In this document: positions 1 through 64,000 of the stretch, in pieces
Layout: each line of letters starts with the position of its first letter
Position numbering within the stretch: the first letter of the stretch is position 1
Source: a virus
Strand: one strand, 5' to 3'
Virus record (IMG/VR): IMGVR_UViG_3300029121_000001
Length of the DNA: 64,000 bases
Program-made: the position numbers and the translations under genes
Notes under the pieces: generated by a model
The model's database searches: none
Told to the model about the DNA's origin: nothing
Seen by the model: only the letters and a program-made list of their open reading frames with translations

Positions 1-1
1 C

Positions 2-133
2 CAGCATATCTATAAACTGGATGATTCTCAGATTCCTATTCATACAGCTCCAGAATTCTTGAATGTAAATAATGTACTCTCTAATGATGGTACTACAACT
101 CCTGATATCAATATCTATGTATCTGAAATTTAA
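2..133 (+). CDS. 3' end of a CDS that begins upstream of the window (function unknown)
   Basis: Frame is open from the window edge to TAA at 131-133 (..TTPDINIYVSEI*). The RBS of the next gene follows directly. Confidence 0.4.
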   Translation, partial: QHIYKLDDSQIPIHTAPEFLNVNNVLSNDGTTTPDINIYVSEI

Positions 134-153
134 TTATATAGGAGGATATTACA

Positions 154-1080
154 ATGAGTCTCAAGGAAGATCGCGAATATCTTACAAATAAGCGTAAGGA
201 AAAAGAAGAAGCGGTAAAAGCTACTATTCAGAAGAAGCGTGAAGAGCTCAATAAGCGTATTGTTGATCGTGAAGATGCAAAAGCTAAGCACGAAGCAGCT
301 GTTAATGGACTTTATAATTTCAAGCATGATGTTAAGAAGTCTCTTATTAAGAAGATGCTCATGGAGTTGTGCGTAGGTTCTATTCCCAATTATACTCAAC
401 GTGAGTATGCTATCTGTGAGAACCTTATTGAAAATTATATCAATGAGGTTGGAGAACCTATTATTCTAAAGAATATGAGATTCTCTGAAAATGGTTTCCT
501 TCGTACTTGCTATAATCAGATTGATAAGCACTTTAAGGCTATTACAGAAGATGCTACTATTGAGCCTGAAACTCAATATATTGATTCTAATAGTCTTGAT
601 AGTTTCTGGGATGATATTGATGACACAGAAAACGTTGATGATATTACTAGTCTGATTCGTATGCGTGTATCTGATGCTGAAGAGAATTTCATCAATAAAA
701 ATCAGCAGGATAAGGAGAACGTTAAGACTGTTCTACAGCAAACTGCTTCTCGTATCCAGATGGCTAAGGGTACTAATGATAATGATTATGCAGAGGAAGT
801 CGAGGAATCTGAAACTCGTCTTGCTAAGAATAAAATTTATCAAATTCAGCATGAAGGCCATCGTAGCGTATTTGATCGTATGGTTCGCAATCTATCTGAA
901 GCTGCCCTCAAAAATGAAGATGCTAAGGGCACTCTGATTGATGAGAGTGGTAAGCTTGATATGGATGCAATTGTGGAATCTGCTCGTTGCATGTATGCTC
1001 TACTCGAAACTGTTAGTACTATTCAGCTTGAAAAGGTTGATATTAAGTATATTGAAGATACGCTAAAGTCTATTAAGTAA
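154..1080 (+). CDS. hypothetical protein, charged and coiled-coil-like (308 aa)
   Basis: ATG preceded by a TAGGAGGAT RBS. Long ORF in AT-rich DNA. Hairpin terminator follows. Confidence 0.85.
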   Translation: MSLKEDREYLTNKRKEKEEAVKATIQKKREELNKRIVDREDAKAKHEAAVNGLYNFKHDVKKSLIKKMLMELCVGSIPNYTQREYAICENLIENYINEVGEPIILKNMRFSENGFLRTCYNQIDKHFKAITEDATIEPETQYIDSNSLDSFWDDIDDTENVDDITSLIRMRVSDAEENFINKNQQDKENVKTVLQQTASRIQMAKGTNDNDYAEEVEESETRLAKNKIYQIQHEGHRSVFDRMVRNLSEAALKNEDAKGTLIDESGKLDMDAIVESARCMYALLETVSTIQLEKVDIKYIEDTLKSIK

Positions 1081-1088
1081 AAAAAAAT

Positions 1089-1127
1089 AAAGCCGGGTGG
1101 ATATTTAGTCCACTCGGCTTTTTATTT
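1089..1127. terminator. bidirectional rho-independent terminator between convergent genes
   Basis: Stem AAGCCGGGTGGA / TCCACTCGGCTT (one G.U pair), flanked by an A-run upstream and TTTTATTT downstream. Confidence 0.75.
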
Positions 1128-1884
1128 AGTAATTTATTTTACCAGAATAATTAATATTGTATCTATGATGATCAAGATAGACATTATCTGGTCCTAACGG
1201 TTTATCGATATCTATTCTATGAATAAAAATACGCTTATGAGTACCATCATTCATAAGTTTTTCGTATAGTGGCTTACAGTAATTCACAAAATTATGAATA
1301 GCAGATATAGGATCATCATTATTAAGCCACTCTTTAGAAACTTGGAACCCTGAAATGGAAGATTCACCGGCACAAGCAGCGATATGATTATATGTACTAT
1401 TTAATGTAACCATAACAGGATCTCTACCAACAGTTATCCCATGCTTTACGTTTGAAAGATTACATTGCCCGCATGTATTTATATATCCACAAGTAACTAT
1501 ATATAGCTTAAGATCTATTATTCTCCCACAATCACACTCACATCTTACAATAGGTCTATGACGTATACGACCATTATCATGACTAGAAGAAAGAGTAGTT
1601 ATTCTTCCTACGAATGATCGTATTGTTAAATGACCATATTTTTTATTAATATATTTATCTACAGTTTTCTTTGCATGTTCAACACAATATAAGTTACATG
1701 ATTTTGAGCATGCTTTTGGAGAATGTAATACATTCTTTAGTATCTTATCGTATTCCTTGCCGCAGTCACATTTAACTCTTACTTTTGATTGCCTAATAAT
1801 TGTATTAGGTTCTACAACTCCAATAACTGTTAAACATCCAAATTTTTTGTTTATAAAATCATTTAAGTTTTTCTTTTCACTCAT
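1126..1884 (-). CDS. zinc-ribbon repeat protein (repeated G-x-LT-[IV]..C-x-C-D-C-G..C-x-x-C modules), function unknown
   Basis: 252-aa ORF. Modules: KKFGCLTVIG..VKCDCGKEY..CSKSC and KKYGHLTIRS..VRCECDCGRI..CGQC. The same module occurs in the 24506-25711 protein. Confidence 0.75.
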   Translation of the reverse strand: MSEKKNLNDFINKKFGCLTVIGVVEPNTIIRQSKVRVKCDCGKEYDKILKNVLHSPKACSKSCNLYCVEHAKKTVDKYINKKYGHLTIRSFVGRITTLSSSHDNGRIRHRPIVRCECDCGRIIDLKLYIVTCGYINTCGQCNLSNVKHGITVGRDPVMVTLNSTYNHIAACAGESSISGFQVSKEWLNNDDPISAIHNFVNYCKPLYEKLMNDGTHKRIFIHRIDIDKPLGPDNVYLDHHRYNINYSGKINY

Positions 1885-1967
1885 AATAATTCTCTTCTTT
1901 CTTTTTAATATTTTTGATAAGAGGTTTCATTCTTATCAATTTTATAATATCTATTTGAAATAAAATA

Positions 1968-2000
1968 AAAGGAGTAGATCGCAATGATCTACTCCTGTTT
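1968..2000 (-). terminator. rho-independent terminator after the 2001-2603 gene
   Basis: Stem GGAGTAGATC / GATCTACTCC (1971-1980 / 1986-1995), with A/T runs on both sides. Confidence 0.7.
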
Positions 2001-2603
2001 TTATTCATCAGATTCTAGTTTCACTTTAAGAATAAAGTTTCTTTTATATACTTCTTGAAGTTTGCGAGACTTTCTCATCTCAGTATCATGAATAAGTCGC
2101 TGTTTATGGGTATAGCAAGGAAGTCTTCTAAAATCATTTAGAACTTTAACCTTATATTTATCATGAGATATAATGTACTTTAGCATACTCAGAATATCAG
2201 ATTTACCACGATATTTCTGAATATGATAATGATGAACTAGATGACCATTCTTAATGGGTAGCTCACCATAATTTTCAGTATTCGCATGATACAGCATAAG
2301 ATCTGTTGCTCTAGGTCTTGCACAAATCTTCCAAGAAGAAAATACATTATCAATGTACATTGCTCCGCCTTCAATATACATTTTCAGATAATGAGAGCAT
2401 AAATAACTATCTATATTTACTCGATCTTCATTATACTTAATAATTATTCTAGAGCAAAGTGGACATTGATAATATCCTTGTTCTTCTGCTTCATCTATAC
2501 TATTGAATTCAATTCTATTGTTTGGTTTAATATTCTTTGCACATTTGCAGTATTGATAATGAAATGCTTTAGTTTTTGAACCCTTCGATGCAACTAATTT
2601 CAT
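2001..2603 (-). CDS. hypothetical protein with Cys-rich N-terminus (200 aa)
   Basis: Long ORF. Its start overlaps the stop of the upstream gene (ATGA-type coupling at 2600-2603). Confidence 0.75.
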   Translation of the reverse strand: MKLVASKGSKTKAFHYQYCKCAKNIKPNNRIEFNSIDEAEEQGYYQCPLCSRIIIKYNEDRVNIDSYLCSHYLKMYIEGGAMYIDNVFSSWKICARPRATDLMLYHANTENYGELPIKNGHLVHHYHIQKYRGKSDILSMLKYIISHDKYKVKVLNDFRRLPCYTHKQRLIHDTEMRKSRKLQEVYKRNFILKVKLESDE

Positions 2604-2935
2604 ATTTTCACCATCAGAGTGTTGTTTCCAACGTAAATAATATTTGCTAGATTATTAACAATAGAACTATCAATAGCAGAATCACCAATTTCATTAATAG
2701 CATATTCTAGAGCAGAAGAAACAGTAGAAGAATATTTAGTATCATTCGGATTATAATTTTCAATAGTAATATAGATATTAATACCACCAGTAGGATCGTA
2801 TCCAAAGCCTACATTGCCAATGCCATTTCTATTCATATATTCTGTAAACTTTCGAACAAATTCTTCAGAATTATAAATAGTGGATCGAAGATTACTAATA
2901 ATATTAGTAATCTCATCAGAGTAAGTTGCAGTCAT
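2600..2935 (-). CDS. hypothetical protein (111 aa)
   Basis: ORF tightly packed between neighbouring genes on the same strand. Confidence 0.7.
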   Translation of the reverse strand: MTATYSDEITNIISNLRSTIYNSEEFVRKFTEYMNRNGIGNVGFGYDPTGGINIYITIENYNPNDTKYSSTVSSALEYAINEIGDSAIDSSIVNNLANIIYVGNNTLMVKI

Positions 2936-3361
2936 TTATTTATCCTCCTTATTAGATTTATTCATATATTCTTTTAATTGCTCCTTAAGTTTAGGGTCAG
3001 AATTGATTAATAGCTGCTTATGGATATTCCAATTCTTAGATTCCATCTCAAGAATAAATGCCATATTACATGCAGCATGCCAAAGATGAGGAAGCCCAGA
3101 TTCTTCATCAAGTTCTTCACCTTCCTGATAAGCGATTAAATGACGCCACATAGCATCAATATATCTTTGTTTATCTACTAGAACCCAGTTATTAGGAGCA
3201 TGATATTTTTCTTCACCATATTTTCTAATAGCTGCAATATTCCTAATGATTTCCATAGGTACTAAAGAGATAGGAAGTTTTCCTTTATCTGCTTTAGCAC
3301 ACTGAATATTTTTTGACATACCTGTACATTCATTAGATTCATTAAATAAAAGATCTTCCAT
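2936..3361 (-). CDS. DUF5664 / MazZ-N-like (dATP/dGTP diphosphohydrolase N-terminal-type) nucleotide pyrophosphohydrolase domain protein
   Basis: KGKLPISLVP..IRKYGEEKY..NNW..AMWRHLIAY..GEELDEESGLPHLWHAACNMAFILE matches my memory of the family pattern K-L-R-x-D-L-[IL]-P .. YG..KY..NW .. RH .. ESGLPHLAHAACN. AGGAG RBS present. Confidence 0.55.
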   Translation of the reverse strand: MEDLLFNESNECTGMSKNIQCAKADKGKLPISLVPMEIIRNIAAIRKYGEEKYHAPNNWVLVDKQRYIDAMWRHLIAYQEGEELDEESGLPHLWHAACNMAFILEMESKNWNIHKQLLINSDPKLKEQLKEYMNKSNKEDK

Positions 3362-3377
3362 TTTATAATACTCTCCT

Positions 3378-4112
3378 TTATATAGGATTACCCATATTAT
3401 CCAAATAGCTTACACCAAATTCTTGTTTATAATCTTTTCGATTAACGATCTGATTATATTGATAAGAATTTGTAATGTAATTTAAATATCTAATATATAT
3501 TTCAAGTCTAGGTAATACTGAGTAATATTTATGTATATCAGCATCTACTATTAGACTATCATCAAGCCAAATATTATAATTAAATGCATCATAATATTTC
3601 TTTTCAATATTATCTACATCTGGTTTCTGCATTGGTCTATGAAGACCAATTTCGGCAAGTATAGTATCTGCTTGATTGAAATAAGACGGTGTATGCGAAA
3701 ATGTGTTTATTGATACTTGCATAGGTGTAGAAATTAGCCCATTAAGCTGAATTAATTCTTGATCTACTAATCTATGCATAAATCGATGATCATCTGCTGC
3801 ATTAGGAGAATATACATGAACAAAATCTCTTGCTTGAATAGCCATGTTCATATAATTTTTCCTATTTACTAATCTGAATCTTGGTCGCTTAGCTCCTTCA
3901 GGATCTTCATATAAAACAAGTTTATATGTATAATACTGAAGATAAGTTTCCATATTTCTTTTCTTTTCAATTATATCATTCATTTTGGAAGGGGTCAATT
4001 TGAATTGATCTATTAGCCAAGCTAATCTCTGATCATTATCTCTTGGAATAAATCCATATTTCAAATCATATTCTTCCGCTTTTTCTTTTCTCGATTTACT
4101 CAAAGGAAACAC
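3378..4112 (-). CDS. rusA: RusA-like Holliday junction resolvase domain protein with N-terminal extension (244 aa)
   Basis: QKPDVDNIEKKYYDAFNYNIWLDDSLIVD parallels the E. coli RusA core [30 protein letters not shown]. Confidence 0.55.
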   Translation of the reverse strand: MFPLSKSRKEKAEEYDLKYGFIPRDNDQRLAWLIDQFKLTPSKMNDIIEKKRNMETYLQYYTYKLVLYEDPEGAKRPRFRLVNRKNYMNMAIQARDFVHVYSPNAADDHRFMHRLVDQELIQLNGLISTPMQVSINTFSHTPSYFNQADTILAEIGLHRPMQKPDVDNIEKKYYDAFNYNIWLDDSLIVDADIHKYYSVLPRLEIYIRYLNYITNSYQYNQIVNRKDYKQEFGVSYLDNMGNPI

Positions 4113-4149
4113 ACCTCCTTTCGATTTTTATTAATCTACCGTTATTGGT

Positions 4150-4200
4150 ACTTTTAAAAATAAAAAATAAAAGGAAGTAGATTTTGATTTCTACTTCCTT
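4150..4200 (-). terminator. rho-independent terminator after the 4276-5031 gene
   Basis: Stem AAGGAAGTAGA / TCTACTTCCTT (4171-4181 / 4190-4200), followed by a long T-run on the minus strand. Confidence 0.7.
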
Positions 4201-4275
4201 CTAATTAATTATTTGTATGATCTAATTTTAGAATAATCTGGTTGACAGCAATCATCAGGAACTGTTCCATTTCTA

Positions 4276-5031
4276 TTATTCAAATATAAATCTCATCTTT
4301 TTGTTATTATAATATAATGCTTTATAATTATTATCATTATTTTTACCAACATGCAATGCATGCATTGCAATATATTGATATAAATATAGATATGGGTTAT
4401 TAATTGGAGAACCCCATCTTATTTTATTATTGATAATATTATATATCTCTTCTCTAAACGATCTATTAATTTTAGGATCGCAGACTATTACAACTCCTCT
4501 TGTTTCATTAATATTGACTCGTATACTATTATATTCCGGTACATCAATATTTACAATTAATCCAGAGGAAAGTGGATTTGCTATTTTAAATCTTCCATTT
4601 CCAATAGGTAAATCAATTGTATCAGGAATAATAGCATCAAATATATTGTCAATAGTTATAGAATCGATATAATTTGGACAAGTAGTAGGTGTTTCCCATT
4701 TAGAATATACAATATTTCCATCACTAGAATCCCAAGCATTATTTAATTCTTCCCAATTATCATGCATAAATTTATCAATGATCATACATTGATATTTATC
4801 AAAGAATTCTGCAGGTTTACCAAAATATTCATTTTTGTAAAGTTTAATGCATATGTCAGAATATCCATTAGTACAAATATGAATATGAGGTTCTACAAAT
4901 CCTTCCATTCCATATACTCTAGCAATACTTCTTTTAAGAGGAAATAATTCAGCTGGAATTATAAATTCATGCACATCAAGCGAATAAAATAAATCATCGT
5001 TATTCTGTTTTCCTGGCCTATTATAATCCAT
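4276..5031 (-). CDS. hypothetical protein (251 aa), in the tail-module position
   Basis: Long ORF downstream of the tape-measure cluster. Confidence 0.75.
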   Translation of the reverse strand: MDYNRPGKQNNDDLFYSLDVHEFIIPAELFPLKRSIARVYGMEGFVEPHIHICTNGYSDICIKLYKNEYFGKPAEFFDKYQCMIIDKFMHDNWEELNNAWDSSDGNIVYSKWETPTTCPNYIDSITIDNIFDAIIPDTIDLPIGNGRFKIANPLSSGLIVNIDVPEYNSIRVNINETRGVVIVCDPKINRSFREEIYNIINNKIRWGSPINNPYLYLYQYIAMHALHVGKNNDNNYKALYYNNKKMRFIFE

Positions 5032-5163
5032 AAGTTTATCCTTTCTAAATTATAAATAAAATTTAATATGAATATCCTCCTTAAATATTCATATTTATAA
5101 TATCTAAATATTATAAATAATAAAACAAAATCTGGAAGGGAGTTATTCCCTTCCAGAATATTT

Positions 5164-6672
5164 TTATGACAAGAATCTTGTATCACTAAATTTAGAGAAT
5201 ATATGTTTTGCAGCGGCTTTATTAGCAGTATTTTTAATACCGCCCCAGAAATAATCACCCCAATCATTAAATGTATTTCCAATGATTTGTAGAGCAAGTT
5301 TAACCTGTCTAGTTGGTTCAAATTCATTTAGATCAACGCCAGCCATTGTAGCCAGGTAATCCATCTGAGCAGTATTGGTTAGCAGACCCATGCGCTTAGA
5401 AATTTGCATAGATCCATATAGATCTTTTAGGCTAAGTGTAACGTCTGCTACAGTAGGCATACCCATAGAATTCCAGTTACCAGATCCACCCTTGCTAATT
5501 GATAGACCAGTAATTATACCCATATCACAGCTAAAGATAGATTTATAAGTAGCTCTTACAATAAAGGGAGATTCATATGAGTTAGAACTATTACCGATCT
5601 GTCTAGGAGCTGCCATAGATATTAAGAGAATAATAGGCATGTATATATTAAGAAAAATACTAACAGGATCTGGATCGGGAGATCTTAGTTTGATATTAAT
5701 ATCATAAGATCTATCATATTCGGATTCAGACCAAATCTCAGGGAACACAATCTTACCACCAGTAATAATTGTAGTAAGTTCACCTGAAATTCTACTAATC
5801 ATACTCTTTCCAGCAAAAGCTTCACTTAATCCACCAATAGCATCAGTAACCGCTTGAGATACATCAGTTGTAGCTTGCTGAATATTTCCAGCTAGACCAC
5901 CAAAATCTTTAGATCCCATAATAAATTGAATTTCTCTAGCATTCTGAGAATATTGATTAACAGTTTGCGACAATGCAGATTCAGTAGTACTATTAGAAAA
6001 ACTTTCACTAATAGAATTTTCTGCATCTAGAAAGAACGGCACAGTAACTTGTGTACCAAAGAATTTAGAGAATCCACTATTTAAAAATCTTTCAATATCC
6101 ATCTTTCCTAGTCTAATATTTCCACCACCACCAGGAATAGGAATTTCAACTTTATCGATTCCCATATATAATGCAAGCGCTCTTAGAGAAGCATTTGCAT
6201 ATTTTTTATATTCAGGAAAATTCGATTCAAAAGAATAATATCTACCATCATCTAGTTCAGTTTCATCTTGATCTAGATCAAGCATACCTGCTAATTTAGC
6301 AGCAGTGGTTTGTCTAATACTCTTGTATTTATTATTTCCATAGTCAGCCATAAACTTAGGTTCACCAGGAGATAGAAATAGAATAGGCATAATAGAAAAA
6401 ATCTTACTATTATACTTTCTTCCAATATGAGTATCGACTCCATTCTCATGAATAGTAGGATCTACATCAGCAGAAAATTGATACGGCAAACCAAATATAC
6501 CAGAAATATTTGTAGCAAGATTGTGAAATCCAGGTTGAGATAGACCATGTTGAATGTCACTAATGAATTTATTTGTATTAGCTTCTTGATTAGCAGCATC
6601 ATCACTATTAGTATCTGATGCACTATTGTCATATTCAAGAACTGTTCCACCATATGCTGCAATAACTGCCAT
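5164..6672 (-). CDS. hypothetical virion/tail-associated protein (502 aa); function guessed from position only
   Basis: Long ORF immediately downstream of the tape-measure-like gene. AGGAGAAAC RBS region present. Confidence 0.8.
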   Translation of the reverse strand: MAVIAAYGGTVLEYDNSASDTNSDDAANQEANTNKFISDIQHGLSQPGFHNLATNISGIFGLPYQFSADVDPTIHENGVDTHIGRKYNSKIFSIMPILFLSPGEPKFMADYGNNKYKSIRQTTAAKLAGMLDLDQDETELDDGRYYSFESNFPEYKKYANASLRALALYMGIDKVEIPIPGGGGNIRLGKMDIERFLNSGFSKFFGTQVTVPFFLDAENSISESFSNSTTESALSQTVNQYSQNAREIQFIMGSKDFGGLAGNIQQATTDVSQAVTDAIGGLSEAFAGKSMISRISGELTTIITGGKIVFPEIWSESEYDRSYDINIKLRSPDPDPVSIFLNIYMPIILLISMAAPRQIGNSSNSYESPFIVRATYKSIFSCDMGIITGLSISKGGSGNWNSMGMPTVADVTLSLKDLYGSMQISKRMGLLTNTAQMDYLATMAGVDLNEFEPTRQVKLALQIIGNTFNDWGDYFWGGIKNTANKAAAKHIFSKFSDTRFLS

Positions 6673-6744
6673 AATTGTTTCTCCTTTCTTATTAGAAAAT
6701 ATTAATAAGGAGTTGGGCCGTGAGACCCAACTCCATTATTTTAA

Positions 6745-9700
6745 TTACGGTGTAGATGCAAGAGCTTCAACTTTTGCTTTCATATTTCTGAGTTGTTCCA
6801 TAATATTATTTTGAATATCTTGTGCAGAATTATTAATATCTCCAATACTAGACGCAGCACCACCAGCAGAAGATGCTAGTTGTGCAATAGATCCCATATT
6901 GTTAATAATGCCATTCAAAATACTTGCAATAGCAGGTAGAGAACTGTTATTATTAGTATTTTGAGTAATCTGTTCTAGATATTTAATAATAATATCAAGT
7001 TTTTCAACATCAGACAAACTAGAAGTATTAACTGTAGTTGCTACAGTATCAATATCAGAAGCAGAGCCTCTAGACAAAGCTTTCTTTCTAACTACAGTAG
7101 GAGTAGAAGAATGGTTAGGATTGGTGAAATCATGAGTAATAGGAATCTTAGTATTCTTAGTAGAAGAACCACTTCCAGATCTACGTGCAGCCACAGCAAT
7201 AGCTTCTTGATCAAGACGGTCAAGTGCACTACCAGTACCATGTAGAGCACTATATACCTCTTCAGCACCCTTCTTACGAACAGGATACCAAGTCTTATTA
7301 GTCTTAGCTTTTTCCATACCCAGACTAGGCATTTCATAATTTCCAAGTGCTGCAGCAGCTGCATCAGCAGGAGTTTTTGCACTCATTAGATTATTATATG
7401 CCTTAGTATACTTACCAGAATTTTTCAATTCATCATAAGCAAAATCAACCTGAGTATTTAGATCACCAACAGAAGTTCCCTTACTCTTAGCAAAAGCGAG
7501 TAGATTATGCTTACGATTACCGCTTCTAGGATTGCTATTGGCACCAGTCCACTGAGCCAAACCATATCCAACATCATCGTTAGCTTTATCAGGCCACTTA
7601 TTGTTAGAGTCTACATAATTAGTGTATTCTTTATCGCCGCCATACTTCTTTTCGAATTTGTTCTCAAGATTCATAGGATTGAAATTAGACTCGTTTTTCC
7701 AACAGCCCATAAGACCAGAAATACCAGTCTCACTCATTCCTTTACTCTTAAGACGTTTCCAGATAGCTTTAGCATTATCACTTGCATTTCCAGCATTAGG
7801 AGTAGCTACAGAATTATGGGAAGCATAGTATTCCTGAACAGCAGGATTATAAACAAATCCAAGGAATCTATACTTGGAATTTCCGCCCCAGTTTCCATCA
7901 CTACCCCTCTTACGAGATTTATACTTAAACTTGAAGGAGCTAAATCCAGATTCAGAATCCATAAGTTCATCACTGGAAATAACTTTCTCAACAACAGCAA
8001 CATGGCCAGCTCTACCAACAGTACTAGCCCAAACCATTATTGCACCTGCCTGAGGAGTAGAACCTGTTTGTAGACCAAATTTAGAAGCAAGAGCATACAT
8101 CTGTCCAGCATCTGCATGGAAGTCTCTATACCTCATGGTCTTTTCGCCCTTCATAATACTATAGATATGGTTAAAACGACCGCATGCCCAACCAACACAG
8201 TTAGAAAGAACTGAACAAGTAGGATCAGTAGGATTACCAAGTCTACAATTACTCTGTCCACCATGACTTTTAGTATTATAATAAGAGATGTAAGGATCAT
8301 TTGCCTTAGGCATTTCAGTACAGATCGGGAAAGGAGAATCTCCTGTGTATACATAGCCACCACCAGAAGAACTAGTGTCTCCATAGCTATATCCAGAAGA
8401 ATCGCCACTAGTAGAAGAGTTATTAAAGCCATTAAAAATAGTATTAACGATGGTACCAAATGTTCCACCAACTTTATTTGCTATTGCATTGAATCCTGCA
8501 CTAATACCGGTATTAATAATAGTAGATACATCCATACCACTATTACTAGTAGTAGAAGCTGTAGAACTATCAACATCAGAATCTCCACCTGCAACAACTC
8601 CAAGTTTAGTCTTCTGAAGAATACTCTTCTTATAGAGAGCAGTTCCCTTTAGTTCAGGATCATCAACAATAACATTTCCATTCTTATCCTTGCCTCTTGC
8701 CACAATGTAGTGAGGATTAGGTCCAAACGGACTATTGGTTTTAGATTTGTTTCCATCATCTTCACCAAGAAGAATAGTAGGTTTACCAGAAGAAATAGCA
8801 GAATTAATATCAGTCCTATTATCAGTATACTTAGTATCAATTCCATTTCTTCCAAGGATATCTCCAAAATAAGATGCATTAGTACCACGTTCAGATTTAG
8901 TGCTACCTGCAACATATCCCATCTTCTCAGCATATTTAGCAGTATCTGTAATATCAGTATTCTTGCCAAAAGCTTTCAAGACGGTAGATGCAACAGCAGG
9001 TCCACATCCATCTTGATCAATAGTGCTATTACCAAATTTAGTGAAGTTACCCTTTTGTGTTGTATGGATATCAGATCCAGATCCATTAAAGAAACTGAAA
9101 ATACCTTTCTTTTTCTTCTTAGAAGATTCGATCTTAGCTTTAGCGAGTTTAGCTTGATATGCCTTCTGGGAAGCACCAGATCCAGAGCCATACTTTGCAC
9201 CAGATGCTTCTTTGTTCAGATCAATATTAGATTTACTTGCAGATAGATTATCTTTTGTATCATCCTTACTAGTATCTTTATTCTTTCCTGTGAAGAAATT
9301 CTTGATATTAGTTACAGTTTTTCCAACAAAAGACTTAAACTTATCCTGAGTAGTACTCTTTCCAAGTACGTTATAAACATACTCTTCTACGTTATAAGTG
9401 TGGCCAGTTTCCTGGTTATAAGCTTCAACTGTTGCTTTAGCATCGGCTCTCTTATCAGCAAGAGTACGTGTTAGTCCCTTAAGAAAACGAGATAGAACAT
9501 TGAATACAATGTTAAAGATAGTAGTAGAACTAATAATGCCTCCAATACCAGGAATAGCGTAATTGATACCATTAACAGCAGCAGCTACACATCTTTCAGC
9601 AATAGTAGGCTTTTCAATAATTCCAAGGATACTCATAGCACGGGCATCTTCAAAACCATCTTCAACAGCTAGAGCAATCTGTCCTATATAAATAGCACCA

Positions 9701-12700
9701 GCAATCTTACTAAGAACACCAGTTACCTTAGATCCAGCCTTACCAATTGCTTGTGCAATCTGTTCAGCACAATCATCAATCCAACTAGTATCTTTACCTA
9801 GTTTCTTAGCTACGAAATTAAGTACAGCACGAACAGCACCCTTGCATTTATTTGCAATTTTTGCCATTATTTCAGCGTTCTTACTAACACCAACAGCAGC
9901 ATCAGGATCAATAACTTTAGTAGCAGCTTTATGTGTGAGTTTATCAACACCCTTTTTAAATACATCTCCTACTTTAGATGCACCCTTAAAAGGAGCAGCT
10001 ATTACTTTGCCAAAAGTAGTCTTACTAATAGCTGTTGCTGCTTTTCCAATACCAGGAATCTTACTAATAGAAGTTGCTAATTTTGCACCAGATAGAGCAG
10101 GATTATTACCAAAACTTAGTAGAGCATTTGTGGCAATTCTCTTCTTAAATCTATCAGAGAAGAAAGAAGATACATGATCATCTTGCTCATATGTAGTCAT
10201 CTTTTTGCCAGTAGCACTGATTTCAAAACGATCTACACCAAGTTTTGCTCGCTTCAGAATTTTTCCTATTCCTTTAACTTCCTTCTGGCGTTCAGTAGGA
10301 TCCATTCCTTTGCGCATTCCAGAATCTGCATCTGTTCCAGCAGCTTGTCCACCAAGATAGCTTAATCCTATAATGGTTGCAGCAGATCCTAAAATCGTAG
10401 GAAGATGTGCTATTATAGTTTTACCGAAAGTTCCTCCTAGGAAAGAAGTTATACCATCAAAAATCTTACCGAATAACCCAGAAGCTTTATCCTTAACAAA
10501 ATCAAGTATGGAAGATTTTTTCTCTCCATCTTCATCTGTTTTGCCAATACCGAAAATATCCTTGAATTTATCAAAGAAATTTCCTCCGACAAACATACCA
10601 AAGAATTTGTCCTTTAACTCAGAAGCTTTTCTCTTAGCTTTAATAGCAGCATTAGTAACAGCATCTGCAAGATTAGCAATCCATTCACCCTTAGTATTCC
10701 TTGTATACTGAATTGGATTGCCTTCATCATCAAGAACTGTCTTTGTATTGCCATCTCCACTACTAGCATTATCTCCTGTTGATTCTCCACCTTCCTGAAT
10801 AGGAGCAGAAGAATCACCTGTTACCTTTTTGGTAGGATCTTTAGCTCTATTATTACGGATAATCTCTCTGACTTTTCCTACTTCGATTCCTAGTTTCAAT
10901 GCAATACGCCAATCATTAACACCAGTATTATGAAGGCGCATAACCTCTTTAATAGTGTCTGTTGTAATGATCGTATTATTGCTATTGTTTTCTTTAGGCT
11001 TAGTATTTTCTCCAGCTACTTTTTCTGCTAACTTTTCATATTCTTTCTTAACCTCTTCTGCTTTCTTCTCCATTTCCGTAGAAGGCTTAGAAGAAGTAGT
11101 GTCCTCTTTATTTTCAGGAGGAACTACTCCTGCAGGAGTAGTAGAAGTTTCTTTAGCAGCATCAGCTATAGTAGCTTCTGTTGCAGTAGCAGGTTTCTGC
11201 TCTTTGCTTTCTGCTTCTTCAGTCTGCTTTTCTCCAGTAAGAGATTCAAGAATACCAGAAATCTTATCAGAAATAGTATCTAGAATGGTATTACGTTCAA
11301 TATCGAGTTTATCTACAGCCTCAGTAGTTGCTTCACCAGGTGTAACATTAGCTTTATTATTCAGAGCTTCTCTAGCAGCATCTTCTTTCTTATGAATACC
11401 AGCAGCATCCATACGAAGTTGCATACGAGTACGACGTAGCTCTTTCTTACTCATCTTGCTAATATCAAGACCACTTTCATTGAAGAATGTTTTCTTCTTT
11501 TCACCATAATCTTTAATATCAGCATCTATTTCGTTTAGTCTTTTAACCTCTGCTTCGATTTTTTCTGTCATCGATTTTTTAGTTGTTTCATCGAGGTTAG
11601 AATTTTCAATCTCTGCAATAACGTCGCTATAGTCATTATTATTTTTCTTATGATAATTCATAAGTTTAGTAATAGACTTAGCGAGTTTCTGGTCAGGACC
11701 GTTACCACCATGAGGAAGAGTTCCTACTAGAGTATCTCTTAGATTTTGACGAATCTGATGCTTTTCCTGCTTTAGAACAGTAGGACCATTAAGAGCAGCA
11801 TTTGCTGTCTTAATCATCTTATCACGTTCTTCTCCACTGTATTTAAGCTCCCAATCTGTCAATGCAGATTTTCTAACTTTTTTTCTTCCAGTGAAGAATT
11901 TATATCCAGAATTCTTTTCAATATCATCTCTCTCTTCTGCAGACAGAGAAGAATATCCTTTATTGATATTATGTCTTTTTAAAGCATCACCTGCGGCTCC
12001 CATAAGTTTAAAAGGAGCAGTGATAATAGCTTTGCCAACACCTAAAGCTTTTTTAGCAATCCATTTACCAGCCGTAGCTACAGGAGCAAATAGAGCATCA
12101 AATTTTTCACCAATAGTACGTCTTACAACATCCTTGGCACTGTCTACTATAGACATCATGATGCTCTTAGATTTACCCTTGACCCAATCAGTAAGAGGAT
12201 CAAACAGTCTCTTTATAGGACTAAAGAAATTCTTTTTCGCAAAGTTCTTAATTTTTTCAATACCGTTTTCAGTAAATTCTGCTAGAGGATCTATGACACG
12301 AGTTTGAATAGAACCAAGAATACCACCATGTCTTTCTCCGTTCAGTCCTTCTTTACCGAACATTGCAGATTTAAAAGTTTCAGTATCCTTAACAAGTTCA
12401 ATACCGGCACCAAGTACAAATCCACCCATGACACCACCAGGAGCAAGTCCAATGGTTCCAAGAATTGCACCAAGTGCACCAGCTTTACCCATATCAGGAA
12501 CTTTTTCTGTGATAAATTTCTTAGCTCCTTTAGGAAGAATTCCCTTCTTAATCAGATTCTCGTGATCATCATATTTTCCAAATAGAGCTTCTGATAGAGC
12601 CGTTGAATTGTTAACAATAACAGCACCAGATCCTAGAACAAGGCCACCAAGAAGTCCTAATCCAGACCCAGTTAATGCTGCACCTGCAAGTGCACCAAGA

Positions 12701-15700
12701 CTACCAGCTGCTGCTACCTTAGGAAGATCAACCTTAGCAGCTCTAACAATTTCATTTCCTGTTTTCTTTAGATCTTTGTAGATATCATCTCCACCAAGGA
12801 AATAATCCATGGCTTCTTTGAGTTTGCCCTTGCCATAATCAACACCGGATTTAATAGATTGACCAACAGGAGAATTGAGGAATTCACTAGAATAATGAGC
12901 AGTTTTTTCTTCTGCCCATTTAGCATATCCAGAAAGTACTTTTCCACAATCATTGATCTTTTCTTTTACTTTATTATTTTTTCTTGCATCACTGATATAT
13001 TCAACAATTTCAGGAGATACACCAACACCATCAGCAATATATTGAACAGATCTTCCACGGTTAAGTAAAGTGTTAATCTGTTTAGCTTGTTCTTCTGTAA
13101 TATCATTAGGTTTGGGTTCTTTTTCTTCAGGCTTATCTTCAACAGTGCCACCTTCAGCAAAACTACCAAAGAAGGTACCACTATTTCCACCAGCTTTTCT
13201 CCAAGCTTTATAATTTCTACGTTCAATAGCCTTACGCTGTTCATCAGTTAAAGCACCATGATACATAGGATTATACTTAGCAGGAATAATCAATTCACCT
13301 TCAGAAACAGAAACCATTCCAGATTTTCTGACCTGTCCACCTTTATAAGATCCTTCAGGTTTTGCATCATTATTAGGAATAGGAGGAGCTACTTTATCAG
13401 GATTCCATGCAGGAAGTTGAAACTTGGTAGATGCTACAGGAACGTCTACATATTCCTGTTTACCGTCTTTATTAGTTTTTAAAACTCTTGCTTTAAATTT
13501 ATGCTCTTCAAAAGGCTTTTCTTCTTTAGGTTTACCAATCTTAAAATGCTCTTTAATATATTTTAAAGTACCATCTACTTGTCTATCAGCATACTGTGCA
13601 GTACCTCTTACAAAGCTAGCGAGAATATCCTTATTGGCTTTAATATATTTTTCACCAAAATTGGTTTCTTGAAACTTCTTCCAAAGCTCATCTGCTTTTT
13701 TAGCAAATCGCTCAGGGAAATCATATATAGCATCACTAATACGAGAAGGAAGATTAAGCATATATCCAAAGAATCCGCCATCTTCATCTACTTGCTCTTT
13801 AAGTTTAGTGCCAAGATCACCAAACATAAAGTTTTCCATTAGATCATTAATCTGATCAATAATGAAAGATCCAACAGTAGATTCTTCTTTAGCCTTATTC
13901 TTTTTAAATAATAGGCTACCACGGCTCTCTGCCTTAGGCTTTTCATACTGCTTAGTTTCAGGATTATAAACGTCTCTACCTTCAGAATCTATAACAGTAA
14001 AACCTCTCTCCGTAACTTCTTCAGAAGTTACGGGTTTCTTTACTGTTTTATTAGCATAAATATTAATATTATCAGGAGCAGTATATTGATTTAGATCAAA
14101 TCCATATATAGATCTTGAAGGGTTAGCAGGGGCAGGCTGTGCAGAATTACCAGAACTTGAAAGTTGTGGCTGCCCACTAGATCTTCCATTTCTATGAAAT
14201 GCTTCAGTAATTCTACTAAACAATCCACCATTGTTAGGAGGATTAGTTGTATTCTTACCACCAACAATATTATCTTTAACTTTATCGAGATCAAATTGCA
14301 TGGCAGACTGGAAGTCTACCATCATTCTGATATTTTTATAGAAATCCTGAAGATAGAAGAATACATTATTTCCAAGATTATCTTTTACATTAAAGATATT
14401 ATTCTTATCAGAGTTTAGATTGTTAGTATACTTGTGAGTATTAGCAAGGCCAGATCCATTTGCAATATTGCTAAATGTACTATCAGATTCACTAATCTGA
14501 TCAACAAATTTAGCATTTGCAAGTTGTCCTTGATACACACCATTATACAGCTTTCCAACACCAGATTTTTTCTTAAAAATCAATCTATCAAGAGCTACAA
14601 TGCTCTTATAATTCATCGGATACTTAGATTGATCTCCAGAATTACCAATCCAGCCTTGAGCAACACAGAATTTTACAATATCTCCAGTCTTATGAAATCT
14701 ACCAGGTTCTACTCCCTTAAGAGTCAAGAAAGACATTAGTTTATCATAATCTTTGCTCAAGGATCTAACAGCTCTACTGTTTTCGGTATAACTAATATGG
14801 CCAGGAGTATTTCTATGAATTTCATTATCTTCAGAAATGAAATCATTGATCAATTCCCTCTTCATTCCTCTACTAGCATTACCAATAACTTCTTCTCTCT
14901 TCTTTTTAAAATCATTAACAGATCTACTAGCAGTAACAAATCTACCAGTTTCATAATTAAAGATTTTAGCTTCTTTACCAGAAAGAAGTGCTTCAATGTT
15001 AGCCAGATAAGTAGGAATAACTTCTCTCAAAGCTTTACTATCTTTACCTGTCCAATCTACTCGTCCCTTGTTGTAATTGCCAAAATCCATCTTAGGTTTA
15101 GTTTTAGGAGTAATATCCAAAAACTTAGCAATTGTAGCAAAGAATCCATCACCCTTTGCATATTCATGCATACGGCCAGCAATCTTCATCATACCATCTC
15201 TAAGAATAGAAACAGTTCTATCAAGCGCTTTACCAGTAGGACCATTCTGAATCTTAGAAGTAAGAGACATAGTAAGAGCAGTAGCAATAGGAGATGCTAG
15301 ACCACCACCCTTGATCAGCATATTGATCATATCAGGGCTTAGAACAGCTGCTAGAGAGTCTAGATCATATTCTTCCATAAATTTCTGAGTAGCAAACTTG
15401 CCCCATTCACCAAGGTCAGGAAGATCTCCTCCCATAACTTTTTCCCAAGGAGTTTGCTTTCTAGATCTAGCAGATTCAGTAGATTTAGGAGAAAATCTAT
15501 CAGTAAGCAAATTCTTAATATCTTCTAGATATTTAGTTTGTTTAGCCATTTCTTCACTAGTCTGCTTGAAGAAAGTATCAGCATTTAGTGCCAAACTATT
15601 AACAGGTTTAACAATATCAGTGTGAAGATTAAGAATAGAAGAATTGATGACAGACAGAGAATTATTCATCATACCGAATAGTCTCTGATTATTGAGCATC

Positions 15701-16239
15701 ATATTTCTGCTATTCTTAGTAGCATTACCAGCAATCTTTCCAGCAACTGCTTCAGAAGTAATTAACTGATGATACGACAATTGATTTCCTAGGCCATGAA
15801 TGGCTCCAGTAATCTCAGAAGACTCATTATCACTAGAAGATTCTTCTTCCTTATTATCATTATCATCGAAGTCAAAATCTTCATCATCAAAATCAAAGCC
15901 TGTCATACCCATTGATTCTGCAAAAGCACCAATGGCAGCATCTTCTCTTTCTGCATTATAGAACTTACCAGTCTTAAGGTCATCGAGAATATTTTTCTTG
16001 ACATCTTTCAAAGAGTCAAGGTTCTCTTCACCGACCATTTTACCAAGTTCATTTCTAACAGTACCTTTGAAATCTTTCACTGCATAATACATGTCTTTTG
16101 CAGCAGATACATTATCAGAAATGTAATTGGTTAATGTAGGATTGACACCTTTGGCAGTCTCAGTAGCAACATACTTAATGGATTTCAATACATTCTTGGC
16201 ATATGTATTGGGATCCACAAAGCCAAATCGATTAGCCAT
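6745..16239 (-). CDS. giant tape-measure-like tail protein (3164 aa) with C39-like cysteine peptidase, CHAP and phage-tail-lysozyme domains
   Basis: Uninterrupted 9.5-kb ORF. Gly/Ala-rich hydrophobic segments (AAAGSLGALAGAALTGSGLGLLGG). C39-like region: DQDGCGPAV..PHYIVARGKD. CHAP: NCVGWACGRF..AGHVAVVEKV. Tail lysozyme: GCWKNESNFNP..YGLAQWT..QVDFAYDEL. Confidence 0.9.
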   Translation of the reverse strand: MANRFGFVDPNTYAKNVLKSIKYVATETAKGVNPTLTNYISDNVSAAKDMYYAVKDFKGTVRNELGKMVGEENLDSLKDVKKNILDDLKTGKFYNAEREDAAIGAFAESMGMTGFDFDDEDFDFDDNDNKEEESSSDNESSEITGAIHGLGNQLSYHQLITSEAVAGKIAGNATKNSRNMMLNNQRLFGMMNNSLSVINSSILNLHTDIVKPVNSLALNADTFFKQTSEEMAKQTKYLEDIKNLLTDRFSPKSTESARSRKQTPWEKVMGGDLPDLGEWGKFATQKFMEEYDLDSLAAVLSPDMINMLIKGGGLASPIATALTMSLTSKIQNGPTGKALDRTVSILRDGMMKIAGRMHEYAKGDGFFATIAKFLDITPKTKPKMDFGNYNKGRVDWTGKDSKALREVIPTYLANIEALLSGKEAKIFNYETGRFVTASRSVNDFKKKREEVIGNASRGMKRELINDFISEDNEIHRNTPGHISYTENSRAVRSLSKDYDKLMSFLTLKGVEPGRFHKTGDIVKFCVAQGWIGNSGDQSKYPMNYKSIVALDRLIFKKKSGVGKLYNGVYQGQLANAKFVDQISESDSTFSNIANGSGLANTHKYTNNLNSDKNNIFNVKDNLGNNVFFYLQDFYKNIRMMVDFQSAMQFDLDKVKDNIVGGKNTTNPPNNGGLFSRITEAFHRNGRSSGQPQLSSSGNSAQPAPANPSRSIYGFDLNQYTAPDNINIYANKTVKKPVTSEEVTERGFTVIDSEGRDVYNPETKQYEKPKAESRGSLLFKKNKAKEESTVGSFIIDQINDLMENFMFGDLGTKLKEQVDEDGGFFGYMLNLPSRISDAIYDFPERFAKKADELWKKFQETNFGEKYIKANKDILASFVRGTAQYADRQVDGTLKYIKEHFKIGKPKEEKPFEEHKFKARVLKTNKDGKQEYVDVPVASTKFQLPAWNPDKVAPPIPNNDAKPEGSYKGGQVRKSGMVSVSEGELIIPAKYNPMYHGALTDEQRKAIERRNYKAWRKAGGNSGTFFGSFAEGGTVEDKPEEKEPKPNDITEEQAKQINTLLNRGRSVQYIADGVGVSPEIVEYISDARKNNKVKEKINDCGKVLSGYAKWAEEKTAHYSSEFLNSPVGQSIKSGVDYGKGKLKEAMDYFLGGDDIYKDLKKTGNEIVRAAKVDLPKVAAAGSLGALAGAALTGSGLGLLGGLVLGSGAVIVNNSTALSEALFGKYDDHENLIKKGILPKGAKKFITEKVPDMGKAGALGAILGTIGLAPGGVMGGFVLGAGIELVKDTETFKSAMFGKEGLNGERHGGILGSIQTRVIDPLAEFTENGIEKIKNFAKKNFFSPIKRLFDPLTDWVKGKSKSIMMSIVDSAKDVVRRTIGEKFDALFAPVATAGKWIAKKALGVGKAIITAPFKLMGAAGDALKRHNINKGYSSLSAEERDDIEKNSGYKFFTGRKKVRKSALTDWELKYSGEERDKMIKTANAALNGPTVLKQEKHQIRQNLRDTLVGTLPHGGNGPDQKLAKSITKLMNYHKKNNNDYSDVIAEIENSNLDETTKKSMTEKIEAEVKRLNEIDADIKDYGEKKKTFFNESGLDISKMSKKELRRTRMQLRMDAAGIHKKEDAAREALNNKANVTPGEATTEAVDKLDIERNTILDTISDKISGILESLTGEKQTEEAESKEQKPATATEATIADAAKETSTTPAGVVPPENKEDTTSSKPSTEMEKKAEEVKKEYEKLAEKVAGENTKPKENNSNNTIITTDTIKEVMRLHNTGVNDWRIALKLGIEVGKVREIIRNNRAKDPTKKVTGDSSAPIQEGGESTGDNASSGDGNTKTVLDDEGNPIQYTRNTKGEWIANLADAVTNAAIKAKRKASELKDKFFGMFVGGNFFDKFKDIFGIGKTDEDGEKKSSILDFVKDKASGLFGKIFDGITSFLGGTFGKTIIAHLPTILGSAATIIGLSYLGGQAAGTDADSGMRKGMDPTERQKEVKGIGKILKRAKLGVDRFEISATGKKMTTYEQDDHVSSFFSDRFKKRIATNALLSFGNNPALSGAKLATSISKIPGIGKAATAISKTTFGKVIAAPFKGASKVGDVFKKGVDKLTHKAATKVIDPDAAVGVSKNAEIMAKIANKCKGAVRAVLNFVAKKLGKDTSWIDDCAEQIAQAIGKAGSKVTGVLSKIAGAIYIGQIALAVEDGFEDARAMSILGIIEKPTIAERCVAAAVNGINYAIPGIGGIISSTTIFNIVFNVLSRFLKGLTRTLADKRADAKATVEAYNQETGHTYNVEEYVYNVLGKSTTQDKFKSFVGKTVTNIKNFFTGKNKDTSKDDTKDNLSASKSNIDLNKEASGAKYGSGSGASQKAYQAKLAKAKIESSKKKKKGIFSFFNGSGSDIHTTQKGNFTKFGNSTIDQDGCGPAVASTVLKAFGKNTDITDTAKYAEKMGYVAGSTKSERGTNASYFGDILGRNGIDTKYTDNRTDINSAISSGKPTILLGEDDGNKSKTNSPFGPNPHYIVARGKDKNGNVIVDDPELKGTALYKKSILQKTKLGVVAGGDSDVDSSTASTTSNSGMDVSTIINTGISAGFNAIANKVGGTFGTIVNTIFNGFNNSSTSGDSSGYSYGDTSSSGGGYVYTGDSPFPICTEMPKANDPYISYYNTKSHGGQSNCRLGNPTDPTCSVLSNCVGWACGRFNHIYSIMKGEKTMRYRDFHADAGQMYALASKFGLQTGSTPQAGAIMVWASTVGRAGHVAVVEKVISSDELMDSESGFSSFKFKYKSRKRGSDGNWGGNSKYRFLGFVYNPAVQEYYASHNSVATPNAGNASDNAKAIWKRLKSKGMSETGISGLMGCWKNESNFNPMNLENKFEKKYGGDKEYTNYVDSNNKWPDKANDDVGYGLAQWTGANSNPRSGNRKHNLLAFAKSKGTSVGDLNTQVDFAYDELKNSGKYTKAYNNLMSAKTPADAAAAALGNYEMPSLGMEKAKTNKTWYPVRKKGAEEVYSALHGTGSALDRLDQEAIAVAARRSGSGSSTKNTKIPITHDFTNPNHSSTPTVVRKKALSRGSASDIDTVATTVNTSSLSDVEKLDIIIKYLEQITQNTNNNSSLPAIASILNGIINNMGSIAQLASSAGGAASSIGDINNSAQDIQNNIMEQLRNMKAKVEALASTP

Positions 16240-16284
16240 ATCTTACTCCTCCTTACATTAAAAGTATTATTCTAAAGTTCGATT

Positions 16285-16323
16285 TATACAAAAGAAGCGG
16301 GGAAGACTATTACAGCCTTCCCC
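16285..16323 (-). terminator. terminator-like hairpin between the 167-aa gene and the tape-measure gene
   Basis: Minus strand reads GGGGAAGGC tgtaatag TCTTCCCC followed by GCTTCTTTTGT. May attenuate readthrough into the giant gene. Confidence 0.5.
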
Positions 16324-16333
16324 AATTCTTTAT

Positions 16334-16837
16334 TTATTTTAACCACTCAGGGCAAGGATTTAATGCCTTGATACCACCATGAGCGGGAATGAACGTATTC
16401 AGACGTTCACCATTTTCAGACTTAATAGGAATTTCAGTAGTACGGTCTTCAATGTTCTTCCACATTAGTTCAATGTTAGAAGTCTTTCGACCACCAAGAG
16501 GAAGTTTTCTACCAGTCTGAAGATAAGTTCCAGTAAACTCCTTAGACATATTTACCATAGCAGCGGCATCTGCACGGGTAAATTCATAAGCATTAACTAG
16601 TTCTGTTGCTTCCTTTACAGGAATATGAGTGGTAGCAGCTACTACATTGCTAACCACTTTACGAAGTTCACGAGAAGGATAGTATTCATCAACCTTACCA
16701 CCCTTAGCATAAACATCAACAGAATAGTTTGTATCATTCATCATTGCTTGCATGACAGTGATCTCATCTTTTTTAGAAGAAGAACATTGAGTAACACCAT
16801 CTCTGACTTCTTTGATAATCTCATATGCACTTGTCAT
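16334..16837 (-). CDS. hypothetical protein (167 aa) directly upstream of the tape-measure gene; possibly an abundant tail component or chaperone
   Basis: ORF is visibly more G/C-rich in codon choice than its neighbours. The functional guess rests on position only. Confidence 0.75.
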   Translation of the reverse strand: MTSAYEIIKEVRDGVTQCSSSKKDEITVMQAMMNDTNYSVDVYAKGGKVDEYYPSRELRKVVSNVVAATTHIPVKEATELVNAYEFTRADAAAMVNMSKEFTGTYLQTGRKLPLGGRKTSNIELMWKNIEDRTTEIPIKSENGERLNTFIPAHGGIKALNPCPEWLK

Positions 16838-16879
16838 AATCGGTCATCTCTCTTTCTTTTTAATTTTATAGAATTCTTC

Positions 16880-17710
16880 TTATACTCCAAGATTCAAGAC
16901 TCGAACTTGATAAATGTCCAATACAATCTTAGTTAGGGAGATATGAGTTTGCTAGTGGACCGTAGCCCACAAATAACCCTCAGAAACCCATATCAGAAAA
17001 CCGCATCTTAATTTCGGAAATATAGAAGGATGCTTTATCTATACCCCTAGAAGGTCAACTGTCTTTTTCTCATACCTACAGCTCATCTGGATCGATGGTT
17101 TCCTACACGAAATCAAAGTCCTTAAATTTCGGATAATGTGCTAGATGATTTACACAAAACCTACTATTGTTCTTTATATCGTGGCCAGCTCAATAAACTT
17201 ACGGGTGAAGTTTTGCATAAACTAAACGCGCAAGTAGCCTTCCTTAGAACAATCAAGAGTATCTAATGCATATCAATATTCGGCAAACTACCTAAACCAT
17301 AGCTGGTATGGAGTTATTCGTACCAAATATTATTATTCCCCGCCTCGGTAGATACTTTCAAGACTTGACACGCTTTCCCGGTGCCCTTTATGTGGGGCAT
17401 ATAGTAGACCACTATAATTAATAGCCTAAAAAGTTGATCAGACTATCTAGAAAATTAATTAAAGTTTTTATGGCGATACGCGTATCTATTCAATTACGAA
17501 TCCCAATTTGGGATCCTAATAATTGTCACTACGGTCCCCCAGATCCATCTATATGCGTATAAGCGTTAGGATAAAGGTAGTAGACATTATCCCTGCAGAA
17601 TCTTACTGCACCATCATTAGATGTAATCTAATGAATCGAACCTCGCTTTGTAAACCTAAGAAGAAAGAAAAACTTAGATTTACACTTCTTTTGAGCTGTC
17701 CGTCCCTCGA
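16880..17710 (-). ncRNA. candidate large structured non-coding RNA (GOLLD/ROOL-class candidate); strand and ends uncertain
   Basis: About 830 nt with no ORF over 68 codons in any frame. G/C-enriched compared with flanks. Many hairpins and palindromes. Sits directly next to the tRNA pair. A T-loop-like minihelix lies at 16886-16931. Confidence 0.35.
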
Positions 17711-17758
17711 TACACAAAAGAAAAAATAGGAATTAAATACAAGCCGAATATTTAATTC
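17711..17758 (-). terminator. rho-independent terminator after the tRNA pair
   Basis: Stem GGAATTAAATA / TATTTAATTCC (17728-17738 / 17748-17758), followed on the minus strand by TATTTTTTCTTTTGTG. Confidence 0.75.
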
Positions 17759-17762
17759 CTAA

Positions 17763-17839
17763 TGGTGGGCCATGTAGGACTCGAACCTACGACCATCCGG
17801 TTATGAGCCAGAAGCTCTGACCAACTAAGCTAATAGCCC
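17763..17839 (-). tRNA. tRNA-Met (anticodon CAU; elongator-type, or tRNA-Ile2 if lysidine-modified), CCA encoded
   Basis: Minus strand: GGGCTAT TA GCTT AGTTGGTCA GAGC T TCTGG CTCATAA CCGGA TGGTC GTAGG TTCGAGT CCTAC ATGGCCC A CCA. Full cloverleaf folded by hand. G1-C72 argues against an initiator. Confidence 0.9.
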
Positions 17840-17871
17840 TTATAAGTAGAATTAGGGGAGATAATTCTACA

Positions 17872-17953
17872 TGGTGCAGGAAAAGGGACTTGAACCCTCA
17901 CTCCGAAGAACTAGATCCTAAGTCTAGCGTGTCTGCCATTCCACCATTCCTGC
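17872..17953 (-). tRNA. tRNA-Leu (anticodon UAG), class II with long variable arm, CCA encoded
   Basis: Minus strand: GCAGGAATGGTGGAATGGCAGACACGCTAGACTTAGGATCTAGTTCTTCGGAGTGAGGGTTCAAGTCCCTTTTCCTGCACCA. Anticodon stem CTAGA/TCTAG with loop CTTAGGA; T arm GGGTTCAAGTCCC. A 9-bp spacer hairpin (17846-17870) separates it from tRNA-Met. Confidence 0.9.
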
Positions 17954-17974
17954 AAATATAAAAGAGCTAATAAC

Positions 17975-18142
17975 TTAATTAGTCTGATTCGAATCCGTAC
18001 TATTATGTATGTCTTGTAAAGTTTGATCATCTAAAAATGTAATAGCATTTACATTTTTAATCTTGCCTTTAGAAGAAATAAAGTGATTAATTTCTTCAGG
18101 TGTAGATGAACAAAGAATTTTATAAAAATCAGATTTGTCCAT
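17975..18142 (-). CDS. small hypothetical protein (55 aa, MDKSDFYKILCSS..)
   Basis: ATG 4 nt after TAGGAGGAAT. That SD is the 3' arm of a 10-bp hairpin (18147-18188). Below the ORF-track length cut-off. Confidence 0.5.
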   Translation of the reverse strand: MDKSDFYKILCSSTPEEINHFISSKGKIKNVNAITFLDDQTLQDIHNSTDSNQTN

Positions 18143-18194
18143 TAATATTCCTCCTACAATATTTTGTATTATATTGTTTAGGAGGAATTAAAGT

Positions 18195-18458
18195 TTAAAT
18201 ATAATAAAGCGTAGATATAGTGCACTCCATTATAATTATTCCAGAAGCATTATAAGCAAGTGCCATTATATATGAATCTATTTGTGTTAACATACATTTA
18301 TATCTTATTACTTTCATATTTAATGAATATCCAATCATAGTTCCAGAAGCTAAATAATAACAGTATTCATTAAAGTTACCATATTGATTATTTATCTGTG
18401 TATATACTGTTTTTATATCAGATAATTTATGTATAATATTTTTCTGAGAAGCGTCAGA
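18195..18458 (-). other. start-less ORF cassette A3 (87 codons, SDASQKNIIHKL..ISTLYYI*)
   Basis: Frame opens at TCTGACGCTTCT of the junction repeat. No start codon and no RBS upstream. Ends at TAA 18195-18197. Confidence 0.55.
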
Positions 18459-18464
18459 TTTATT
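18447..18464 (-). repeat. junction repeat copy (AATAAATCTGACGCTTCT)
   Basis: Identical 18-mer to the copy at 18700-18717. Confidence 0.9.
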
Positions 18465-18474
18465 TGATAATATA

Positions 18475-18711
18475 TTAAATATAGAATATTCTTACATTAT
18501 ATTTTGCTAAAATAATATCATGTGCGTTTAAGTCAATATTAAATGCAGCGATTCCATATTGTGAATTACTAATGTAATATATGGATACATATGGAAGTCC
18601 AGATATAGAATTCACATCTTTACATACTGCAGATATTACAGTTCCATTTTTAAAAGTTTTTAGTTCTGGGATATACATATCTATATATTTAATTTTAGTA
18701 GAAGCGTCAGA
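18475..18711 (-). other. start-less ORF cassette A2 (78 codons, SDASTKIKYIDMYIPEL..RIFYI*)
   Basis: Opens at the junction repeat, in the same frame as the end of A1. No SD before its internal Met. Confidence 0.55.
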
Positions 18712-18717
18712 TTTATT
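18700..18717 (-). repeat. junction repeat copy (AATAAATCTGACGCTTCT)
   Basis: Read directly from the sequence. Follows the TAA that ends cassette A1. Confidence 0.9.
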
Positions 18718-19638
18718 TTATCTTATCATTATAAGAGGGAAAACTCCTTTACTACCATAATACACAGGTGCATTAGCAACTTTTACTTCAGATCCAGATG
18801 CAATATACCATGGCATATCATAACTGTGTCCTCCTTGAGGATAGCTATTGTTTGATAATCCACGTAAGAAGCCATCTCCAAATTACCAAGTAGTAAAATT
18901 AAAATATGGTAATTTATAATTAGCTTCACCATCATCATATTTGTTGTTATTAGAAGCAAATTTACCAGTAATTTGTCCAGCACTCATTAATGTACAATAT
19001 GCATTTGTCCAAGCATAACCTGTATTAGTAAGATTGCCATTGACATATTCAGTTTTATTAGATAATAATACCTTTCTTTTAACTAAATGATTATAAAAAA
19101 TAGATTTTTTCATCAATATATCAGCTGTAGTTGAATTCAAATCTTTATGCACACCTGTACTTACATATCCAGTATCTTCAAATATCATGCCATTTGATGA
19201 TTTATAAAGAGGTTCTGTAGGAATCATAAATATACCATATCCATTATCATATGGTGTTCCATCTGAAGCAGTTTTATTATGTTCACAATCAAAACCTACA
19301 ATAACCCATTTCTTATTGTAAGTACCATCTTTAATAGTTATTGTAGAACCAATAGAAGCACCATAATAACCTGTAAAATTACTACATCTAATAAGAAAAT
19401 CATCTAGATCAATAGTAGTTTCATCATGATTAATGGATAATGTGCCAAGGTCTTGAACTTTATATCTAGTATTAGGAGTAGAAGTATCAATAGGAAGATT
19501 TTTTACATCTCCTAGTATTTTAATAATAATAGATTGTATAGTTGTATTTTTACTAAATTTACTTTTAGCAGGAATTCCTCCAACTGTGTATCTTGTTACA
19601 ATATCATTCTCTAATATTAAATTAGTAGAAGCGTCAGA
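18718..19638 (-). other. start-less cassette A1: lectin-like receptor-binding module, paralogue of 23361-24227, with an in-frame TAA at 18883-18885
   Basis: Opens TAA TAA TCT GAC GCT TCT directly after a terminator. SDASTNLILENDIVTRYTVGG..WTNAYCTLMSAGQITGKFASNNNKYDDGEANYKLPYFNFTTW * FGDGFLRGL..LIMIR* is colinear with the locus B module. Confidence 0.6.
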
Positions 19639-19643
19639 TTATT
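19627..19643 (-). repeat. junction repeat copy (AATAATCTGACGCTTCT)
   Basis: Identical 17-mer to the copy at 24445-24461. Abuts the poly-T of the upstream terminator. Confidence 0.9.
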
Positions 19644-19656
19644 ATAAAAAAAAAAT

Positions 19657-19686
19657 AAAAGGGAGTAGATTTCTCCACTCCCTTTT
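19657..19686 (-). terminator. rho-independent terminator after the 19691 gene
   Basis: AAAAGGGAGT..ACTCCCTTTT hairpin followed by a 10-nt T-run on the minus strand. Confidence 0.7.
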
Positions 19687-19690
19687 ATAA

Positions 19691-20136
19691 TTATTCTTCG
19701 CCTTCTTCCCATTTATGATGACGCTCTTCTTCGAGCATCCTCTCGTTAATAGACTTTGGAAGTCTCTTCATACGAGATACATTGGTGATATACAGCTTGC
19801 TATCATTACCAAGCTCAACAATGTACTTGCATTTTGCATTGAATACGGGAGGATAAAATTGCGTCCAGCCTTTATCAAACAAGTACTGATAGCAGTACCT
19901 ATAAATCTGGCGCATAGTAGCACCAGATTTTGCATTGCCATGATTCACCATATGGCGAAGCATGGCGGAATATTTTTTACCCTTACGGGTAAAAATCAGG
20001 TTGATATCATGCTTTTCATGCTCAAAAGGAGCACGCGCATGGCATTCATGGCTTTGTCAAATTCCTCCCAGTACTTATCTTCATCACTGATACAAGTAGT
20101 GTTGATATCGTTCATATTGTTGTTCATGTTAGCCAT
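19691..20136 (-). pseudogene. split hypothetical gene: a 46-codon ORF with a strong RBS overlaps the -1 frame of the 90-aa ORF (frameshift, programmed or not)
   Basis: AAGGAGG RBS + ATG at 20136 opens MANMNNNMNDINTT..; TGA at 19996-19998. The frame of ORF 19691-19963 is open from 20056. The two frames overlap by 61 nt (19996-20056). Confidence 0.45.
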
Positions 20137-20338
20137 AATAAAGTCCTCCTTATAGACTTCCAATATAATAAAATATTCTTCTAAGAAGGAATATATTTAT
20201 CCTTCTTATCACTTTTATACTATACAAGTGAAATATTTAAATTGTTAAAAAAATAAACCAGTAGAGATTTCTCCCTACTGATATTTTTAATTATACATAC
20301 ACTACTATTATCTCATTAGTATTATTGCGCAATTAATA

Positions 20339-20587
20339 TTAGTGAGATTTAATAACATTAAAGATTCTATCAAACTTAGCAATCTCTTCTTGAGTATAAT
20401 TTTCTCTACCAAGTCTTGCTAATGTATTAGCATTGATAAGAGTATCTCTTTGCATAGAAGCGTTAGCATTAAAATACCCATTATCTCTAGAAATATACAT
20501 AGCATTTCTAGGATTAAATTTCTCCCAAGCAAGACGAATGAAAGTCTGATTCATCGGTACCAAACAATATATAACATCTCCGTCAAA
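20339..20587 (-). CDS. RNA polymerase beta-prime-like subunit (N-terminal-half type), exon 2
   Basis: Frame is open from 20587 and reads FDGDVIYCLVPMNQTFIRLAWE.., colinear with E. coli beta-prime [20 protein letters not shown]. No RBS or start of its own. Confidence 0.75.
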   Translation of the reverse strand, partial: FDGDVIYCLVPMNQTFIRLAWEKFNPRNAMYISRDNGYFNANASMQRDTLINANTLARLGRENYTQEEIAKFDRIFNVIKSH

Positions 20588-21129
20588 CCTAAATCGGACA
20601 CTTTAGGAAAGTTAAAATTGAAATAAGCGAATCTTATGTCATTCATGTACCCTTACACATGAAATATTTAAAATTGCTTAAAACTGCATATTTTAACTTT
20701 TCTTTTAATTTAGCGATCATATCTTTATCCAGTAAAGATTCTGCAATTCTTTATTTATCTGGATATATATCGTTTCGATTTAAATGGATTTATCTGCTGC
20801 CTCAGTACCATACCTATATAATATAGGCTCTACATAATGATCTGTGGGCACACTCATTTCTGAGCTTCGCTGCTGGTTGTCAATTTTATACTATAATAGT
20901 ATTGATCTTTAAGGAACTTAATTTTCATTAAGCTTTTATTGCATCCTAGATCATCCTGTAAATTCTTTCTGACTTTCGTCGGCTTTCACGCTTACCATTG
21001 CTAGTTACGTTGTAGCTTTACAGGCATTATGGTTTTCCAGCAATTAGATATATTAGCGACTCTAAATTACTTTAGAGAAGGGACTTCTGTGGTGATATTA
21101 TATATTATAAATAGCACCACTGCTATTTA
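20588..21129 (-). ncRNA. group I-like intron (542 nt, no ORF) inside the beta-prime NADFDGD motif
   Basis: 5' exon ends ..GCGGAU and the intron ends ..CCGAUUUAGG. An internal GTCC can pair with exon GGAU. R-like CACAGATCATTATG and S-like AAGATATGATCGC can form a P7 helix, GATCAT/ATGATC. Stops in all frames. Confidence 0.6.
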
Positions 21130-22554
21130 ATCCGCAGCCAAAAATTTCAAGATCTGCAGAGGAACTGCTAGAGTATAGGTATTAGTAATTCCAACACAGA
21201 ACATTTGCAGAATAGAGCCATAAGCAAGTGTAGGATTTCGGCCAATTATTACCGGTAATCCACGCATACCTTTATGCTTAAAATCATCAATGATAGATTG
21301 AATAATCGTATTGATCTTTTTATTAGGCTCAATAGTAGCTTTATACCAGATATCATGAGCTTCTGTTGGAGTCATACCATGCATACGGCAAAGAATATTT
21401 TTAATTCTCTGCTCAAGCATAACAGTCAGAGCAACTGCAGGCATTGTAATTTCATCAATACGAAGATTGGGATTTTGAACGATAACACAACGAGAAGAGA
21501 AGTTATACCGTCCACCGAGAAGACATCTAAAATCACCTTTCTTACCAGCAAGGATATTAATTTGCTCTGAATAAATATCCATAAACTTCTTCTGGAGATT
21601 ATAAAGCTGCTGATTCTTGATCTTAGGTTCTCTCTGAATAGCAGTCTTATTCTTGTTGATAGAAGTTGCTAGTTTATTGATCATGGCATACATTGCATTT
21701 GTAGGCTCATATGTCATGTTATTTCCATCGATATCAAAAGGACGAAGTAGAGTAGTAATAACAGGAAGAGACGATGAGAATACAGACTCTCTAGCTTCAT
21801 AAATAGCATCATAATAACTCTTCTTATTAGGATACTTTTTAATATAATAATCCATAATCTCATCGAATCTTTCAGTGAATTCTATCATACCAATTCCAAA
21901 GAAAGGTTCATCCTTAAGCTTAGGATCATCTCTAGACATCGTATTGAGAACAAGTTGAGTATCTGTGACATCAAGAATATTCTCAAGCTTAGTACGCTTA
22001 TTACCTTGAATATAGATGCCCTTACCAAGAATAGATTCAATATAGATATAGAATGTAGGATGAATAAACTTATATGGTTTAGATAATTTAATCCAACCAC
22101 AATACTTGAAGTTATCATCTACATATGTGCACAAGTGCCCACATTGAGGACAGCGAAGACCATAATTAATACGTCCTCTAAGTCCTCCTTCTTTACATCT
22201 ACAACGATACCTATCCATAAAAGGATTAGTATCAGCAAGAGTCTGTCCAAACTTTGGAGAGAAGATACCATCTTCTGCACGAAGATCTTTCTTGATGTTA
22301 CGTCCTGCAGGTTCTACAATAAAGCCATTGCCTTCACGAAGATCATCTTCACAAGCTTTATCATAATTAATGATCTCAAGCTTACCAGAGAATTCATATT
22401 TATCAGAATGAGGATAAGTTTTACTGGTAGACATAAGATCATTAAGATGAGGCTTAAGGAAATTAAATTCCTGTTGATGCTTCATCTGATATTCGATATT
22501 GTAATCGTGGAGTTGTTTATAGTTGCTAGTGTCAACATTATATTTCGTTTCCAT
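21130..22554 (-). CDS. RNA polymerase beta-prime-like subunit (N-terminal-half type), exon 1
   Basis: Zn-ribbon CRCKEGGLRGRINYGLRCPQCGHLC; NPTLAYGSI..LAVPLQILKFLAAD ends at the first Asp of the catalytic loop. TAAGGAGG RBS present. Confidence 0.8.
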
Positions 22555-22647
22555 TGAATAAAAATCCTCCTTAGTGTATTTATACTTTTGGAGATAATAT
22601 CTTACAAAAATTACGGTGGTCTAATCATAAAATCATAACCTTTCTAT

Positions 22648-22666
22648 CAATATTATAATATATCCT
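22648..22666 (-). promoter_or_regulatory. candidate promoter motif GGATATATTATAATATTGA
   Basis: One of four near-identical ATATATTATAA[TA]A boxes, each upstream of a minus-strand gene start. This one lies about 94 nt before the beta-prime ATG. Confidence 0.3.
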
Positions 22667-22677
22667 TAAAAGATTTT

Positions 22678-23241
22678 TTAAGAATTATCTGTAAATTTAT
22701 TCAGTTTCATTATAGTATTATAATCAGGATCATCTAATCTAGGCTGTTTAGAATCGTCTTTTAGCAGGTATACTTTTCCTTTAAACGGTTTATATTTAAT
22801 ACCAACAGCATCAAGCATTCTAGTAGCTTCTCTAAAATCTGCTGTATCAGGATATTTATTAATGCTATAATAAATATTCTTTACTCCTACTTGAATAAGA
22901 GCCTTAGTGCAATTATGACAAGGAAACATGGTTACATAAAGAGTAGATCCTCTAAAAGCAGAAAGATCTCCACGGAAGTTGAGAATAGCATTTTCTTCTG
23001 CATGTACTACATAAGGATATTTAGTATCTTCTTCATTTTCTGCTTCCCTTGCCCAAGGAAATTCATCATCAGAAATTCCATTAGGAAATCCATTATAACC
23101 AATGCTAAGGATACGATCATTAGAAGATACAAATACTGCACCAACTTGAGAATTAGGATCTTTAGATCGCATTGCTGCCATTCGAGCAATGCCCATATAC
23201 ATATCTTCTTTAGAGATATAATTAGTGCGTTTATCTGACAT
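22678..23241 (-). CDS. dCMP deaminase (cytidine/deoxycytidylate deaminase zinc-binding family)
   Basis: VVHAEENAI (H-A-E zinc/catalytic motif) and FPCHNCTKALIQVGVKNIYY (P-C-x-x-C). AAAGGAGG RBS present. Confidence 0.9.
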   Translation of the reverse strand: MSDKRTNYISKEDMYMGIARMAAMRSKDPNSQVGAVFVSSNDRILSIGYNGFPNGISDDEFPWAREAENEEDTKYPYVVHAEENAILNFRGDLSAFRGSTLYVTMFPCHNCTKALIQVGVKNIYYSINKYPDTADFREATRMLDAVGIKYKPFKGKVYLLKDDSKQPRLDDPDYNTIMKLNKFTDNS

Positions 23242-23284
23242 GAGATAGCCTCCTTTAAATTTAGTAATTAATTGTCAAATGAAA

Positions 23285-23329
23285 AATTAAAAAATAATAC
23301 TAGGTAAGGAATCTACTTCCTTACCTAGT
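23285..23329 (-). terminator. rho-independent terminator after cassette locus B
   Basis: Perfect 13-bp stem ACTAGGTAAGGAA / TTCCTTACCTAGT, then a T-run on the minus strand. Confidence 0.8.
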
Positions 23330-23360
23330 ATTTTAAAATTTCATAAAGTGGTTAATTATA

Positions 23361-24350
23361 TTACCTAATATAAATAAGCGGACGAAGACCGAGCCTGCTA
23401 TAACAGAGGTTCCAATCTGGTTTACCAGAATTTGAAATACCATAGACATAGTTATTGCCATAACTTTTACTGCATATTCCACGCAACCAAGCCCAATTAT
23501 CAAAACTCCATGTTTCATAATTGAATAATGGTAGTTTATAATTAGCTTCTCCATCATCGAATTTATTACTAGTAGAAGCAAATGTGCCAGTTACTTGTCC
23601 TGTACTCATTAACGTGCAATATGCATTAGTCCATATATAACTATTAGCACAATAATTAGAATCTCTAGAAGTACTCAATAGAACATTACGTAGTACAAGA
23701 TGCTCACCAAGTACTCTCTTAAGGTTATCTGCAACTTCAGATAATATAGTCTTATTTATAGCAGATCCATTATATCCTTTTTCAGTAGAACTAGAATCCC
23801 ATACTACACTACCTAAACTCCTCCTAGGTATTAAACATATACCATATCCATTATCATTAGTATTTCCATCAGATGCTGTTTGATTGTGTTCCATATCGAA
23901 ACCAGCAATAATCCATTCTTTATTATATACATCATCTTTAATAGTAACATAACTACCAATAGTAGCACCGTAATAACCAGTATCATGGCAACATCTATAA
24001 AGAAAGTAATCTATATCACTAACATTAGACCAAGTCCCAAGATCCTGAGACTTATAACGTGTATTAGGTGTAGAAGTATCAACCGGAAGTTGTCCACTAT
24101 CTCCTAGCATTTTAATGATAATAGATTGTATAGTATCAGTTGCAGAGAATTGAGATCTTTTAGATATACCTCCAACAGTATATCTAGTATTATAAATTTG
24201 GACTCCAAGTTTATTAGAAGCGTCATTCTTATTAAATATATATGATGTTTGCATGGCAGTCATCAGTATAAGATGACGCTGTACCATTACTCCAGTGTCT
24301 AATCCATCTATAATATAATTTTCCGTTATTTTGATAAATCCAATCAGCAT
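23361..24350 (-). CDS. lectin-like (C-type-lectin/DUF1566-like C-terminus) receptor-binding tail-fibre module (cassette B2); true 5' end uncertain
   Basis: 329-codon ORF, but the ATG at 24350 has no RBS. Homology to cassette A1 starts at the junction repeat (NDASNKLGVQIYNTRYTVGG from 24227). C-terminus: ..WAWLRGICSKSYG..YSRLGLRPLIYIR*. Confidence 0.55.
   Translation of the reverse strand: MLIGFIKITENYIIDGLDTGVMVQRHLILMTAMQTSYIFNKNDASNKLGVQIYNTRYTVGGISKRSQFSATDTIQSIIIKMLGDSGQLPVDTSTPNTRYKSQDLGTWSNVSDIDYFLYRCCHDTGYYGATIGSYVTIKDDVYNKEWIIAGFDMEHNQTASDGNTNDNGYGICLIPRRSLGSVVWDSSSTEKGYNGSAINKTILSEVADNLKRVLGEHLVLRNVLLSTSRDSNYCANSYIWTNAYCTLMSTGQVTGTFASTSNKFDDGEANYKLPLFNYETWSFDNWAWLRGICSKSYGNNYVYGISNSGKPDWNLCYSRLGLRPLIYIR
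24216..24233 (-). repeat. junction repeat, variant copy (AATAAGAATGACGCTTCT)
   Basis: Shares AATAA and TGACGCTTCT with the other four copies. Marks the start of A1/B2 homology. Confidence 0.8.
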
Positions 24351-24456
24351 CGTTTCTTACGTCATCTAATATATCAAATCCTATTATAGTACCATTTAAT
24401 GTATATCCAGATTTTGTGATATAAATATTATAAAGCTTCTTTATAGAAGCGTCAGA
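24232..24456 (-). other. start-less ORF cassette B1 (74 codons, SDASIKKLYNIYITKSGYTLNG..HANIIYI*)
   Basis: Opens TAA TAA TCT GAC GCT TCT directly after a terminator. No start or RBS. Ends ..YI* like A2 and A3. Confidence 0.55.
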
Positions 24457-24461
24457 TTATT
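24445..24461 (-). repeat. junction repeat copy (AATAATCTGACGCTTCT)
   Basis: Identical 17-mer to 19627-19643. Confidence 0.9.
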
Positions 24462-24500
24462 AAAAAATAAAAGGAGTGAAGATTTTACTCTTCACTCCTT
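24458..24500 (-). terminator. rho-independent terminator after the 24506 gene
   Basis: 12-bp stem AAGGAGTGAAGA / TCTTCACTCCTT, then TTTTATTTTTT on the minus strand. Confidence 0.8.
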
Positions 24501-24505
24501 CTAAA

Positions 24506-25711
24506 TTATTTCTTATATTCCATTTCGTAGAAACTCAAATCATACGGATATGGAACTTTTGGTTTACAGTTTCTATCACAGTATCCACAAGATTTGGATT
24601 GTCCACTTAACACTGAAGACAATATAGGAATATTAAAATTGCCACAATCGCACTTGCAAATTACTCGTTGATACAAACTTGGTTTATTAATGCTTATATC
24701 TTCTGGGTTATAAATATATGCTGCTTTGATTATAGTAAGTTTTCCATGATGTTCACCTTTATAAATTTTATCAACAGCAGATGGAGTTGATTTCTGATAC
24801 TTCTTACCACACTTGTCGCAAGTAGTTCTCTGCAGTTTACCATTCTCTAATTTTGTAGATACATATCCTCCACAATCACATTGACATACCACATTAAAAT
24901 GAGAAATCGTGCGATCATATCCACTAATTACAGGTACTGCTTGTACGATTCTAAGTTTTCCATACTTCCTTCCAATCAATTTAGGTGTATATTCTTTTGC
25001 ATAGCAGTATACGCATTCACCATATTTTTTATTCCAGGCAAACAGTACATCTTTGCAATCAGTATATGCATTACCACATTTAATACATTTAAATGTACAC
25101 TTATCGAGATCTTTTGTAACACTAATAAGTTTAAGTCTTGAAATACGTCGTTCAAGATCCATTCTGCATTGAATTTCCATCAATTCATCGCACTTAGTGC
25201 AATTGGGATATACAGATAGTGCATTATTTAGTGTAATACGATTGACTTCACCACAAGAATGAACTGTATAGACATATGTGGTATTCATCAATTTAATGAT
25301 GTTGTCACTGGTAAATTCACATTCTACTTTATCATATCTCCTATCATCTCTAGAAAGATTTCCAATAATCTGACACCATCCAAATGCCTGATGGTCTTGA
25401 GCCCAGATATATCCTACGTATTCATTAGGATCAAAGATGTTGTCACACTCCTCTTTAACGATGAATGTATTGGACTTGCTAGCTTCAAGTATAGCATTGA
25501 ATGCATCTTTTGAATTATCAATACCATATACATTAGAATCATATGCGCTAATATAGAGATTGATATATTTATCACTTGTAATAAAGTAATGCCCTTTTGC
25601 TTTTATGGAAAATATCATTTCTCTATTTAAGCCAATTCCAATGAATAGTGTATTAGGAAAATACTTATAGATACTTTCCATATACTCGATAACCTTTTTC
25701 TTGTCAATCAT
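24506..25711 (-). CDS. zinc-ribbon repeat protein (401 aa), function unknown
   Basis: Start moved to the ATG at 25711 (AAAGGAGTAGTTAAA ATG). C-terminal modules: RKYGKLRIVQ..VVCQCDCGGYV..CDKCGKK and EHHGKLTIIK..VICKCDCGNF..CGYC. Same module as the 1126-1884 protein. Confidence 0.8.
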   Translation of the reverse strand: MIDKKKVIEYMESIYKYFPNTLFIGIGLNREMIFSIKAKGHYFITSDKYINLYISAYDSNVYGIDNSKDAFNAILEASKSNTFIVKEECDNIFDPNEYVGYIWAQDHQAFGWCQIIGNLSRDDRRYDKVECEFTSDNIIKLMNTTYVYTVHSCGEVNRITLNNALSVYPNCTKCDELMEIQCRMDLERRISRLKLISVTKDLDKCTFKCIKCGNAYTDCKDVLFAWNKKYGECVYCYAKEYTPKLIGRKYGKLRIVQAVPVISGYDRTISHFNVVCQCDCGGYVSTKLENGKLQRTTCDKCGKKYQKSTPSAVDKIYKGEHHGKLTIIKAAYIYNPEDISINKPSLYQRVICKCDCGNFNIPILSSVLSGQSKSCGYCDRNCKPKVPYPYDLSFYEMEYKK

Positions 25712-25758
25712 TTTAACTACTCCTTTTTTAAATTGTATGATAGGACAACTTCTTCCTA

Positions 25759-25781
25759 CCATATTTATAATATATATTCAT
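25759..25781 (-). promoter_or_regulatory. candidate promoter motif GAATATATATTATAAATATGG
   Basis: ATATATTATAA box about 48 nt upstream of the 25711 start. Confidence 0.3.
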
Positions 25782-25787
25782 TTCATA

Positions 25788-26762
25788 TTAAAAGTAAATA
25801 TCTCTATTAAAAGCCTCTTTAAAACTCGCTTTAACTTTACTGCTATTCACATTACAATAAATCATAGTAGTCTCTAATTTGGCATGCCCGAGAACTTCTT
25901 TAATCTGTTCTACAGGCATTCCTCTATCCATTAGATGAGTTGCACAAGTTCTACGGAATCGGTGAGGATGTACATTCTCTACTCCAGCTCTATCACCAAT
26001 ATCCTTAAGAATTAATTCTGCACCTCTTGGAGTCAATCTATGGCCATTTGAAAGATGTGTGAATAAAGGTTGATCCGGTTGAGCATAACGTTCTTCTAAA
26101 TATTCTTGTAAGTATTTCATACAATTATTACTTAGATAAACAACTCTCTCCTTATGACCTTTACCAAATACTATAACTTCGCCTTCATTGAAGTTGATAT
26201 CTTTTACATTAAGACTAATAACTTCAGCAAGTCTAGTTCCAGTAGAATATAGAAATTCAACAAATGCTTTATCTCTTTTATTAGTACATTCTGCTCTAAG
26301 AGCATCCATCTCAACATTAGAGAAAGCTTTCTTGATTTTCTTTTCACACAATACTCTTTCAATTTTATTAGTAGGATTTTTCTCAATGAATTCTTCATTT
26401 ACAAGAAATTCATAAAAAGAGCTAATAGCTCTAATCTTAGTCTGTAATGTAGCAGCTTGAAGATTTCTTGCTTTAACCATATAGGCAAGATAATCCTTCA
26501 TATCTGCAGTAGTAATGTCTAAATAACTCTTTCCATTATAGTACTTAGCCATTGCTCTAACTTCTGTTACATATCCGGTCAAAGAAGATGGTTTTAGTCC
26601 TACTAAACTTTTCTGTTGTATGAAGCGTTCTATCAACTCTTCATTTGGTAGAGCGGTTCTAGATGTTCTTAGAATTGTATCCAGAACGTTTTTCAATTTA
26701 GCTAGTTGAATTTCATTTAATTCTGGTCCCATCAATTTTAGGATCATCTCTATATTAGTCAT
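25788..26762 (-). CDS. tyrosine recombinase (phage integrase / XerC-XerD-like family)
   Basis: N-terminal SAM-like domain (..IRAISSFYEFLVNEEFIEKNP). Catalytic region: STGTRLAEVISLNVKDI, GKGHKERVVYL, HPHRFRRTCATHLMDRGMPVEQIKEVLGHAKLETTMIYCNV (R..H-x-x-R..H..Y). Start set at the ATG at 26762, after GGAG. Confidence 0.9.
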   Translation of the reverse strand: MTNIEMILKLMGPELNEIQLAKLKNVLDTILRTSRTALPNEELIERFIQQKSLVGLKPSSLTGYVTEVRAMAKYYNGKSYLDITTADMKDYLAYMVKARNLQAATLQTKIRAISSFYEFLVNEEFIEKNPTNKIERVLCEKKIKKAFSNVEMDALRAECTNKRDKAFVEFLYSTGTRLAEVISLNVKDINFNEGEVIVFGKGHKERVVYLSNNCMKYLQEYLEERYAQPDQPLFTHLSNGHRLTPRGAELILKDIGDRAGVENVHPHRFRRTCATHLMDRGMPVEQIKEVLGHAKLETTMIYCNVNSSKVKASFKEAFNRDIYF

Positions 26763-26810
26763 CGCTATATCTCCAATCACAATTAATGTACATTAAGGAG
26801 GACTTTTCAA

Positions 26811-27335
26811 ATGGAAAAGCTAGTTCTGTCTAACGGTGCTGAGTATCGTCTGGTTACTGATGGTGTAAATGAGTACAATGGTGTCCTAACCCTAAAGGTT
26901 CGTCCGATGGAAGGTACTACCAAGACTGCTGAAGAGGTCCTGAAGGACTTCACTGGTAATGATACCATTACTGCTAAGATTGATGATACTGCTATTCGTA
27001 TCTTCACCAATTACACCAAGGTTAAGGACGTTAGACTGGTTCCTAACTACGTTGTTAACACCAAGTATGTTTGCCCCGAGTGTGGTGAGTCTGTAGAGAA
27101 CACTGCTACTACTTGTACAAAGTGCAATGCTACTTTCGATGCTCCTACGATTTCTGAGGAGACCGATACTATCTTCATTCTGAATGTCACTACACCTGAT
27201 GTCAATGACCGTCTGAATGATGTTGAGAATGCTATCACTGAGATTGGTGCTTCTCTGCTGGCTATGGGTGGAGACGATACTGACTCCTCTGATGGTAATG
27301 ACACAGCACCTGAATCCAATGTTGTTGCTGATTAA
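26811..27335 (+). CDS. hypothetical protein with internal Zn-ribbon (CPECG..CTKC) and acidic tail (174 aa)
   Basis: TAAGGAGG RBS. Codon usage is conspicuously G/C-richer (CTG, GGT, ACC) than most genes. Sits upstream of the XkdX-like gene. Confidence 0.85.
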   Translation: MEKLVLSNGAEYRLVTDGVNEYNGVLTLKVRPMEGTTKTAEEVLKDFTGNDTITAKIDDTAIRIFTNYTKVKDVRLVPNYVVNTKYVCPECGESVENTATTCTKCNATFDAPTISEETDTIFILNVTTPDVNDRLNDVENAITEIGASLLAMGGDDTDSSDGNDTAPESNVVAD

Positions 27336-27358
27336 TTAAAATTAGGAGGTAAATGACA

Positions 27359-27484
27359 ATGTATAAGTTTGTCGTTCGTATGTGGAAGAATCATATGATT
27401 GATGAAAAGGGTGTCGACAATGCTGTGAAGAAGCATTGGATCACTGCTAAGCAGGCAGAAGATATCAAGAAGATGCCTCGTTAA
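27359..27484 (+). CDS. xkdX: XkdX-family small phage protein (41 aa)
   Basis: MYKFVVRMWKNHMIDEKGVDNAVKKHWITAKQAEDIKKMPR fits the remembered XkdX pattern (..V.KGWIT.EEY..IT). TAGGAGG RBS 9 nt upstream. Below the ORF-track cut-off. Confidence 0.5.
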   Translation: MYKFVVRMWKNHMIDEKGVDNAVKKHWITAKQAEDIKKMPR

Positions 27485-27494
27485 TTTTCATTAG

Positions 27495-27540
27495 ATAAAA
27501 AATAATGGGTAAGGGATTAACTCCCTTACCCATTTAATTT
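27495..27540. terminator. bidirectional rho-independent terminator between convergent genes
   Basis: 12-bp stem ATGGGTAAGGGA / TCCCTTACCCAT, loop TTAAC, A/T runs on both sides. Confidence 0.8.
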
Positions 27541-27541
27541 A

Positions 27542-29914
27542 TCAAACGATAGAAGCTCTAATTACAACATCAGTTTTATTCTGTGTTACCTTAATACCCT
27601 TGCTTACAGAACTCATCATCTGGATCTGAGAAATCGGCAAACTTATATTGGATCCTGTGGTAATAATATTAAGTGTATTATTATCAGAAGCTCCAAAGAT
27701 AGTTTTAATTCTATCTCCTCTTCCAAGATCAATAACTCTACTACCAGCTTTATTTCTTTGACTTCTCTCAAAACCAGCAACGGAGAATTTATTAATCTTA
27801 CCAGACTCTGTCAATACAATAACGTATTTGGTTGGATTCTTATGGTCAGTATAAATAATACTCATACCTTCCATAGGCCCATGTTGACCTCCCATACCAA
27901 GTGTGCCAATTGTATTTCTCTTAAGCAATGCGATATCAGTAGAAGCAATTCGCAATGCTTTAGAATCGCTATACAGAATCAGATCCATATTGTCAGATAC
28001 AAGTTGAGTATCAACAATGTCATCATCCTGATTAATCTTAGAATAGATAATACCAGAAGGAGGAACATTGATGAAATCCTGAATATCAAGTTTCTTGATA
28101 GTATTATTTTTAGACAAGATTGCTACATATACTTTCTGCTTTAAAGCCGCAAGTTTAGTAACCATAGGCTCATAAATTACAGAAATAATATCTGCAGTAA
28201 GTCCTTTAATAACACCCTTAACATCGATACCAGGCTCATTCTTAGCCATAATGGGAATTCTGTGAATCGGAAGCTTGAATACTCTACCCTTATTATCAAA
28301 GAGAAGTATATTCTCCAGATTACTTACTGTCAATACAAACTTAGGCCGATCTCCCTTAACCACATTTACATTCTCATTCTCACCAATCTTACGGATATAG
28401 TTATTCTCAGTGATAATGATCTTGAATGTACCTTCAGGGATATTGCCCAGATTACTAACCTTAATAACCTTACAGATTCTAGGGGTAGCATACTTATTGC
28501 GAAGCATGATCAATTCATTTTTGACATCTTCCTTAATAAGTTTATCATTAGCGATTCTTCCTTCAAGCCAAGATTCTTCTTTACTTAGCTTATTAAACTC
28601 CTCCTTATATTTATCAAGATATCCTCTAGACAACTGTTTGATCTGAGCATTGATAATATAAGATGCCTGAATATCAGTCAATCTATATTTACTAATCAAA
28701 AGCTCAATCAATTCATTATCAGAACTAGTCTTTCCTTTCTTAATAAGATTAATAATCTTATCAATATCAGGAGATCCTACAATCTTGATAAATGCGTCAA
28801 GTTTATGAAGCTTTGTAGATACTACATAATGTCTTGCAGAGTATTCCTTGATCTTATTATCAGTAGCAAATTTGATAAACAATTCAAGATAGGCTTTATA
28901 AGACAATCTTACAAGCTCAGTACCATAAACTGCTTCAAAATTAACTCTGAAAGATTGTTCACAAGGAGTGTACTTATACAAAGCTTCTTTAACAAAGTTT
29001 ACATCAGTACCCTTCTTTAACTTGATTACGATTCGTACACCATAGTCATTCTTAGACTCATCATTAACATCAATAATCTGAGGGAATTTACCAGCGGCAA
29101 TTCCTTCATCGATCTTGTTGACTACATTGTTGGTACCATACATCGGAAGAGAAGTAATTGTGATATAAGGATAATCATTCTTATCATGAGATACACTCAT
29201 AGTTGCTCTTGCACGATAAGATCCATAGCCTTTATTACAGATATTCTTCCAATCTGTATCGATGATATCGCAAGGAAGACAATGATCAGGAATTAGAACT
29301 ACTTCTGCGTTTGGATCATCAATCAATCTCAGAGTTGCATCGATAACTTCTCCCATATTATGAGAAGGAAGATCTGCTTTAATGCCAGTACCAATACCAC
29401 CAAGAATACCATTGATCAGAAGAAGTGGAACTTTAACAGGAAGATATTGAGGCTCCATATGCTTGTTATCATATGTGGGATTCCAATCAACGACTTCATT
29501 GTTATAATACAATGCTCCACATACACATTCGAGTCCAAAAGGACTTAAACAGCATTCGGTATATCTTTGTGCAGATGCTACTTCACCAGATACAGTACCA
29601 AAAGAGCCTTGCCCAATCATCATCGGTTGCTTAATTTCAAACCAGTTTACCATGGTTTTAAATGTAGGATAGGTACCACTATGAGGATGATATTTCTTCA
29701 TAACAGTACCTTCTACGGCAGCAGATTTAACCTGAGTAGCAGGACTTACTGCTTTTTCATCATTCATTAGAGTATACAGAATACGTCTTGCAACAGGCTT
29801 CAATCCATCTCGAACATCAGGCAATGCACGAACTAGGTTCGTAGCAATAGTGTATAGAGCAAGATCTTCGATATATTGTTTATGAGCTGTATTTTGACGA
29901 ATTACTTCGGCCAT
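27542..29914 (-). CDS. type IIA DNA topoisomerase, GyrA/ParC-like subunit (790 aa)
   Basis: ALPDVRDGLKPVARRILY, KKYHPHSGT, GQGSFG and the active-site Tyr context AQRYTECCL are colinear with GyrA motifs (RALPDVRDGLKPVHRR, GKYHPHGD, DGQGNFGS, AMRYTEARM). Confidence 0.9.
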   Translation of the reverse strand: MAEVIRQNTAHKQYIEDLALYTIATNLVRALPDVRDGLKPVARRILYTLMNDEKAVSPATQVKSAAVEGTVMKKYHPHSGTYPTFKTMVNWFEIKQPMMIGQGSFGTVSGEVASAQRYTECCLSPFGLECVCGALYYNNEVVDWNPTYDNKHMEPQYLPVKVPLLLINGILGGIGTGIKADLPSHNMGEVIDATLRLIDDPNAEVVLIPDHCLPCDIIDTDWKNICNKGYGSYRARATMSVSHDKNDYPYITITSLPMYGTNNVVNKIDEGIAAGKFPQIIDVNDESKNDYGVRIVIKLKKGTDVNFVKEALYKYTPCEQSFRVNFEAVYGTELVRLSYKAYLELFIKFATDNKIKEYSARHYVVSTKLHKLDAFIKIVGSPDIDKIINLIKKGKTSSDNELIELLISKYRLTDIQASYIINAQIKQLSRGYLDKYKEEFNKLSKEESWLEGRIANDKLIKEDVKNELIMLRNKYATPRICKVIKVSNLGNIPEGTFKIIITENNYIRKIGENENVNVVKGDRPKFVLTVSNLENILLFDNKGRVFKLPIHRIPIMAKNEPGIDVKGVIKGLTADIISVIYEPMVTKLAALKQKVYVAILSKNNTIKKLDIQDFINVPPSGIIYSKINQDDDIVDTQLVSDNMDLILYSDSKALRIASTDIALLKRNTIGTLGMGGQHGPMEGMSIIYTDHKNPTKYVIVLTESGKINKFSVAGFERSQRNKAGSRVIDLGRGDRIKTIFGASDNNTLNIITTGSNISLPISQIQMMSSVSKGIKVTQNKTDVVIRASIV

Positions 29915-29920
29915 TTATTT

Positions 29921-30424
29921 TTACACCTGACTTTCAATATATTCACTTTTACTATTTGAGCATTTAACGATCTTGTTATCTCCAGTGTTATTTTTAATCC
30001 ATTCAGATTCTGCTTTGTTATGATAGATAAAAATGCAATCATTACCATAGGTTCTATCCATGCAACGATTGAAGAAGACATGATCAAAATTAGCATTATA
30101 AAGAATACCTTGCTGATTCTTGATCATTTCCTTGCCTTCTGCTACAGAACCATGTGCTGCCATAGGACAGATAGTACCTGCTTGAGCAAATAGCAATATA
30201 TTTCTATCATCATAAAGTTTCGTAAGATCTTTAAGGACATCAAGAGTGCTAAATCCACTATTATGTCTAATATTGAGAATCCAATGAATTTCATCATCAA
30301 AATCCGCAAGAGCAGCATAAAGATCACTAATACAGGATCTAAGATAAGGTTCAGTATGATTATAATAAATAGCAATATTTACTTTACCGCTATCAACATC
30401 AACCCATTTACTATTATTCATCAT
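29921..30424 (-). CDS. hypothetical protein (167 aa)
   Basis: ORF packed between the topoisomerase genes. No motif that I can support. Confidence 0.7.
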   Translation of the reverse strand: MMNNSKWVDVDSGKVNIAIYYNHTEPYLRSCISDLYAALADFDDEIHWILNIRHNSGFSTLDVLKDLTKLYDDRNILLFAQAGTICPMAAHGSVAEGKEMIKNQQGILYNANFDHVFFNRCMDRTYGNDCIFIYHNKAESEWIKNNTGDNKIVKCSNSKSEYIESQV

Positions 30425-30965
30425 GGCTTATTCTCCTAGTAAATTTTGCATTCATAGTCTTCATAAATTCATTAGTATTACCAATATTCAAAGTAGTTCC
30501 TTCAACTTTTTTATTTCCACTTACGACAACAGTTCCGCTGGATTTAGAATCTTCACATGAAAAATCAATTCCTTTACGACTATTAAGCATATTTGTAAAC
30601 ATTTCAGAATATAAATATGCATTATCGATCTCAAACTTAGTCACAAATGTACCATTCATCTTAATTTCTCCACAAAGGGCTTTACCTTTAAGATGGACAG
30701 ATCTAAATGCAAAGTCAAATGACTCTTCCTCAGCAATCTGATCGAGAATTTTTCTAGAATACTCTGCATCGCTAATTCTATTAATCTCAATAGAATAATT
30801 TTCATGAAGAAGAGCGGCTAATTGAGTTTTGATAAATGCTACTACTACAGCATATTCAACATTAAGTTTTAAAGTCAAATCAGGATCATTGTAGACATCT
30901 TCTGTCATAATCGATGTAGGTGTTTTACCTAAAGAATAATTCATATATTCTATGAACATAATCAT
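30414..30965 (-). CDS. hypothetical protein (183 aa)
   Basis: AAGGAGAAG RBS region. ORF overlaps the downstream gene by 11 nt. Confidence 0.7.
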   Translation of the reverse strand: MIMFIEYMNYSLGKTPTSIMTEDVYNDPDLTLKLNVEYAVVVAFIKTQLAALLHENYSIEINRISDAEYSRKILDQIAEEESFDFAFRSVHLKGKALCGEIKMNGTFVTKFEIDNAYLYSEMFTNMLNSRKGIDFSCEDSKSSGTVVVSGNKKVEGTTLNIGNTNEFMKTMNAKFTRRISHDE

Positions 30966-31026
30966 CTTCTCCTTAAATAAAATAATAAGAGACTAGTAAA
31001 TTGGTGCTTACTAGTCTCTTATATTA

Positions 31027-31866
31027 TTACAATCCGATCAATGCACTGCGATCAACAACACCAGTTTCTTGAAGAATCATATGCTTATTCGAATCATACT
31101 GACGAATGATCTTAGTGGTCTCATTGATATCATCAACCGTATATTGGATCAGGGTACGTGTATTAGGATTCATAGTAGATTCAGCCAACTGATCAGCATT
31201 CATCTCACCTAATCCCTTAAAACGGTTAACACTGCCAATAGTATTCATTGCTGTAGATACTAGATCATACAAACCAACTTTCTTACCATTAACAATGAAT
31301 CTCATATGATTTTCATTCATCGCTTTCTTAATAGGGTCGATCAGAGGTTTGCAATCCTCAATGAATCTATCATTATAGAAAATCGTTTCAATTCTTCCAT
31401 TAATTAGGCCTTTGATTCTGATAGTATTACCAATCTTAGTAATATTTTCATTCTCCATAAATCTAAATTCAGAAGTAATTCTCTTACGAAGAGTTTCAAA
31501 TTTCTCCTTCTTAATATAGGAAGAAATGACAATTTCCAATAGGATAGGATTAATCTTATATCTTTCAGCAATGGTGGAGAAGTCATAAATATAATCAGAA
31601 TTCTCAATCAAGATTCTAGTAAAGGTAGCAGAATCGATAGGCTTACCATTAAGATCTGTAACAGAATTCTTCTTATAATACTCCTTCTGCATATATCTTA
31701 CAAAGTCAACACGCTCTGCAAAATATTTCATGCGATTCTTCCCCATAGGAATTCCATATAGAGGAGGAACAGCCTTATATACTTTGCCAGCATCGACTAA
31801 GCCGGGGAACATCTTCAGGCACACAAGCAAAAGAAGGTCTGCAATATGTGCACCATCATTATCAGC
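31027..31866 (-). CDS. type IIA topoisomerase GyrB-like subunit, exon 2 (C-terminal Toprim/tail part)
   Basis: Frame is open from about 31866 and reads ADNDGAHIADLLLLVCLKMFPGLVDAGKVYKAVPPLYG, colinear with GyrB DADVDGSHIRTLLLTFF..GHVYIAQPPLYK. No RBS of its own. Confidence 0.75.
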   Translation of the reverse strand, partial: ADNDGAHIADLLLLVCLKMFPGLVDAGKVYKAVPPLYGIPMGKNRMKYFAERVDFVRYMQKEYYKKNSVTDLNGKPIDSATFTRILIENSDYIYDFSTIAERYKINPILLEIVISSYIKKEKFETLRKRITSEFRFMENENITKIGNTIRIKGLINGRIETIFYNDRFIEDCKPLIDPIKKAMNENHMRFIVNGKKVGLYDLVSTAMNTIGSVNRFKGLGEMNADQLAESTMNPNTRTLIQYTVDDINETTKIIRQYDSNKHMILQETGVVDRSALIGL

Positions 31867-32233
31867 TCTATTTCGGTACTCTCACGTTAGTGAGAGAGTA
31901 GACTATATGTTACTATGCTTAGATACTATACTTCTCTAAACCTAGAATGCTCTTTCCAAATACGTGTCAATAGTATCTGTACTTTCCTTCACGGAAATAG
32001 TCGTTACAGGCTTCAATAATATTAATATTATTGATTCCCACGGTATTACCAAGCTATCCATCTGTTCTAATGGACCTTAGGCTTTCTTAGAGAGCTGCTT
32101 CGTCTATGGATATAAGTGTATATCTTCTCTCGACTTCATACACTAGTCTTATTCAGCTCTTACCGTTAGCTAATGATTAAAATCATCAACCCGTGTGACG
32201 AACACGAAAAGCATTTTTGGACGCTGTTAGTTC
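31867..32233 (-). ncRNA. group I-like intron (about 367 nt, no ORF) inside the Toprim DxDxD motif; boundaries +/-1 nt
   Basis: Exon 1 ends ..ATGACGGAT. An internal cGTCC can pair with GGAUg. R-like GTACAGATACTATTG (31982-31968) and S-like ACATATAGTCTAC (31910-31898) have P7 pairing potential. P9-like hairpin CTCTCAC taac GTGAGAG. 3' end ..CCGAAATAGA(G). Confidence 0.55.
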
Positions 32234-33763
32234 ATCCGTCATAAATATTACTTTCGATACCTTAAGTTTCGAGATATCGAAGTGCTTACCATACCCGGCT
32301 CCAAGAATTTGTGTAATTGCCATGACTTCATTATTCGCAGCAATTTTTTGAGGACTCGCTTGAAAAACATTTAGAATCTTACCTCGAATCGGAAAAATAC
32401 CTTGAGTTTCAACATTACGTGCAGATCTTGCAGATCCCAATGCAGAATCACCCTCAACAATAAAGAGTTCAATTTTATTAGGATCTTTTGTAGAAGGTTT
32501 AACATACTTTGCAGGTAGACCAGTAGTAGCACTGGTAGCATACTTTGCAGTAATTTTAACCTTCTCAGTATCTGCCTTGATTCTAGCAAGAGCAATATCT
32601 TTCAGAAACTTACAAACTTTCAGAAGATCTTGAGGTTTTGCTTTAGCCCATCCATCAAGGCCATTCATAATAGTCTCTTTAGCAAAAGGCTTAAAGTCTT
32701 GATTAGATAGAACTTCTTTAGCTTGACCAGTAAATTGAGGCTCCAAATGCCAAGCAGAAATCATAATCTTAAGACCCATCTTAACATCATTGGGAACAAC
32801 TTTAATCTTATTCTTTTCTCGTTCTGTTAGATAAATCTTATTAATATAATTTCCAAACCAAGTAGCAATTCCATCGAGTGTACCAGTAACATGAGTATTC
32901 AATGCACTACTGCTAGTAGGACACATGTTAGCATATGCAGTTACATCCTCACCACCAAGGTCTTGCTGATCAAATGTAAATGCACATTCAAGCTTCATAT
33001 GGCCATTATCATTTTTAATGATAATAGGAGAAACCAACATACTAGCACACTTACCAAGAATATTAGTGGCAATACCATCTTCATTAACCATCTTCTCATG
33101 ATAAGTTTTACCACGCTTATTGATAGAAGTATAGTCAATCGTAGCTCCGATAGGCAATAGAGATAGAGTATCTCTTACCAAAGTATATACCATTGCAGGT
33201 TCTAGAGGTGTTTCACCCATGATACTATGATCAGGAGTAAACTCAGTTCTAGTGCCTTGAAGCTTCTCAGGATTCTTAATAATTTCTTCCTTCTTCAATA
33301 CACCTTTCTTAAACAAAACATGTTTACATGTTCCATCGTATCTATAAGAACATACATCGAAGTATTCAGAAACAGCATTAACTGCTTTTGCACCAATACC
33401 ATTTAAGCCAGCAGAGTAATCTCCTTCCTTCTTTTCTGTAAGATTTTTACCAGTATGACCTTCAGTAAATACAGATATCAATTTTGCGAAAGGCACTCCA
33501 AGGCCATTATCCATAACTACAAATTTGTAATCTCTTTCATCAAAAAGTACGGAAATGAAATTACAAGGTGATTTATCATATAGAAGCTGATCGACTGAAT
33601 TCTGAAAGATCTCACGAAACATTGTCAATAGGCCTATTTCATTTTTACAGCCGAGGTACATGCCGCTTCTTGCTCTCACAGCATTAATGGTACCTTCGAT
33701 ATGTGTAATATCCTTGTCATAGGTATCGACATTCTTCATTTGCTCAGCAGTAAGTTTTGCCAT
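32234..33763 (-). CDS. type IIA topoisomerase GyrB-like subunit, exon 1 (GHKL ATPase, transducer, first half of Toprim)
   Basis: REIFQNSVDQ, VMDNGLGVP, GLNGIGAKAVNAVS (ATPase boxes). FIVEGDSALGSARSARNVETQGIFPIRGKILNV (Toprim). The ORF runs 15 junk codons past ..KVIFMTD to a stop at 32186. Confidence 0.85.
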
Positions 33764-33876
33764 TAATTATTATCTCCTCTCGTTTCTTTTGCAATAATAT
33801 TCATCATTTTATTATATTCTTCATATGTCAATATTAGCCTTGGAATATGAATAGGAATATATATAGACTTTTCCAT
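33763..33876 (-). CDS. possible small upstream ORF (37 aa, MEKSIYIPIHIPRL..), translationally coupled to the GyrB-like gene
   Basis: GAGG 9 nt before the ATG. Its TAA overlaps the topoisomerase ATG (TAATG). Too short to be sure. Confidence 0.3.
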   Translation of the reverse strand: MEKSIYIPIHIPRLILTYEEYNKMMNIIAKETRGDNN

Positions 33877-34017
33877 AAATTGCATCCTCACTTTCTTTTC
33901 CCTATTTATGTGTACTTGTTCATTATAATTTTAATTTTTCTTTATATGAAAATAATCCATTCTATGAAATCCAAAACTGGATTATTGTGGTGTTCTAATT
34001 TATATTATTTATCAATA

Positions 34018-34061
34018 TTAAAAATAATAAATATTAGGGTGGAGGATCACTCCTCCACCCC
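34018..34061 (-). terminator. rho-independent terminator after the 34109 gene
   Basis: Stem GGGTGGAGGA / TCCTCCACCC with loop TCAC, then a T-rich run on the minus strand. Confidence 0.8.
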
Positions 34062-34108
34062 AACATTTATTGACGACGATTGTTGCTAGGAAATTTTAAC
34101 TTATTGAA

Positions 34109-35044
34109 TTACTTGGTGAATGCAGGAACCTGAACAGGAGCATTATCATTAGAAGCTGCAGGCTGTGCAGGAGCAGCGGGAGCTGCAGGTGCCTGAGGAG
34201 CAGGCTGTGCATTCTGAGGCTGGATAGGCATATTGCTGTTAACAACAGGCTGTGCAGCGCCACGAGGATCCATAACAAAGCCGCTGTAGTTAGGCTGATA
34301 GCCATTCTGAACAACCTGAGTCTGTGCAGGCTGACCATACAGAGGATTACCATAGACCATACCATTCTGCTGGACAGGCTGATTGGGTACACTGTACTGA
34401 GGATTAGCCTGAGGGTTATATCCAACAGGTGCGCCCATCGGCTGCTGACCATACTGAGGATAACCACCCATCGGAACACCATAACCATAACCAGGAATAG
34501 GAGTACCAGTCAGGCTAGCATACATCATATACGGATTATTAGCACCCATCTGGTTATTCATAATACCGTTGTTGGTATTATAATAACGGTTCAGATCAGT
34601 GCAAGCAAGTTCGTACATCTTAGGTACCTTTTCAATGAAAGGATACATCTGGAAGTAGGTACGAGCTGCTTCTGCAGGCAGAGAACGATACTGAATCTTG
34701 ATCAGGTTGATCAGATCAAGGAAACGATCGGTGATCATCTTAGCATCTTCATTGGACATGGGGGTAGGATCAAACGTAGTATGGCAGCGCTGGCAAGTCC
34801 AAGTGCCATCAGGATTCTGAGTGACAGCAGGATCACCATTCTTCCAATAGTGATTGCAGATACCACGTGCAATCTCAGCTTTTGAAACTGCGAGATTAAA
34901 CTGGCTATCACCCTTCTGCATCAGGCTATCCATATCAGGAGTCAGCCAATCCTCAGTACGAGGGATTGCGTTCTGAGGCTGCATGGTCTGACCCATACCA
35001 TTCATTGCCATGCCATTCGGATACATACCATTCATGTTAGTCAT
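34109..35044 (-). CDS. low-complexity Q/N/P/G/M/Y-rich protein with a central Cys/His domain (311 aa), function unknown
   Basis: MTNMNGMYPNGMAMNGMGQTMQPQN.. at the N-terminus. About 130 aa of PQ/GY-rich sequence at the C-terminus (..GYPQYGQQPMGAPVGYNPQANPQYSVPNQP..APAAPAAPAQPAA). CNHYW..CQRCH core. AAAGGAG RBS. G/C-rich codon usage. Confidence 0.85.
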   Translation of the reverse strand: MTNMNGMYPNGMAMNGMGQTMQPQNAIPRTEDWLTPDMDSLMQKGDSQFNLAVSKAEIARGICNHYWKNGDPAVTQNPDGTWTCQRCHTTFDPTPMSNEDAKMITDRFLDLINLIKIQYRSLPAEAARTYFQMYPFIEKVPKMYELACTDLNRYYNTNNGIMNNQMGANNPYMMYASLTGTPIPGYGYGVPMGGYPQYGQQPMGAPVGYNPQANPQYSVPNQPVQQNGMVYGNPLYGQPAQTQVVQNGYQPNYSGFVMDPRGAAQPVVNSNMPIQPQNAQPAPQAPAAPAAPAQPAASNDNAPVQVPAFTK

Positions 35045-35126
35045 TGTTAGTTACTCCTTTGTTTTCTTAAATTTTTGCGCAAAAATTGAAGAACGACAAA
35101 CATAAGCATGTGAGATTCTACTTATG

Positions 35127-35147
35127 TTCATTATTATAATATATGCC
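35127..35147 (-). promoter_or_regulatory. candidate promoter motif GGCATATATTATAATAATGAA
   Basis: ATATATTATAATA box about 83 nt upstream of the 35044 start. Confidence 0.3.
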
Positions 35148-35225
35148 TAATTGCGATTTTAGCAATCGAAAATTAGGTATAACTATAACCAGTATTTTAG
35201 TGTTGTAGTGGGTGTAGTTTTATAC

Positions 35226-35732
35226 TTATTCTTTCATGATAGCATCCTTGACATTGTTAGGAACGCCCTTAATATCAGTAGACAGAATAGATCCTCTAAA
35301 CTGTCCATACATGGTACCAGGTGCAGTGTTTTCATTATCGAGATATCCTCTAGCAGATGCAGCATTATAGATGCTATCACTAGTGATCTCAGCAATAATA
35401 TCATCCTTAGATTTACTAGTTCCAACAGGAGTGAAATCAGCAAGCTGTGTTTTTGCATCACCAGGTTTAGCTGTGATGAAAGATCTAATATAAGCAATAT
35501 TATCAAAACTACAATATGTGACTTTAAAAGGTGCCTGAGACTGATGGGTATTCATAACATCATATGATCCATCAGGAGTATTCTTCTTAACCTCAATAAC
35601 ACCATCGCCTTTTAGAAAAAGCCAATGCCCTTCGATATTACCACGCATACAAGCAGCAGAATCTCCAAGGTCAATTTCAAAAGGACGATCCTTATACTTT
35701 TCAAATAGATACAAGACATCTTCACGAGTCAT
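35226..35732 (-). CDS. hypothetical protein (168 aa)
   Basis: AAAGGAGAATAC RBS region. Long ORF. Confidence 0.8.
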   Translation of the reverse strand: MTREDVLYLFEKYKDRPFEIDLGDSAACMRGNIEGHWLFLKGDGVIEVKKNTPDGSYDVMNTHQSQAPFKVTYCSFDNIAYIRSFITAKPGDAKTQLADFTPVGTSKSKDDIIAEITSDSIYNAASARGYLDNENTAPGTMYGQFRGSILSTDIKGVPNNVKDAIMKE

Positions 35733-35753
35733 TATAGTATTCTCCTTTACATT

Positions 35754-36668
35754 TTATTTTTTATAGAGCTTTCTATAATTGTTAAGATCATTAGTAAGAT
35801 TGATAAGCAGCAATGCATTACCAGTATTCTTAACAGCTTTGAACTTGTTATAGAGAATAGAGTAGATTGCAATATCTCTTTCGCACATGCTCATGGATCT
35901 TACAATATTTCTGATCATATTATCAGTAGTGCTAAGAAGGATAAATCTTTCATTATCGGACGTAGCAAACTGCATACGATTCAGATAATCACTATAGAAA
36001 TAATTCTGAGTATAGAGATTTGCACTATTAAGATTAATCTTATTAGCACAGAAATCGATAAGAGTATCGATAACAACATGGTTGATGATATATTTGCCAT
36101 ACTTAGAATAATCAACTTTACCGGCAATCATTTCATCAATGATGCGATCAGCATTTCTACTAACCTCATCAATACTCATTTTATTGCCATTCAGAAAATC
36201 TTCACCACGCTGATCAATCATACGAGAAAACCAGTTATTTACTTTTCGAGTAGGTAAAAAGCTTTCTGCAGGATTATTAATAAGTGAAGATTGTACAGGA
36301 ATAGGATCCATCTTAGGTTCTACTTTAACAGTAGTAGGATCTTCAACAGGACAAACACCAAACTTTTCAGAGATATCATTTACAACACCAGAGCAACCAA
36401 TGAGATTAGAGAAATCAGGATTAATAACTTCCTGATTTGCACTAATTTCATCTTTAGGCTGATCCGGAAGAATTGCCTTATCAAAATTAAGTGTTTCAGA
36501 AGGACCAGTTGTGTTAGGATCATCAACAGGAGTAATCTTCATCATGCCTTCAGGAATATCGATATTTACTTCGATAGGCTTAGGTGTTGTACCATTGACG
36601 ATATTCTGATAGACTGCATAGTTGGGTCCAAAATATCCATAACCATTGTATCCATTGTTATAAAACAT
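35754..36668 (-). CDS. hypothetical protein (304 aa)
   Basis: AAAAGGAGAT RBS. Long ORF. Confidence 0.8.
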   Translation of the reverse strand: MFYNNGYNGYGYFGPNYAVYQNIVNGTTPKPIEVNIDIPEGMMKITPVDDPNTTGPSETLNFDKAILPDQPKDEISANQEVINPDFSNLIGCSGVVNDISEKFGVCPVEDPTTVKVEPKMDPIPVQSSLINNPAESFLPTRKVNNWFSRMIDQRGEDFLNGNKMSIDEVSRNADRIIDEMIAGKVDYSKYGKYIINHVVIDTLIDFCANKINLNSANLYTQNYFYSDYLNRMQFATSDNERFILLSTTDNMIRNIVRSMSMCERDIAIYSILYNKFKAVKNTGNALLLINLTNDLNNYRKLYKK

Positions 36669-36687
36669 AATATAATCTCCTTTTCAA

Positions 36688-36710
36688 ATTTATATTATAA
36701 TATATCTTCG
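36688..36710 (-). promoter_or_regulatory. candidate promoter motif GAAGATATATTATAATATAAAT
   Basis: ATATATTATAATA box overlapping the stop of the upstream gene, about 20 nt before the 36668 start. Confidence 0.3.
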
Positions 36711-37156
36711 AGAATAGTTTTATCTCCTACTTGTTCAGATGGATCAAATTCATTGATATCAAATCCAATTCCATCATCAAGTACTTTATGATCTTCAAAC
36801 ATAACTTTCATAAATCTAAAGACAGTAATTGGTTTAGATTTAGGAATTACATTAGGTTTGAGTTGATTCTCATCTTGATCACAAGAGATAATGAAAGATA
36901 GATTAGGATCTATAGCCTCACCCATGATCATCGTTTTAAGATAATCATAAGTATTCTGTCTTCCCTTACTAATACTCCAATCTCTTGAAGTATCAATATC
37001 ATAGGTGGTAAGAAGTAAGATATAGATCTTCTCTTCAGGATCGTCATCGAGTGTGATAGCTGGAATAGCCATTGCTAAACTATCGCCAGTTTCGCTTTCG
37101 ATATCAGAAATTATTCTCTGTACATCCGGATCTGTCATTGCATCATAATGCTGCAT
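36695..37156 (-). CDS. hypothetical acidic protein (153 aa)
   Basis: ORF overlaps the upstream gene by 22 nt. Confidence 0.7.
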   Translation of the reverse strand: MQHYDAMTDPDVQRIISDIESETGDSLAMAIPAITLDDDPEEKIYILLLTTYDIDTSRDWSISKGRQNTYDYLKTMIMGEAIDPNLSFIISCDQDENQLKPNVIPKSKPITVFRFMKVMFEDHKVLDDGIGFDINEFDPSEQVGDKTILEDIL

Positions 37157-37620
37157 ATTTTAATCTCCTCATCTTTATATCCATTATTAAATTCATCTTC
37201 ATCTAGTAATGTAAATCCATTATATAAGCAAGATCTAATCACTAGAGAATTCAAAGCTTCTGCTTTCTTATTCTTTGGTGCATCGATACCAATTTCAACA
37301 CCAATCATAGGAAGTCTATCAATTAATTTATATCCTCTGATATCATTATATCTTACATTCATCATACGATTACCAAAGATAAATTTTACAAACTTCTTAT
37401 CATTCTTTTTAGATTGGTAAGCATACATCAAAACTCCAGAAATATTAGAACTCAATCTGTAGCTTCTATAACCAGATTTGTATTGAAGATTCATCCATAA
37501 TCCACCCATAGAATCTCTACAAAGATTACTGATCAATTCAGGATGGAGAACATTTCTTACGTTCTCCAAAGAAGGAATTGCAGTATATCCAAAAGGATTA
37601 AAAGTGTACATATCGTCCAT
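37135..37620 (-). CDS. hypothetical protein (161 aa)
   Basis: AAGGAGAT RBS region. ORF in the operon. Confidence 0.75.
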   Translation of the reverse strand: MDDMYTFNPFGYTAIPSLENVRNVLHPELISNLCRDSMGGLWMNLQYKSGYRSYRLSSNISGVLMYAYQSKKNDKKFVKFIFGNRMMNVRYNDIRGYKLIDRLPMIGVEIGIDAPKNKKAEALNSLVIRSCLYNGFTLLDEDEFNNGYKDEEIKICSIMMQ

Positions 37621-37632
37621 CTTAATATCTCC

Positions 37633-38841
37633 TTAGAATCCAGCTGACCAAAATTTAGGTCTATTAATTACATAAAACATTTGTTGCTTGAATCGAGTAA
37701 TCGCTGTATAATTCAAAGCTCTGGTGATATTTGGCATATATTCTTCAATATAAGTACCACATTGGTATTCAGAGCCTTGTGCCAAATGAACTGTAGATGC
37801 ATATGCATATTCAAATCTCTCGCCTTCAAGAAATTGATCATCATCCATCTTTTTACGCTGTTTATAATCAGCATTGATATATTCATAATTTATATCAACA
37901 TTTTCAAATGGATAAGGAATTAAATCTGGTAAGAAATTGATACTTAATGTTTTGCCATTATAATTACCAGGATCAGGTTGCCTAATGACAGTTCCAGTTA
38001 GTCCATTTACTAGAGGTATATTTTCAACAACTTTATCCCAATTATTATGTCTACAAATTACCCGTTCTCCTACTGTAGGAAATCTTACTACTTTATGTAA
38101 GATTTCCTTTCTTACAATATTATTTAGATCATCTTTTGTTTTATTTCTTGCACATAAAACAATATGAGATCTAGATAAAATGTCATTATTTAATTCATCT
38201 CTGAATATAACGAATGCAGAATTACCATACATTCCAGGAATAATAGGTTCTCCATTTCTTGCTCTACTAGCAAGATAAACAATTGGAGAATCTTCTGCTT
38301 GTCTCATTAATTCTGTAAGATGATAAATAATTCCATCTTGTAAGAATGCTGGATTGCCATCAATAGGTGGTAGCTGTCCAGGATCGCCAGCAGCAAGTAC
38401 TTTAATATGAATATTATCCAACAGGTTTTTAACCCATCTAGGTGCCATCCAAGCTTCATCAAGAACAATTAATTTAATTCTAGTATCTTTAAAACTCTTA
38501 GGCTTAAAATTCCATTTAGTCTTAACAGTATTAAATTTCTTATCATAAATTAATCGTCCATTATTATCTCTCAGAGGAACTTTTTCTGGATCCATTAATC
38601 CTGCATGACAAGTACATGCATTAGCAAATCCTTTTGTTCTCATAATAGTACAAGCTTGACCAGTATATGCTATAGGAAGAATCTCTTCAGTTCTTAATCC
38701 AAGCCTTCTGATAATCTCTGCTATAACTACACTTTTACCAGTTCCAGCATATCCAGCAATAGAAAAATATTGCTCAGATGAATACTTAAACCAATATACT
38801 GCTTTAGTAGCAGCTTCTTCTTGTCCTTTATTTAAGATCAT
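37633..38841 (-). CDS. SF1 ATP-dependent DNA helicase, RecD/Dda-like (402 aa)
   Basis: Walker A GYAGTGKS; Walker B LIVLDEAWM; AAGDPGQLPPI; STVHLAQGSEY. These are typical RecD/Dda motifs I, II, III and V/VI. Confidence 0.85.
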   Translation of the reverse strand: MILNKGQEEAATKAVYWFKYSSEQYFSIAGYAGTGKSVVIAEIIRRLGLRTEEILPIAYTGQACTIMRTKGFANACTCHAGLMDPEKVPLRDNNGRLIYDKKFNTVKTKWNFKPKSFKDTRIKLIVLDEAWMAPRWVKNLLDNIHIKVLAAGDPGQLPPIDGNPAFLQDGIIYHLTELMRQAEDSPIVYLASRARNGEPIIPGMYGNSAFVIFRDELNNDILSRSHIVLCARNKTKDDLNNIVRKEILHKVVRFPTVGERVICRHNNWDKVVENIPLVNGLTGTVIRQPDPGNYNGKTLSINFLPDLIPYPFENVDINYEYINADYKQRKKMDDDQFLEGERFEYAYASTVHLAQGSEYQCGTYIEEYMPNITRALNYTAITRFKQQMFYVINRPKFWSAGF

Positions 38842-39335
38842 TCATTATTTCCCTCTTCATCTTGATCGATATCATATTTAGTAAGATCGATATCATCAAA
38901 GGTACCATTGATCAAGAAAATAGATTCTAGATAGCAAAGAATCTTATTCTTAAACCAATTGCCTACCCATTTATCTCCATTACTAAATTTAATCTCTAAA
39001 CGATACAGATGGTTATCGTCATCTTTATCAAAGAAATATGTCAAAACTTCAGGAATGTTTTGCATATCTTCAGAACTATTATCATCAAGAAACTTACCAA
39101 ACAATCTCTCAATGATTTTAGTACATTTAGGATCTAACGGATCAAGTTTTACATCATATTCAGATACATAAAGAGATTTGTTTACATCGTTATTTGCTTT
39201 AATAATCTTTCCCTCAAAACTGATAGGACTCTTAGTATCTTGATCAACCAATACGTTCGTATTAGGTTGAAGCTCCATACCAATAGCAATTAACAACTTC
39301 TTTGTGATTTCGATGCTTTCGTTTCTATCGAACAT
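38838..39335 (-). CDS. hypothetical acidic protein (165 aa)
   Basis: TTGGAGGCTATATT ATG start. Stop overlaps the helicase start. Confidence 0.75.
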   Translation of the reverse strand: MFDRNESIEITKKLLIAIGMELQPNTNVLVDQDTKSPISFEGKIIKANNDVNKSLYVSEYDVKLDPLDPKCTKIIERLFGKFLDDNSSEDMQNIPEVLTYFFDKDDDNHLYRLEIKFSNGDKWVGNWFKNKILCYLESIFLINGTFDDIDLTKYDIDQDEEGNNE

Positions 39336-39448
39336 AATATAGCCTCCAAAAATTTAGTATGATCAATTTTTATATTGATCATTATTATAATATCTTCTCA
39401 TGGGTGAATTTGGTATATCAAAACTCATATATAAAAGGAGTGAATATT

Positions 39449-39853
39449 ATGAATGCCAATAACATGAATCCAGATTCTTATGCTAATAGCCCAGAATTGC
39501 TATATGGACCACATTACGCTATTCTGCAAGGAACAGTTACTTTTAATAATCCTAAAGGAAAATTCAAACTTGATTATGTAAATCCTAATGGAGAATCAAA
39601 AATCAAAGGTGGAGATACAATAGAACTTACAGTTCCTAAATTCTTCTTCTATATTATGCCGCATGGAGATTATATTCCTGATGGCATTAAGACTACATTC
39701 ATTCGTACACCAGATGCTGTTGGCGGTATCATGTCATGTGATCCTAAACAGTTAGTTTATAGAAGAGAATATACAGCAGGAACTAAATTTATTGTTGTAA
39801 ATATGGGTGGTAATATTGATACTCCTAGAATTATAGGTATAGATGAGGGGTGA
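39449..39853 (+). CDS. hypothetical protein (134 aa)
   Basis: Start moved to the ATG at 39449, after AAAAGGAGTG. The ORF-track start upstream has no RBS. Confidence 0.75.
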   Translation: MNANNMNPDSYANSPELLYGPHYAILQGTVTFNNPKGKFKLDYVNPNGESKIKGGDTIELTVPKFFFYIMPHGDYIPDGIKTTFIRTPDAVGGIMSCDPKQLVYRREYTAGTKFIVVNMGGNIDTPRIIGIDEG

Positions 39854-39859
39854 TATTGA

Positions 39860-40333
39860 ATGGCAGACATTGGATTTGCTGGTTCTGCAGATAAGACAAC
39901 CACTGTTCAAGAATTCATAGCTATTAGAACTACAGATGATGTAACGTATTATAATTATTCTATCGTAGAATATTTGAATGGATTTGATATGTTCATTACA
40001 AATCTTTTATATGACTACGAAGATGAACTACAAAGTGTTACTACTTATATTAAACTTAGTCCTAGAGAAAAAGCAAAATATAAGTATAAGCCTTGGCTAT
40101 TTGCTTATGATGTATATGGATCTACTGAAGCTCAATTTATCGTAATGATGTTAAATGGGATCATTGATCCAAAGGAATTTGATTTCGACAGGGTAAAAGT
40201 TATTAATCCTTCTAATCTATCTACAATATTAAATAGAATTCAAGCAGTCAATGAAGATTATTTGAATAAGAATAGAACTAAATTGAAAAATGATTTTAAA
40301 AATAATAATGGAAATGAAGTCTGGGCAGTATAA
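39860..40333 (+). CDS. hypothetical protein (157 aa)
   Basis: GAGGGGTGATATTGA ATG start. Followed by a 16-bp hairpin terminator. Confidence 0.75.
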   Translation: MADIGFAGSADKTTTVQEFIAIRTTDDVTYYNYSIVEYLNGFDMFITNLLYDYEDELQSVTTYIKLSPREKAKYKYKPWLFAYDVYGSTEAQFIVMMLNGIIDPKEFDFDRVKVINPSNLSTILNRIQAVNEDYLNKNRTKLKNDFKNNNGNEVWAV

Positions 40334-40334
40334 A

Positions 40335-40384
40335 AAATAAATTTAATGTAGTAGGATTTTGTTCCTACTACATTAAATTTTGTT
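40335..40384. terminator. bidirectional rho-independent terminator between convergent genes
   Basis: 16-bp stem ATTTAATGTAGTAGGA / TCCTACTACATTAAAT with A/T runs on both sides. Confidence 0.8.
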
Positions 40385-40387
40385 CAA

Positions 40388-42301
40388 TTATCTCATTGCA
40401 AGAATTCCATCATGAATGACAGATCCATTATCATCAACAAAAACTATAGCAGAGTTATCTCCCATAATTTTTCTATCAAGAAGATGCTGTTCCCATTCAG
40501 ATATTCCTCTATTCATAATAAGAGTAGTCTCTACAGGAGTAGATTCTCTAAATGGAATAGCAGGAACAGAAGGTTTACCAGATACGACAAAAGAATCCTG
40601 ATTCTCATTTCTTGCTAATAGAATATTAGTTACAGGTCTATATGCTACACCTACATCTTCTACTCTCTTACCAGGTTCATTATTAGTCTCACTACCCATA
40701 ACATTTTGTCCAAAAAGATCATCGTCATCAGAATGACTAATCCTCTTAGAAATTCTTGTTCTACTAACTTGATTGTCATCTTTAAGCTGTCTCTTAAATG
40801 AAGGTACTGTAGCATAAAGATCTTCAGTCAATTTAATATTATTCATGGGAAGATAAGGCTGATAGAATAAATCTAGAGTACATTTAGTTCTTGTTTTAAT
40901 ACATTTAAATCCCATGTAATTATTATCATGAGAATCAGATTCCTTATTAATGATAATACCAAGATCACAGTTATCAATCATCAAATAAGACTCTGATACA
41001 TTAAAACTACCAAGAGATCTAATAAGATCTTTTTTATTAGCAGATGAAGAATCATCAAGAACTTTAGATGCATCTCTATTCAAATGAGAATCTGTAATAA
41101 CTGGAATATTGGTTGCATTTGCAAATGCTTTAAATTCATTTACAATTTCACCAAGATCCAATCTAATATCATTTCGTCTATTTACTGGACGAATTCTCTT
41201 AATATGATCTTGAAAGAAGCAAATTGGTTCACGACCTGATTCTCTAAGCTTATCAGTCAATGTATACAGATAATCTGTATTCACAGATAGATTAGGCTTA
41301 TAGATCATTACTAAGTCAATAGGATCTGTATCCTTATCATATCCCAAACCATTTTGTCTGAAGATATTGATAGAATCTTCCAACGAGCAATCGTTTAAAG
41401 TTTTACCACCAGAAACCATGCTCATCATACGAGCAATATTTTCATCTTCAGAGTTTTCCATAGTAAGAAATACAATAGTAGGAATCTTTGTAGGATCATG
41501 TGGAATATAGTCTTTATTATATTTCTTAATTTGCATTGCAAGATCAAGCATGGTAAATGATTTACCACCCGCTGCTTGTGCAAATAGAATATAAACACGA
41601 GTTGCTTGGAATCCACCATCAAGCATCATATTCAATCCAGTAATTCCAGTTCTAAGAATTCTAGAAGGACTATTCTGTCTAGCATGTACATCAGACAGTA
41701 CACTTTCAAACTCATTAGGCATAAGTGTAAACATCTGAGACTGACTAATAGAATCGTCCATTTTATTAAACTGCATATTTAAATCTGCAGTCATTTGTTG
41801 AATCCGATTAACTACATCAGATCTTCTAGTATAATTAGCATTATGAAGATTACTAGCTAAACTTAAAATCTCATCATATCTGTCATCGACAAAATAAGAT
41901 TTTACTAATTCATTTGCTTGTTCATTAAGATAAGCAAGAACTTCATCAGAAATTTCTTCCATAGAAGATGTATCCAGCAAAGATTTATCCATAATACCAC
42001 CATTGATATATTGGATAATCATATCTTTATTAGTCAGCTTCTTATCAATTCTTGCTTCGAGACCTCTCTTAATGAACTTGATACGATCGATTCTATCAAT
42101 ATCACTTCCATATTGATTTTCATCTACTCTATTGAATAATTCTCTGATCAGATTCAGATTACTAATCCTGATATTCTGATTCATAGAAATTACATATCTA
42201 CAATAGAAGTCGAGAGTCTTTATATCAAATAGAGGTTTGATAGTTTCATCGATTTTATCTTTCACTATGGAACGATTATTAACTTTTCTCACAATATTCA
42301 T
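40388..42301 (-). CDS. DnaB-family replicative helicase-like protein (RecA-fold C-terminal domain)
   Basis: Walker A FAQAAGGKSFTM; FLTMENSEDENIARMMS (compare SLEMS..R); FFQDHIKRI (compare DYLQLM); VITDSHLNRD (compare SQLNR). Start set at the ATG at 42301, after GGAG. Confidence 0.6.
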   Translation of the reverse strand: MNIVRKVNNRSIVKDKIDETIKPLFDIKTLDFYCRYVISMNQNIRISNLNLIRELFNRVDENQYGSDIDRIDRIKFIKRGLEARIDKKLTNKDMIIQYINGGIMDKSLLDTSSMEEISDEVLAYLNEQANELVKSYFVDDRYDEILSLASNLHNANYTRRSDVVNRIQQMTADLNMQFNKMDDSISQSQMFTLMPNEFESVLSDVHARQNSPSRILRTGITGLNMMLDGGFQATRVYILFAQAAGGKSFTMLDLAMQIKKYNKDYIPHDPTKIPTIVFLTMENSEDENIARMMSMVSGGKTLNDCSLEDSINIFRQNGLGYDKDTDPIDLVMIYKPNLSVNTDYLYTLTDKLRESGREPICFFQDHIKRIRPVNRRNDIRLDLGEIVNEFKAFANATNIPVITDSHLNRDASKVLDDSSSANKKDLIRSLGSFNVSESYLMIDNCDLGIIINKESDSHDNNYMGFKCIKTRTKCTLDLFYQPYLPMNNIKLTEDLYATVPSFKRQLKDDNQVSRTRISKRISHSDDDDLFGQNVMGSETNNEPGKRVEDVGVAYRPVTNILLARNENQDSFVVSGKPSVPAIPFRESTPVETTLIMNRGISEWEQHLLDRKIMGDNSAIVFVDDNGSVIHDGILAMR

Positions 42302-42384
42302 AGCGCATTCTCCGTTCCTCAATTATGGTTAATAATGTGTGAGATTATTAATCAAAACTGAAGAAATTATAATCTATCGAATTC

Positions 42385-42732
42385 TCAAATATAAGTATGA
42401 ATTACACTTGGATACATAGTTTGCCATTGCCTTCTAATTGTATTATTCTCATCACATTCAGGATAAGCTTTAGTACAATTAATAGCATTATTAAAATCTT
42501 GATCCATATTAATTCTACTACGAAGAGTATAATCATCTACAATATCAGTAGCATCTACTCCTACCGGAACATTGAGTGGATAAATTTTAATATTAGTGGC
42601 TTTATATGTATTTGTCAAATAAGTTCTAAAACCGATTTGCCAAGTAGGAGAAAAATCATCAGGAATTCTAAGATATCCTAAAGTATGAGTTCCATTGGAA
42701 CCGTTATCAAAATCTATCCCTACAATTCTCAT
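42385..42732 (-). CDS. hypothetical protein (115 aa)
   Basis: AAAGGAGAATAAGT ATG start. Confidence 0.7.
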   Translation of the reverse strand: MRIVGIDFDNGSNGTHTLGYLRIPDDFSPTWQIGFRTYLTNTYKATNIKIYPLNVPVGVDATDIVDDYTLRSRINMDQDFNNAINCTKAYPECDENNTIRRQWQTMYPSVIHTYI

Positions 42733-42744
42733 ACTTATTCTCCT

Positions 42745-43152
42745 TTAACCGAGAATGATAGCTACAATAGCAACAATAATAGAAGCAATAGCAATAATAC
42801 TATTAAACTTAGATACTACTTTGAGAGCGGTGATTTGATTTTCGAGATTGCCGATTTTTGTATACGCTCTTTGAATGTTGCCATCTTGAATTTCAATAAT
42901 ATTAGAAACTCTATCAAGAAGAGCTTTAGTATCAGGACTAGGCTGATTCATAAGTTTATTAAGAGCTTCAGGATTAATTCCATTATTGAATCCACCATGG
43001 CTCATAAGATTTCTGATTTCATCATTCGTTAATAGTGTTCTTTCTTCATTTTCAGATGTAGAATCACTACTTCTAATCTCATTTTCTGCAAATCCATTTT
43101 CATTGGTAGTATCGTTGTTAGTTGCCATATTGTTTTCTTCATTCATCATCAC
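42745..43152 (-). CDS. hypothetical tail-anchored membrane protein (135 aa)
   Basis: C-terminal hydrophobic helix FNSIIAIASIIVAIVAIILG. Preceding segment looks coiled-coil. Confidence 0.7.
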   Translation of the reverse strand: MMMNEENNMATNNDTTNENGFAENEIRSSDSTSENEERTLLTNDEIRNLMSHGGFNNGINPEALNKLMNQPSPDTKALLDRVSNIIEIQDGNIQRAYTKIGNLENQITALKVVSKFNSIIAIASIIVAIVAIILG

Positions 43153-43555
43153 TAATCTCCTTTTCTTCTTTATACTCTCTATTATTCAAAGCAAGAACGC
43201 CTTTGACAATCATATTGTCAAATCTAATATTCGTAGCTTCGATAATGGTAGTATGTCTAAAATATTGAATATCATCATCTTCAGGTTCTTTAATAGATTT
43301 CCAATATTCAAGAGCATCCATAATACAATGCTTATTGATTTCCATATAGTATGTAATATTTCTTTTTTCACTACCAGAATATATACCAAATGGCAAATAC
43401 AAATTATTTTCATCATAGCATGGATATGCCATTGTATCTTCATTCTTACAATTAGAATTATTATTAAGAATACGAATTAGTGGAAAATTATCAGGAGTTT
43501 TATGATAATCGCTTCTTGAAATTTCTATTTTACTGTCCATTGAATTCACCATCAT
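43139..43555 (-). CDS. hypothetical protein (138 aa), paralogue of the 43530-43760 product
   Basis: Shared block: N[LY]Y[LI]P..(I/Y)..I(N/D)KHCIMDA(L/I)(E/K)(Y/H)W(K/E)S. Confidence 0.7.
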   Translation of the reverse strand: MMVNSMDSKIEISRSDYHKTPDNFPLIRILNNNSNCKNEDTMAYPCYDENNLYLPFGIYSGSEKRNITYYMEINKHCIMDALEYWKSIKEPEDDDIQYFRHTTIIEATNIRFDNMIVKGVLALNNREYKEEKEISDDE

Positions 43556-43760
43556 TCATAGATTCCCAATGTTTAATAGCATCCATAATACAATGCTTAT
43601 CTATTTTAATATAAGCAACAATCCTACCAGTAAATATTGGAATATAAAGATAATTGTCATCATACTGTGCATGTGCTTGAGGATATGAAGTTCCAGAATT
43701 ATCTGCTTGCCTCATTGTTTCAGATGCTGGATATGCATCAGGAGTTCCATAATAATTCAT
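43530..43760 (-). CDS. hypothetical protein (76 aa), paralogue of the 43139-43555 product
   Basis: Same KHCIMDA..W.S block. Tandem arrangement. Confidence 0.65.
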   Translation of the reverse strand: MNYYGTPDAYPASETMRQADNSGTSYPQAHAQYDDNYLYIPIFTGRIVAYIKIDKHCIMDAIKHWESMNDGEFNGQ

Positions 43761-43764
43761 ATCA

Positions 43765-44922
43765 TCACTCTTTCTTTAAAATTTCTTCTAATTCTTCTAC
43801 TGTAAGAAATTTTTCATCTTGCTTTAGATAGTTAACCCACATAACAAATTTTTGTTCGTCTGTAAGTCTCGGATCTAACAAAAATGCCACTTTTTCATTA
43901 TCTTCTTTGATTTGTTGCTCTGCTTGTCTAGCAATCTCAATCTCTTGAGAATAAAAATCAAGAGTAACAGATTCATCTCCTCTAAATCCATCATTGATAG
44001 CCATTTTATTGGAACCAATAATAGGCTTAGTAAACTTAACTTTGATAAAGTCTATTCCTTGAGTTTGCTTAAGATTCCTAATGTAGTTAATCGTTTCTAT
44101 TGGATCATTTTTGATAATATCATCAAGATAAATAGTCTTATATATATCAGAGATAATCTCTTGATAATCAAGATAATAATATCTCGTATTGATATTATAG
44201 GTCATCAAGATGAAACCTTTTTTATGATCATCATCGAATCTCCATCTATATGGAGATCCGCAATAATAGAAATGATCATCAAATACACCAGGTTTATGAA
44301 CATGGCCTGAAATAATAGGACCTTTACAATTCAAAAAATCTTCAATATGAAAAAGTCTTCCGTTACCAACATTATCTCCAAATACTGCTCCATGAATAGT
44401 ACCATGCATAATGCATAGATCATAAAATCCAGATCCAAAAAGCATATGCTGATAATATTCTTCGGGAATTCCATATAATTCAGGAATGCAAAGAATTCGA
44501 GCATTTTTAACCATTTCAAATCTAATATTAGTCACTATTCTTACATCAACATCTTTTCTTTGCATATAGTGATAATAGATTTTTATTTGGTTAGCATCGT
44601 GTGAAAGAGTTCCTTGTAAAAGAATTAAAGTAGCATTATGAGATTTACAAATTTCGACCAATCGTCCAATAAACATTGAAGCATATAAAGTTGCATCAGA
44701 TGATGTTTGTACTTTATGATCAAATAAATCTCCATTAACACATACAAGATCTAATCTAGGCATAGCTTCGATCTTTTGAAGAAATTGATCTTCCAAGAAA
44801 TTGTATTGTTTTAATGGATCCATTACAGGAAAATGTAAATCTGAAATATGAGCAGTGATTAGAGTTCCTTTATCGATTTCTGCTTTTAAGTTATATTGAG
44901 CAACTTCTTCTTCAATAGTCAT
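43765..44922 (-). CDS. Mre11/SbcD (T4 gp47-like) calcineurin-fold nuclease
   Basis: Phosphoesterase motifs in order: HISDLHF, VNGDLFDH, LLQGTLSHD, IMHGTIHG, ISGHVHKPG. Confidence 0.7.
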   Translation of the reverse strand: MTIEEEVAQYNLKAEIDKGTLITAHISDLHFPVMDPLKQYNFLEDQFLQKIEAMPRLDLVCVNGDLFDHKVQTSSDATLYASMFIGRLVEICKSHNATLILLQGTLSHDANQIKIYYHYMQRKDVDVRIVTNIRFEMVKNARILCIPELYGIPEEYYQHMLFGSGFYDLCIMHGTIHGAVFGDNVGNGRLFHIEDFLNCKGPIISGHVHKPGVFDDHFYYCGSPYRWRFDDDHKKGFILMTYNINTRYYYLDYQEIISDIYKTIYLDDIIKNDPIETINYIRNLKQTQGIDFIKVKFTKPIIGSNKMAINDGFRGDESVTLDFYSQEIEIARQAEQQIKEDNEKVAFLLDPRLTDEQKFVMWVNYLKQDEKFLTVEELEEILKKE

Positions 44923-44935
44923 TCTAATCTATCCT

Positions 44936-45163
44936 TTATCGAGTTTTTCTAATTTCTTTTCTAACAATATCAGAAATCATATTTCTGATATCAGGATCAC
45001 TTTTAATAAGATCCGGTAAATATGCTTTAATAGCAATATCAAATGCATATTTAGGAATTGCATATTGTTTGAAAAAATGTCCATTGAATTGAGGAATAGG
45101 TACATTGATTATAAATTTATCATGACCAATCATGTACTGTACTCTAGGTTCGATATCTTCCAT
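44936..45163 (-). CDS. hypothetical protein (75 aa)
   Basis: ORF with an AAAGGAATAATTATAAA ATG context. Confidence 0.6.
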   Translation of the reverse strand: MEDIEPRVQYMIGHDKFIINVPIPQFNGHFFKQYAIPKYAFDIAIKAYLPDLIKSDPDIRNMISDIVRKEIRKTR

Positions 45164-45181
45164 TTTATAATTATTCCTTTC

Positions 45182-45433
45182 TTAAGATGATGAATCTCCA
45201 CTATCACCGCTACTACTATGAGCTTCTACAAATGTTGTAAGAGCTTCAATAAGGTTAGGGCAAGATTCGAGATAAATAGGAAAATATGTATCAGCAATTG
45301 TTTTCATATCTTCTAATGTAATATGAAAATCCATTTGCATAAGCTTAGTGCTATCATATGATACTAGATGAACACCATCTTCTCTACATTCGATATTTCC
45401 AGTAGATGTAAATCGAATAATTTTAGGTTTCAT
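45182..45433 (-). CDS. hypothetical protein (83 aa)
   Basis: GAGAAAGGATTAAAATT ATG context. Confidence 0.6.
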   Translation of the reverse strand: MKPKIIRFTSTGNIECREDGVHLVSYDSTKLMQMDFHITLEDMKTIADTYFPIYLESCPNLIEALTTFVEAHSSSGDSGDSSS

Positions 45434-45459
45434 AATTTTAATCCTTTCTCGGATTTATA

Positions 45460-46206
45460 TTACTTTTTTAATTTACGTTTTGCTTCTTCTCTAAGAGTAT
45501 AAAAAATAGCATTGAGTAATAATGCAGTAATACTTCCTAGAGCAATAGGAATAATAAACTTAAGAAACCAATTAGTCCAAGTTATATTACTGATTCTATC
45601 AACAGGTAGCTGTGATGCTTCAATCAATGCCAGATTTGCTTGAGCATATATACACAAAGGATATATTGCAATTCTAGCAAGATCATCAATGACATTGAAG
45701 ATGTGTAAAATAGATATAAAAATAGCAGAAACTATTGTGAGTATCTTAAATTTTGTCTTTGATTCTGTAAAAAGACAGATTGCTACAATTCCTGTACAAG
45801 TATACAGAGTAGTGCCCATAATTAGTCTAAATAGACTAATATCAGTTGTAAGAATACCAGTTTTGAGTATTACAGAACCTACCCAGTAATCTTCTTTGTT
45901 AAGAAAACCACTGAAATAATTAATAGCTGGCATAACAATATAGACTATATTAAAGGATGCAATAACATCTAGAGCAGATGTCAGAGGTTTATTGCTAGAA
46001 ATACCTATGATGAGAAAAGCAATGAATGGAACCATCAATAGAATTATTTCACATAACATCATTACTGCTGTTCTGCTTTGACAATTAGCTCTGAAAATAA
46101 TATAATCTTTAGCATAATTATATATCATAGAGATTATATATCCAACAGAAAATAATGCTATACCAGCATAGAAATCATCATATGATCTTTTTGATGTACT
46201 ATTCAT
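45460..46206 (-). CDS. polytopic integral membrane protein (248 aa, about 7 hydrophobic helices)
   Basis: Repeated hydrophobic stretches of about 20 aa (IALFSVGYIISMIY, VMMLCEIILLMVPFIAFLIIG, ..). Confidence 0.75.
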   Translation of the reverse strand: MNSTSKRSYDDFYAGIALFSVGYIISMIYNYAKDYIIFRANCQSRTAVMMLCEIILLMVPFIAFLIIGISSNKPLTSALDVIASFNIVYIVMPAINYFSGFLNKEDYWVGSVILKTGILTTDISLFRLIMGTTLYTCTGIVAICLFTESKTKFKILTIVSAIFISILHIFNVIDDLARIAIYPLCIYAQANLALIEASQLPVDRISNITWTNWFLKFIIPIALGSITALLLNAIFYTLREEAKRKLKK

Positions 46207-46207
46207 T

Positions 46208-46453
46208 TTATAATTCTCCTTTGATTAAATTTCTATTTTGATCTAATAATTTTAGATATTCATCTATATTATCAGATCTTTCATAATTCTTAATTTGCAT
46301 ATATAGATTAGCGATAATCAATCTATGATCAAATGAATGATTAATAAAATTTTTATCATTCATAATACTTTCTACTTCATTAGAAGCTTTATGCCAATCA
46401 ATAGTAAAAGCTTCAGTGTATTTAGGATTCCATTTCTTTTTAAAAGGTTTCAT
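46208..46453 (-). CDS. hypothetical protein (81 aa)
   Basis: AAAGGAGGTGATAAATT ATG start. Confidence 0.7.
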   Translation of the reverse strand: MKPFKKKWNPKYTEAFTIDWHKASNEVESIMNDKNFINHSFDHRLIIANLYMQIKNYERSDNIDEYLKLLDQNRNLIKGEL

Positions 46454-46544
46454 AATTTATCACCTCCTTTATATTTTTAAAAAATAATAAAAAAGAATCA
46501 GATATTATTATCTTGAGATAATAATATAATATCTCCTTAGACTT

Positions 46545-47099
46545 TTAATATCTTTTAGCAAACTCAGTTGCTTTTTCTTCTTCTGTTAATTTATTCTCAT
46601 ATAAGAAATCTCTTAGTGTATCAATAAGAATTTCTTTACATTTATTCTCTGCTCTTCTTTGAGAAGATTGTACAGTATCTGCAGATGAAAGTTGAATTAT
46701 ATTTCTTCCAGTATTAATATCAAATATGGTGAAAGAAATATTAGTAGCAATGATTTCTATAATGATATTCGTATTTCTTTTTTCATCATAGAAATAAATA
46801 GGATAAAAATTCTTAGGATTATAATTATCAGGATCATAACTAGGAATTGTTATATTCACCATATAATCTTTAAGATCTTTATAAAAAACAAAAAACATTC
46901 TTTCAAGATCATAAAGATATTGAATATCCCATACGTCCTTATATACAATATCAGAAATAGCAGTGTTTAATTGTTCTTCCAATTCCTTTGCTTTCTTTTT
47001 TGATCTAAATCTAAACCATCCAAGAGGTTTTTCTAATTCTCTCTTTAATTCATGTAACGTATTACATGATTGAATAAGATTAATTAAATAAAAATTCAT
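46545..47099 (-). CDS. hypothetical protein (184 aa)
   Basis: Start moved to the ATG at 47099, after GGAAGGAG. Confidence 0.7.
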   Translation of the reverse strand: MNFYLINLIQSCNTLHELKRELEKPLGWFRFRSKKKAKELEEQLNTAISDIVYKDVWDIQYLYDLERMFFVFYKDLKDYMVNITIPSYDPDNYNPKNFYPIYFYDEKRNTNIIIEIIATNISFTIFDINTGRNIIQLSSADTVQSSQRRAENKCKEILIDTLRDFLYENKLTEEEKATEFAKRY

Positions 47100-47194
47100 A
47101 TGTTCTACTCCTTCCAAAATTGATATGATTATTAAAAGAGTTTTTTACATAATGAAAATATATTGAGGTATTACTGTAGTAATACCTCAAATTT

Positions 47195-47956
47195 TTATTT
47201 TTTAATAATTTCTTGATATTGTATCATAGTATACATTCTCATTTTAAATGCTGTTAATAGAACCATAAAAGTTTGTTCACAATCATTGATATAATCTTTA
47301 TCTCTTTCATTTGATAGATTAAATTCTTGAGTTTCATAGCAATGATTATTTTTATCTACTCTAAGAACCATTGCTTTATTAATATCAATTCCTCTTTCAT
47401 TTTTCAAAAGATATCTATAAGCAGCTAATTGTAATGAATATTTATAATTCATATGATTAGAAGTTTTAAAGTCAATTAGCCAATATTGATTATCTACTTT
47501 AAGAAGACAATCACATGTACCTCCAAAATATTCATTAATCATAGTTTCTTCTAGATATATTACATCTATTTTCTTATATTCAGTATGTATAAATTCCCAC
47601 CATTGAATAAATCCATCTAAACATGATTCTACAGAATCTCTAATTTTCTGATTAGGAATTTGTAAATCAATATCTAAATCTACATTTCCTTTTCTTAAAA
47701 ATTTCTCTATTGCTAAATGAGAATAAGTTCCTTTATCTTGAGCATCTTTCATAAATGCCTTATAAGATATTCTTTTCCATCCTAATCCATTAGCCCAATT
47801 CATTAGACTATCTTCATGTAGCATAGATGATAGAATCTCTGTAACTCTAGGAACTCTTTTATCATCAATTTCATAATTACTTTTAGTATTATTTCTAATT
47901 TCTATATCTTTAATTTTTTCTAATATTTCTCTTATTTGATCATTAGTAAAAATCAT
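47195..47956 (-). CDS. PD-(D/E)XK nuclease (Cas4/RecB-nuclease-domain-like exonuclease)
   Basis: GTYSHLAIE .. GGTCDCLLKVDNQYWLIDFKTSN .. QLAAYRYLL matches the D..(D/E)xK and QxxxY layout. Confidence 0.65.
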   Translation of the reverse strand: MIFTNDQIREILEKIKDIEIRNNTKSNYEIDDKRVPRVTEILSSMLHEDSLMNWANGLGWKRISYKAFMKDAQDKGTYSHLAIEKFLRKGNVDLDIDLQIPNQKIRDSVESCLDGFIQWWEFIHTEYKKIDVIYLEETMINEYFGGTCDCLLKVDNQYWLIDFKTSNHMNYKYSLQLAAYRYLLKNERGIDINKAMVLRVDKNNHCYETQEFNLSNERDKDYINDCEQTFMVLLTAFKMRMYTMIQYQEIIKK

Positions 47957-48069
47957 TTAAATAAATTCCTCTCTTGAATTAATTATTTTTTACTTATCAG
48001 TTTTTCAAATTTTAAAAGGCGAAACCTTTTAAATTCCCCCATTGCATAAGTATTTTAATATTGTAATGA

Positions 48070-48103
48070 GTGAATACATTTTACGTATGTGAAATGTATT
48101 CAC
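48070..48103. repeat. perfect 12-bp inverted repeat GTGAATACATTT (10-nt spacer) AAATGTATTCAC
   Basis: Read directly. Lies in the 460-bp ORF-free intergenic region. Confidence 0.85.
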
Positions 48104-48198
48104 AATACAAAATGATGTTAAATGTATTACGATATAGAGTAGGTTAAGACAAGTAGCTATTATATTTCGGAAGTATATTTATTGAAACTATCTTAGAG

Positions 48199-48268
48199 AT
48201 GATTAATGGTAATTTATGACATTAATGATTAAGGTTAAGATGATTATGATTAATATGATTTATGGTAA
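48199..48268. repeat. iteron-like cluster: three ATGATT[AT]A[TG]GKTAA 14-mers plus two extra ATGATTA units
   Basis: ATGATTAATGGTAA (48199-48212), ATGATTAAGGTTAA (48225-48238), ATGATTATGATTAAT (48240-48254), ATGATTTATGGTAA (48255-48268). Confidence 0.7.
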
Positions 48269-48312
48269 GAAGTACAGAAAAGTCTTTTAATATTTTTTAA
48301 TATTACAATATT

Positions 48313-48361
48313 AAAATACCCAATTGAATTTTTTTTTACTTGGCAAAAAATTGGGTATTTT
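48313..48361. repeat. 13-bp inverted repeat AAAATACCCAATT (23-nt spacer) AATTGGGTATTTT
   Basis: Read directly. Same intergenic region. Confidence 0.8.
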
Positions 48362-48367
48362 TGACAC

Positions 48368-48410
48368 TTTTTGAAAATAAAATCTCTATGGGAATAAAAC
48401 CCATAGAGAT
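48368..48410 (-). terminator. rho-independent terminator after the 48420 gene
   Basis: Stem ATCTCTATGGG / CCCATAGAGAT, then TTTTATTTTC on the minus strand. Confidence 0.8.
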
Positions 48411-48419
48411 TATTTAAAA

Positions 48420-49559
48420 TTAATCTAGTTGATCAAGAGCATCATAGTCTACAAAGATACCATAAGATCTCTTATGCAGACGCTTTTTAGCAAGAATATC
48501 GCGGAGTTCTTCATACTCAGCTTTAACTTCAATCCAATGATCGATATCGGGATCATCTTGATTTTCCCTGATGTAGTCAGCAAGAATAGTAAGTCTAGCA
48601 TTAATCTGCTTAAGAGCATACATAACTTCTTGCTCACCTTCAGCATTCTTAGCACGAATCTGGAATTCGTAGAGATCATTCTCAAGATCTCTCAAACCAG
48701 TATACTTTAGATATGCTAGTAGTCCACCTTTTTCATTTAGTGCACTATTAACAGCTTCTGTTACATAAGCATCTGTATCAATTCTATTAAGAGAATTAAT
48801 CATAGCATCAATTCTCTTAATATATAGATTAGAAGCCGTAATATCCTTAGCTTTTCTCAAAAGATGAAGAGCAGCAGGACGTTCATCATTTACGTTAGAA
48901 TAAAGTCTTAGTGACCAATTCAGCATAGATAGATTTGGAGCTCTAGTAGCTTCATTTTCACATCCAGGAATTTCATTATAAAGCTTATCAATGGCAGATT
49001 TGAAAGATCCGTACTCAAAGTCAAGAGATTCAAGATAAGCATCTTCATCAATATCATCAGGAAGATATAGACAAGAAGTTATCTTACATAGAGCATCTGC
49101 GATACCAAAAGACAGAATAGTCTTATACTGAACAGAATCTCTAATAATAAGCTGAGTATTTTCATCACAGAAGAAATTATCAATATATTCTCTAATCACT
49201 TCACAGGGACGAGTACCACTGATTAGATGGAAAATATTGAATAGAAGAATTTGTGTAATCTCCTCATCTGTAAGACCATAATCAAACATTTTAGAATCAA
49301 TCTCACACTTATATTCTTTAATGGTAACTTCATCACCAGTAATTAGAAAAGCATTAACATTGATATCTGCAAGTGTAGGTAGCACAATACATCCAAAAGG
49401 AAGCTTATCTACATTATTTGTGTAAATGACTTCTTTACACTTTCCGATTGGAAGAATATAATTTAAATCTTGTCTAATAGATTCTACATCTTCCTTACTA
49501 TTAATAAGATCACGGAGTTTACCAATATCACTAATTAGATTCTCAATCTTAGCATCCAT
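48420..49559 (-). CDS. hypothetical protein (379 aa)
   Basis: AAAGGAGAAAACACTC ATG start. Long ORF. Confidence 0.8.
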   Translation of the reverse strand: MDAKIENLISDIGKLRDLINSKEDVESIRQDLNYILPIGKCKEVIYTNNVDKLPFGCIVLPTLADINVNAFLITGDEVTIKEYKCEIDSKMFDYGLTDEEITQILLFNIFHLISGTRPCEVIREYIDNFFCDENTQLIIRDSVQYKTILSFGIADALCKITSCLYLPDDIDEDAYLESLDFEYGSFKSAIDKLYNEIPGCENEATRAPNLSMLNWSLRLYSNVNDERPAALHLLRKAKDITASNLYIKRIDAMINSLNRIDTDAYVTEAVNSALNEKGGLLAYLKYTGLRDLENDLYEFQIRAKNAEGEQEVMYALKQINARLTILADYIRENQDDPDIDHWIEVKAEYEELRDILAKKRLHKRSYGIFVDYDALDQLD

Positions 49560-49573
49560 GAGTGTTTTCTCCT

Positions 49574-50728
49574 TTATTCATTCTTAGTATAATTTGCAAA
49601 GAATGTTACGTTACCAGTAGATCCAGAAGGAATATACTCAGGATCCCAATGATCAAATTTATATCCATCCTTTACAGGATTACCAGGATAATAATCTTCA
49701 TCTTCAATAGTATAACAATCTTTAGCAAACATTAGAGATCCATCATCAAGCATATAATTAATATCATATGCAATAGGAATATAAATAAATGTATAAATGA
49801 TATCCTTATTATTTATCTCAACAGATTCAGTTTCAGCAATATATCCAGGAACATTATTCGGATAAACAATATTTCCGGGACACTCACTAGAAATCCAATT
49901 CTTAAGCTCCTTACCAGAAGAAGACATATATACAATATTTACATTCCATTTATACCAATCAGGAGTTCTTCCAGCGTTAAATGCACTTGTACCAATAAAT
50001 GCATCTGTAATATCTTTGAACTTTCCTCCATGTCCCCAATCATTCACTGCTTGAACATCGGAAAGTAGAGTACAATCTTTAAATAGGCTATTGACATCTA
50101 CATCTTCTCCGCATACAAAAGATTGTAAAGCAGAGATATCATATAGACTTGTCATACCTTCAAATGCATGACTCATATCTTTATTACAATGAATTGCATC
50201 ATCACAATAAATAGCAATAATTCCATGAGTATAATATGCATAAATAGAGGTATGAGTACTAGAAATATCGAGGTATTCAGTAGTATTTCCAATAGAATCT
50301 ACTAGATTAATACCAATAATATTTTCTAGACCATTTGCAAGCATATTAAATGCATTATTAATCTCATTACCTGTAACAAGAATGGGAAGTTCTTTCCAAG
50401 TAGCATTAAAAGTAATATTTCCAATAGATCCAGAAGGAATAGACTTAGGCTCCCATCCATTGAAATAGAATCCTTCTTTTTCAGGAATAGGAGGAGTATA
50501 ATCTTCATCTTCAATAGTATAGGTTCTCTTAATAGATTTTTCATCAAGGGAACCACCATCCAGATTATAATCAATGGTATATTCTATTGGAGTATAAACA
50601 AATTGAAACTGTTGCCCATCTTCAGTAAGAACTTGTCCTTCAGGAGCAGTATATCCAGGAATTTTCTTAGGAAGAACAATAGTATCTTTTTCTGCCATAG
50701 AGCAGAATTCACCAATAATCTTATTCAT
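49574..50728 (-). CDS. fibre/adhesin-like protein: two Listeria-Bacteroides repeat (Flg_new-type) domains flanking a BspA-type LRR-like segment
   Basis: YTIDYNLDGGSLDE..YTIEDEDYTPPIPEKEGFYFNGWEP and YDINYMLDDGSL..YTIEDEDYYPGNPVKDGYKFDHWDP. Central segment: ..FEGMTSLYDISALQSF..FKDCTLLSDVQAV. Confidence 0.7.
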   Translation of the reverse strand: MNKIIGEFCSMAEKDTIVLPKKIPGYTAPEGQVLTEDGQQFQFVYTPIEYTIDYNLDGGSLDEKSIKRTYTIEDEDYTPPIPEKEGFYFNGWEPKSIPSGSIGNITFNATWKELPILVTGNEINNAFNMLANGLENIIGINLVDSIGNTTEYLDISSTHTSIYAYYTHGIIAIYCDDAIHCNKDMSHAFEGMTSLYDISALQSFVCGEDVDVNSLFKDCTLLSDVQAVNDWGHGGKFKDITDAFIGTSAFNAGRTPDWYKWNVNIVYMSSSGKELKNWISSECPGNIVYPNNVPGYIAETESVEINNKDIIYTFIYIPIAYDINYMLDDGSLMFAKDCYTIEDEDYYPGNPVKDGYKFDHWDPEYIPSGSTGNVTFFANYTKNE

Positions 50729-50730
50729 TA

Positions 50731-51663
50731 TTAACCTCCAATAGATTCACCAGTAGAGGAAACACATGTAGCATAATAAGCAAGAGCAGTTTTACTATTA
50801 TTATATTCAAACCAAGCAAATAAAGTCATATTACCATTAGGCTTATATTTGGTAGGATCTATAATAGTTGCAGCAATCTTACTAGTACTCCATCCCTTAA
50901 ATGTAAATCTAGCATCTTTCCAAGAAGGATCAGCAATCTTACCGATTGTATCTCCATCTTTAATAGAGATATCTTTAGGAAGCACTAGGTCAGTAATTCC
51001 TTCTTCATTGGATTCAAAACTGATAATAAAGTTATCACTACCAGTTAGATCTAGTTTAATATTATAAGTACCTTGGTCATAATTTTTTAGTACATATACG
51101 TCATATGCGACATAGCTACCAGCTGTAGAATTCATTGCATATACACGATCTTCAATTGTATATTCAATTGCCTTATTAGTATCATTATTCTTAAAAGTCG
51201 CATTATAGTTAATAGGCACATAGAAGCAAGGATAATATCCTTCTGCGACATTCATTTTAATAACATCAGAATCTGTCGTTACATTTTGGCCAATCAATAG
51301 ATAATTCTTAGATGTATCATAAGAATCAATAAGTCCATAATAAACATAGCTGGTGGTAGACTTACTACCACCTTCTGCATCTTCAGTCGCTGTAATTACA
51401 TAATACCAATGATTCTCTTCTCTGTCTTTTACAGGAGGAATAGTCTGTTCAGTTACAATATGAATGACTGCAGATCCATCTTGAATCTCTTTAATACTTT
51501 CTCTTATATTGCCTGTGATATTAATATATCCATTATCTTTTTTGATATATAGATCTTCATTATCTATATCAACAACCAATTCATGATTTTGATGATTGTT
51601 TTTATTTTTAAATTCATCAAGCACGATTGGAATTCTGGCAATATACTTGTCATTATCAGCCAT
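50731..51663 (-). CDS. fibre-like structural protein with C-terminal Listeria-Bacteroides repeat-like domain (310 aa)
   Basis: ..KDGDTIGKIADPSWKDARFTFKGWSTS..GNMTLFAWFEY. AAAGGAGGCTAAGCAC ATG start. Confidence 0.65.
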   Translation of the reverse strand: MADNDKYIARIPIVLDEFKNKNNHQNHELVVDIDNEDLYIKKDNGYINITGNIRESIKEIQDGSAVIHIVTEQTIPPVKDREENHWYYVITATEDAEGGSKSTTSYVYYGLIDSYDTSKNYLLIGQNVTTDSDVIKMNVAEGYYPCFYVPINYNATFKNNDTNKAIEYTIEDRVYAMNSTAGSYVAYDVYVLKNYDQGTYNIKLDLTGSDNFIISFESNEEGITDLVLPKDISIKDGDTIGKIADPSWKDARFTFKGWSTSKIAATIIDPTKYKPNGNMTLFAWFEYNNSKTALAYYATCVSSTGESIGG

Positions 51664-51715
51664 GTGCTTAGCCTCCTTTTATAAAAAATAAGTAGCACCA
51701 TTAATATTAAGTTTT

Positions 51716-51758
51716 GCAGAGCCAAATAAAAGGTGGAGAGGAGTCAATCCTCTCCACC
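51716..51758 (-). terminator. rho-independent terminator after the small acidic ORF
   Basis: 11-bp stem GGTGGAGAGGA / TCCTCTCCACC, then TTTTATTTGG on the minus strand. Confidence 0.8.
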
Positions 51759-51764
51759 AGTGTT

Positions 51765-51890
51765 TTACTCAGCAGCAGACTCTGCAACAACCTTCTGATC
51801 TTCATCGCTCAGAACATCTGCTCCAAGACCCAGATCACCCTGTTCGGTAATCACAGAATACTTTGCATCAGTAGACTTTTCAGTACACAT
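51765..51890 (-). CDS. small acidic protein (41 aa, MCTEKSTDAKYSVITEQGDLGLGADVLSDEDQKVVAESAAE)
   Basis: TGGAGGTAGATATT ATG start. G/C-rich codon usage. Own terminator. Below the ORF-track cut-off. Confidence 0.55.
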   Translation of the reverse strand: MCTEKSTDAKYSVITEQGDLGLGADVLSDEDQKVVAESAAE

Positions 51891-51931
51891 AATATCTACC
51901 TCCATTTATAGATTATAATAAAGTGAATAGT

Positions 51932-52852
51932 TTAACTTCTCACGATATCATAAATTTTTTCAAGTTCAGATACATAGTAACGAATCTGTTCAACAAGAGT
52001 TTCGTTAATATCATTATTAAAGTCAATTGCTAGAGTAGAATAATATAGCATCTTCTTGAAGATATCATCAACAAGTTTTTTACCATACTTATCCTTGCCA
52101 TACTTAGCAATCATCTTATTATAAGCTTGATTGCACAGCTGTAGATATTGCATCTGCGTCTGAACAAGTTGATTCATATAAGCAGTATTGCTATAAATAT
52201 TAGCAATATCTTCTTTATAAACCATCAGAACAGTTTCAAGTCTCTGATTCTTATAATCCTTGCACAGAAGTACAGGCTTAGTGTGAGAAATATATTCATA
52301 GCTATGATATACATCTTCGACATCTTTCATCAAAGAATCATACATACCTTGGAAATCATGCTTCTTATTATCAGAAACATTATTAACATATTCCATAATT
52401 TTATCAATTTCATTGATAAAATATTCAGAGTTATATGCTAGCAGATCAGGAGTGATCTTATACATCTTGCGAGGATCTTTAGTATCTTTAAGAACAGCTG
52501 TCTTAGTAGTAGCATTAACCTTATCATTACGATGCTTAAAACGAGCCATCTTATCATTCTTGAGCATATCATCTACCTTAGCGTAGATATCATTAAGCTC
52601 TTTAGTTTGATCAAGAATTTTTTGTACATTAATACTATACTTATTCTTGATATAAGCCATCATCATTGTAATGATAGCAGCAACTGTCATACCAGCAAAG
52701 AGAGCAACATCAGATTCTTGAAGATACTTCTTAGTATCTTCAGACTGACAAGCTTCCTTACATGCTTGAAGAATCATATCACATTGAGTACTAGTGAGAC
52801 CATTCTCAACCATATACTCTTTCAGGGGCTCATTAGGCATACGGAATACCAT
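51932..52852 (-). CDS. hypothetical protein with one predicted TM helix (306 aa)
   Basis: TAAGGAGGAATTATAA ATG start. Hydrophobic segment VALFAGMTVAAIITMMMAYI. Confidence 0.8.
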   Translation of the reverse strand: MVFRMPNEPLKEYMVENGLTSTQCDMILQACKEACQSEDTKKYLQESDVALFAGMTVAAIITMMMAYIKNKYSINVQKILDQTKELNDIYAKVDDMLKNDKMARFKHRNDKVNATTKTAVLKDTKDPRKMYKITPDLLAYNSEYFINEIDKIMEYVNNVSDNKKHDFQGMYDSLMKDVEDVYHSYEYISHTKPVLLCKDYKNQRLETVLMVYKEDIANIYSNTAYMNQLVQTQMQYLQLCNQAYNKMIAKYGKDKYGKKLVDDIFKKMLYYSTLAIDFNNDINETLVEQIRYYVSELEKIYDIVRS

Positions 52853-52871
52853 TTATAATTCCTCCTTAAAA

Positions 52872-53246
52872 TTAAAAGTGTTTAGTTCTATAAGAACTTT
52901 TCTTTTTAATCATTTGTCTGCATTTAGTACAAATATTTTGAATATAATCAATCTCAAGTTGAGCTTTTAGACGATCATATTTATCTTTAGCAGATTTCTT
53001 TTCTTCTTTTGCTTTAGAAAGTTCATCAATCTTTTTAGATAAAGTAGATTGAAGTCTATCAATATTATAATCAGAAACAGATAGACAAAAAGCATTATAC
53101 TTTTTATCATACATGAGTTCGAGATCAGAAATGTCATCTCTTCTCTTATCATATTCTTCTATCTTATCTCTAATTCCTTCTTGTAGATAGTCAAATCTCA
53201 TAAGATATGACCTCCAATTAGTTATTAAGTTCTTCATATCTATCAT
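52872..53246 (-). CDS. hypothetical coiled-coil protein (124 aa)
   Basis: ORF overlapping the upstream gene end. Charged heptad-like sequence. Confidence 0.65.
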   Translation of the reverse strand: MIDMKNLITNWRSYLMRFDYLQEGIRDKIEEYDKRRDDISDLELMYDKKYNAFCLSVSDYNIDRLQSTLSKKIDELSKAKEEKKSAKDKYDRLKAQLEIDYIQNICTKCRQMIKKKSSYRTKHF

Positions 53247-54384
53247 CTATAGCACCAAACAGAGCATCATTATCGGTGTCCTGTTCTCGTCTATCTCCAC
53301 CAAAGTTCTTATAAAGTAGCGTATAGTAGATACGAATAATTCTCATAGAATCTTGATCCTTCGGGAAATTGATATAATCATCAATAAGCTTATTAAGTTT
53401 ATTAAGCTCAGCGACAAGTTCTTTCTTAATCTTAGGATCAAGTCCTTCTTTAGCAATTTCTCGTTTTAGATAATCTACAGAAGTCTTAATACGAGCAAGA
53501 TCTCCAGGATGTTCATCTTGAACATTAAGTACATAATTTAGAAAATCATTAAAATATAAGAGATATGCTTCAGTATATTCAATGAAAGGAGGATATTGCT
53601 GTACTCCATAATATTCTCCATAGAGTTTATTAGTCATCTTCATAAGGCATCTATGAAGTTCTTCTGCATATCCGAACATCGCAGCAAATGTATCAGCAAA
53701 CTTTTCATTCGTATAATCATATCTAGATCTACGCATATTATCCTTCATAGATTCACTAAAGAATTGAGGCATTAGATCATGAAGGTTTTTACGAATACTA
53801 ATAATAGCAGAACTAAACTTACTTAGCTCTTGAGATACACTATAAGTACTAACCTTTTCTTTAGACTTAATTTTACTCATAATCATTTCATTGATTTTAG
53901 CTACAAGCAGATTAAGTCTACGAGCAGATGTATACTTACTATCTTTATTAGTAACAGCATCAAAGAAGCTATGACCAATTTCATGAAGCATAACAGCAAT
54001 CAATTCTTCATCTGTATAAAGATCATCGTCAATTAAGCCACTATTAATAGCCATAATAAAGCTAACACCAGGAAATACTTTCTTATACTTAAATCCAGTA
54101 GCATCTGCAGTAATAGAATTAAAAATTCTTTTCTTTTCATCTTCAGTATAATAAGTATCTACAGGCCAAGCATACGCATTAGGAAGATGACTAGGTTGAA
54201 TATAAAGAGCAAATGATTTGAAACCAAAAGTAACTTCTGCAATTCTATTAAATTTTAGAATTTCAGTATCTAGATTTGTATTACTAGTAACAGGTTTCAT
54301 TTTAATTTTCTTTCTTAGTTTGGTAAATTGATCCTGAAGTGTTTTGATAGAATCTTTACCAAAATATACTTCATTAAATATCAT
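53218..54384 (-). CDS. putative zinc metalloprotease (HEXXH)
   Basis: AVMLHEIGHSFFDAV contains the H-E-x-x-H zincin motif. 388-aa ORF with a GGTGAGATAA ATG start. Confidence 0.55.
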   Translation of the reverse strand: MIFNEVYFGKDSIKTLQDQFTKLRKKIKMKPVTSNTNLDTEILKFNRIAEVTFGFKSFALYIQPSHLPNAYAWPVDTYYTEDEKKRIFNSITADATGFKYKKVFPGVSFIMAINSGLIDDDLYTDEELIAVMLHEIGHSFFDAVTNKDSKYTSARRLNLLVAKINEMIMSKIKSKEKVSTYSVSQELSKFSSAIISIRKNLHDLMPQFFSESMKDNMRRSRYDYTNEKFADTFAAMFGYAEELHRCLMKMTNKLYGEYYGVQQYPPFIEYTEAYLLYFNDFLNYVLNVQDEHPGDLARIKTSVDYLKREIAKEGLDPKIKKELVAELNKLNKLIDDYINFPKDQDSMRIIRIYYTLLYKNFGGDRREQDTDNDALFGAIDDRYEELNN

Positions 54385-54394
54385 TTATCTCACC

Positions 54395-55138
54395 TCAAAT
54401 TGAAATCATATCTATCATGATAGAGAAAGACATATCAAGGATAGTAGATATTACATAAGCAATAGAACTCATTTTATCGACAGTAGCTGGATCATCATTT
54501 AAATGTGCAATCTTTCTAAATTCTTCAGACATAAGAATAGATTGAACAGAAATTCTAATATTATCAAATGTAATACCAGTTATAGATTTAGCTATGCTTG
54601 AAGTATTACCAGTAATTAGGAAATTAATTCCTACAATAGAAGATTTATAGATAGTAAGCACTTCTCTATATTCTTTTTCAAACCCATATTTTACTGCAAC
54701 AGACATACCGAGATTACTATTAATAGGCTCAAGTACATATTTTACAATCATATTAAAAATTGCACCCAAACCTACTTTTCTACAAATATATCTAAGAGCT
54801 ATCATAATAAGATAAGTATTTATATTATAAATACCTCCTACTAAGAACATTGCTCTTACATAATTTATAGATTTGAATTTACCTCCAGAAGGCATGAATC
54901 CTTGCAAATTAGATTTCTTATAAAGCTCTTCCATATTATCAGAAATAATCTCGTAGAGCTTCTTTCTAACATTTTCTGTTAAAGCTTTAGATCTAACAGC
55001 TTGATCAGCCATAAAGGAAGTAAATTGTTCTATAGATTTATCATGATCTATTTCTATATGAAAGAAATCTACAAGAGCTTCATTGAAATATTGTTCAGAT
55101 AGAAGTTCTTGAGAATATTCAATAGAATATATAGCCAT
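54395..55138 (-). CDS. MAIYSI-leader family protein 1 (247 aa, hydrophobic C-terminal half)
   Basis: Starts MAIYSIEYSQELLSE. Shares ..VAVKYGFEKEY.. with the 55638-56501 product. Confidence 0.8.
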   Translation of the reverse strand: MAIYSIEYSQELLSEQYFNEALVDFFHIEIDHDKSIEQFTSFMADQAVRSKALTENVRKKLYEIISDNMEELYKKSNLQGFMPSGGKFKSINYVRAMFLVGGIYNINTYLIMIALRYICRKVGLGAIFNMIVKYVLEPINSNLGMSVAVKYGFEKEYREVLTIYKSSIVGINFLITGNTSSIAKSITGITFDNIRISVQSILMSEEFRKIAHLNDDPATVDKMSSIAYVISTILDMSFSIMIDMISI

Positions 55139-55142
55139 TATA

Positions 55143-55628
55143 TCACCCCCAATTATTACTCATTCTTAATTGAAGATTTTTATTTTTATCATAATCAACA
55201 AGAGTCATGGTATTAATATATATCTTAGGCTGACTCTTTAATATAAATTTTACTCCAATTTGTCCACATGGATGAATATTTTCTGTTTTATATTCTTTAT
55301 AACATGCACGTTGGTATTCCAAATCATCTTTAACATCTTTTGGGGACTTATAATGATTATTAAATGCACCATTTATATTTTGAATTTGAATTGTATTCAT
55401 GTTTACTTTAGAAAATTTTTTGAAATATGCATTAGCTGTAAAATCAACTATCTTATTCCAATCTCTTTCTACTAAATGAATAGCCATCCATATTTTATCA
55501 TCATCAACATCACAAAATCTTGTATCTCTACTACTCAATAACATTTTTCCTTTAAGTTTAAAAGGATTGATCAAATGATAATTTTCATTTAATAATGAGC
55601 AACAATAGTCTATAGAATATATAGCCAT
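55143..55628 (-). CDS. MAIYSI-leader family protein 2 (161 aa)
   Basis: Starts MAIYSIDYCCSLLNE. Its first 17 nt are identical to those of the 54395-55138 gene. Confidence 0.8.
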   Translation of the reverse strand: MAIYSIDYCCSLLNENYHLINPFKLKGKMLLSSRDTRFCDVDDDKIWMAIHLVERDWNKIVDFTANAYFKKFSKVNMNTIQIQNINGAFNNHYKSPKDVKDDLEYQRACYKEYKTENIHPCGQIGVKFILKSQPKIYINTMTLVDYDKNKNLQLRMSNNWG

Positions 55629-55637
55629 ATATCCTCC

Positions 55638-56501
55638 TTATAGAACCATTGATGCTAGGCAAGCAGCAGAGTTCCAAGAAACATGAATCAATGTACCAAT
55701 AGTATATGCACATAGAGTTGCTTGGTCTTTTGCATCTTTGGTATCTTTAATCTTAAACTTCTTTCTGAATTCTTCAGTAGAGAATATTTTGTTAATATAT
55801 GTAGTAAAGTTATGCATACCAACTACTGCTCCTCTGACAAGAATGGAGTCAATAATAGGAATACCAATTGCAGTCATTTGAACAACATAAGAAGTGAATT
55901 CATAAGAATTGAATACAATCATATATTCCTTCTCAAATCCACCTTTAACAGCAATAGATTTAGATGCTTCTTCAATGATAGGAGCACCAATAATGGCATA
56001 AATAGTTCCACCAACAGCAGGCATTAAGATTGTAAGAACACTATTTACCAATACACTAATAGTAAGAACATAGATAAATAGTACTAGAGCATTTTGAGTA
56101 TTTCTCTTATCTTTACATTTCTTAAGCCCAGGATTTTGTGCAATAACAGCTGCATCGATATTATCTGCAAATTCTTGAAATAGATCAGATACAATATTAT
56201 GAATTTGCTTCTTGGTTTCAGGAGTAGCTCCATTTTTCTTAATGGTATTTGCTATTTCCTTAGAAGCTTTATTAATCATCTGAGAACTGTTCTTAATACC
56301 AAGCTTGCTAAAGTCAGATTTAGGAGCAGCTGCTTCTATAATATAATCTTCTAGCAATGATCTATTAGAATTTAGATTATTACAAATTCTCTGTATATCT
56401 TTTGCAGAAAGATAAAAATCATTTTCATTAAAAGAACTAAGCTCATTACTAAAAGCTTCATTGACAATATTAAAACAGTTTCCAGAAGAAAATATTGCCA
56501 T
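55638..56501 (-). CDS. MAIYSI-leader family protein 3 (287 aa, hydrophobic C-terminal half)
   Basis: Start set at the ATG at 56501, after GGAGGTG. Starts MAIFSSGNCFNIVNE. Contains ..IAVKGGFEKEY.. Confidence 0.75.
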   Translation of the reverse strand: MAIFSSGNCFNIVNEAFSNELSSFNENDFYLSAKDIQRICNNLNSNRSLLEDYIIEAAAPKSDFSKLGIKNSSQMINKASKEIANTIKKNGATPETKKQIHNIVSDLFQEFADNIDAAVIAQNPGLKKCKDKRNTQNALVLFIYVLTISVLVNSVLTILMPAVGGTIYAIIGAPIIEEASKSIAVKGGFEKEYMIVFNSYEFTSYVVQMTAIGIPIIDSILVRGAVVGMHNFTTYINKIFSTEEFRKKFKIKDTKDAKDQATLCAYTIGTLIHVSWNSAACLASMVL

Positions 56502-56602
56502 TTGCCATACACCTCCATTAAAGTTTATTAGATTAATAAGATGTAAAATAAAAAGATCCATAGGATCTACTCCTATGGATCTCATTTTACTGAAAATTGG
56601 AG

Positions 56603-57334
56603 TTAAATCTCGTCTTCTTCAATAACCATCTGAACACCAGCACTCTCCAGAGTAGCACGGATATCCGGATCAGTGTTACCATGGATCAGGACCTTCAGAT
56701 TAGCAGCAGAGATATCATCAGCCTCATGGCAAGCAATGATACCATTCAGAGTCTCAATAACAGACTCACAATTCAGTTCTGCACACTTCTGGACATCCTC
56801 AACATCAGTGAAGAACTCATCGTCAGAACGCTTTGCAACAACAACGTTGTTGTAGTCACGCTTGACAGCATCCACAGGGTTTACAGTCTGAGGATCCTCA
56901 GCTACAGAGACCTCATTGTCATTCGGGCCAACCTGAACGTCAACGGTGACATCATCGACATCGCCCTCATGGACATAGCGAGTGCACTGAACACCATAAC
57001 TCTCCAGGCCATTGACATACTTCATGGTGCTCTCATCAATAACAACATGAATGTTATCAGCAGCAACACCCTCATTGCAAGCAATGACATTATTCAGAGT
57101 TTCCATCATATTGCAACCTTCCAGCTTGGAGAAGTTAACAATATCCTTGCAATCAACGAAGTAACCTTCATTGGTCTTAGCAACAGGAATAGTGTTAGGA
57201 TCAGACTTAGCACCAGAGACAGGGTTCTCAATTGCATCGTCACCAAAAGATGCAGTAACCTCATGATCGGGACCGACTTGAACATCGATATCGTCTAGAC
57301 CCATATCATCATTTTCGTCAAAGTAATCTAGCAT
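56603..57334 (-). CDS. highly acidic protein with an internal tandem duplication of about 110 aa (243 aa)
   Basis: AAGGAAGG RBS. Repeat units: ..FFVDCKDIVNFSKLEGCNMMETLNNVIACNEG..NIHVVIDES and ..FFTDVEDVQKCAELNCESVIETLNGIIACHEA..NLKVLIHGN. G/C-rich codons. Confidence 0.85.
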   Translation of the reverse strand: MLDYFDENDDMGLDDIDVQVGPDHEVTASFGDDAIENPVSGAKSDPNTIPVAKTNEGYFVDCKDIVNFSKLEGCNMMETLNNVIACNEGVAADNIHVVIDESTMKYVNGLESYGVQCTRYVHEGDVDDVTVDVQVGPNDNEVSVAEDPQTVNPVDAVKRDYNNVVVAKRSDDEFFTDVEDVQKCAELNCESVIETLNGIIACHEADDISAANLKVLIHGNTDPDIRATLESAGVQMVIEEDEI

Positions 57335-57382
57335 AAAAATATACCTTCCTTTGCAAAGAATTTAATATCCGGATATTTATAA

Positions 57383-57871
57383 TCAACCAAATAGATCGAA
57401 ACTAACATTAGATCTGTTAATTTCCATCTTGGTAGATTCACTCATATTATCATAATCAGAACGACGAATTGCTACTCTCATATTAGAAGGTTCAAGATCA
57501 TCATGAGCCATCATAATATTATTCATAGCAGCTTCATACTTAGTTTCCTTACATGCATCCATATAGCACTTCAAATCATTATGATCGACATAATAATTAT
57601 CACCATACTTTGCAATCATAACATTACGAGGATCCATACGAAGCTTGTCAATAGCCTCAATAGGTGTATTAGCTTCAATCGGAGGATCGTCGTCAGGAAT
57701 AGATATAGGAGTATCGCTTGAAACTCCATCTCCAGTAGGATCTTCATCATCATGAAGAACTACCTTAACATCTGCATCCATGTTATCATTCTGGGTTCTT
57801 AGATCAACAGGATTTTGAAAATATACATGACAATCTCTAGGGATTTCACACTCTTCTAGAGTATAAGACAT
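57383..57871 (-). CDS. acidic protein with one copy of the same repeat domain (162 aa)
   Basis: ..YYVDHNDLKCYMDACKETKYEAAMNNIMMAHDD..NMRVAIRRS aligns to the repeat unit of the 56603-57334 product. Confidence 0.8.
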   Translation of the reverse strand: MSYTLEECEIPRDCHVYFQNPVDLRTQNDNMDADVKVVLHDDEDPTGDGVSSDTPISIPDDDPPIEANTPIEAIDKLRMDPRNVMIAKYGDNYYVDHNDLKCYMDACKETKYEAAMNNIMMAHDDLEPSNMRVAIRRSDYDNMSESTKMEINRSNVSFDLFG

Positions 57872-57872
57872 T

Positions 57873-58700
57873 TTATTCTTCCTCCTTTATCTTAGAATCA
57901 TCAAGAAAATAAATTGCTTGAATCATCTGATTATCTTGATTCTGTGGTATCTGTTTTACTTCTTCCACAGTGGGAAGAGTATACATATTATCTCTAATCA
58001 TATCTATTCTGTTAGACATTGATTTACTAAATTGATCAAGTTGAGGAACTTGATATGCACCTTCCGGATCTAAGTAAATATTAGACTGAGATAGTAACAT
58101 ATTTTGTTCATCTGGATTAAATGACTTTTCATGAGCTTCTATTTCTTCAATAGTTTCTTTATCAGAAGGATCCATATATTGCCCATATTCTTTGATAAAT
58201 AGATCATATCTACCAAATACTTTAGATGGTGGAATAAATAAATATCCATTATGAACAAGCTCATGTTCTGTAGAAGAAAGAGGATATAATCCTACGATAC
58301 ATCTATAATGACAAGCCATTACTTCTTTAGCAACCATTTCGATAGAAAGATCTTCATGATTAGCAAGTCTTTTTTCATATACTATTCGTACAATATCTTC
58401 TAGTACAAATGGAGTATGATGAATTTCAATTTTCACATGTTTACTATCATTATTAGTAATATCAGGATTAAGTCCAGATCGATCCATTCCACAATATTCT
58501 TTAAGATATCTAACCATTGCTCTATATTCAAAAGAGCCACGTACTTCAGCCTTTATATCTTTGACGTATCTACCAAAGTCTTTAGGATTAGAAAGATCAT
58601 AATCTTCTTGATCATAATCAGGTAATTGGCCAATGTGAAATGTTTTACCAGAACTATCTCTGATATCATCAATTTTGATAAGATTAACAGGATTAATCAT
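57873..58700 (-). CDS. hypothetical protein (275 aa)
   Basis: GAGAGGGGATTTATC ATG start. His-rich blocks (KIEIHHTPF, STEHELVHNG) that I cannot assign to a family. Confidence 0.8.
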   Translation of the reverse strand: MINPVNLIKIDDIRDSSGKTFHIGQLPDYDQEDYDLSNPKDFGRYVKDIKAEVRGSFEYRAMVRYLKEYCGMDRSGLNPDITNNDSKHVKIEIHHTPFVLEDIVRIVYEKRLANHEDLSIEMVAKEVMACHYRCIVGLYPLSSTEHELVHNGYLFIPPSKVFGRYDLFIKEYGQYMDPSDKETIEEIEAHEKSFNPDEQNMLLSQSNIYLDPEGAYQVPQLDQFSKSMSNRIDMIRDNMYTLPTVEEVKQIPQNQDNQMIQAIYFLDDSKIKEEE

Positions 58701-58836
58701 ATGATAAATCCCCTCTCGATCATTATAATTTAGTTGATTTTGAATATAATTAATTCATGCTTTTAATTAGATATTATAAAAGTGAAGATCAATTGTATCT
58801 TCATAAAATCTTTATAAAAAGAAAGGATGTAGTATT

Positions 58837-59772
58837 ATGGAATTTACTACAACGACTGTCAAAAAGGATTTTATTTTCAAGATCATCAATGATGAGATTT
58901 GCGTTCCTTCTAAAGAGATGCGCAAGATTTTCAATGATGATTGGCCGCATGTCACATCGTATGAGATTTATAATCTCATTACATTGTCTATGCATCCCAT
59001 GGCAACTAAGATTAAGATGCTTACTAATCTGGCTAAATTTGTTAATGACGAATTTAGAACTAAGATTAAGGCATATATCACATGCCGTAAGTACGAATAT
59101 AATCTTATCAAAAATAAATCTTCTAAAGGTGTGAAGTTTGTGTATAATGTCTATTCAATGAATTATCATAAGCCTCATAGTGACCAATGCTTTGAAGAGA
59201 TGAGCAATTGTCAAGGCCAGTGCAATAGTTTTATTGGCACTGCTAACAGTGTTGATTCTGCCCGTGCTATGATCATCCTTGATCACGAATCTTATCGAGA
59301 AGATGAAGAAAGAGGATATAATCCTTACTATAACCTGTATTATATGGTCTCTAAGACATTATTGTTCGATGAAAAGTGCAAAGATATTGATTGCTCTTAT
59401 TCTTATGGAGATCTTTACTTCGATAAAAATGGTAATATGGTTGACATCTTCATTCATGATTACATGATTGATGCAGATTACAATAAATATCCTATTATCG
59501 AACTTGAAGACGATGTTGGTCCTATCCATGATGATGGAGTTTCTAAGATCAATGGCATTGATAAATTCGCAAAGGATAAAAAGGTGAAGATTCATAATAG
59601 CCTTTATACCAGAGGCCTTTGTGATGCTACTGAAAAGTATGGATATATCATTGGCTATCTTGATAAGACTATTTCCAATCCTTATTGTAGCCTTCGCGAT
59701 AGTAACAGTAAAGAAGCAAAGCATGATGCAATGCCTATTCAGTATATTGATATTGTAAGAAAGGATGATTAA
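58837..59772 (+). CDS. hypothetical protein (311 aa), paralogue of the next gene
   Basis: AAAGGATGTAGTATT ATG start. N-terminal block KKDFIFKIINDE..KIKMLTNLAKFVNDE resembles RKDFINSIIDNN..KVSLLNRLKKFTDDKE of the next gene. Confidence 0.8.
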   Translation: MEFTTTTVKKDFIFKIINDEICVPSKEMRKIFNDDWPHVTSYEIYNLITLSMHPMATKIKMLTNLAKFVNDEFRTKIKAYITCRKYEYNLIKNKSSKGVKFVYNVYSMNYHKPHSDQCFEEMSNCQGQCNSFIGTANSVDSARAMIILDHESYREDEERGYNPYYNLYYMVSKTLLFDEKCKDIDCSYSYGDLYFDKNGNMVDIFIHDYMIDADYNKYPIIELEDDVGPIHDDGVSKINGIDKFAKDKKVKIHNSLYTRGLCDATEKYGYIIGYLDKTISNPYCSLRDSNSKEAKHDAMPIQYIDIVRKDD

Positions 59773-59775
59773 ACA

Positions 59776-60792
59776 ATGAGTGTGAGTGTTAATAGGAAGG
59801 ATTTCATCAATTCTATTATTGATAATAATAAATTGATGAGCGCTACTATGCAGCAATGGTGCATTGGTGAAAAAGGAAAGAAGATTCTTAATAGTCTGGA
59901 AAAATTTTATACCACTACTATGAATGATAGAGTGTTGTTTTATATCATTCGCTATGGTGGTATTTCTGTTGAAGAAAAAGTATCGCTTCTTAATAGACTT
60001 AAGAAATTTACCGATGATAAAGAAGTACTGAACAATATTCAGCAGTATGAAAACAATAAGAAAGAAGTTGATAAAGCAATTTGTGAAGGTCAAGCTCCTG
60101 AATTTATCTTTAATATGTATTGGGGTAATAAGTTTGAGACTAATAAATACCTCAATCATCTTCATGATTGGTATGAAGGAACTTTTATTTCTTTCGATGA
60201 AGCAGTAAAGTTTATTAAAGCATGTTCAAATGATCTTTCTAAAGATGATCATGAAGCTGCTGATAACACAATCCATATCGTTACTAAAGATAAATTGTTA
60301 GATTCAACTGCTAGTTCAAACGATTTGCTTAGATATGGATTTATAACTCTTAATGGATTTGGAGAAGTTTTATCTGTTAATGCAAGTCGTGAATGGGTAA
60401 ATCATAATCATCCATTTGATGAGTTAGGAAAGAGCGTTATTTTTCATCATCCATTTAAACCTACTATGGTTGTTAAGCCGCTTTATTGTGAACTTAATGA
60501 ACCTATCATGAATAATTCTTATATCTGCTTCGTTCGCAGAATGAATTGTAATGATATTGATAGAGATAGATTTGGAATTTATATTACAGTATATGATCGC
60601 GATAATAAAGGATTCTATGATCTTCCTGGTAGAATGAATCCTTTTATGTTTGATATCATGAGCGATTGCACATATGTAGATGATGCTAATCTATATGATT
60701 TCATCAAAAAGTATCAGGATAATAATAAATTTCAAGATCGCGAATATACTCTTACGGATCTTCTTAATGCTGCAATTGATTTGAAAGGATGA
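59776..60792 (+). CDS. hypothetical protein (338 aa), paralogue of the previous gene
   Basis: Starts 4 nt after the previous stop. Shared N-terminal block. Confidence 0.8.
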   Translation: MSVSVNRKDFINSIIDNNKLMSATMQQWCIGEKGKKILNSLEKFYTTTMNDRVLFYIIRYGGISVEEKVSLLNRLKKFTDDKEVLNNIQQYENNKKEVDKAICEGQAPEFIFNMYWGNKFETNKYLNHLHDWYEGTFISFDEAVKFIKACSNDLSKDDHEAADNTIHIVTKDKLLDSTASSNDLLRYGFITLNGFGEVLSVNASREWVNHNHPFDELGKSVIFHHPFKPTMVVKPLYCELNEPIMNNSYICFVRRMNCNDIDRDRFGIYITVYDRDNKGFYDLPGRMNPFMFDIMSDCTYVDDANLYDFIKKYQDNNKFQDREYTLTDLLNAAIDLKG

Positions 60793-60796
60793 TTAA

Positions 60797-61093
60797 ATGC
60801 CATCTACAGAAGAATTGCTTCAGTTGTTTGAAGCTGCGAAGCTTTGGGTTGGAACATGTGGGTTAGTAGGAAAGAAATATTCTATTGGTGTTAATATGTT
60901 TTATTATCCCAATGGAGCAAAACAGGCAGTATTTCTTGTTCCTACAAACTATAGATCTTTGCTTATTGCAAAGAATAGTTTAAATACACTACAGTCATGT
61001 ATCTATTTTAATACAGGGTATTACTATCCATTTGTAATAATCCCTGTTGATCCTGCAGAATATAGATTAGTATCTATAGAAGTTACCAAATAA
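60797..61093 (+). CDS. hypothetical protein (98 aa)
   Basis: AAAGGATGATTAA ATG start. Tight operon spacing. Confidence 0.7.
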   Translation: MPSTEELLQLFEAAKLWVGTCGLVGKKYSIGVNMFYYPNGAKQAVFLVPTNYRSLLIAKNSLNTLQSCIYFNTGYYYPFVIIPVDPAEYRLVSIEVTK

Positions 61094-61099
61094 GAAAGG

Positions 61100-61396
61100 A
61101 TGAATAAAATGAAAAACAAGTCTACTAATCACAAGAAGAAACTCCTTACCATCATCAAGAGTGAATGTGATGAGGGTAAGAAAGCACCTCTGACCTATCG
61201 TGATGGATACTATATCGATTATGTACCTAAGGCAAAATCTCGTCTTCGTAATGAAGTTGAGAGCTTTACCGTTGTTTTCTCTAATAAGCAGAATCGTAGC
61301 CCTATTGAAATCGTATGCAACGCTCTTTGGATTGGTAGAGGAAAGAATGCTCTCCATAGAGTAGAAGATATTGAAAACAAATGGAGTTGCAAGTAA
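61100..61396 (+). CDS. hypothetical basic protein (98 aa)
   Basis: Operon position. AAGAAAGG precedes the ATG. Confidence 0.65.
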   Translation: MNKMKNKSTNHKKKLLTIIKSECDEGKKAPLTYRDGYYIDYVPKAKSRLRNEVESFTVVFSNKQNRSPIEIVCNALWIGRGKNALHRVEDIENKWSCK

Positions 61397-61408
61397 GGAG
61401 GATTTATT

Positions 61409-61657
61409 ATGAGCATTGCTAATTTGATTCTTTGTGCAATCGGTATCTTCCTTGGAGGATTGTTGGTCGTCCTTTTTGGCGCACATTTCCTTGCAAACTG
61501 GATTAAACCTTTGAGATACTTCGAATGCAACATTATTGGTTGGCATTGCTGGAGATCTCAGAGACAGTATACCTATAATGATGGATGCTCTAATCACTGC
61601 ATCTGCCCTTGGTGTGGTAAGGATTGCATGGAAGACAGTCAGGGTAATATCTTTTGA
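61409..61657 (+). CDS. small membrane protein with Cys-rich C-terminus (82 aa)
   Basis: TAAGGAGGATTTATT ATG start. N-terminal TM helix LILCAIGIFLGGLLVVLFGAHFL, then CNIIGWHC..CSNHCICPWCGKDC. Confidence 0.75.
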   Translation: MSIANLILCAIGIFLGGLLVVLFGAHFLANWIKPLRYFECNIIGWHCWRSQRQYTYNDGCSNHCICPWCGKDCMEDSQGNIF

Positions 61658-61669
61658 GGTGTTGAATTT

Positions 61670-61885
61670 ATGTATGAGTCTCCGATGAGCATTTATATCA
61701 AGAAATATTATCTTGATACATTTGGATTTGCATTGTATCTTTTATATGCTGATAGGCTGATGAAAGAATTAGTTGATATGGGGTATCCCGAATGTTTACT
61801 GATCCCTATCAAAAAGCGTACGCAAAAAGATTATGAATATATCAAGTTTGTCTCTCAATTAGGTAAAAAGGAAGGAATGTCTTAA
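61670..61885 (+). CDS. hypothetical protein (71 aa)
   Basis: GAGGTGTTGAATTT ATG start. Confidence 0.65.
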   Translation: MYESPMSIYIKKYYLDTFGFALYLLYADRLMKELVDMGYPECLLIPIKKRTQKDYEYIKFVSQLGKKEGMS

Positions 61886-61887
61886 TT

Positions 61888-62175
61888 ATGATTACTGGTT
61901 CATTCTTGCTGTTCCCTACTAAGGGTAAGTCCGAAGAAGAAATTCAGAAGCGGATTGAGGAGCTTTCTAAGCTTGCTAAATACAAAGACAACATCTTCTA
62001 TACAGTTTTCAGTGATGCTTCTACTGAAGACGATTATAACAACATGATGGTTCTTTATGCAATGAATTGCAAAGATGTTGTTGTCGGCAAGGAATATAAG
62101 GATGATATGATGTGCAGAATCGCGTTTGATATCGTCCTCAATCGTGAGGACGAGCATCAGTTCGTATTCGAATAA
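61888..62175 (+). CDS. hypothetical protein (95 aa)
   Basis: AAAGGAAGGAATGTCTTAATT ATG start. Last gene before the terminator. Confidence 0.7.
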   Translation: MITGSFLLFPTKGKSEEEIQKRIEELSKLAKYKDNIFYTVFSDASTEDDYNNMMVLYAMNCKDVVVGKEYKDDMMCRIAFDIVLNREDEHQFVFE

Positions 62176-62177
62176 TT

Positions 62178-62220
62178 AAAAGTCCCGGTAGGAGAAAATC
62201 CTACCGGGATTTATTTTTTT
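62178..62220. terminator. bidirectional rho-independent terminator between convergent genes
   Basis: 11-bp stem TCCCGGTAGGA / TCCTACCGGGA, loop GAAAA, then TTTATTTTTTT. Confidence 0.85.
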
Positions 62221-64000
62221 ACAGTTGACTATCGTCGTAAGGAATTCCTGCTATATCTTTAATAGATCTATCGAGTTCTACCATAAGTTTAGAAGTTGCT
62301 GCAAATAGAGGAATAGAACATGTCATACGTCCAGAGATAGAACTTAGAGACATGAAACTGTCAATATGCTCATTGGGTCTGAAAGATGTATAAGGTTCTT
62401 GATCCTTAGGAATAATCTTTTTAATAATACCCTTATTTGCAGAATAGAACGTAATCTTATCACCGGCAGACATAGTATCTTTATGCTTAATATAATAAAC
62501 AACAAGAACTGCGTCATCGATATTTTTAGTTTTACCAACTTCAGGAACTTTACCAGTTTTAGGCAGAATAGCAGAATCGATATTGTATTTGTCGTATACC
62601 TTCTTAGTGGCTTTGACTTTCTTTTCATAAGTACCAACAAACTTACGAAGAGATTCAGACATTTCATCTTCACTACAAGTGCGATAAATCTGAATATCAC
62701 AGACAATTCCGGTATACTTAGATTTAACAGGGTTACGACCTAGTTCAGAAATTTCACCAGCATCCATTGCTAGGTTCTTAAGAAGAGTATTCATCGCTTC
62801 GTCATCAAAGTCAGCTTGATAAGTAAATAGAGTATCACCCTCAATAACATGATCACCGATCATTTTATAGACAGCAATATTAGATCCTTTTTCAAGCTTA
62901 GTTTCAATGCCTTGAATAACATCAGTACCCATCTTATTAGCAAAAGATTCTGTAATCATAGCAGAGTCTTCAAATCCTTCATCTGTATTAATAATAGCAA
63001 CTTTTGCAAGTGTGCCCATATTAGCAGCAAGATTACCAGATTCACCAAGAGATTTAGAGAAAGATAGTTTATCATATGCAATAACTTGACCAGCCTTAAA
63101 AGATTTACCTTCTGCAAGATCTGTATCAAGTTTCATAGGTACATAATAACCACCATCAGAGTTTTTCTTAACCTCTTCGCAGAGGTCAATATACTCATGC
63201 TTGCCACTCTTATATTCGACAACCATGTAATTTTTCTTACCAAATCCCTCTTGAACAAGTTCTACAATTTTACCATCTTCTTTTGCTTTATAAGCAAAGA
63301 TGTCAGAGGTAAGATAAGGTAGAGCTTCATCTGCACCAGTAGTAATAAGCGTAGGATCATTATTGTCACAACGAATCATATGCTTAGAAGTCTGGACATA
63401 TGTCATTAGAGATCTAGGAGGATCATCATGGGTTGTTCCAAGAGGAGTAACAGCTTCAGTGATAGTAAAGGAAGAAGCAGAAGACAATTTATCAGTATTG
63501 CCATCAATTGTTTTAACAAATCCTCTACCACCTTCAATATTAGCATTAACAGTTGCCTGACGATTAATACCAACGTTACCAGAGAATCCAGTATCCATAC
63601 CAAGGACATTTAGCATGGAATCGTCATACCCACGTGTAGCAATAGTATAACCACGAGCAACATTCATACCAACTAGACCTTTGTTAGTAACAGAGTTTGC
63701 ACACTCGACGTCATTAAGAGCATTATTAACAGAAAGGTCAGAAGTAGCAGGATCTTTAGAAACAATTAGATCAATAACAGCAGATTGTTTAATTGTCATC
63801 TTAGTTCTCTTACGAGTATGACGATTCTGGTTAGCATAATCTTGATAAGAAGTAGTAAGAGCTTTGTAGAAATAGCCAGCAATAAGCTCTTTACGACGCC
63901 ATCTACGACCTCCTTGATCAATATGACGTACATACTTATTATCTGCAAGCATATTACTTGCATGAATTAGTACACCAACGTAATCACTAGGAAGTTTAAA
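62219..64000 (-). CDS. RNA polymerase beta-like subunit, C-terminal part (5'-truncated by the window edge)
   Basis: Frame is open to position 64000 (..FKLPSDYVGVLIHASNMLADNKY..). GDKITFYSANKGIIKKIIPKDQEPY parallels bacterial beta GDKMAGRHGNKGVISKI.P.EDMPY. A hybrid-barrel-like GDTLFTYQ block is also present. Confidence 0.75.
   Translation of the reverse strand, partial: FKLPSDYVGVLIHASNMLADNKYVRHIDQGGRRWRRKELIAGYFYKALTTSYQDYANQNRHTRKRTKMTIKQSAVIDLIVSKDPATSDLSVNNALNDVECANSVTNKGLVGMNVARGYTIATRGYDDSMLNVLGMDTGFSGNVGINRQATVNANIEGGRGFVKTIDGNTDKLSSASSFTITEAVTPLGTTHDDPPRSLMTYVQTSKHMIRCDNNDPTLITTGADEALPYLTSDIFAYKAKEDGKIVELVQEGFGKKNYMVVEYKSGKHEYIDLCEEVKKNSDGGYYVPMKLDTDLAEGKSFKAGQVIAYDKLSFSKSLGESGNLAANMGTLAKVAIINTDEGFEDSAMITESFANKMGTDVIQGIETKLEKGSNIAVYKMIGDHVIEGDTLFTYQADFDDEAMNTLLKNLAMDAGEISELGRNPVKSKYTGIVCDIQIYRTCSEDEMSESLRKFVGTYEKKVKATKKVYDKYNIDSAILPKTGKVPEVGKTKNIDDAVLVVYYIKHKDTMSAGDKITFYSANKGIIKKIIPKDQEPYTSFRPNEHIDSFMSLSSISGRMTCSIPLFAATSKLMVELDRSIKDIAGIPYDDSQL

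Follow-up and report, generated by a model that had tools for sequence, protein, structure and literature searches.

The gap beside two phage tRNA genes encodes a conserved structured RNA of ~760 nt, on the minus strand from 17648 to 16887 of the window (the whole 64,000-nt stretch of DNA analysed), its 5' and 3' ends being set from conservation only. It lies on the same strand as the flanking tRNAs and genes and is carried by a prevalent lineage of human-gut jumbo phages. Comparison of homologues establishes its existence, strand, extent, secondary structure and modularity, with a RAGATH-36-type 5' head, a lineage-specific body and a tRNA-like 3' end. We favor, with a probability of about 0.6, the reading of this RNA as a stable, highly structured non-coding molecule that would be freed by tRNA-processing enzymes and act in trans.

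A conserved minus-strand RNA in an ORF-free gap

The features of the locus are as follows.
17872..17953, minus strand: tRNA-Leu (anticodon UAG), called by ARAGORN (Rfam tRNA 58.5 bits), kept in all relatives
17763..17839, minus strand: tRNA-Met (anticodon CAU), called by ARAGORN (Rfam tRNA 66.9 bits), directly upstream of the element
16838-17762 (925 nt): ORF-free gap, bounded by tRNA-Met and a 167-aa ORF
17717..17762, minus strand: A/U-rich 14-bp hairpin with U-tract, after tRNA-Met (MFE fold)
17704..17716, minus strand: box UGUGUAUCGAGGG, flanked by the two hairpins and conserved in every clade, with a similar version in relative L131
17649..17684, minus strand: hairpin P0 with a 12-bp stem and C/U-rich loop UUUUUCUUUCUU (~17672-17661) (MFE fold; z = -5.2 for the 123-nt leader)
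16838..16886, minus strand: linker, then the invariant ribosome-binding purine tract AAAAAGAAAGAGAGAUGA, preceding the ATG of the 167-aa gene
16837-16334, minus strand: 167-aa ORF, directly downstream of the gap

The original prediction, made from the sequence alone, had noted that no ORF exceeds 68 codons here, and we likewise found none above 68 aa in the gap. Each of its six frames holds 18-24 stop codons; because all three kinds occur in every frame, stop-codon recoding and a hidden ORF were ruled out. The 20 homologues share no conserved ORF, their variable columns lack a 3-base periodicity (130/122/135) and indels are mostly not multiples of three. The gap had also been described as enriched in G/C, which holds against the right flank (0.36-0.39 versus 0.22-0.30) but not against the coding left flank, whose GC is equal (0.35-0.39).

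A large structured RNA beside the tRNA pair, perhaps of a new class, had been predicted, and covariation in the homologues bears this out. The homologous regions collected comprise 20 distinct copies from human-gut phage contigs, falling into three clades with 62-99% identity, and the structure model was scored on a structure-blind MAFFT alignment of them. In a model of 25 helices and 137 pairs, 98.4% of cells are paired. Compensatory double changes occur at 45 of the 137 pairs, compared with 4-9 in slid controls, and with three clades only they represent few independent events. The covariation score was 0.30 against 0.05-0.07 in controls, a value reached by none of 500 shuffles. Against column shuffles, alifold gave z values of -12.0 in the sense and -6.3 in the antisense direction; single-sequence folding gave a modest z of about -3 on both strands. 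The many invariant G-U pairs fix the strand as minus. The original account included neither the minus strand nor the RAGATH-36-type head nor the tRNA-like 3' end.

The position of the element is also conserved: in all copies a tRNA-Met precedes the head by 113-128 nt. Isolated-phage GenBank records gave no match by blastn or tblastn, and IMG/VR scans with two body motifs returned nothing beyond the three contigs already known. Among bacterial and archaeal genomes (185k species) the body motif is absent, and the head motif occurs in only 2 MAG contigs. An identical neighboring protein is present on 430 contigs; the neighboring 167-aa protein matches no family in PHROGs or Pfam. The window holds neither a second copy of the element nor a template/variable repeat of DGR type. 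In the literature we found RAGATH-36 mentioned by name nowhere, and no description of the ~760-nt RNA.

Two further elements lie between tRNA-Met and P0. The hairpin at 17717..17762 looks like a terminator or a processing hairpin after tRNA-Met, and it shows AU-to-GC compensatory changes across clades at three pairs (5/42, 6/41 and 11/36); a terminator scan that needs at least 3 G-C pairs does not call it. Box UGUGUAUCGAGGG may mark where the transcript begins or belong to the RNA itself. We rejected the idea that the conserved UGUGUAU box is a phage promoter motif, since it recurs in the window no more than expected by chance.

Head, body and tRNA-like 3' end

The head is built as a four-way junction, composed as follows.
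17560..17648, minus strand: 5' head, RAGATH-36-type four-way junction (partial Rfam match, MFE fold, covariation)
17648-17644 / 17565-17561, minus strand: P1, AAGCG/CGCUU, invariant and so uninformative for covariation
between P1 and P2, minus strand: J1/2, AGGUUCGAUUC
17634-17628 / 17620-17614, minus strand: P2, followed by GAUGG
17610-17606 / 17598-17594, minus strand: P3, with loop UAAGAUU
17593-17585 / 17576-17568, minus strand: P4, with three covarying pairs, followed by UAACGCUUA

In a cmscan of 1.3 kb, positions 17613-17549 of the minus strand gave a partial match to Rfam RF03104 (29.6 bits, E 8.7e-4), below the gathering score of 70 bits; at gathering thresholds there was no RAGATH-36 match over the whole window. 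The head aligns to model positions 1 to ~56, AACGCUUA included, and all conserved residues of the 5' half of the model are present: UGG, the 5-bp hairpin with its 7-nt loop UAcGAUU, the variable hairpin and AACGCUUAG. The 3' domains of the model, an irregular stem of 56 positions and a hairpin of 23, are shrunk to 5 nt and 2 nt in the alignment, and a full match is seen for comparison in L062. The same head reaches 40.9 bits in L131 and 49.2 in L093, and nhmmer found it in ~17 other large-phage contigs. The Rfam model is truncated at its 5' end: an invariant AAGCGAGGUUCRAU and the covarying P2 lie outside it and are shared by all RAGATH-36 copies examined. MFE folds of the heads of the window and L131 give a four-way junction closed by P1, and the head carries two T-loop-like pentanucleotides, UUCGA and UACGA/UAAGA.

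The lineage-specific body (~620 nt) contains at least 18 helices. Long-range helices close its two domains, and several of its loops show no variation at all.
17397..17556, minus strand: domain 1, with closing helix 17556-17551 / 17402-17397
17516-17499, minus strand: covarying hairpin of domain 1 (covariation)
17465-17455 / 17421-17411 and 17451-17446 / 17431-17425, minus strand: long arm of domain 1, capped by loop UCUGAUCAA
17385-17380 / 17373-17367, minus strand: hairpin (helix 10), 4 of 6 pairs covarying, 100% paired
17364-17359 / 17347-17342, minus strand: hairpin (helix 11), 1 of 6 pairs covarying, 98% paired
16935..17341, minus strand: domain 2, with closing helix GGGGA/UCCCU (17341-17337 / 16939-16935) and helices 13-22
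17235-17229 / 17203-17197, minus strand: helix of domain 2
17161-17152 / 17141-17131, minus strand: helix of domain 2 with invariant loop AAAUCAUCUA
17033-17029 / 17007-17003, minus strand: helix of domain 2
16994-16982 / 16953-16940, minus strand: helix of domain 2
16972-16954, minus strand: variable peripheral hairpin of domain 2, differing in sequence by clade and absent in L164

Helices 5-9 of domain 1 show compensatory changes in 15 of 26 pairs, including all six of the apical stem, and loop UCUGAUCAA (17442-17434), which contains the palindrome UGAUCA, is invariant in 20/20 copies. The two adjacent hairpins formed by helices 10 and 11 together span 17342..17385, and the 11-nt loop of helix 11, AAAGUAUCUAC (17358-17348), is also invariant. 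Its segment AGUAUCUA is perfectly complementary to an invariant UAGAUACU at ~17265-17258, a candidate tertiary contact that, being invariant, lies outside the reach of covariation. Covarying pairs in domain 2 number 2/5 in helix 12, 5/7 in helix 17, 5/8 in helix 19 and 3/11 in helix 22 (100% paired). A search for pseudoknots by covariation yielded one 5-bp candidate (A4 columns 135-139 / 427-431) besides the invariant 8-bp loop complement, neither of them statistically secure.

Several local signals had been listed in the original prediction, their coordinates all shifted by one base. The hairpin of 9 bp is borne out, at the corrected position 17614-17634, as P2 of the head, and ATCCCAATTTGGGAT (17500-17514) forms a genuine hairpin with covariation in every clade. 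Clade A alone has the palindrome GATACGCGTATC (17475-17486) and the repeated box AATTTCGGA; neither is conserved in B or C. The proposed 9-nt long-range complement is not kept in other clades, one partner lying in the peripheral hairpin missing from L164, and is a chance or clade-specific match. Thus three of the five signals are clade-specific or due to chance.

At its 3' end the RNA carries a module resembling part of a tRNA.
16887..16932, minus strand: tRNA-like minihelix of 46 nt, comprising an acceptor-like stem, a mini-hairpin and a T-arm
16932-16926 / 16893-16887, minus strand: acceptor-like stem, 7 bp, CUAAGAU/AUCUUGG
16925-16923 / 16917-16915, minus strand: mini-hairpin, 3 bp
16910-16894, minus strand: T-arm UCAAG-UUCGAGU-CUUGA, its loop identical to that of the neighboring tRNA-Met

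In the minihelix the 7-bp acceptor stem stacks directly on the 5-bp T-stem, whose loop reads UUCRANN and is closed by a G-C pair. It is invariant in 20/20 copies save for changes that preserve pairing: an A-U becomes G-U in the acceptor stem, and a U-A becomes C-G in the mini-hairpin. Being mostly invariant, the minihelix is largely beyond covariation testing. Downstream of RAGATH-36 heads, a strict T-arm pattern search matched real tRNAs and this minihelix only, and the T-arm portion of model R1 finds genuine tRNA T-arms at other loci. Neither ARAGORN nor the tRNA covariance model (RF00005) calls the minihelix, full cloverleaves being confined to the two annotated tRNAs, and single-sequence MFE folding of the 3' end favors an alternative inner fold. 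No CCA is encoded, and the first base is C. RNA ends are set by RNase P at tRNA-like 3' modules in mammalian MALAT1/mascRNA and in mitochondrial tRNA punctuation. The arrangement here is similar in that a long non-coding RNA ends in an acceptor stem stacked on a T-arm, with the next functional unit following immediately; it differs in its bacterial/phage context, in being a 46-nt minihelix without D and anticodon arms, and in that cleavage is only inferred.

Proposed release by tRNA-processing enzymes and alternative readings

The RNA would be transcribed together with the two phage tRNAs or just after them; co-transcription is uncertain because a hairpin resembling a terminator stands between the tRNAs and the element. 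Enzymes of tRNA maturation would then release it from the downstream virion-protein mRNA, with RNase P cutting on the 5' side of the minihelix and RNase Z, or exonucleases, on its 3' side. This processing would parallel that of other RAGATH-36 RNAs, whose 3' side adjoins a real tRNA. Once released, the RNA would act in trans, either as a scaffold for RNA or ribonucleoprotein or as a tRNA-related decoy, roles of the kind proposed for GOLLD and ROOL. Transcription, processing and action in trans are what we infer.

The principal alternative, which we regard as unlikely but worth serious consideration, is that the entire element acts in cis as a long structured 5' leader and would control translation or transcript stability of the downstream operon, which encodes the 167-aa protein and a 3164-aa virion lysin-like protein. 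The element always lies immediately upstream of the 167-aa gene on the same strand, an arrangement that fits a leader equally well, and in L131 the head alone stands 47 nt before the same gene. A possible mechanism would have the C/U-rich P0 loop mask the purine-rich ribosome-binding tract, the folded body bringing both together. Consistent with it, the purine tract is invariant, RNAalifold pairs loop segment UCUUUCUU with the complementary AAGAAAGA in the tract, and the hairpin keeps its pyrimidine-rich loop although the stem of the window copy is wholly unlike those of L001-L003, clade C and L131. This polypyrimidine/polypurine complementarity is nevertheless of low complexity and weak evidence, amounting to 5 bp in L131. 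Moreover, in other phages the head sits inside tRNA arrays and is followed by tRNAs, not protein genes; L131-L136 and L004 have the same operon without the body or the whole element; an ornate structure of ~620 nt far exceeds the needs of known bacterial leaders; and no riboswitch or T-box matched in Rfam at E<=10.

L131 also bears on the origin of the body. Its head is joined straight to the ribosome-binding region, without a body, and immediately after the head it retains GAGUAU..AAUAAGAA..AAGAGAAAGAGAGA, a junction sequence that places the indel boundaries at ~17560 and ~16887. The more distant relatives found through the 167-aa protein (61-77% identity) lack the body. Such clean presence and absence between conserved flanks, together with a G as the last base of the insert, would suit a mobile or self-splicing atypical intron of ~675 nt between AACGCUUA and GAGUAU, inside a short RAGATH-36-type gene, whose splicing would restore the short form of L131. 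Group I-like introns without an ORF do occur in this phage: at least one, which lies in gyrB, and perhaps a second following the RNAP gene. We consider an intron here very improbable. Rfam searches covered the whole window at gathering thresholds and 1.3 kb at E<=10 with lax filters; neither group I or II introns nor RNase P RNA nor tmRNA matched at E<=10 in the 1.3 kb, and the same type of search caught diverged group I-like introns elsewhere in the window (32194-31879, E 0.033; 21092-20714, E 1.5). The upstream flank ends in A rather than the usual U, clades B and C leave the junction ambiguous, internal guide pairing is not evident, and no copy occurs elsewhere in the window or on other contigs. 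The insert occupies the site of the canonical RAGATH-36 3' domains, an arrangement better explained by domains having been replaced or expanded than by an insertion.

Functionless debris of a tRNA array or protein gene, suggested by the T-loop-like fragments GGUUCGAUUC and UCAAG-UUCGAGU-CUUGA and by arrays of at least 20 tRNAs at the RAGATH-36 loci of related large phages, is hardly credible given invariant blocks across clades only 62% identical overall, compensatory changes at those 45 pairs, clean loss of an entire hairpin in L164, no ORF remnant or codon periodicity, and no additional tRNA or pseudo-tRNA match at E<=10.

Comparison with known RNA families

RAGATH-36 (RF03104) was reported as a candidate phage sRNA (Weinberg et al. 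2017, PMC5737381). The element shares with it the setting in large phages with adjacent tRNA genes, about half of the distinct RAGATH-36 contexts having a same-strand tRNA 160-830 nt downstream. It differs in that the 3' domains of the family are replaced by ~620 nt of unrelated structured RNA and the tRNA-like minihelix, making it, at ~760 nt, roughly five times the family length.

A second arrangement of this kind occurs in the group II phages L093, L090, L028, L081, L108 and L035, where RAGATH-36 is followed by ~700 nt of ORF-free structured RNA (alifold z -6.2). Both loci read tRNA, ~100 nt, RAGATH-36 head, ~700 nt of structured RNA and a tRNA or tRNA-like end; the group II RNA differs in running up to a genuine tRNA-Glu and in keeping the canonical RAGATH-36 3' domains. 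Neither nhmmer --max nor an unfiltered search with a covariance model built on the 3' third detected homology between the two bodies. We tentatively raise a broader reading, on balance doubtful, that RAGATH-36 is not a small RNA but the conserved 5' head of an unrecognised superfamily of tRNA-region phage RNAs, fused to interchangeable, lineage-specific giant bodies of which at least two unrelated ones (620-700 nt) have been seen. On this broader reading, the four-way junction, the two T-loop-like pentads and the conserved UGG could mimic or dock a tRNA elbow; RNase P would set the 3' end at the downstream tRNA or, here, at a vestigial tRNA minihelix; and the body may self-assemble through the UGAUCA loop like GOLLD and ROOL cages, or sequester tRNA-binding host factors. 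The RNA, with its strong covariation support and highly prevalent human-gut carrier, ties an Rfam motif to giant RNAs and tRNA processing, and 3'-end formation at a tRNA-like minihelix offers a mechanism open to test. As the RAGATH-36 model covers only part of a far longer RNA in at least two phage groups, it also provides a handle for finding more.

Apart from ribosomal RNAs, very few large (>500 nt) structured RNAs are known from bacteria or their phages, namely OLE, GOLLD, ROOL and a few more, and each has proved structurally remarkable. Like ROOL (RF03087), the element is a large structured phage RNA near tRNAs; ROOL is ~580 nt and has a pseudoknotted architecture unlike that of this element. 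Covariance models were scanned on both strands of 16700-18000, as the original prediction had proposed, and at E<=10 only tRNA and the partial RAGATH-36 matched. GOLLD and ROOL are large phage RNAs found near tRNA islands, one GOLLD (env-38) lying downstream of a tRNA-Met, and ROOL, for which no protein partner is known, is carried by phages and prophages whose hosts are gut and rumen bacteria, frequently close to tRNA islands (PMC12286853). Divergent membership in either family, which the original prediction had entertained, is the least probable of all readings despite the ~0.76 kb size, phage origin, ornate structure and a place directly downstream of tRNA-Met like that of GOLLD env-38 (PMC12286853): neither RF01998 nor RF03087 matched in the whole window at gathering thresholds or even at E<=10 in 1.3 kb, and the head belongs to the RAGATH-36 family. 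The RNA lies outside the known giant phage RNA families, with a head of known motif and a lineage-specific body. With GOLLD (RF01998), an ornate RNA of ~0.8 kb in phages and prophages with adjacent tRNA genes, this ~760-nt RNA shares a better-conserved part accompanied by variable peripheral hairpins. Its conserved sequences differ. Homo-oligomeric cages made of RNA only are a feature of GOLLD and ROOL; for the present element the invariant palindromic loop UGAUCA is the sole hint of a similar multimer or nanocage assembly.

Genome setting and extent of the element

The window derives from a jumbo phage of low GC and codes for a split multisubunit RNA polymerase, gyrase/topoisomerase subunits and helicases. 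All genes around the RNA element of about 760 nt (17648 to 16887), as well as both tRNAs, share its minus strand. In minus-strand order, the features are as follows.

17953-17872, minus: tRNA-Leu(UAG)
17839-17763, minus: tRNA-Met(CAU)
17762-16838: gap of 925 nt, holding the next six features
17762-17717, minus: A/U-rich hairpin with U-tract and AU-to-GC covariation
Between this hairpin and P0, minus: conserved box UGUGUAUCGAGGG
17684-17649, minus: hairpin P0
17648-17560, minus: head, a partial match to Rfam RAGATH-36
17556-16935, minus: body, seen in this phage lineage only
16932-16887, minus: 3' end minihelix with a 7-bp acceptor-like stem, a 3-bp mini-hairpin and a perfect T-arm
16837-16334, minus: ORF of 167 aa, followed by a 3164-aa virion protein ORF (Peptidase_C39_2, CHAP and Phage_lysozyme2 domains)

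The close relatives come from human-gut metagenomes, as contigs of 190-277 kb, with one NCBI record ('MAG TPA: Caudoviricetes sp.'), and a protein identical to the neighbouring gene's product was found in 430 contigs. A tyrosine recombinase (Phage_integrase and SAM-like N-terminal domains) is encoded at 25788-26780 (minus strand) in a genome that otherwise looks like that of a lytic jumbo phage. A 37-nt segment at 43762-43798 shares 81% identity with 16844-16880, where the 167-aa gene has its purine-rich linker and ribosome-binding region; this may represent a shared translation-initiation or regulatory signal. Neither a second copy of the element nor a template/variable repeat was found in the window.

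The gap is ORF-free, as originally noted, and non-coding: its longest ORF has 68 aa (plus strand), and all six frames contain 18-24 stops of all three kinds. In the homologues, stop-free runs are unconserved and short, variable columns are without 3-base periodicity, and most indels are non-multiples of three. The supposed G/C enrichment (GC 0.36-0.39) applies only to the comparison with the AT-rich right flank, the coding left flank being equal.

Conservation and covariation among homologues

Homologues were collected starting from the 167-aa protein, which gave three IMG/VR contigs sharing the gap. The gap is present with all homologues of this protein of 87-98% identity (ENA, Logan and JGI assemblies), and further human-gut contigs were gained by scanning metagenomes for an invariant motif of the body. 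This motif had no match among 185k bacterial and archaeal genomes. The 20 distinct full-length copies fall into three clades, with about 62% identity between A and either B or C, about 82% between B and C, and 89-99% within clades. In relatives whose 167-aa protein is at most 68% identical, small ORFs replace the gap, and L004, a contig at 42%, shows nothing of the element or of the tRNAs. An intermediate contig, L131 (77%), has tRNA-Leu, tRNA-Met, two leader hairpins and the head, after which AACGCUUAG leads directly into GAGUAU..AAUAAGAA..ribosome-binding site..ATG. Because its head is joined straight to the ribosome-binding region, about 675 nt (~17560 to ~16887) form a discrete segment that was gained or lost in comparison with L131. 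A recombination mosaic was also seen: over the RNA core, the contig L001 shares 90% identity with the window, while its first ~120 nt after tRNA-Met (3068-3190, against window 17649-17762; terminator-like hairpin and P0) resemble clades B and C, not the window.

The single-sequence folding z-score of the gap is modest, about -3 on both strands. Among homologues, invariant blocks are mixed with variable hairpins, and RNAalifold on a 10-sequence subset gave -103 kcal/mol in the sense orientation against -40 +/- 5 for column-shuffled alignments (z = -12.0), and -70 in antisense (z = -6.3). We evaluated a model of 137 pairs in 25 helices on a structure-blind MAFFT alignment (20 sequences, 836 columns), in which 98.4% of cells are paired. 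Both sides change in 45 pairs, compared with 4-9 after a shift of the 3' partners by 1-3 columns, these compensatory changes representing few independent events in three clades only. The covariation score is 0.30 (0.05-0.07 in controls), and none of 500 shuffles reached the observed values. Invariant G-U pairs fix the orientation, since they would read C-A on the opposite strand; the match to RAGATH-36 and the presence of the T-arm fix it too.

Long-range helices (17556-17551 / 17402-17397 and 17341-17337 / 16939-16935) set two body domains. The invariant body loop UCUGAUCAA holds the palindrome UGAUCA on a stem covarying at 6/6 pairs; AAAGUAUCUAC and AAAUCAUCUA are further invariant loops. 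A peripheral hairpin (16972-16954) differs in sequence from clade to clade and is missing as a whole from one copy, L164 (1901-2643; alignment columns ~738-766), whose flanking helices are intact. Such clade-variable, deletable peripheral hairpins are typical of structured RNAs. The element is a conserved, modular RNA structure of the minus strand, and the finding is real: the predicted large structured RNA next to the tRNA pair holds across 20 copies. Among the local signals proposed for it, all placed one base too low, two proved to be genuine helices under conservation, the 9-bp hairpin and the ATCCCA...TGGGAT hairpin. A single clade has the palindrome GATACGCGTATC and the repeat of AATTTCGGA, and the 9-nt long-range complement is not preserved in other clades.

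RAGATH-36-type heads in tRNA arrays

The RAGATH-36 model matches the head with 29.6 bits (E = 8.7e-4), below the gathering score of 70, and only over the family's 5' half. All recovered RAGATH-36(-like) copies have, 5' of the model's first position, an invariant AAGCGAGGUUCRAU and a covarying hairpin (among them L062, L092, L045, L118, L024, L068, L034 and the window head, 17648-17560); the Rfam model appears to be truncated at its 5' end. AAGCG is able to pair with an invariant CGCUU of AACGCUUAG, closing a four-way junction that is exactly what thermodynamic folding gives for the window and L131 heads. T-loop-like pentads occur in J1/2 (UUCGA) and the P3 loop (UACGA/UAAGA). Several canonical copies have in common another hairpin further downstream, whose loop is GAAAUGCUG.

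Heads were recovered from more than 25 distinct viral contexts and, among 185k bacterial and archaeal genomes, from 2 MAG contigs only. They lie in or adjoining tRNA arrays, with other RAGATH motifs and a pistol ribozyme close by, and for about half of these contexts the head is followed by a tRNA within 160-830 nt. In a second phage group (L093, L090, L028, L081, L108, L035), the layout starts with tRNA-Leu or tRNA-Gly, has a near-complete RAGATH-36 about 100 nt further on (49 bits in L093), and continues for ~700 nt, devoid of sense-strand ORFs of at least 70 aa, up to tRNA-Glu. This stretch (L093 2405-3290 with RAGATH-36) is GC-richer, has UUCG hairpins (alifold z = -6.2) and gave no Rfam match; together with its head it is a candidate for another large RNA in different gut phages. 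As nhmmer and covariance models found no relation between its body and that of the window, a head of one type is followed by at least two different giant bodies. At its 3' side, the RNA adjoins a tRNA or tRNA-like minihelix in both layouts.

Proposed release and function of the RNA, and its class

The T-arm of the minihelix has the 7-nt loop of the adjacent tRNA-Met, and the few substitutions in the minihelix preserve pairing. A strict T-arm pattern downstream of RAGATH-36 heads matches true tRNAs and the minihelix site only; the T-arm segment of the element's covariance model matches real tRNA T-arms. ARAGORN and Infernal do not call the minihelix as a tRNA, and its inner fold has a thermodynamic alternative. 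RNase P and RNase Z require an acceptor stem stacked on a T-arm. Given this requirement and the tRNA context, tRNA-processing enzymes would cut at the minihelix, releasing the RNA from its transcript and parting it from the virion-protein mRNA. The released RNA may act in trans, by analogy with GOLLD and ROOL (PMC12286853). Speculatively, the invariant palindromic loop hints at self-association and the T-loop-rich head at a tRNA-related interaction.

The main rival, that the element is a cis-acting structured leader of the downstream operon, draws on complementarity between the C/U-rich P0 loop and the purine-rich ribosome-binding tract, and we consider it unlikely. This loop character persists in the window, where the P0 stem is wholly unlike those of L001-L003, clade C and L131. 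Membership of a known family is excluded for GOLLD and ROOL (both originally suggested), group I and II introns, RNase P RNA, tmRNA, riboswitches and T-box leaders, since an Rfam search of the window copy at E<=10 gave, beyond tRNA and the partial RAGATH-36, only a few chance-level matches.

Such a search has power in this genome, as it recovered group I intron matches at two other sites. Minus-strand gyrB is split into ORFs at 32186-33763 and 31027-31830, one with HATPase, DNA_gyraseB and part of Toprim, the other with DNA_gyraseB_C. The 355-nt ORF-free gap between them (31831-32185) has a full-length, sub-threshold match (18.1 bits, E 0.033) and is probably an ORF-less self-splicing intron. 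Immediately after the RNAP beta' fragment gene (21127-22554) comes an ORF-poor stretch of 971 nt (20156-21126, minus). Its single-sequence fold z-score of -6.2 is stronger than that of the element, and a weak full-length group I match covers 21092-20714 (13.7 bits, E 1.5). The stretch may be a further structured RNA, or an intron of the RNA polymerase gene.

With its RAGATH-36-type head, the element is a new, greatly expanded variant of that type. Lying outside GOLLD and ROOL, it is a new example of a rare class, the large ornate phage RNAs near tRNAs.

Follow-up and report, generated by a model that had tools for sequence, protein, structure and literature searches.

A putative shufflon-like store of start-less C-terminal cassettes in a human-gut jumbo phage

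How can a coding sequence be used if it has neither a start codon nor a ribosome-binding site (RBS), and what does it mean when several such sequences are opened by the same few nucleotides? The question was raised by the minus strand of a 64-kb stretch of phage DNA (the window), in which a first-pass annotation had described three tandem cassettes of this kind. Its sequence statements on these cassettes all held on re-checking. The first frame opens with S-D-A-S directly after a terminator T-run (hairpin at 19688-19655) and runs for 251 codons with no start; an 18-mer, AATAAATCTGACGCTTCT, then stands in two identical copies (18717-18700 and 18464-18447), opening frames of 78 and 87 codons that end in YI*. 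The count of three cassettes was correct for locus A and incomplete for the window, as a second array (B1 and B2) was identified at 23361-24461 on the minus strand. The features of the two arrays are as follows.

19655..19688, minus strand: terminator of the gene upstream of array A; 15-pair stem and T-run, with array A directly after the T-run
19627..19644, minus strand: site copy 1, TAATAATCTGACGCTTCT (TAATAATCT GACGCTTCT); its codons S-D-A-S open A1
18718..19638, minus strand: cassette A1, large C-terminal module of the type targeted by diversity-generating retroelements (DGRs); 251 codons, TAA, 54 codons, stop at 18718-18720
18700..18717, minus strand: site copy 2, AATAAATCTGACGCTTCT (AATAAATCT GACGCTTCT); opens A2
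18475..18711, minus strand: cassette A2; 78 codons without start or RBS, C-terminus RIFYI*
18447..18464, minus strand: site copy 3, AATAAATCTGACGCTTCT (AATAAATCT GACGCTTCT); opens A3
18195..18458, minus strand: cassette A3; 87 codons without start or RBS, C-terminus LYYI*
24468..24503, minus strand: intrinsic terminator of the Cys-rich gene; array B directly after
24445..24461, minus strand: site copy 4, AATAATCT GACGCTTCT; opens B1
24232..24456, minus strand: cassette B1; 74 codons without start, C-terminus NIIYI*
24216..24233, minus strand: site copy 5, AATAAGAAT GACGCTTCT, in which the left arm is variant; reads N-D-A-S, like the expression sites
23361..24227, minus strand: cassette B2, DGR-target-type module; intact, 288 codons, C-terminus GLRPLIYIR*, silent here

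The 12-mer TCTGACGCTTCT was present in four exact copies in the 64 kb, on the minus strand only, compared with a mean of 0.02 copies in shuffled sequences, in which four was never reached. Every one of the four opens a start-less ORF, as does a fifth, slightly variant copy (AATGACGCTTCT, 24227-24216). The second array combines one exact copy (24456-24445) with this variant, which open B1 and B2, respectively. All five sites lie in direct orientation, and both arrays begin straight after an intrinsic terminator comprising a hairpin and a T-run. The ORF annotated for B2 (329 aa) takes as its start an ATG that lies where B1 and B2 overlap out of frame and that no Shine-Dalgarno sequence precedes; thus B2, too, is effectively start-less.

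The A1 frame is open from 19638 to 18886, as first described, with its first in-frame ATG at about codon 138 (ORF 18883-19227); it does not end there, since beyond an in-frame TAA (18883-18885) it continues for 54 codons to 18718. The whole unit of 306 codons is homologous to B2 (59% identity), in which a serine occupies the position of the TAA, and A1 is probably a defective silent copy. A decaying duplication, which the first-pass annotation had offered as an alternative, would apply at most to A1, with its nonsense codon. Both parts of A1 and A2 share one frame with TAA codons between them, and the frame of A3 differs from that of A2. Apart from the A1/B2 pair, the cassettes are mutually dissimilar, having in common the 5' site and a loosely conserved YI* end. 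No family match was found for any cassette in Pfam, PHROGs or NCBIfam, and an RNA-family search at the cassette loci identified no intron and no other RNA family. The gene upstream of A1 appears frame-shifted, and an RNAP-beta gene is truncated at the window edge.

A properly expressed counterpart was found in related human-gut jumbo phages of 250-277 kb. There the core GACGCTTCT lies within an ATG-started gene at codon 137-140 (IYSMNQTLTSL-NDAS), so that the motif does occur at the 3' end of a coding segment with a proper start, the arrangement that had been named as a candidate expression site. The junction links a conserved 137-aa N-terminal domain to one cassette. Proteins of about 425 aa consist of this domain, NDAS and a B2-like module, and some 60 proteins, 205-244 aa long, combine that domain (80-99% identical) with differing small cassettes; across the relatives the domain is fused to dozens of different cassettes. 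Homologues of A1, A3, B1 and B2 all occur in such fusions: those of A1 are located at the expression site elsewhere, that of A3 (58% identity) is found in P0134, and those of B1 in at least 10 proteins, for example P0178 (64% identity; from a 249.7-kb relative). No fused copy of A2 was found in the sample examined; its silent homologues lie in the same orientation in L125, L141 and L143, and inverted relative to the conserved flanks in L124 and L149. Cassettes that L119 carries in silent form are found in expressed form in P0122, P0125 and P0138.

The promoter and N-terminal segment (the N-module), including the N-terminal domain, are absent within the 64-kb window, in agreement with the earlier statement that no expression site is visible in it. 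L123 and L151 match the window end at 96.7% and 98.6% identity, and from these we infer that the source genome carries an N-module about 9 kb past that end, on the strand opposite to the window cassettes. A scan of 185,579 bacterial genomes did not find the N-terminal domain; since it returned no relative, the element is not a prophage in the GTDB representatives.

The junction is constrained as DNA and not merely as protein, as judged from codon usage at the site. D-A-S is encoded as GAC-GCT-TCT in 94 of 101 cases, against an Asp usage of GAT in 90% of codons (GAC 10%). In a consensus built from 88 unique silent sites in the relatives' loci, the invariant part is T-GACGCTTCT, with the flanks (left TAAWMT, right ATTAA) conserved in part only; the 18-mer junction first described does recur, and its invariant part is shorter. 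Across 479 kb of related loci there were 112 silent copies of GACGCTTCT, each opening 70-124 codons (190-293 in a few), and 10 copies at expression junctions. At least 70 open codons are kept at 112 of the 129 non-junction sites in DNA of 33% GC, where stop codons make up about 7.5% of random codons and a 75-codon open frame has a probability of about 0.003. The consensus, on inspection, showed neither an evident dyad-symmetric core nor an attC-like hairpin site. Scanning viral contigs with a 14-mer gave chance matches only, megablast against GenBank phages gave no match, and a literature search returned no description of this system, nor of the motif in a phage context.

All evidence for rearrangement comes from genome-to-genome comparison. 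Between genomes that are 97-99% identical, single-cassette insertions or deletions were observed with both breakpoints within the site; a comparison of related genomes showed a single shared cassette bounded by sites, and L145, the closest relative of the window, is distinguished from it by a segment that adjoins sites at its ends. Arrays occur in both orientations among the relatives, with inverted sites in L119, L120, L124, L128, L132, L138 and L145. The observation that all copies are direct repeats is therefore true of the window and not of the relatives. Direct repeats are no objection to the proposed system, because inverted copies exist in the relatives and because direct repeats fit the excision and integration events and the circle-like N-module described below. 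None of about eight syntenic loci showed a large inversion between the expression site and the inverted arrays far from it.

The N-module is itself a unit of 0.84-0.94 kb bounded by GACGCT, with TAATCT-GACGCT followed by ATTACGAAG at one end and CTAAAT-GACGCT followed by TCT at the other, and in every N-module the breakpoints fall inside these same 6 bp. It was found at locus E1 in L119, L120, L124, L128, L130, L132 and L134, at locus E2 in L123 and L151, and at a third locus in L138. One MEGAHIT contig of 1085 bp (L152) aligned end to end with integrated copies and had a terminal overlap of exactly k=141, and therefore represents a circle or tandem of 944 bp, joined at AAAT-GACGCT-ATTACG. It could be a collapsed tandem repeat instead of a free circle; L153 has the tandem junction in a linear context. 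The rearrangements could be rare evolutionary events; switching within populations may be ongoing, judging from these comparisons.

A candidate enzyme is encoded beside array B.

25788..26780, minus strand: Xer-like tyrosine recombinase with no arm-binding domain; candidate enzyme for the sites
24506..25762, minus strand: Cys-rich 418-aa ORF; always between the recombinase and the cassette locus (synteny in L119, L120, L121 and L150)

The recombinase matched Pfam Phage_integrase (2e-40) and NCBIfam NF040815 (220.2 bits, cut-off 220); against the integron-integrase models of NCBIfam it scored 102.6 and 65.8 bits, under the cut-offs of 265 and 435. The gene appears intact and syntenic, and lies beside the cassette locus in every relative examined, including L119, L120, L121 and L150 and, by DNA match, L124-L126, L129, L130, L132 and L145. 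It is most likely the enzyme that acts on the sites, to which it is linked by adjacency; it could instead resolve genome multimers. The genome is otherwise of lytic type and encodes its own RNA polymerases and gyrase. The Cys-rich ORF had no family in Pfam, PHROGs or NCBIfam and is tied to the system by association.

The large cassette type is connected with a DGR in the relatives. These relatives, L119, L120 and L124, have a reverse transcriptase (RT); their B2 homologue carries the variable repeat (VR), and changes from the template repeat (TR) to the VR fall at TR adenines in 15 of 16 and 9 of 9 cases. A DGR inside the window was rejected, with no TR identified and no RT by tblastn; the 3' end of B2 has no second copy except A1. 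Locus B of the window lacks the fibre genes, N-module and DGR that the relatives have there. Genes with Phage_fiber_rpt domains and an N-terminal paralogue matching tail-fibre PHROGs adjoin the locus in the relatives, and the protein is probably a receptor-binding tail fibre. AF2 modelled the cassette of P0178 with confidence as a compact all-beta domain that follows a helix, and the B2 model (pLDDT 79) gave weak C-type-lectin-like matches. Fold searches with the fusion protein and B2 returned no significant match, to a receptor-binding protein or otherwise; besides the weak lectin-like hits they gave one domain of an IgA peptidase.

We consider it probable that the start-less frames are stored alternative C-terminal domains of a shufflon-like, partly integron-like switching system. 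The first-pass annotation had likewise suggested silent, promoter-less cassettes or shufflon-like segments, and the fusions to the N-terminal domain in the relatives support that suggestion. In the proposed mechanism, loci A (A1-A3) and B (B1-B2) would be the promoter-less, start-less store for a tail-fibre-like, probably receptor-binding protein of a human-gut jumbo phage of about 258 kb. At the head of each cassette would lie a recombination site some 20 bp long, TAAWMT-GACGCT-TCTATTAA, with D-A-S encoded by its core; the cassette would be expressed only once this site has recombined with the identical site that ends a separate N-module. The N-module would supply the promoter, RBS, ATG and 137 codons ending in TSL-N-DAS. 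The predicted DNA join is CGCTAAAT-GACGCT followed by the first bases of A1, A2, A3, B1 or B2, and the product would be an N-terminal stalk with a new tip, joined in the protein as MNQTLTSLNDAS followed by the cassette. Strand exchange would take place within GACGCT. Where the two sites are inverted, the DNA between them would be flipped, as shufflons do; where they are direct, a cassette, or even the N-module, would be excised or integrated in the manner of an integron, and an excised N-module circle would carry the junction AAAT-GACGCT-ATTACGAAG. The Xer-like tyrosine recombinase beside locus B would most likely be the enzyme, and the large cassette type (A1, B2) would be further diversified by the DGR in the relatives. 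A bolder version, which we hold as plausible but tentative, is that the mobile part is the front end of the gene, an N-module circle re-integrating before any of at least 12 silent tips at three loci. This would be integron logic in reverse, with inversions, an internal inverted site that possibly silences the gene, and the DGR on one tip type as added layers.

The cassettes could alternatively be real alternative C-termini swapped over an evolutionary timescale by general or microhomology recombination, through phage or host proteins and with no dedicated system, the recombinase being otherwise employed, for example in multimer resolution. The wholly comparative nature of the rearrangement evidence would suit this explanation, as would the 15-20 bp or so of homology offered by the site and its AT-rich flanks, the generic Xer type of the recombinase and the lack of an evident dyad-symmetric core. 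We regard it as unlikely, since a GC-rich 10-mer has stayed invariant at more than 100 junctions despite codon bias while its flanks vary, every N-module breaks in the same 6 bp, the circle or tandem junction of L152 is precise, and inverted copies are kept in the relatives; moreover, the layout is that of experimentally supported tyrosine-recombinase shufflons with sites of 10-11 bp (PMC6109161, PMC13596623).

It is considerably less likely still that the frames are decaying pseudogenes or recombination scars of old modular exchange, never to be expressed again. The in-frame TAA in A1, the missing fibre genes, N-module and DGR at locus B, and the apparent frame-shift upstream of A1 are in keeping with decay; the long frames kept open at most non-junction sites, the conservation of the site as DNA and the homologues of A3, B1 and B2 in expressed fusions elsewhere argue against it. 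That the cassettes are expressed from unrearranged DNA, whether through read-through or recoding of stop codons, initiation of a non-canonical kind, ribosomal bypass or trans-splicing, is the most improbable of these accounts. Read-through was considered because the two parts of A1 and A2 share a frame, with TAA codons alone between them. It was rejected on the out-of-frame position of A3, the terminators directly before A1 and B1, and the lack of a suppressor tRNA, as the only tRNAs in the window are Met(CAT) and Leu(TAG). An intron or trans-splicing was likewise rejected, as no RNA family was matched at the loci and the fusions exist as DNA in the relatives.

To our knowledge, the known cases of tail-fibre switching through site-specific recombination are all small inversion loci of temperate phages or plasmids. 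The switching system proposed here would apply the same principle on a far larger scale, among human-gut jumbo phages that are abundant but uncultured, with more than 100 distinct tip cassettes over the sampled genomes and several storage loci per genome, and with sites in direct and in inverted orientation, a unit of promoter and N-terminus that appears to be mobile, and coupling to a DGR. If it is active, one phage lineage could show many receptor-binding tips, with a likely change in the bacteria recognised, which would be relevant to gut phage-bacterium arms races and to the design of phages with programmable tropism. It would also matter for predicting host range from metagenomes, since gene callers start the cassettes wrongly at internal ATGs or miss them. 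A 10-bp site with an Xer-like enzyme would make a compact new recombination tool, and if the front end is indeed mobile, the whole would be a three-tier machine for host-range diversification in a lytic-type phage.

Among known systems, Neisseria pilE/pilS and Borrelia vlsE switch by gene conversion, which is non-reciprocal and acts through extended homology between related sequences. The loci described here likewise store start-less silent copies, some defective, away from one expression site; however, the cassettes are mutually unrelated, share the 10-20 bp site only, and have no extended homology flanking the variable part. The A1/B2 module is homologous to the target domains of DGRs of the BPP-1 Mtd type, in which a C-terminal VR is mutated at TR adenines, whereas RT, TR and accessory gene are all missing from the window, and A1 and B2 are stored copies and not active targets. 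The cassettes of integrons (IntI, attI/attC) are complete genes that bring their own start codon; they leave as circles and are inserted beside a promoter. As in integrons, promoter-less cassettes stand here in direct arrays, every cassette has a recombination site, and a tyrosine recombinase is encoded alongside. Unlike in integrons, the join here is a translational fusion, the unit that apparently moves includes the promoter and N-terminus, the recombinase is not of IntI type (102.6 against 265 bits), and the sole circle-like product is the N-module and not a cassette.

Several features expected of a shufflon were seen. A constant N-segment with a start, combined with start-less C-segments, is evident from the fusions in the relatives (the N-segment lying outside the window), the in-frame crossover site is conserved as DNA, and a tyrosine recombinase is encoded at the locus, by gene presence and synteny; the sites are direct in five of five cases in the window and include inverted ones in the relatives. 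In the R64/IncI1 shufflon, Rci acts on sfx sites in the pilV frame to give one N-terminus several C-termini, by inversions only and at one contiguous locus. Alternative C-termini, short asymmetric in-frame sites and a tyrosine recombinase are common to both; R64 serves a plasmid pilus adhesin, whereas the system here is in a phage, its arrays include direct repeats, single cassettes are inserted or deleted, and a circle-like product was seen. Gin (Mu), Cin (P1) and Min (p15B) are serine recombinases that switch between 2-6 variants. In BV01-like Phocaeicola phages, a tail-fibre shufflon with a 10-bp directional motif between cassettes has read-level support for switching (PMC13596623). These phage systems share with ours the switching of a tail-fibre C-terminus by site-specific recombination, but their loci are small (1.7-4 kb) and inversion-only.

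The nearest counterpart of the system is the Rin shufflon found in Bifidobacterium prophages (Mavrich et al. 2018), in which a constant 168-aa segment of the receptor-binding protein is joined to promoter-less variable C-terminal segments of 95-100 aa at an 11-bp rix site (PMC6109161). Rin has an arm-less tyrosine recombinase beside the locus and 4-5 segments at one compact locus, and works by inversion only (PMC6109161). Neither the site nor the proteins show sequence similarity between the two. Both are phage-encoded and place a constant N-terminus in frame with promoter-less C-termini (here 137 aa and 70-124 aa), with a short asymmetric site (here a 10-bp core) and an arm-less tyrosine recombinase beside the locus. 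Unlike Rin, the system described here has arrays of up to about nine cassettes at two or three loci that lie kilobases to tens of kilobases apart; many of its sites are direct repeats, its constant segment is itself bounded by sites and found at different loci, one of its cassette types is a DGR target, and its genome is that of a lytic-type jumbo phage.

Reading of the minus strand over 17800-20400 bore out the start-less cassettes that the first-pass annotation had described in locus A. The terminator upstream of the first cassette (A1) is followed by a frame of 251 codons, opened by TAATAATCTGACGCTTCT and with no usable start. The reported recurrence of AATAAATCTGACGCTTCT was also found, at 18717-18700 and 18464-18447, and the two copies open 78 and 87 codons, both with the ending YI*. 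Four exact copies of the 12-mer TCTGACGCTTCT were counted in the window (0.02 expected), every one on the minus strand. The fourth copy is part of a second array (B), which likewise begins directly 3' of a terminator. GACGCT was observed nine times in the 64 kb, and five of the nine are the cassette sites of arrays A and B. The features concerned, with the adjacent genes, were as follows.

19688-19655, minus strand: terminator upstream of A1 (hairpin and T-run), running directly into TAATAATCTGACGCTTCT
24456-24445, minus strand: fourth exact copy of TCTGACGCTTCT, part of array B
24227-24216, minus strand: variant site AATGACGCTTCT, part of array B
Array B, minus strand: cassette B1, 74 codons, ending ..IIYI*
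Array B, minus strand: cassette B2, 288 codons, ending ..LRPLIYIR*
24506-25762, minus strand: Cys-rich 418-aa ORF with many CxxC pairs and no family match
26780-25788, minus strand: Xer-like tyrosine recombinase (Pfam, 2e-40) with no arm-binding domain

An in-frame TAA (18883-18885, minus strand) ends the A1 frame, after which 54 further codons are open. A1 as a whole and B2 share 59% identity; B2 has a serine at the position of the TAA, and B2 and all homologues read on there. Either the TAA makes A1 a defective silent copy, or it reflects an error of assembly or sequencing.

None of the window cassettes matched a Pfam, PHROG or NCBIfam model. A protein search identified approximately 500 relatives of B2 from human-gut metagenomes, among them the copy of the window itself, present on ~258-kb contigs, with two conspicuous length classes of ~250 and ~425 aa. 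The shorter class, starting at an internal methionine, represents gene-caller artefacts of start-less copies. The longer class carries a conserved 137-aa N-terminal domain, ending ..IYSMNQTLTSL-NDAS-NKLG... A search with this domain identified ~60 proteins of 205-244 aa in which it is 80-99% identical, followed after NDAS by mutually unrelated tails of 70-105 aa. Homologues of B1 form the tail in at least 10 such fusions (e.g., P0178, 64% identity), a homologue of A3 (58% identity) is the tail of one, P0134, and cassettes that are silent in the related locus L119 are expressed tails in P0122, P0125 and P0138. The motif within a properly started ORF, which the first-pass annotation had proposed to look for, is thus present in relatives, where NDAS joins the N-terminal domain to cassette homologues. 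As no coding copy of the N-terminal domain is present anywhere in the 64-kb window, and the domain is fused to cassette homologues elsewhere, the start-less ORFs of the window appear to be alternative C-termini, stored silently, for a gene with its 5' part at another place. AlphaFold2 modelling of P0178 placed the small cassette as a confident all-beta domain (pLDDT ~90) after a helix; for B2 the model (pLDDT 79, pTM 0.76) is a mixed alpha/beta domain, which gave nothing beyond weak C-type-lectin-like matches.

Across the related loci (479 kb), GACGCTTCT precedes start-less ORFs in 112 copies, with 10 more at N-terminal junctions. These ORFs are mostly 70-124 codons long, and 38 of the 88 unique ones end in YI. 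The silent-site consensus is tAatcT-GACGCTTCT-aTtAAa, with an invariant T preceding GAC. D-A-S is encoded by GAC-GCT-TCT in 94/101 instances in cassette context, where a frequency of only ~3% would be expected because 90% of Asp codons in the window's long ORFs are GAT. Rare variants (GACGCTACT, GACGCTAGT, GACGCTATT and AACGCTTCT) alter the amino acid and keep the GACGCT or ACGCT core. The site is conserved as a DNA element. A random 75-codon frame would be open in 33% GC DNA with p ~0.003 (our estimate from base composition), which argues that the cassettes are maintained as coding sequence; their pure decay is poorly supported, as is an RNA-level or translational mechanism.

A comparison of the related genomes showed rearrangement at the site. 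Arrays are present in both orientations (two minus and seven plus in L119, three minus and two plus in L120, seven minus in L124, four minus each in L128 and L132, mixed in L138 and L145), and against conserved flanks the A2 homologue of L124 is inverted. L125 and L143, like L132 and L142, differ in the presence of single cassettes; both breakpoints are inside the site, and the flanks are 97-99% identical. L120 and L124 have exactly one cassette in common, bounded by two sites. The closest relative of the region (L145, 91-94% identical) is distinguished from the window by a 3.7 kb segment with two fibre genes and six cassettes, whose ends lie no more than a few bases from the sites of B1 and B2.

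Together, promoter region and 137 codons make up a ~835-944 bp unit (the N-module) in every locus having it, with the left junction ..TAATCT-GACGCT|ATTACGAAGTAG.. and the right junction ..CGCTAAAT-GACGCT|TCT-cassette. It occupies one place adjoining the recombinase and fibre genes (E1; L119, L120, L124, L128, L130, L132, L134, L150), another between a prohead-protease cluster and an RNase H gene (E2; L123, L151), and a third inside another cassette array of mixed orientation (L138). The MEGAHIT contig k141_685194 (L152; 1085 bp) has identical 141-bp ends, equal to k, which argues for a circle or tandem repeat of 944 bp. It aligns with integrated N-modules end to end, and its junction, AAAT-GACGCT-ATTACGAAG, is the exact product of recombining the two flanking GACGCT repeats. 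The same junction lies in a linear context in L153, so tandem integration does occur, and P0151 and P0180 (ending ..NDAITK*) are translations across the circle or tandem junction. An inverted site is present inside the N-module ~160 nt upstream of the ATG (L151 and L123, 9835-9843 in each; L138, 4878-4886). If the DNA between this site and the junction site were inverted, promoter and N-terminal codons would be flipped, giving a tip-less product, ..NDAS-YSLQS*; such an inversion could serve as an on/off switch.

The window corresponds to positions 77,928-141,927 of JGI contig Ga0495776_079947 (258,080 bp). The final 0.7-1.1 kb of the window is overlapped by L123 (96.7% identity) and L151 (98.6%), which carry the N-module ~9.5 kb beyond the overlap on the plus strand. 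From this position, the N-module of the source genome, and with it the expression site, probably lies just outside the window, inverted with respect to arrays A and B and ~50 kb away.

Site-specific recombination within GACGCT is the best-supported explanation. Inverted sites would lead to inversion of the intervening DNA, as in a shufflon, and direct sites to excision or integration of cassettes or the N-module, in the manner of an integron; in both cases the N-terminal stalk would acquire a different tip. The main rival is the general recombination machinery, acting at a conserved microhomology and over evolutionary time only. For site-specific recombination, the adjacent Xer-like enzyme (220.2 bits with the NCBIfam XerA/integron-integrase model, cut-off 220) is the obvious candidate, the grounds being adjacency and conservation only. 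An accessory role in the recombination system is conceivable for the 418-aa ORF, which in relatives always separates the recombinase from the cassette locus.

The minus-strand order is recombinase, 418-aa ORF, B1 and B2, dCMP deaminase, a split RNAP beta'-like gene, a small gene, A1, A2 and A3, a 55-aa gene and two tRNAs, and a 3164-aa virion-type protein. This synteny, including the recombinase, was kept in all relatives examined, most of which also have Phage_fiber_rpt fibre genes, the N-module and an N-terminal paralogue matching tail-fibre PHROGs. The 3164-aa ORF (6745-16239, minus), whose homologues have CHAP, lysozyme-like and C39-like peptidase matches, is probably a giant virion-associated cell-wall-degrading protein. 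The RNAP beta'-like gene (20345-22551, minus) is split exactly within its catalytic AAD|FDGD motif (residues 1-488 at 22551-21130, 489-569 at 20587-20345) by a 542-nt insert (20588-21129) with no ORF and no Rfam family match, which may be a self-splicing intron; the L119 gene is uninterrupted (571 aa). GACGCTTCT is conserved antisense inside this gene in L119 (15285-15293), L120 (15272-15280, minus), L125, L128, L141 and L142, where the sense codons read KKRPNK and no ORF is opened; the window copy is without it, and it could be chance or an extra crossover site. The gene upstream of array A (19691-20135, minus) appears frame-shifted: the ATG and RBS at 20135 open 46 codons, and similarity to the 146-aa homologue of L120 lies in another frame (20032-19724). 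Upstream of it, a ~125-nt segment (20116-20257) is 87-93% identical to copies adjoining N-modules and cassette arrays at other relative loci (L136 3231-3355, L137 1638-1771, L138 1-120), and may serve these loci as a common promoter or regulatory element.

A complete diversity-generating retroelement (DGR), with accessory gene, template repeat (TR) and RVT_1 reverse transcriptase (RT), is present in L119, L120 and L124, where its variable repeat (VR) is the 3' end of a B2-like module. TR-to-VR differences fall at TR adenines in 15/16 and 9/9 cases. The L119 element is laid out as follows.

11146-11267: VR
12229-12350: TR
12276-13790: RT

The annotated RT ORF begins within the TR, and the accessory gene in relatives is unusually long (269 aa) with no family match. 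A DGR inside the window was rejected, as neither an RT nor a TR was found in the 64 kb.

A literature search found no paper describing this jumbo-phage cassette system. An integron identity was rejected because scores with the integrase models stayed well short of the cut-offs and because the cassettes are fused translationally. The closest described system is the Rin shufflon of Bifidobacterium prophages (PMC6109161), where Rc measures 168 aa and Rv 95-100 aa, the rix site is 11 bp long and the tyrosine invertase is arm-less; BV01-like phages have been reported to carry a tail-fibre shufflon whose motif is 10 bp long (PMC13596623). The jumbo-phage system would share their C-terminus-switching logic; however, it differs in its scale and spread over several loci, its arrays of direct repeats showing insertion and deletion of cassettes, its site-bounded and relocating unit of promoter and N-terminus, its coupling to a DGR, and its carriage by a lytic-type jumbo phage.

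Follow-up and report, generated by a model that had tools for sequence, protein, structure and literature searches.

A putative tail fibre switching system with silent 3' cassettes in an uncultivated jumbo phage

Two cassette loci and their junction motif

The window, by which we mean the whole stretch of viral DNA analysed here (64,000 nucleotides), has a GC content of 33% and encodes a gyrase, a split multisubunit RNA polymerase beta', a dCMP deaminase and a 3,164-aa protein with lysozyme and CHAP domains. The nearest isolates by RNA polymerase beta' are phiR1-37 and AR9/PBS1, at approximately 30% protein identity. A megablast search of positions 17900-24800 against isolated phages gave no match. 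Relatives at the DNA level are uncultivated human-gut contigs of approximately 250-277 kb, that is, jumbo phages.

Two loci, A and B, are located approximately 4 kb apart on the minus strand. Locus A holds cassettes A1 to A3 and locus B holds cassettes B1 and B2, and each cassette is a start-less open reading frame opened by a short motif in the frame x-GAC-GCT-TCT. The motif core, GACGCTTCT, is found in five exact copies in the 64-kb window (24453-24445, 24224-24216, 19635-19627, 18708-18700 and 18455-18447), all on the minus strand and each at a cassette start; the motif scan gave zero exact copies on the plus strand of the window. A longer 18-mer, TAATAATCTGACGCTTCT, is identical at 24462-24445 and 19644-19627, and copies with 3 mismatches lie at 18717-18700 and 18464-18447, again on the minus strand. 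At up to 3 mismatches this amounts to 4 matches in the window against 0.15 expected. We propose the copy that opens locus B, TAATAATCT GACGCT TCT (24445..24462, minus strand), as a recombination site, and as a vacant site at which the N-terminal module described below could insert. A variant, AATAAGAAT GACGCT TCT, precedes B2 (24216..24233, minus strand).

Predicted intrinsic terminators lie directly before both loci on the minus strand, at 24503-24468 ahead of array B and at 19688-19655 ahead of array A. The former, a hairpin with a T-run, follows the upstream Zn-ribbon gene and is predicted to insulate array B, which is closed by another predicted hairpin at 23296..23332 (minus strand). The stretch of 75 nt from hairpin to motif is 77% identical between loci A and B. 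Similar hairpins are also found ahead of many arrays in the relatives.

Cassette B1 (24232..24456, minus strand) consists of 74 codons and a stop, reading SDASIKKLYNIY..NIIYI*, with TAA TAA directly ahead of it. The reading frame runs from 24456 to 24235 and its stop is at 24234-24232; ATG, GTG and TTG are absent from this frame across all 74 codons. Cassette B2 (23361..24227, minus strand) likewise lacks a start codon and encodes a large domain of receptor-binding type, NDASNKLGV..PLIYIR*. It opens with AAT GAC GCT TCT at 24227, 4 nt past the B1 stop, and continues for 288 codons to 23364, followed by a stop. The listed 329-aa ORF in this region, P0001 (23361..24350, minus strand), reads its first 41 codons through B1 out of frame, and its start is a gene-caller artefact, not a real gene start.

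In locus A, the motif and the large cassette A1 (306 codons) occupy 18718..19644 on the minus strand. A1 is a paralogue of B2, with 51% amino-acid identity across approximately 290 residues (E = 4e-92). It contains an in-frame TAA at 18885-18883, where the homologue P0118 has Gln, and this copy of A1 is therefore currently defective. The two small cassettes are A2 (78 codons, ..RIFYI*; 18475..18717 including the motif) and A3 (87 codons, ..TLYYI*; 18195..18464 including the motif), both on the minus strand. A cassette near-identical to A2 is found within another array context in one relative, L006. Searches of Pfam and PHROGs gave no match to known families for B1, B2, A2, A3 or the full-length homologues.

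An earlier note, made from the letters of this DNA, had already described much of this layout. Its placing of locus B directly after a terminator agrees with the predicted hairpin, and its views of B2 as a full-length paralogue of A1 and of the 329-aa ORF as reaching its ATG at 24350 through out-of-frame B1 were both confirmed. Two details needed correction: the repeat common to both loci is real but is an 18-mer and not a 17-mer, and the start-less 74-codon B1 is separated from the following junction by 4 nt and not 5.

Cassette domains and the expression module in relatives

Homologues of B2 are numerous (n = 509). Many are 419-439 aa long and begin with a constant N-terminus of 137 aa, MAIIDKIKVGSTTYDV...IYSMNQTLTSL, which is followed by NDAS and a domain resembling B2. 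ORFs of approximately 250 aa called from an internal Met are also numerous; such ORFs would be the expected result of a gene caller meeting start-less copies. The N-terminus used alone as query gave 80 proteins, about 60 of which are 205-244 aa long and consist of the N-terminus, NDAS and a small cassette ending in ..YYI*. One of the N-domain proteins, P0178, carries a B1-type domain as its C-terminus, and this type is also expressed at a further relative locus, L207. Since the same N-terminus is found on both cassette sizes, cassettes of either size supply alternative C-termini to a single gene. At the DNA level the fusion reads ACTTCGCTA / AATGACGCTTCT, with the slash marking the junction. 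As in a shufflon, a constant 5' part is combined with alternative start-less 3' segments, and a short repeated crossover site is present at every constant/variable junction. The earlier reading of the start-less cassettes as receptor-binding modules is thus strengthened, as the same cassette types are joined to a constant N-terminal domain in relatives. We call the gene a tail fibre gene because a paralogue of the N-domain heads a protein with Phage_fiber_rpt (in Pfam, 'phage tail fiber repeats'). No N-terminal domain or fibre gene was found within the window.

The missing partner of the system, which the earlier note did not see, is a module of approximately 945 bp located outside the window that carries a leader and the 5' part of the gene. 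Its anatomy is conserved at at least eight loci. In brief, the left flank is a terminator or a cassette end. This is followed by a first motif copy, M1, reading xxT GACGCT ATTACGAAGTAG, a 'null cassette' translated as SDAITK* with a terminator behind it. The next approximately 300-370 bp contain M2, an inverted motif copy, together with 4-5 repeats of TTGTGAAG-N7-TTTAAGA. To the right of these are the leader, which presumably contains the promoter, a ribosome site and the N-domain coding region ending in ACTTCGCTA AAT. A third copy, M3 (GACGCT TCT), closes the module, with the expressed cassette next to it and further silent cassettes beyond. In one relative, L001, the distance from M1 to M3 is exactly 944 bp. 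The expression locus borne by this module is found in at least three different genomic contexts.

A contig region of a close relative (L196, from a 257,858-bp contig) suggests where the module lies in the present genome. Its positions 1-713 match positions 63288-64000 of the window at 98.6% identity, and it carries a module at 9574-10409 on the plus strand, opposite to arrays A and B. Judging from this match, the window's own module is most likely located approximately 9 kb past the right end, where it would express another small cassette.

A Xer-like tyrosine recombinase of 330 aa (25788..26780, minus strand) adjoins locus B. It scores 220 bits against XerA, its best match being Xer-like, and 102.6 bits against the integron integrase model TIGR02249, for which the cutoff is 265. 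The gene is found beside locus B in the window and in L001, L002, L195 and L146, which is every relative with a fetched locus spanning the region. By family and position, this recombinase is the candidate enzyme of the system. Around the motif, no core site with dyad symmetry can be recognised.

The AlphaFold model of B2 has a pLDDT of 75. A Foldseek search with this model gave several C-type lectins as weak matches with E above 1, and the best match was an IgA peptidase (E = 1.2e-3). A C-type-lectin-like C-terminus for B2, as proposed earlier, is thus only weakly reflected in the structural matches, and the role of the family as target of a diversity-generating retroelement (DGR) in relatives speaks for it indirectly; we regard the fold as plausible for the C-terminal part of the predicted structure. 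Downstream of their expressed B2-type gene, L001 and L002 both carry an accessory gene, a template repeat and a reverse transcriptase (RVT_1). Template adenines account for 15 of 16 and 8 of 8 mismatches, respectively, between the template and variable repeats of the two. Here the B2-type domain is both joined to the N-terminal domain and the target of the retroelement, which forms a second diversification layer on this cassette type. It diversifies the C-terminal tip and is unconnected with the N-terminal junction motif. Neither a reverse transcriptase nor an accessory gene nor a template repeat is present in the window, and the B2 tip there has diverged at all bases.

The dN/dS of a pair of silent B2-type copies is 0.35, and expressed B2-type copies give 0.18-0.54. 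The silent copies are thus still under purifying selection (dN/dS approximately 0.3-0.4), which fits periodic expression.

Conservation of the motif and rearrangements between related genomes

Tandem arrays of start-less ORFs are found on either strand and in several places per genome in the relatives, and more than 20 cassettes may lie within 15 kb. For the motif scan of viral contigs a 16-mer was used, as a 14-mer was too unspecific. Comparison across 88 distinct silent cassettes gives T-GACGCT-TCT as the conserved block, with AA behind it at +12 and +13; the core has sharp edges and a length of approximately 10-12 nt. A codon-agnostic scan for start-less ORFs opening x-D-A-S/T found the Asp codon GAC in 72 of 73, against a background of 10% (Asp codons in six long genes of the window), which indicates that the constraint acts on the DNA. 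Motif copies are also conserved where they are untranslated. The first motif residue varies among cassettes and may be S, N, Y, F or T. The cassette ORFs are intact over 61-307 codons at 33% GC.

Several other candidate explanations for the start-less frames were tried and rejected. Stop-codon recoding was rejected on the tRNA content, limited to tRNA-Met and tRNA-Leu(TAG), and on long genes that are free of in-frame stops. Introns or splicing found no place, as Rfam at gathering threshold reports two tRNAs only in the window. Ribosomal bypass from the upstream gene was dismissed: the upstream genes differ between the loci, and reading the sequence revealed no matching take-off and landing codons. 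A Peptidase_S74-like self-cleavage at S-D-x-x-x-K does not agree with the varying first residue, and there is no Pfam match.

Two proteins of near-isogenic phages of approximately 275 kb, P0203, in which the N-domain precedes a cassette of 171 residues, and P0201, where that cassette has been called from an internal Met, bring the module into a direct comparison. The collinear segments of L279 and of L280 to L284 are 96.7-100% identical. In L279 the module lies at a site X, and in L280 to L284 at a site Y located 3,245 bp downstream; the 3,245 bp between the two sites are 99.97% identical. L280 to L284, five assemblies from different samples, are approximately 100% identical to one another and have one arrangement. 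The empty site X reads TTTCAATCT GACGCT TCTAAGAAT, and the occupied site X reads TTTCAATCT GACGCT ATTACG...CTAAAT GACGCT TCTAAGAAT. Site Y has the same empty and occupied pattern, and the junctions are exact. In addition, two whole cassettes of L280 are missing in L279; at both places, one motif's left flank meets the right flank of the motif after it. It should be noted that the modules of L279 and L280 are only 96.3% identical, against 99.97% for the intervening DNA, and the event may therefore have involved a second strain instead of a simple hop.

A further junction comes from L277, a 1,085-bp k141 contig with an exact terminal repeat of 141 nt, corresponding to a 944-bp circle or tandem unit. 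It reads N-domain...CTAAAT GACGCT ATTACGAAGTAG (AAT GACGCT ATTACG), that is, the left side of M3 joined to the right side of M1. The same hybrid junction is found in L278, from another sample. L277 could represent a tandem duplication instead of a free circle. As read from these sequences, the junctions of L279, L280 and L277 are those expected of a conservative, site-specific recombination in which GACGCT is the overlap. The shuffling of motif-bounded units between loci, as proposed in the earlier note, agrees with these precise rearrangements at the motif in near-isogenic genomes, with the amendment that what moves includes the module and not the cassettes only.

The empty sites also explain the two loci of the window. 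At 24462 and at 19644 the order is terminator, T-run, AATAATCT GACGCT TCT and cassette; this is the pattern of an empty site, and loci A and B are thus read as unoccupied silent arrays. Expression of the cassettes in place, by trans-splicing, ribosomal bypass or non-AUG initiation at the motif, would account for the conservation of start-less ORFs right after hairpins. We give it practically no credence, as the upstream genes are unrelated and in other frames, no Rfam intron or other RNA family is found at gathering threshold, and the fusions at the DNA level together with the empty and occupied sites account fully for the data.

A gene conversion mechanism of the pilS/vls type, with silent cassettes copied into a fixed expression locus, would be suggested by silent copies that are 5'-truncated and promoter-less, by a single expressed gene and by a short conserved repeat at the cassette borders. 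Between L279 and L280, however, the cassettes stay put and the N-terminal module shifts, and the expression locus has been found in three or more genomic contexts, which makes this explanation very improbable.

Inversions would offer another route, by which the 5' segment is joined to its cassettes as in R64 Rci, p15B Min and bifidophage Rin, and an apparent transposition is the net result of several such events. Inverted motif copies do exist, including head-to-head pairs and the one inside the module; motif copies are thus present in both orientations. Arrays A and B are on the other strand from the module of L196, so that a single inversion could fuse this module to B1, and shufflons with tyrosine recombinases are known in phages (PMC6109161). 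The rearrangements seen between near-isogenic genomes are nevertheless a relocation that swaps the order and keeps the orientation, and two deletions between direct repeats, to which the circular or tandem junction of 944 bp is to be added. The comparison of L279 with L280 to L284 revealed no inversion. We consider a system working by inversions only to be unlikely.

The start-less copies could also be decaying pseudogenes, with debris and modules swapped by general or microhomology recombination at a conserved linker and no dedicated system involved. The nonsense codon in A1, the stability of arrangements across several samples and one breakpoint in L006 located approximately 20 nt upstream of the motif are in favour of this. 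It is at odds with the retention of the rare codon GAC in all but one of the 73 cassettes, the sharp-edged core of 10-12 nt or so, the conserved non-coding motif copies, the dozens of ORFs of 61-307 codons that remain open at 33% GC with a dN/dS of approximately 0.35, and the exact junctions with 99.97% identity between the two sites. We find this reading decidedly unlikely.

Proposed mechanism and known systems

Based on these observations, we suggest, with a probability of roughly 0.8, that loci A and B belong to a programmed tail fibre switching system, in which they are silent arrays of 3' cassettes with no module inserted. Each cassette would encode an alternative C-terminal, presumably receptor-binding, domain, and each opens with the core T-GACGCT-TCT, read as x-D-A-S. 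The cassettes have no promoter, ribosome site or start codon of their own, and these would be supplied by the approximately 945-bp module, which would excise and insert by conservative recombination within GACGCT. At the landing site the N-domain, NDAS and the cassette would form one complete gene, and the downstream cassettes would stay untranslated. Cassettes themselves may also be excised or inserted between motif copies. B1, B2 and A1 to A3 would then be stored alternatives, and the phage probably changes its receptor-binding tip by insertion of the module.

From its position next to locus B, the recombinase may be the enzyme that catalyses movement of the module. We speculate that switching takes place on the time scale of infection and that the cassette domains set the host range. 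All five long contigs carrying P0001 share the window's arrangement at locus B, which is thus stable in the lineage; together with the one arrangement in the five assemblies L280 to L284, this indicates that switching is not fast enough to break assemblies.

A more specific version, in which a lytic jumbo phage harbours a 'reverse integron', seems to us evenly balanced between right and wrong. Here the Xer-like recombinase would move a non-autonomous minicircle of approximately 945 bp, with the promoter and the 5' part of the gene, in frame to any of dozens of scattered silent cassettes in either orientation, and the DGR would act as a second layer on one cassette type.

Phage spread and phage therapy are limited mainly by host range, and temperate phages are known to switch receptor-binding proteins in a programmed way by means of small inversion systems. 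The present data concern abundant uncultivated gut jumbo phages that appear to store dozens of fibre tips and to activate one by moving the promoter and 5' part. Switching of this kind would account for hundreds of truncated ORFs listed as 'hypothetical' in gut viromes, and T-GACGCT-TCT provides a precise sequence rule for the annotation of silent cassettes. A compact in-frame exchange of cassettes could also be engineered, and how jumbo phages track variable hosts becomes a testable question. A full-text literature search found inversion shufflons in prophages and nothing describing an arrangement with a mobile 5' module.

In pilE/pilS and vlsE, silent cassettes are copied to a fixed expression site by gene conversion. 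The likeness lies in silent cassettes that lack their 5' ends, stand in arrays and are bordered by short direct repeats. The difference is that silent copies are not seen to be duplicated into a fixed expression site in the present system; the cassettes are fixed, and it is the expression module that relocates.

Integrons combine an IntI integrase, an attI site and arrays of attC cassettes. Common to both are tandem promoter-less cassettes with the signature of a circular intermediate, seen here in the arrays, the 944-bp circular or tandem contig and the insertions and deletions at motifs, and a site-specific insertion that is probably carried out by a tyrosine recombinase. The recombinase of the present system is not of the IntI type, given its TIGR02249 score well below the cutoff. 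The site differs as well, being a core of approximately 10-12 nt inside a reading frame, unlike the folded attC; no second conserved or palindromic block was found in a profile from -30 to +35. Nor is there a fixed platform of attI and promoter, as the leader and 5' gene part change position. The cassettes are start-less gene fragments and the promoter-bearing part is itself mobile, so that the logic of the integron is reversed.

Surface proteins of Mycoplasma are switched at the vsa locus by HvsR, and at the vpma locus by Xer1 (PMC2268961). Both loci resemble the present system in having one expression-competent 5' region, many silent genes and a Xer-like recombinase beside the locus. They differ in that theirs are inversions within a single bacterial locus, whereas here we are dealing with a phage and a tail fibre, and excision and insertion are indicated.

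Tail fibre inversion systems of phages include Min, Cin, Gin and the Rin shufflon of Bifidobacterium prophages, the latter with a repeat of 11 bp and a tyrosine recombinase nearby (PMC6109161). What they have in common with the present system is a constant N-terminal part and alternative start-less C-terminal segments, each after a short asymmetric repeat, and in the case of Rin also a phage-encoded tyrosine recombinase in the vicinity. Those systems are compact, located beside the constant part and driven by inversion. Here, in contrast, the arrays are scattered across the genome, with as many as 20 or more cassettes, and the changes are insertion and excision of a module together with gain and loss of cassettes between direct repeats, in an apparently lytic jumbo phage. 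Rin, together with Min, Cin and Gin, is the closest phage precedent, and Xer1/vpma and the integrons are closest in logic.

Module junctions and motif arrangement

The non-coding part of the module (the roughly 945-bp unit with a leader and a constant 137-aa N-domain) was inspected in the related phage locus L001 (9460-9999) and in L277 (560-944), a circular or tandem module contig. In brief, it holds an inverted copy of the cassette-start motif, TTGTGAAG-N7-TTTAAGA repeated 4-5 times and the element CCnAAAATGGGnAnTTTTAAGA in duplicate; all three might serve as promoter or accessory sites.

Contig L278 encodes a chimeric N-domain (933-1374) that immediately follows the Zn-ribbon gene; its first ~45 residues are fibre-type and the remainder module-type, and it terminates in the hybrid NDAITK* junction. 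This chimera suggests additional rearrangements or tandem modules.

Where divergent cassette arrays meet, motif pairs stand head-to-head, 26-27 bp apart (L072 6912/6939; L098 4978/5008; L279 9442/9468 and 13109/13135).

Genes surrounding the window cassettes

Cassette A1 of array A contains an in-frame TAA at 18883-18885, where its homologue P0118 has Gln. This silent cassette is at present non-functional. Array A is located directly upstream of the tRNA-Met(CAT) and tRNA-Leu(TAG) genes (17763-17953).

The RNA polymerase beta' gene is encoded on the minus strand at 20339-22554, and its catalytic NADFDGD motif is broken by ~543 bp (20588-21130). A 475-aa ORF stops at ..LAAD, and reading is picked up at 20587 with FDGDVIYCL. 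The gene is single and unbroken in the related loci L001, L002 and L195. Searched against Rfam with a cutoff of E <= 1, the interrupting DNA gave no match. An intron or a mobile insertion may account for the break.

Upstream of locus B, a 418-aa protein rich in CxxC pairs (24506-25762) matched no family in Pfam, NCBIfam or PHROG. The DNA of its gene is not alignable between relatives; the genes on either side align with ~79% DNA identity.

Tail-fibre gene and retroelement in relatives

In relatives, the neighbouring tail-fibre gene encodes an N-domain of the type found in the module, together with Phage_fiber_rpt repeats. A frameshift at one common position splits this gene in three independent assemblies (L001 6579-9054; L002 4209-5047; L195 6816-8394), and could be programmed or a homopolymer error.

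The window is without the diversity-generating retroelement that is complete in L001 (10001-13790) and L002 (6001-9767), where the expressed B2-type gene carries it. It comprises the target, a 272-aa accessory gene, a template repeat and a reverse transcriptase, and the differences between template and variable repeat are adenine-specific.
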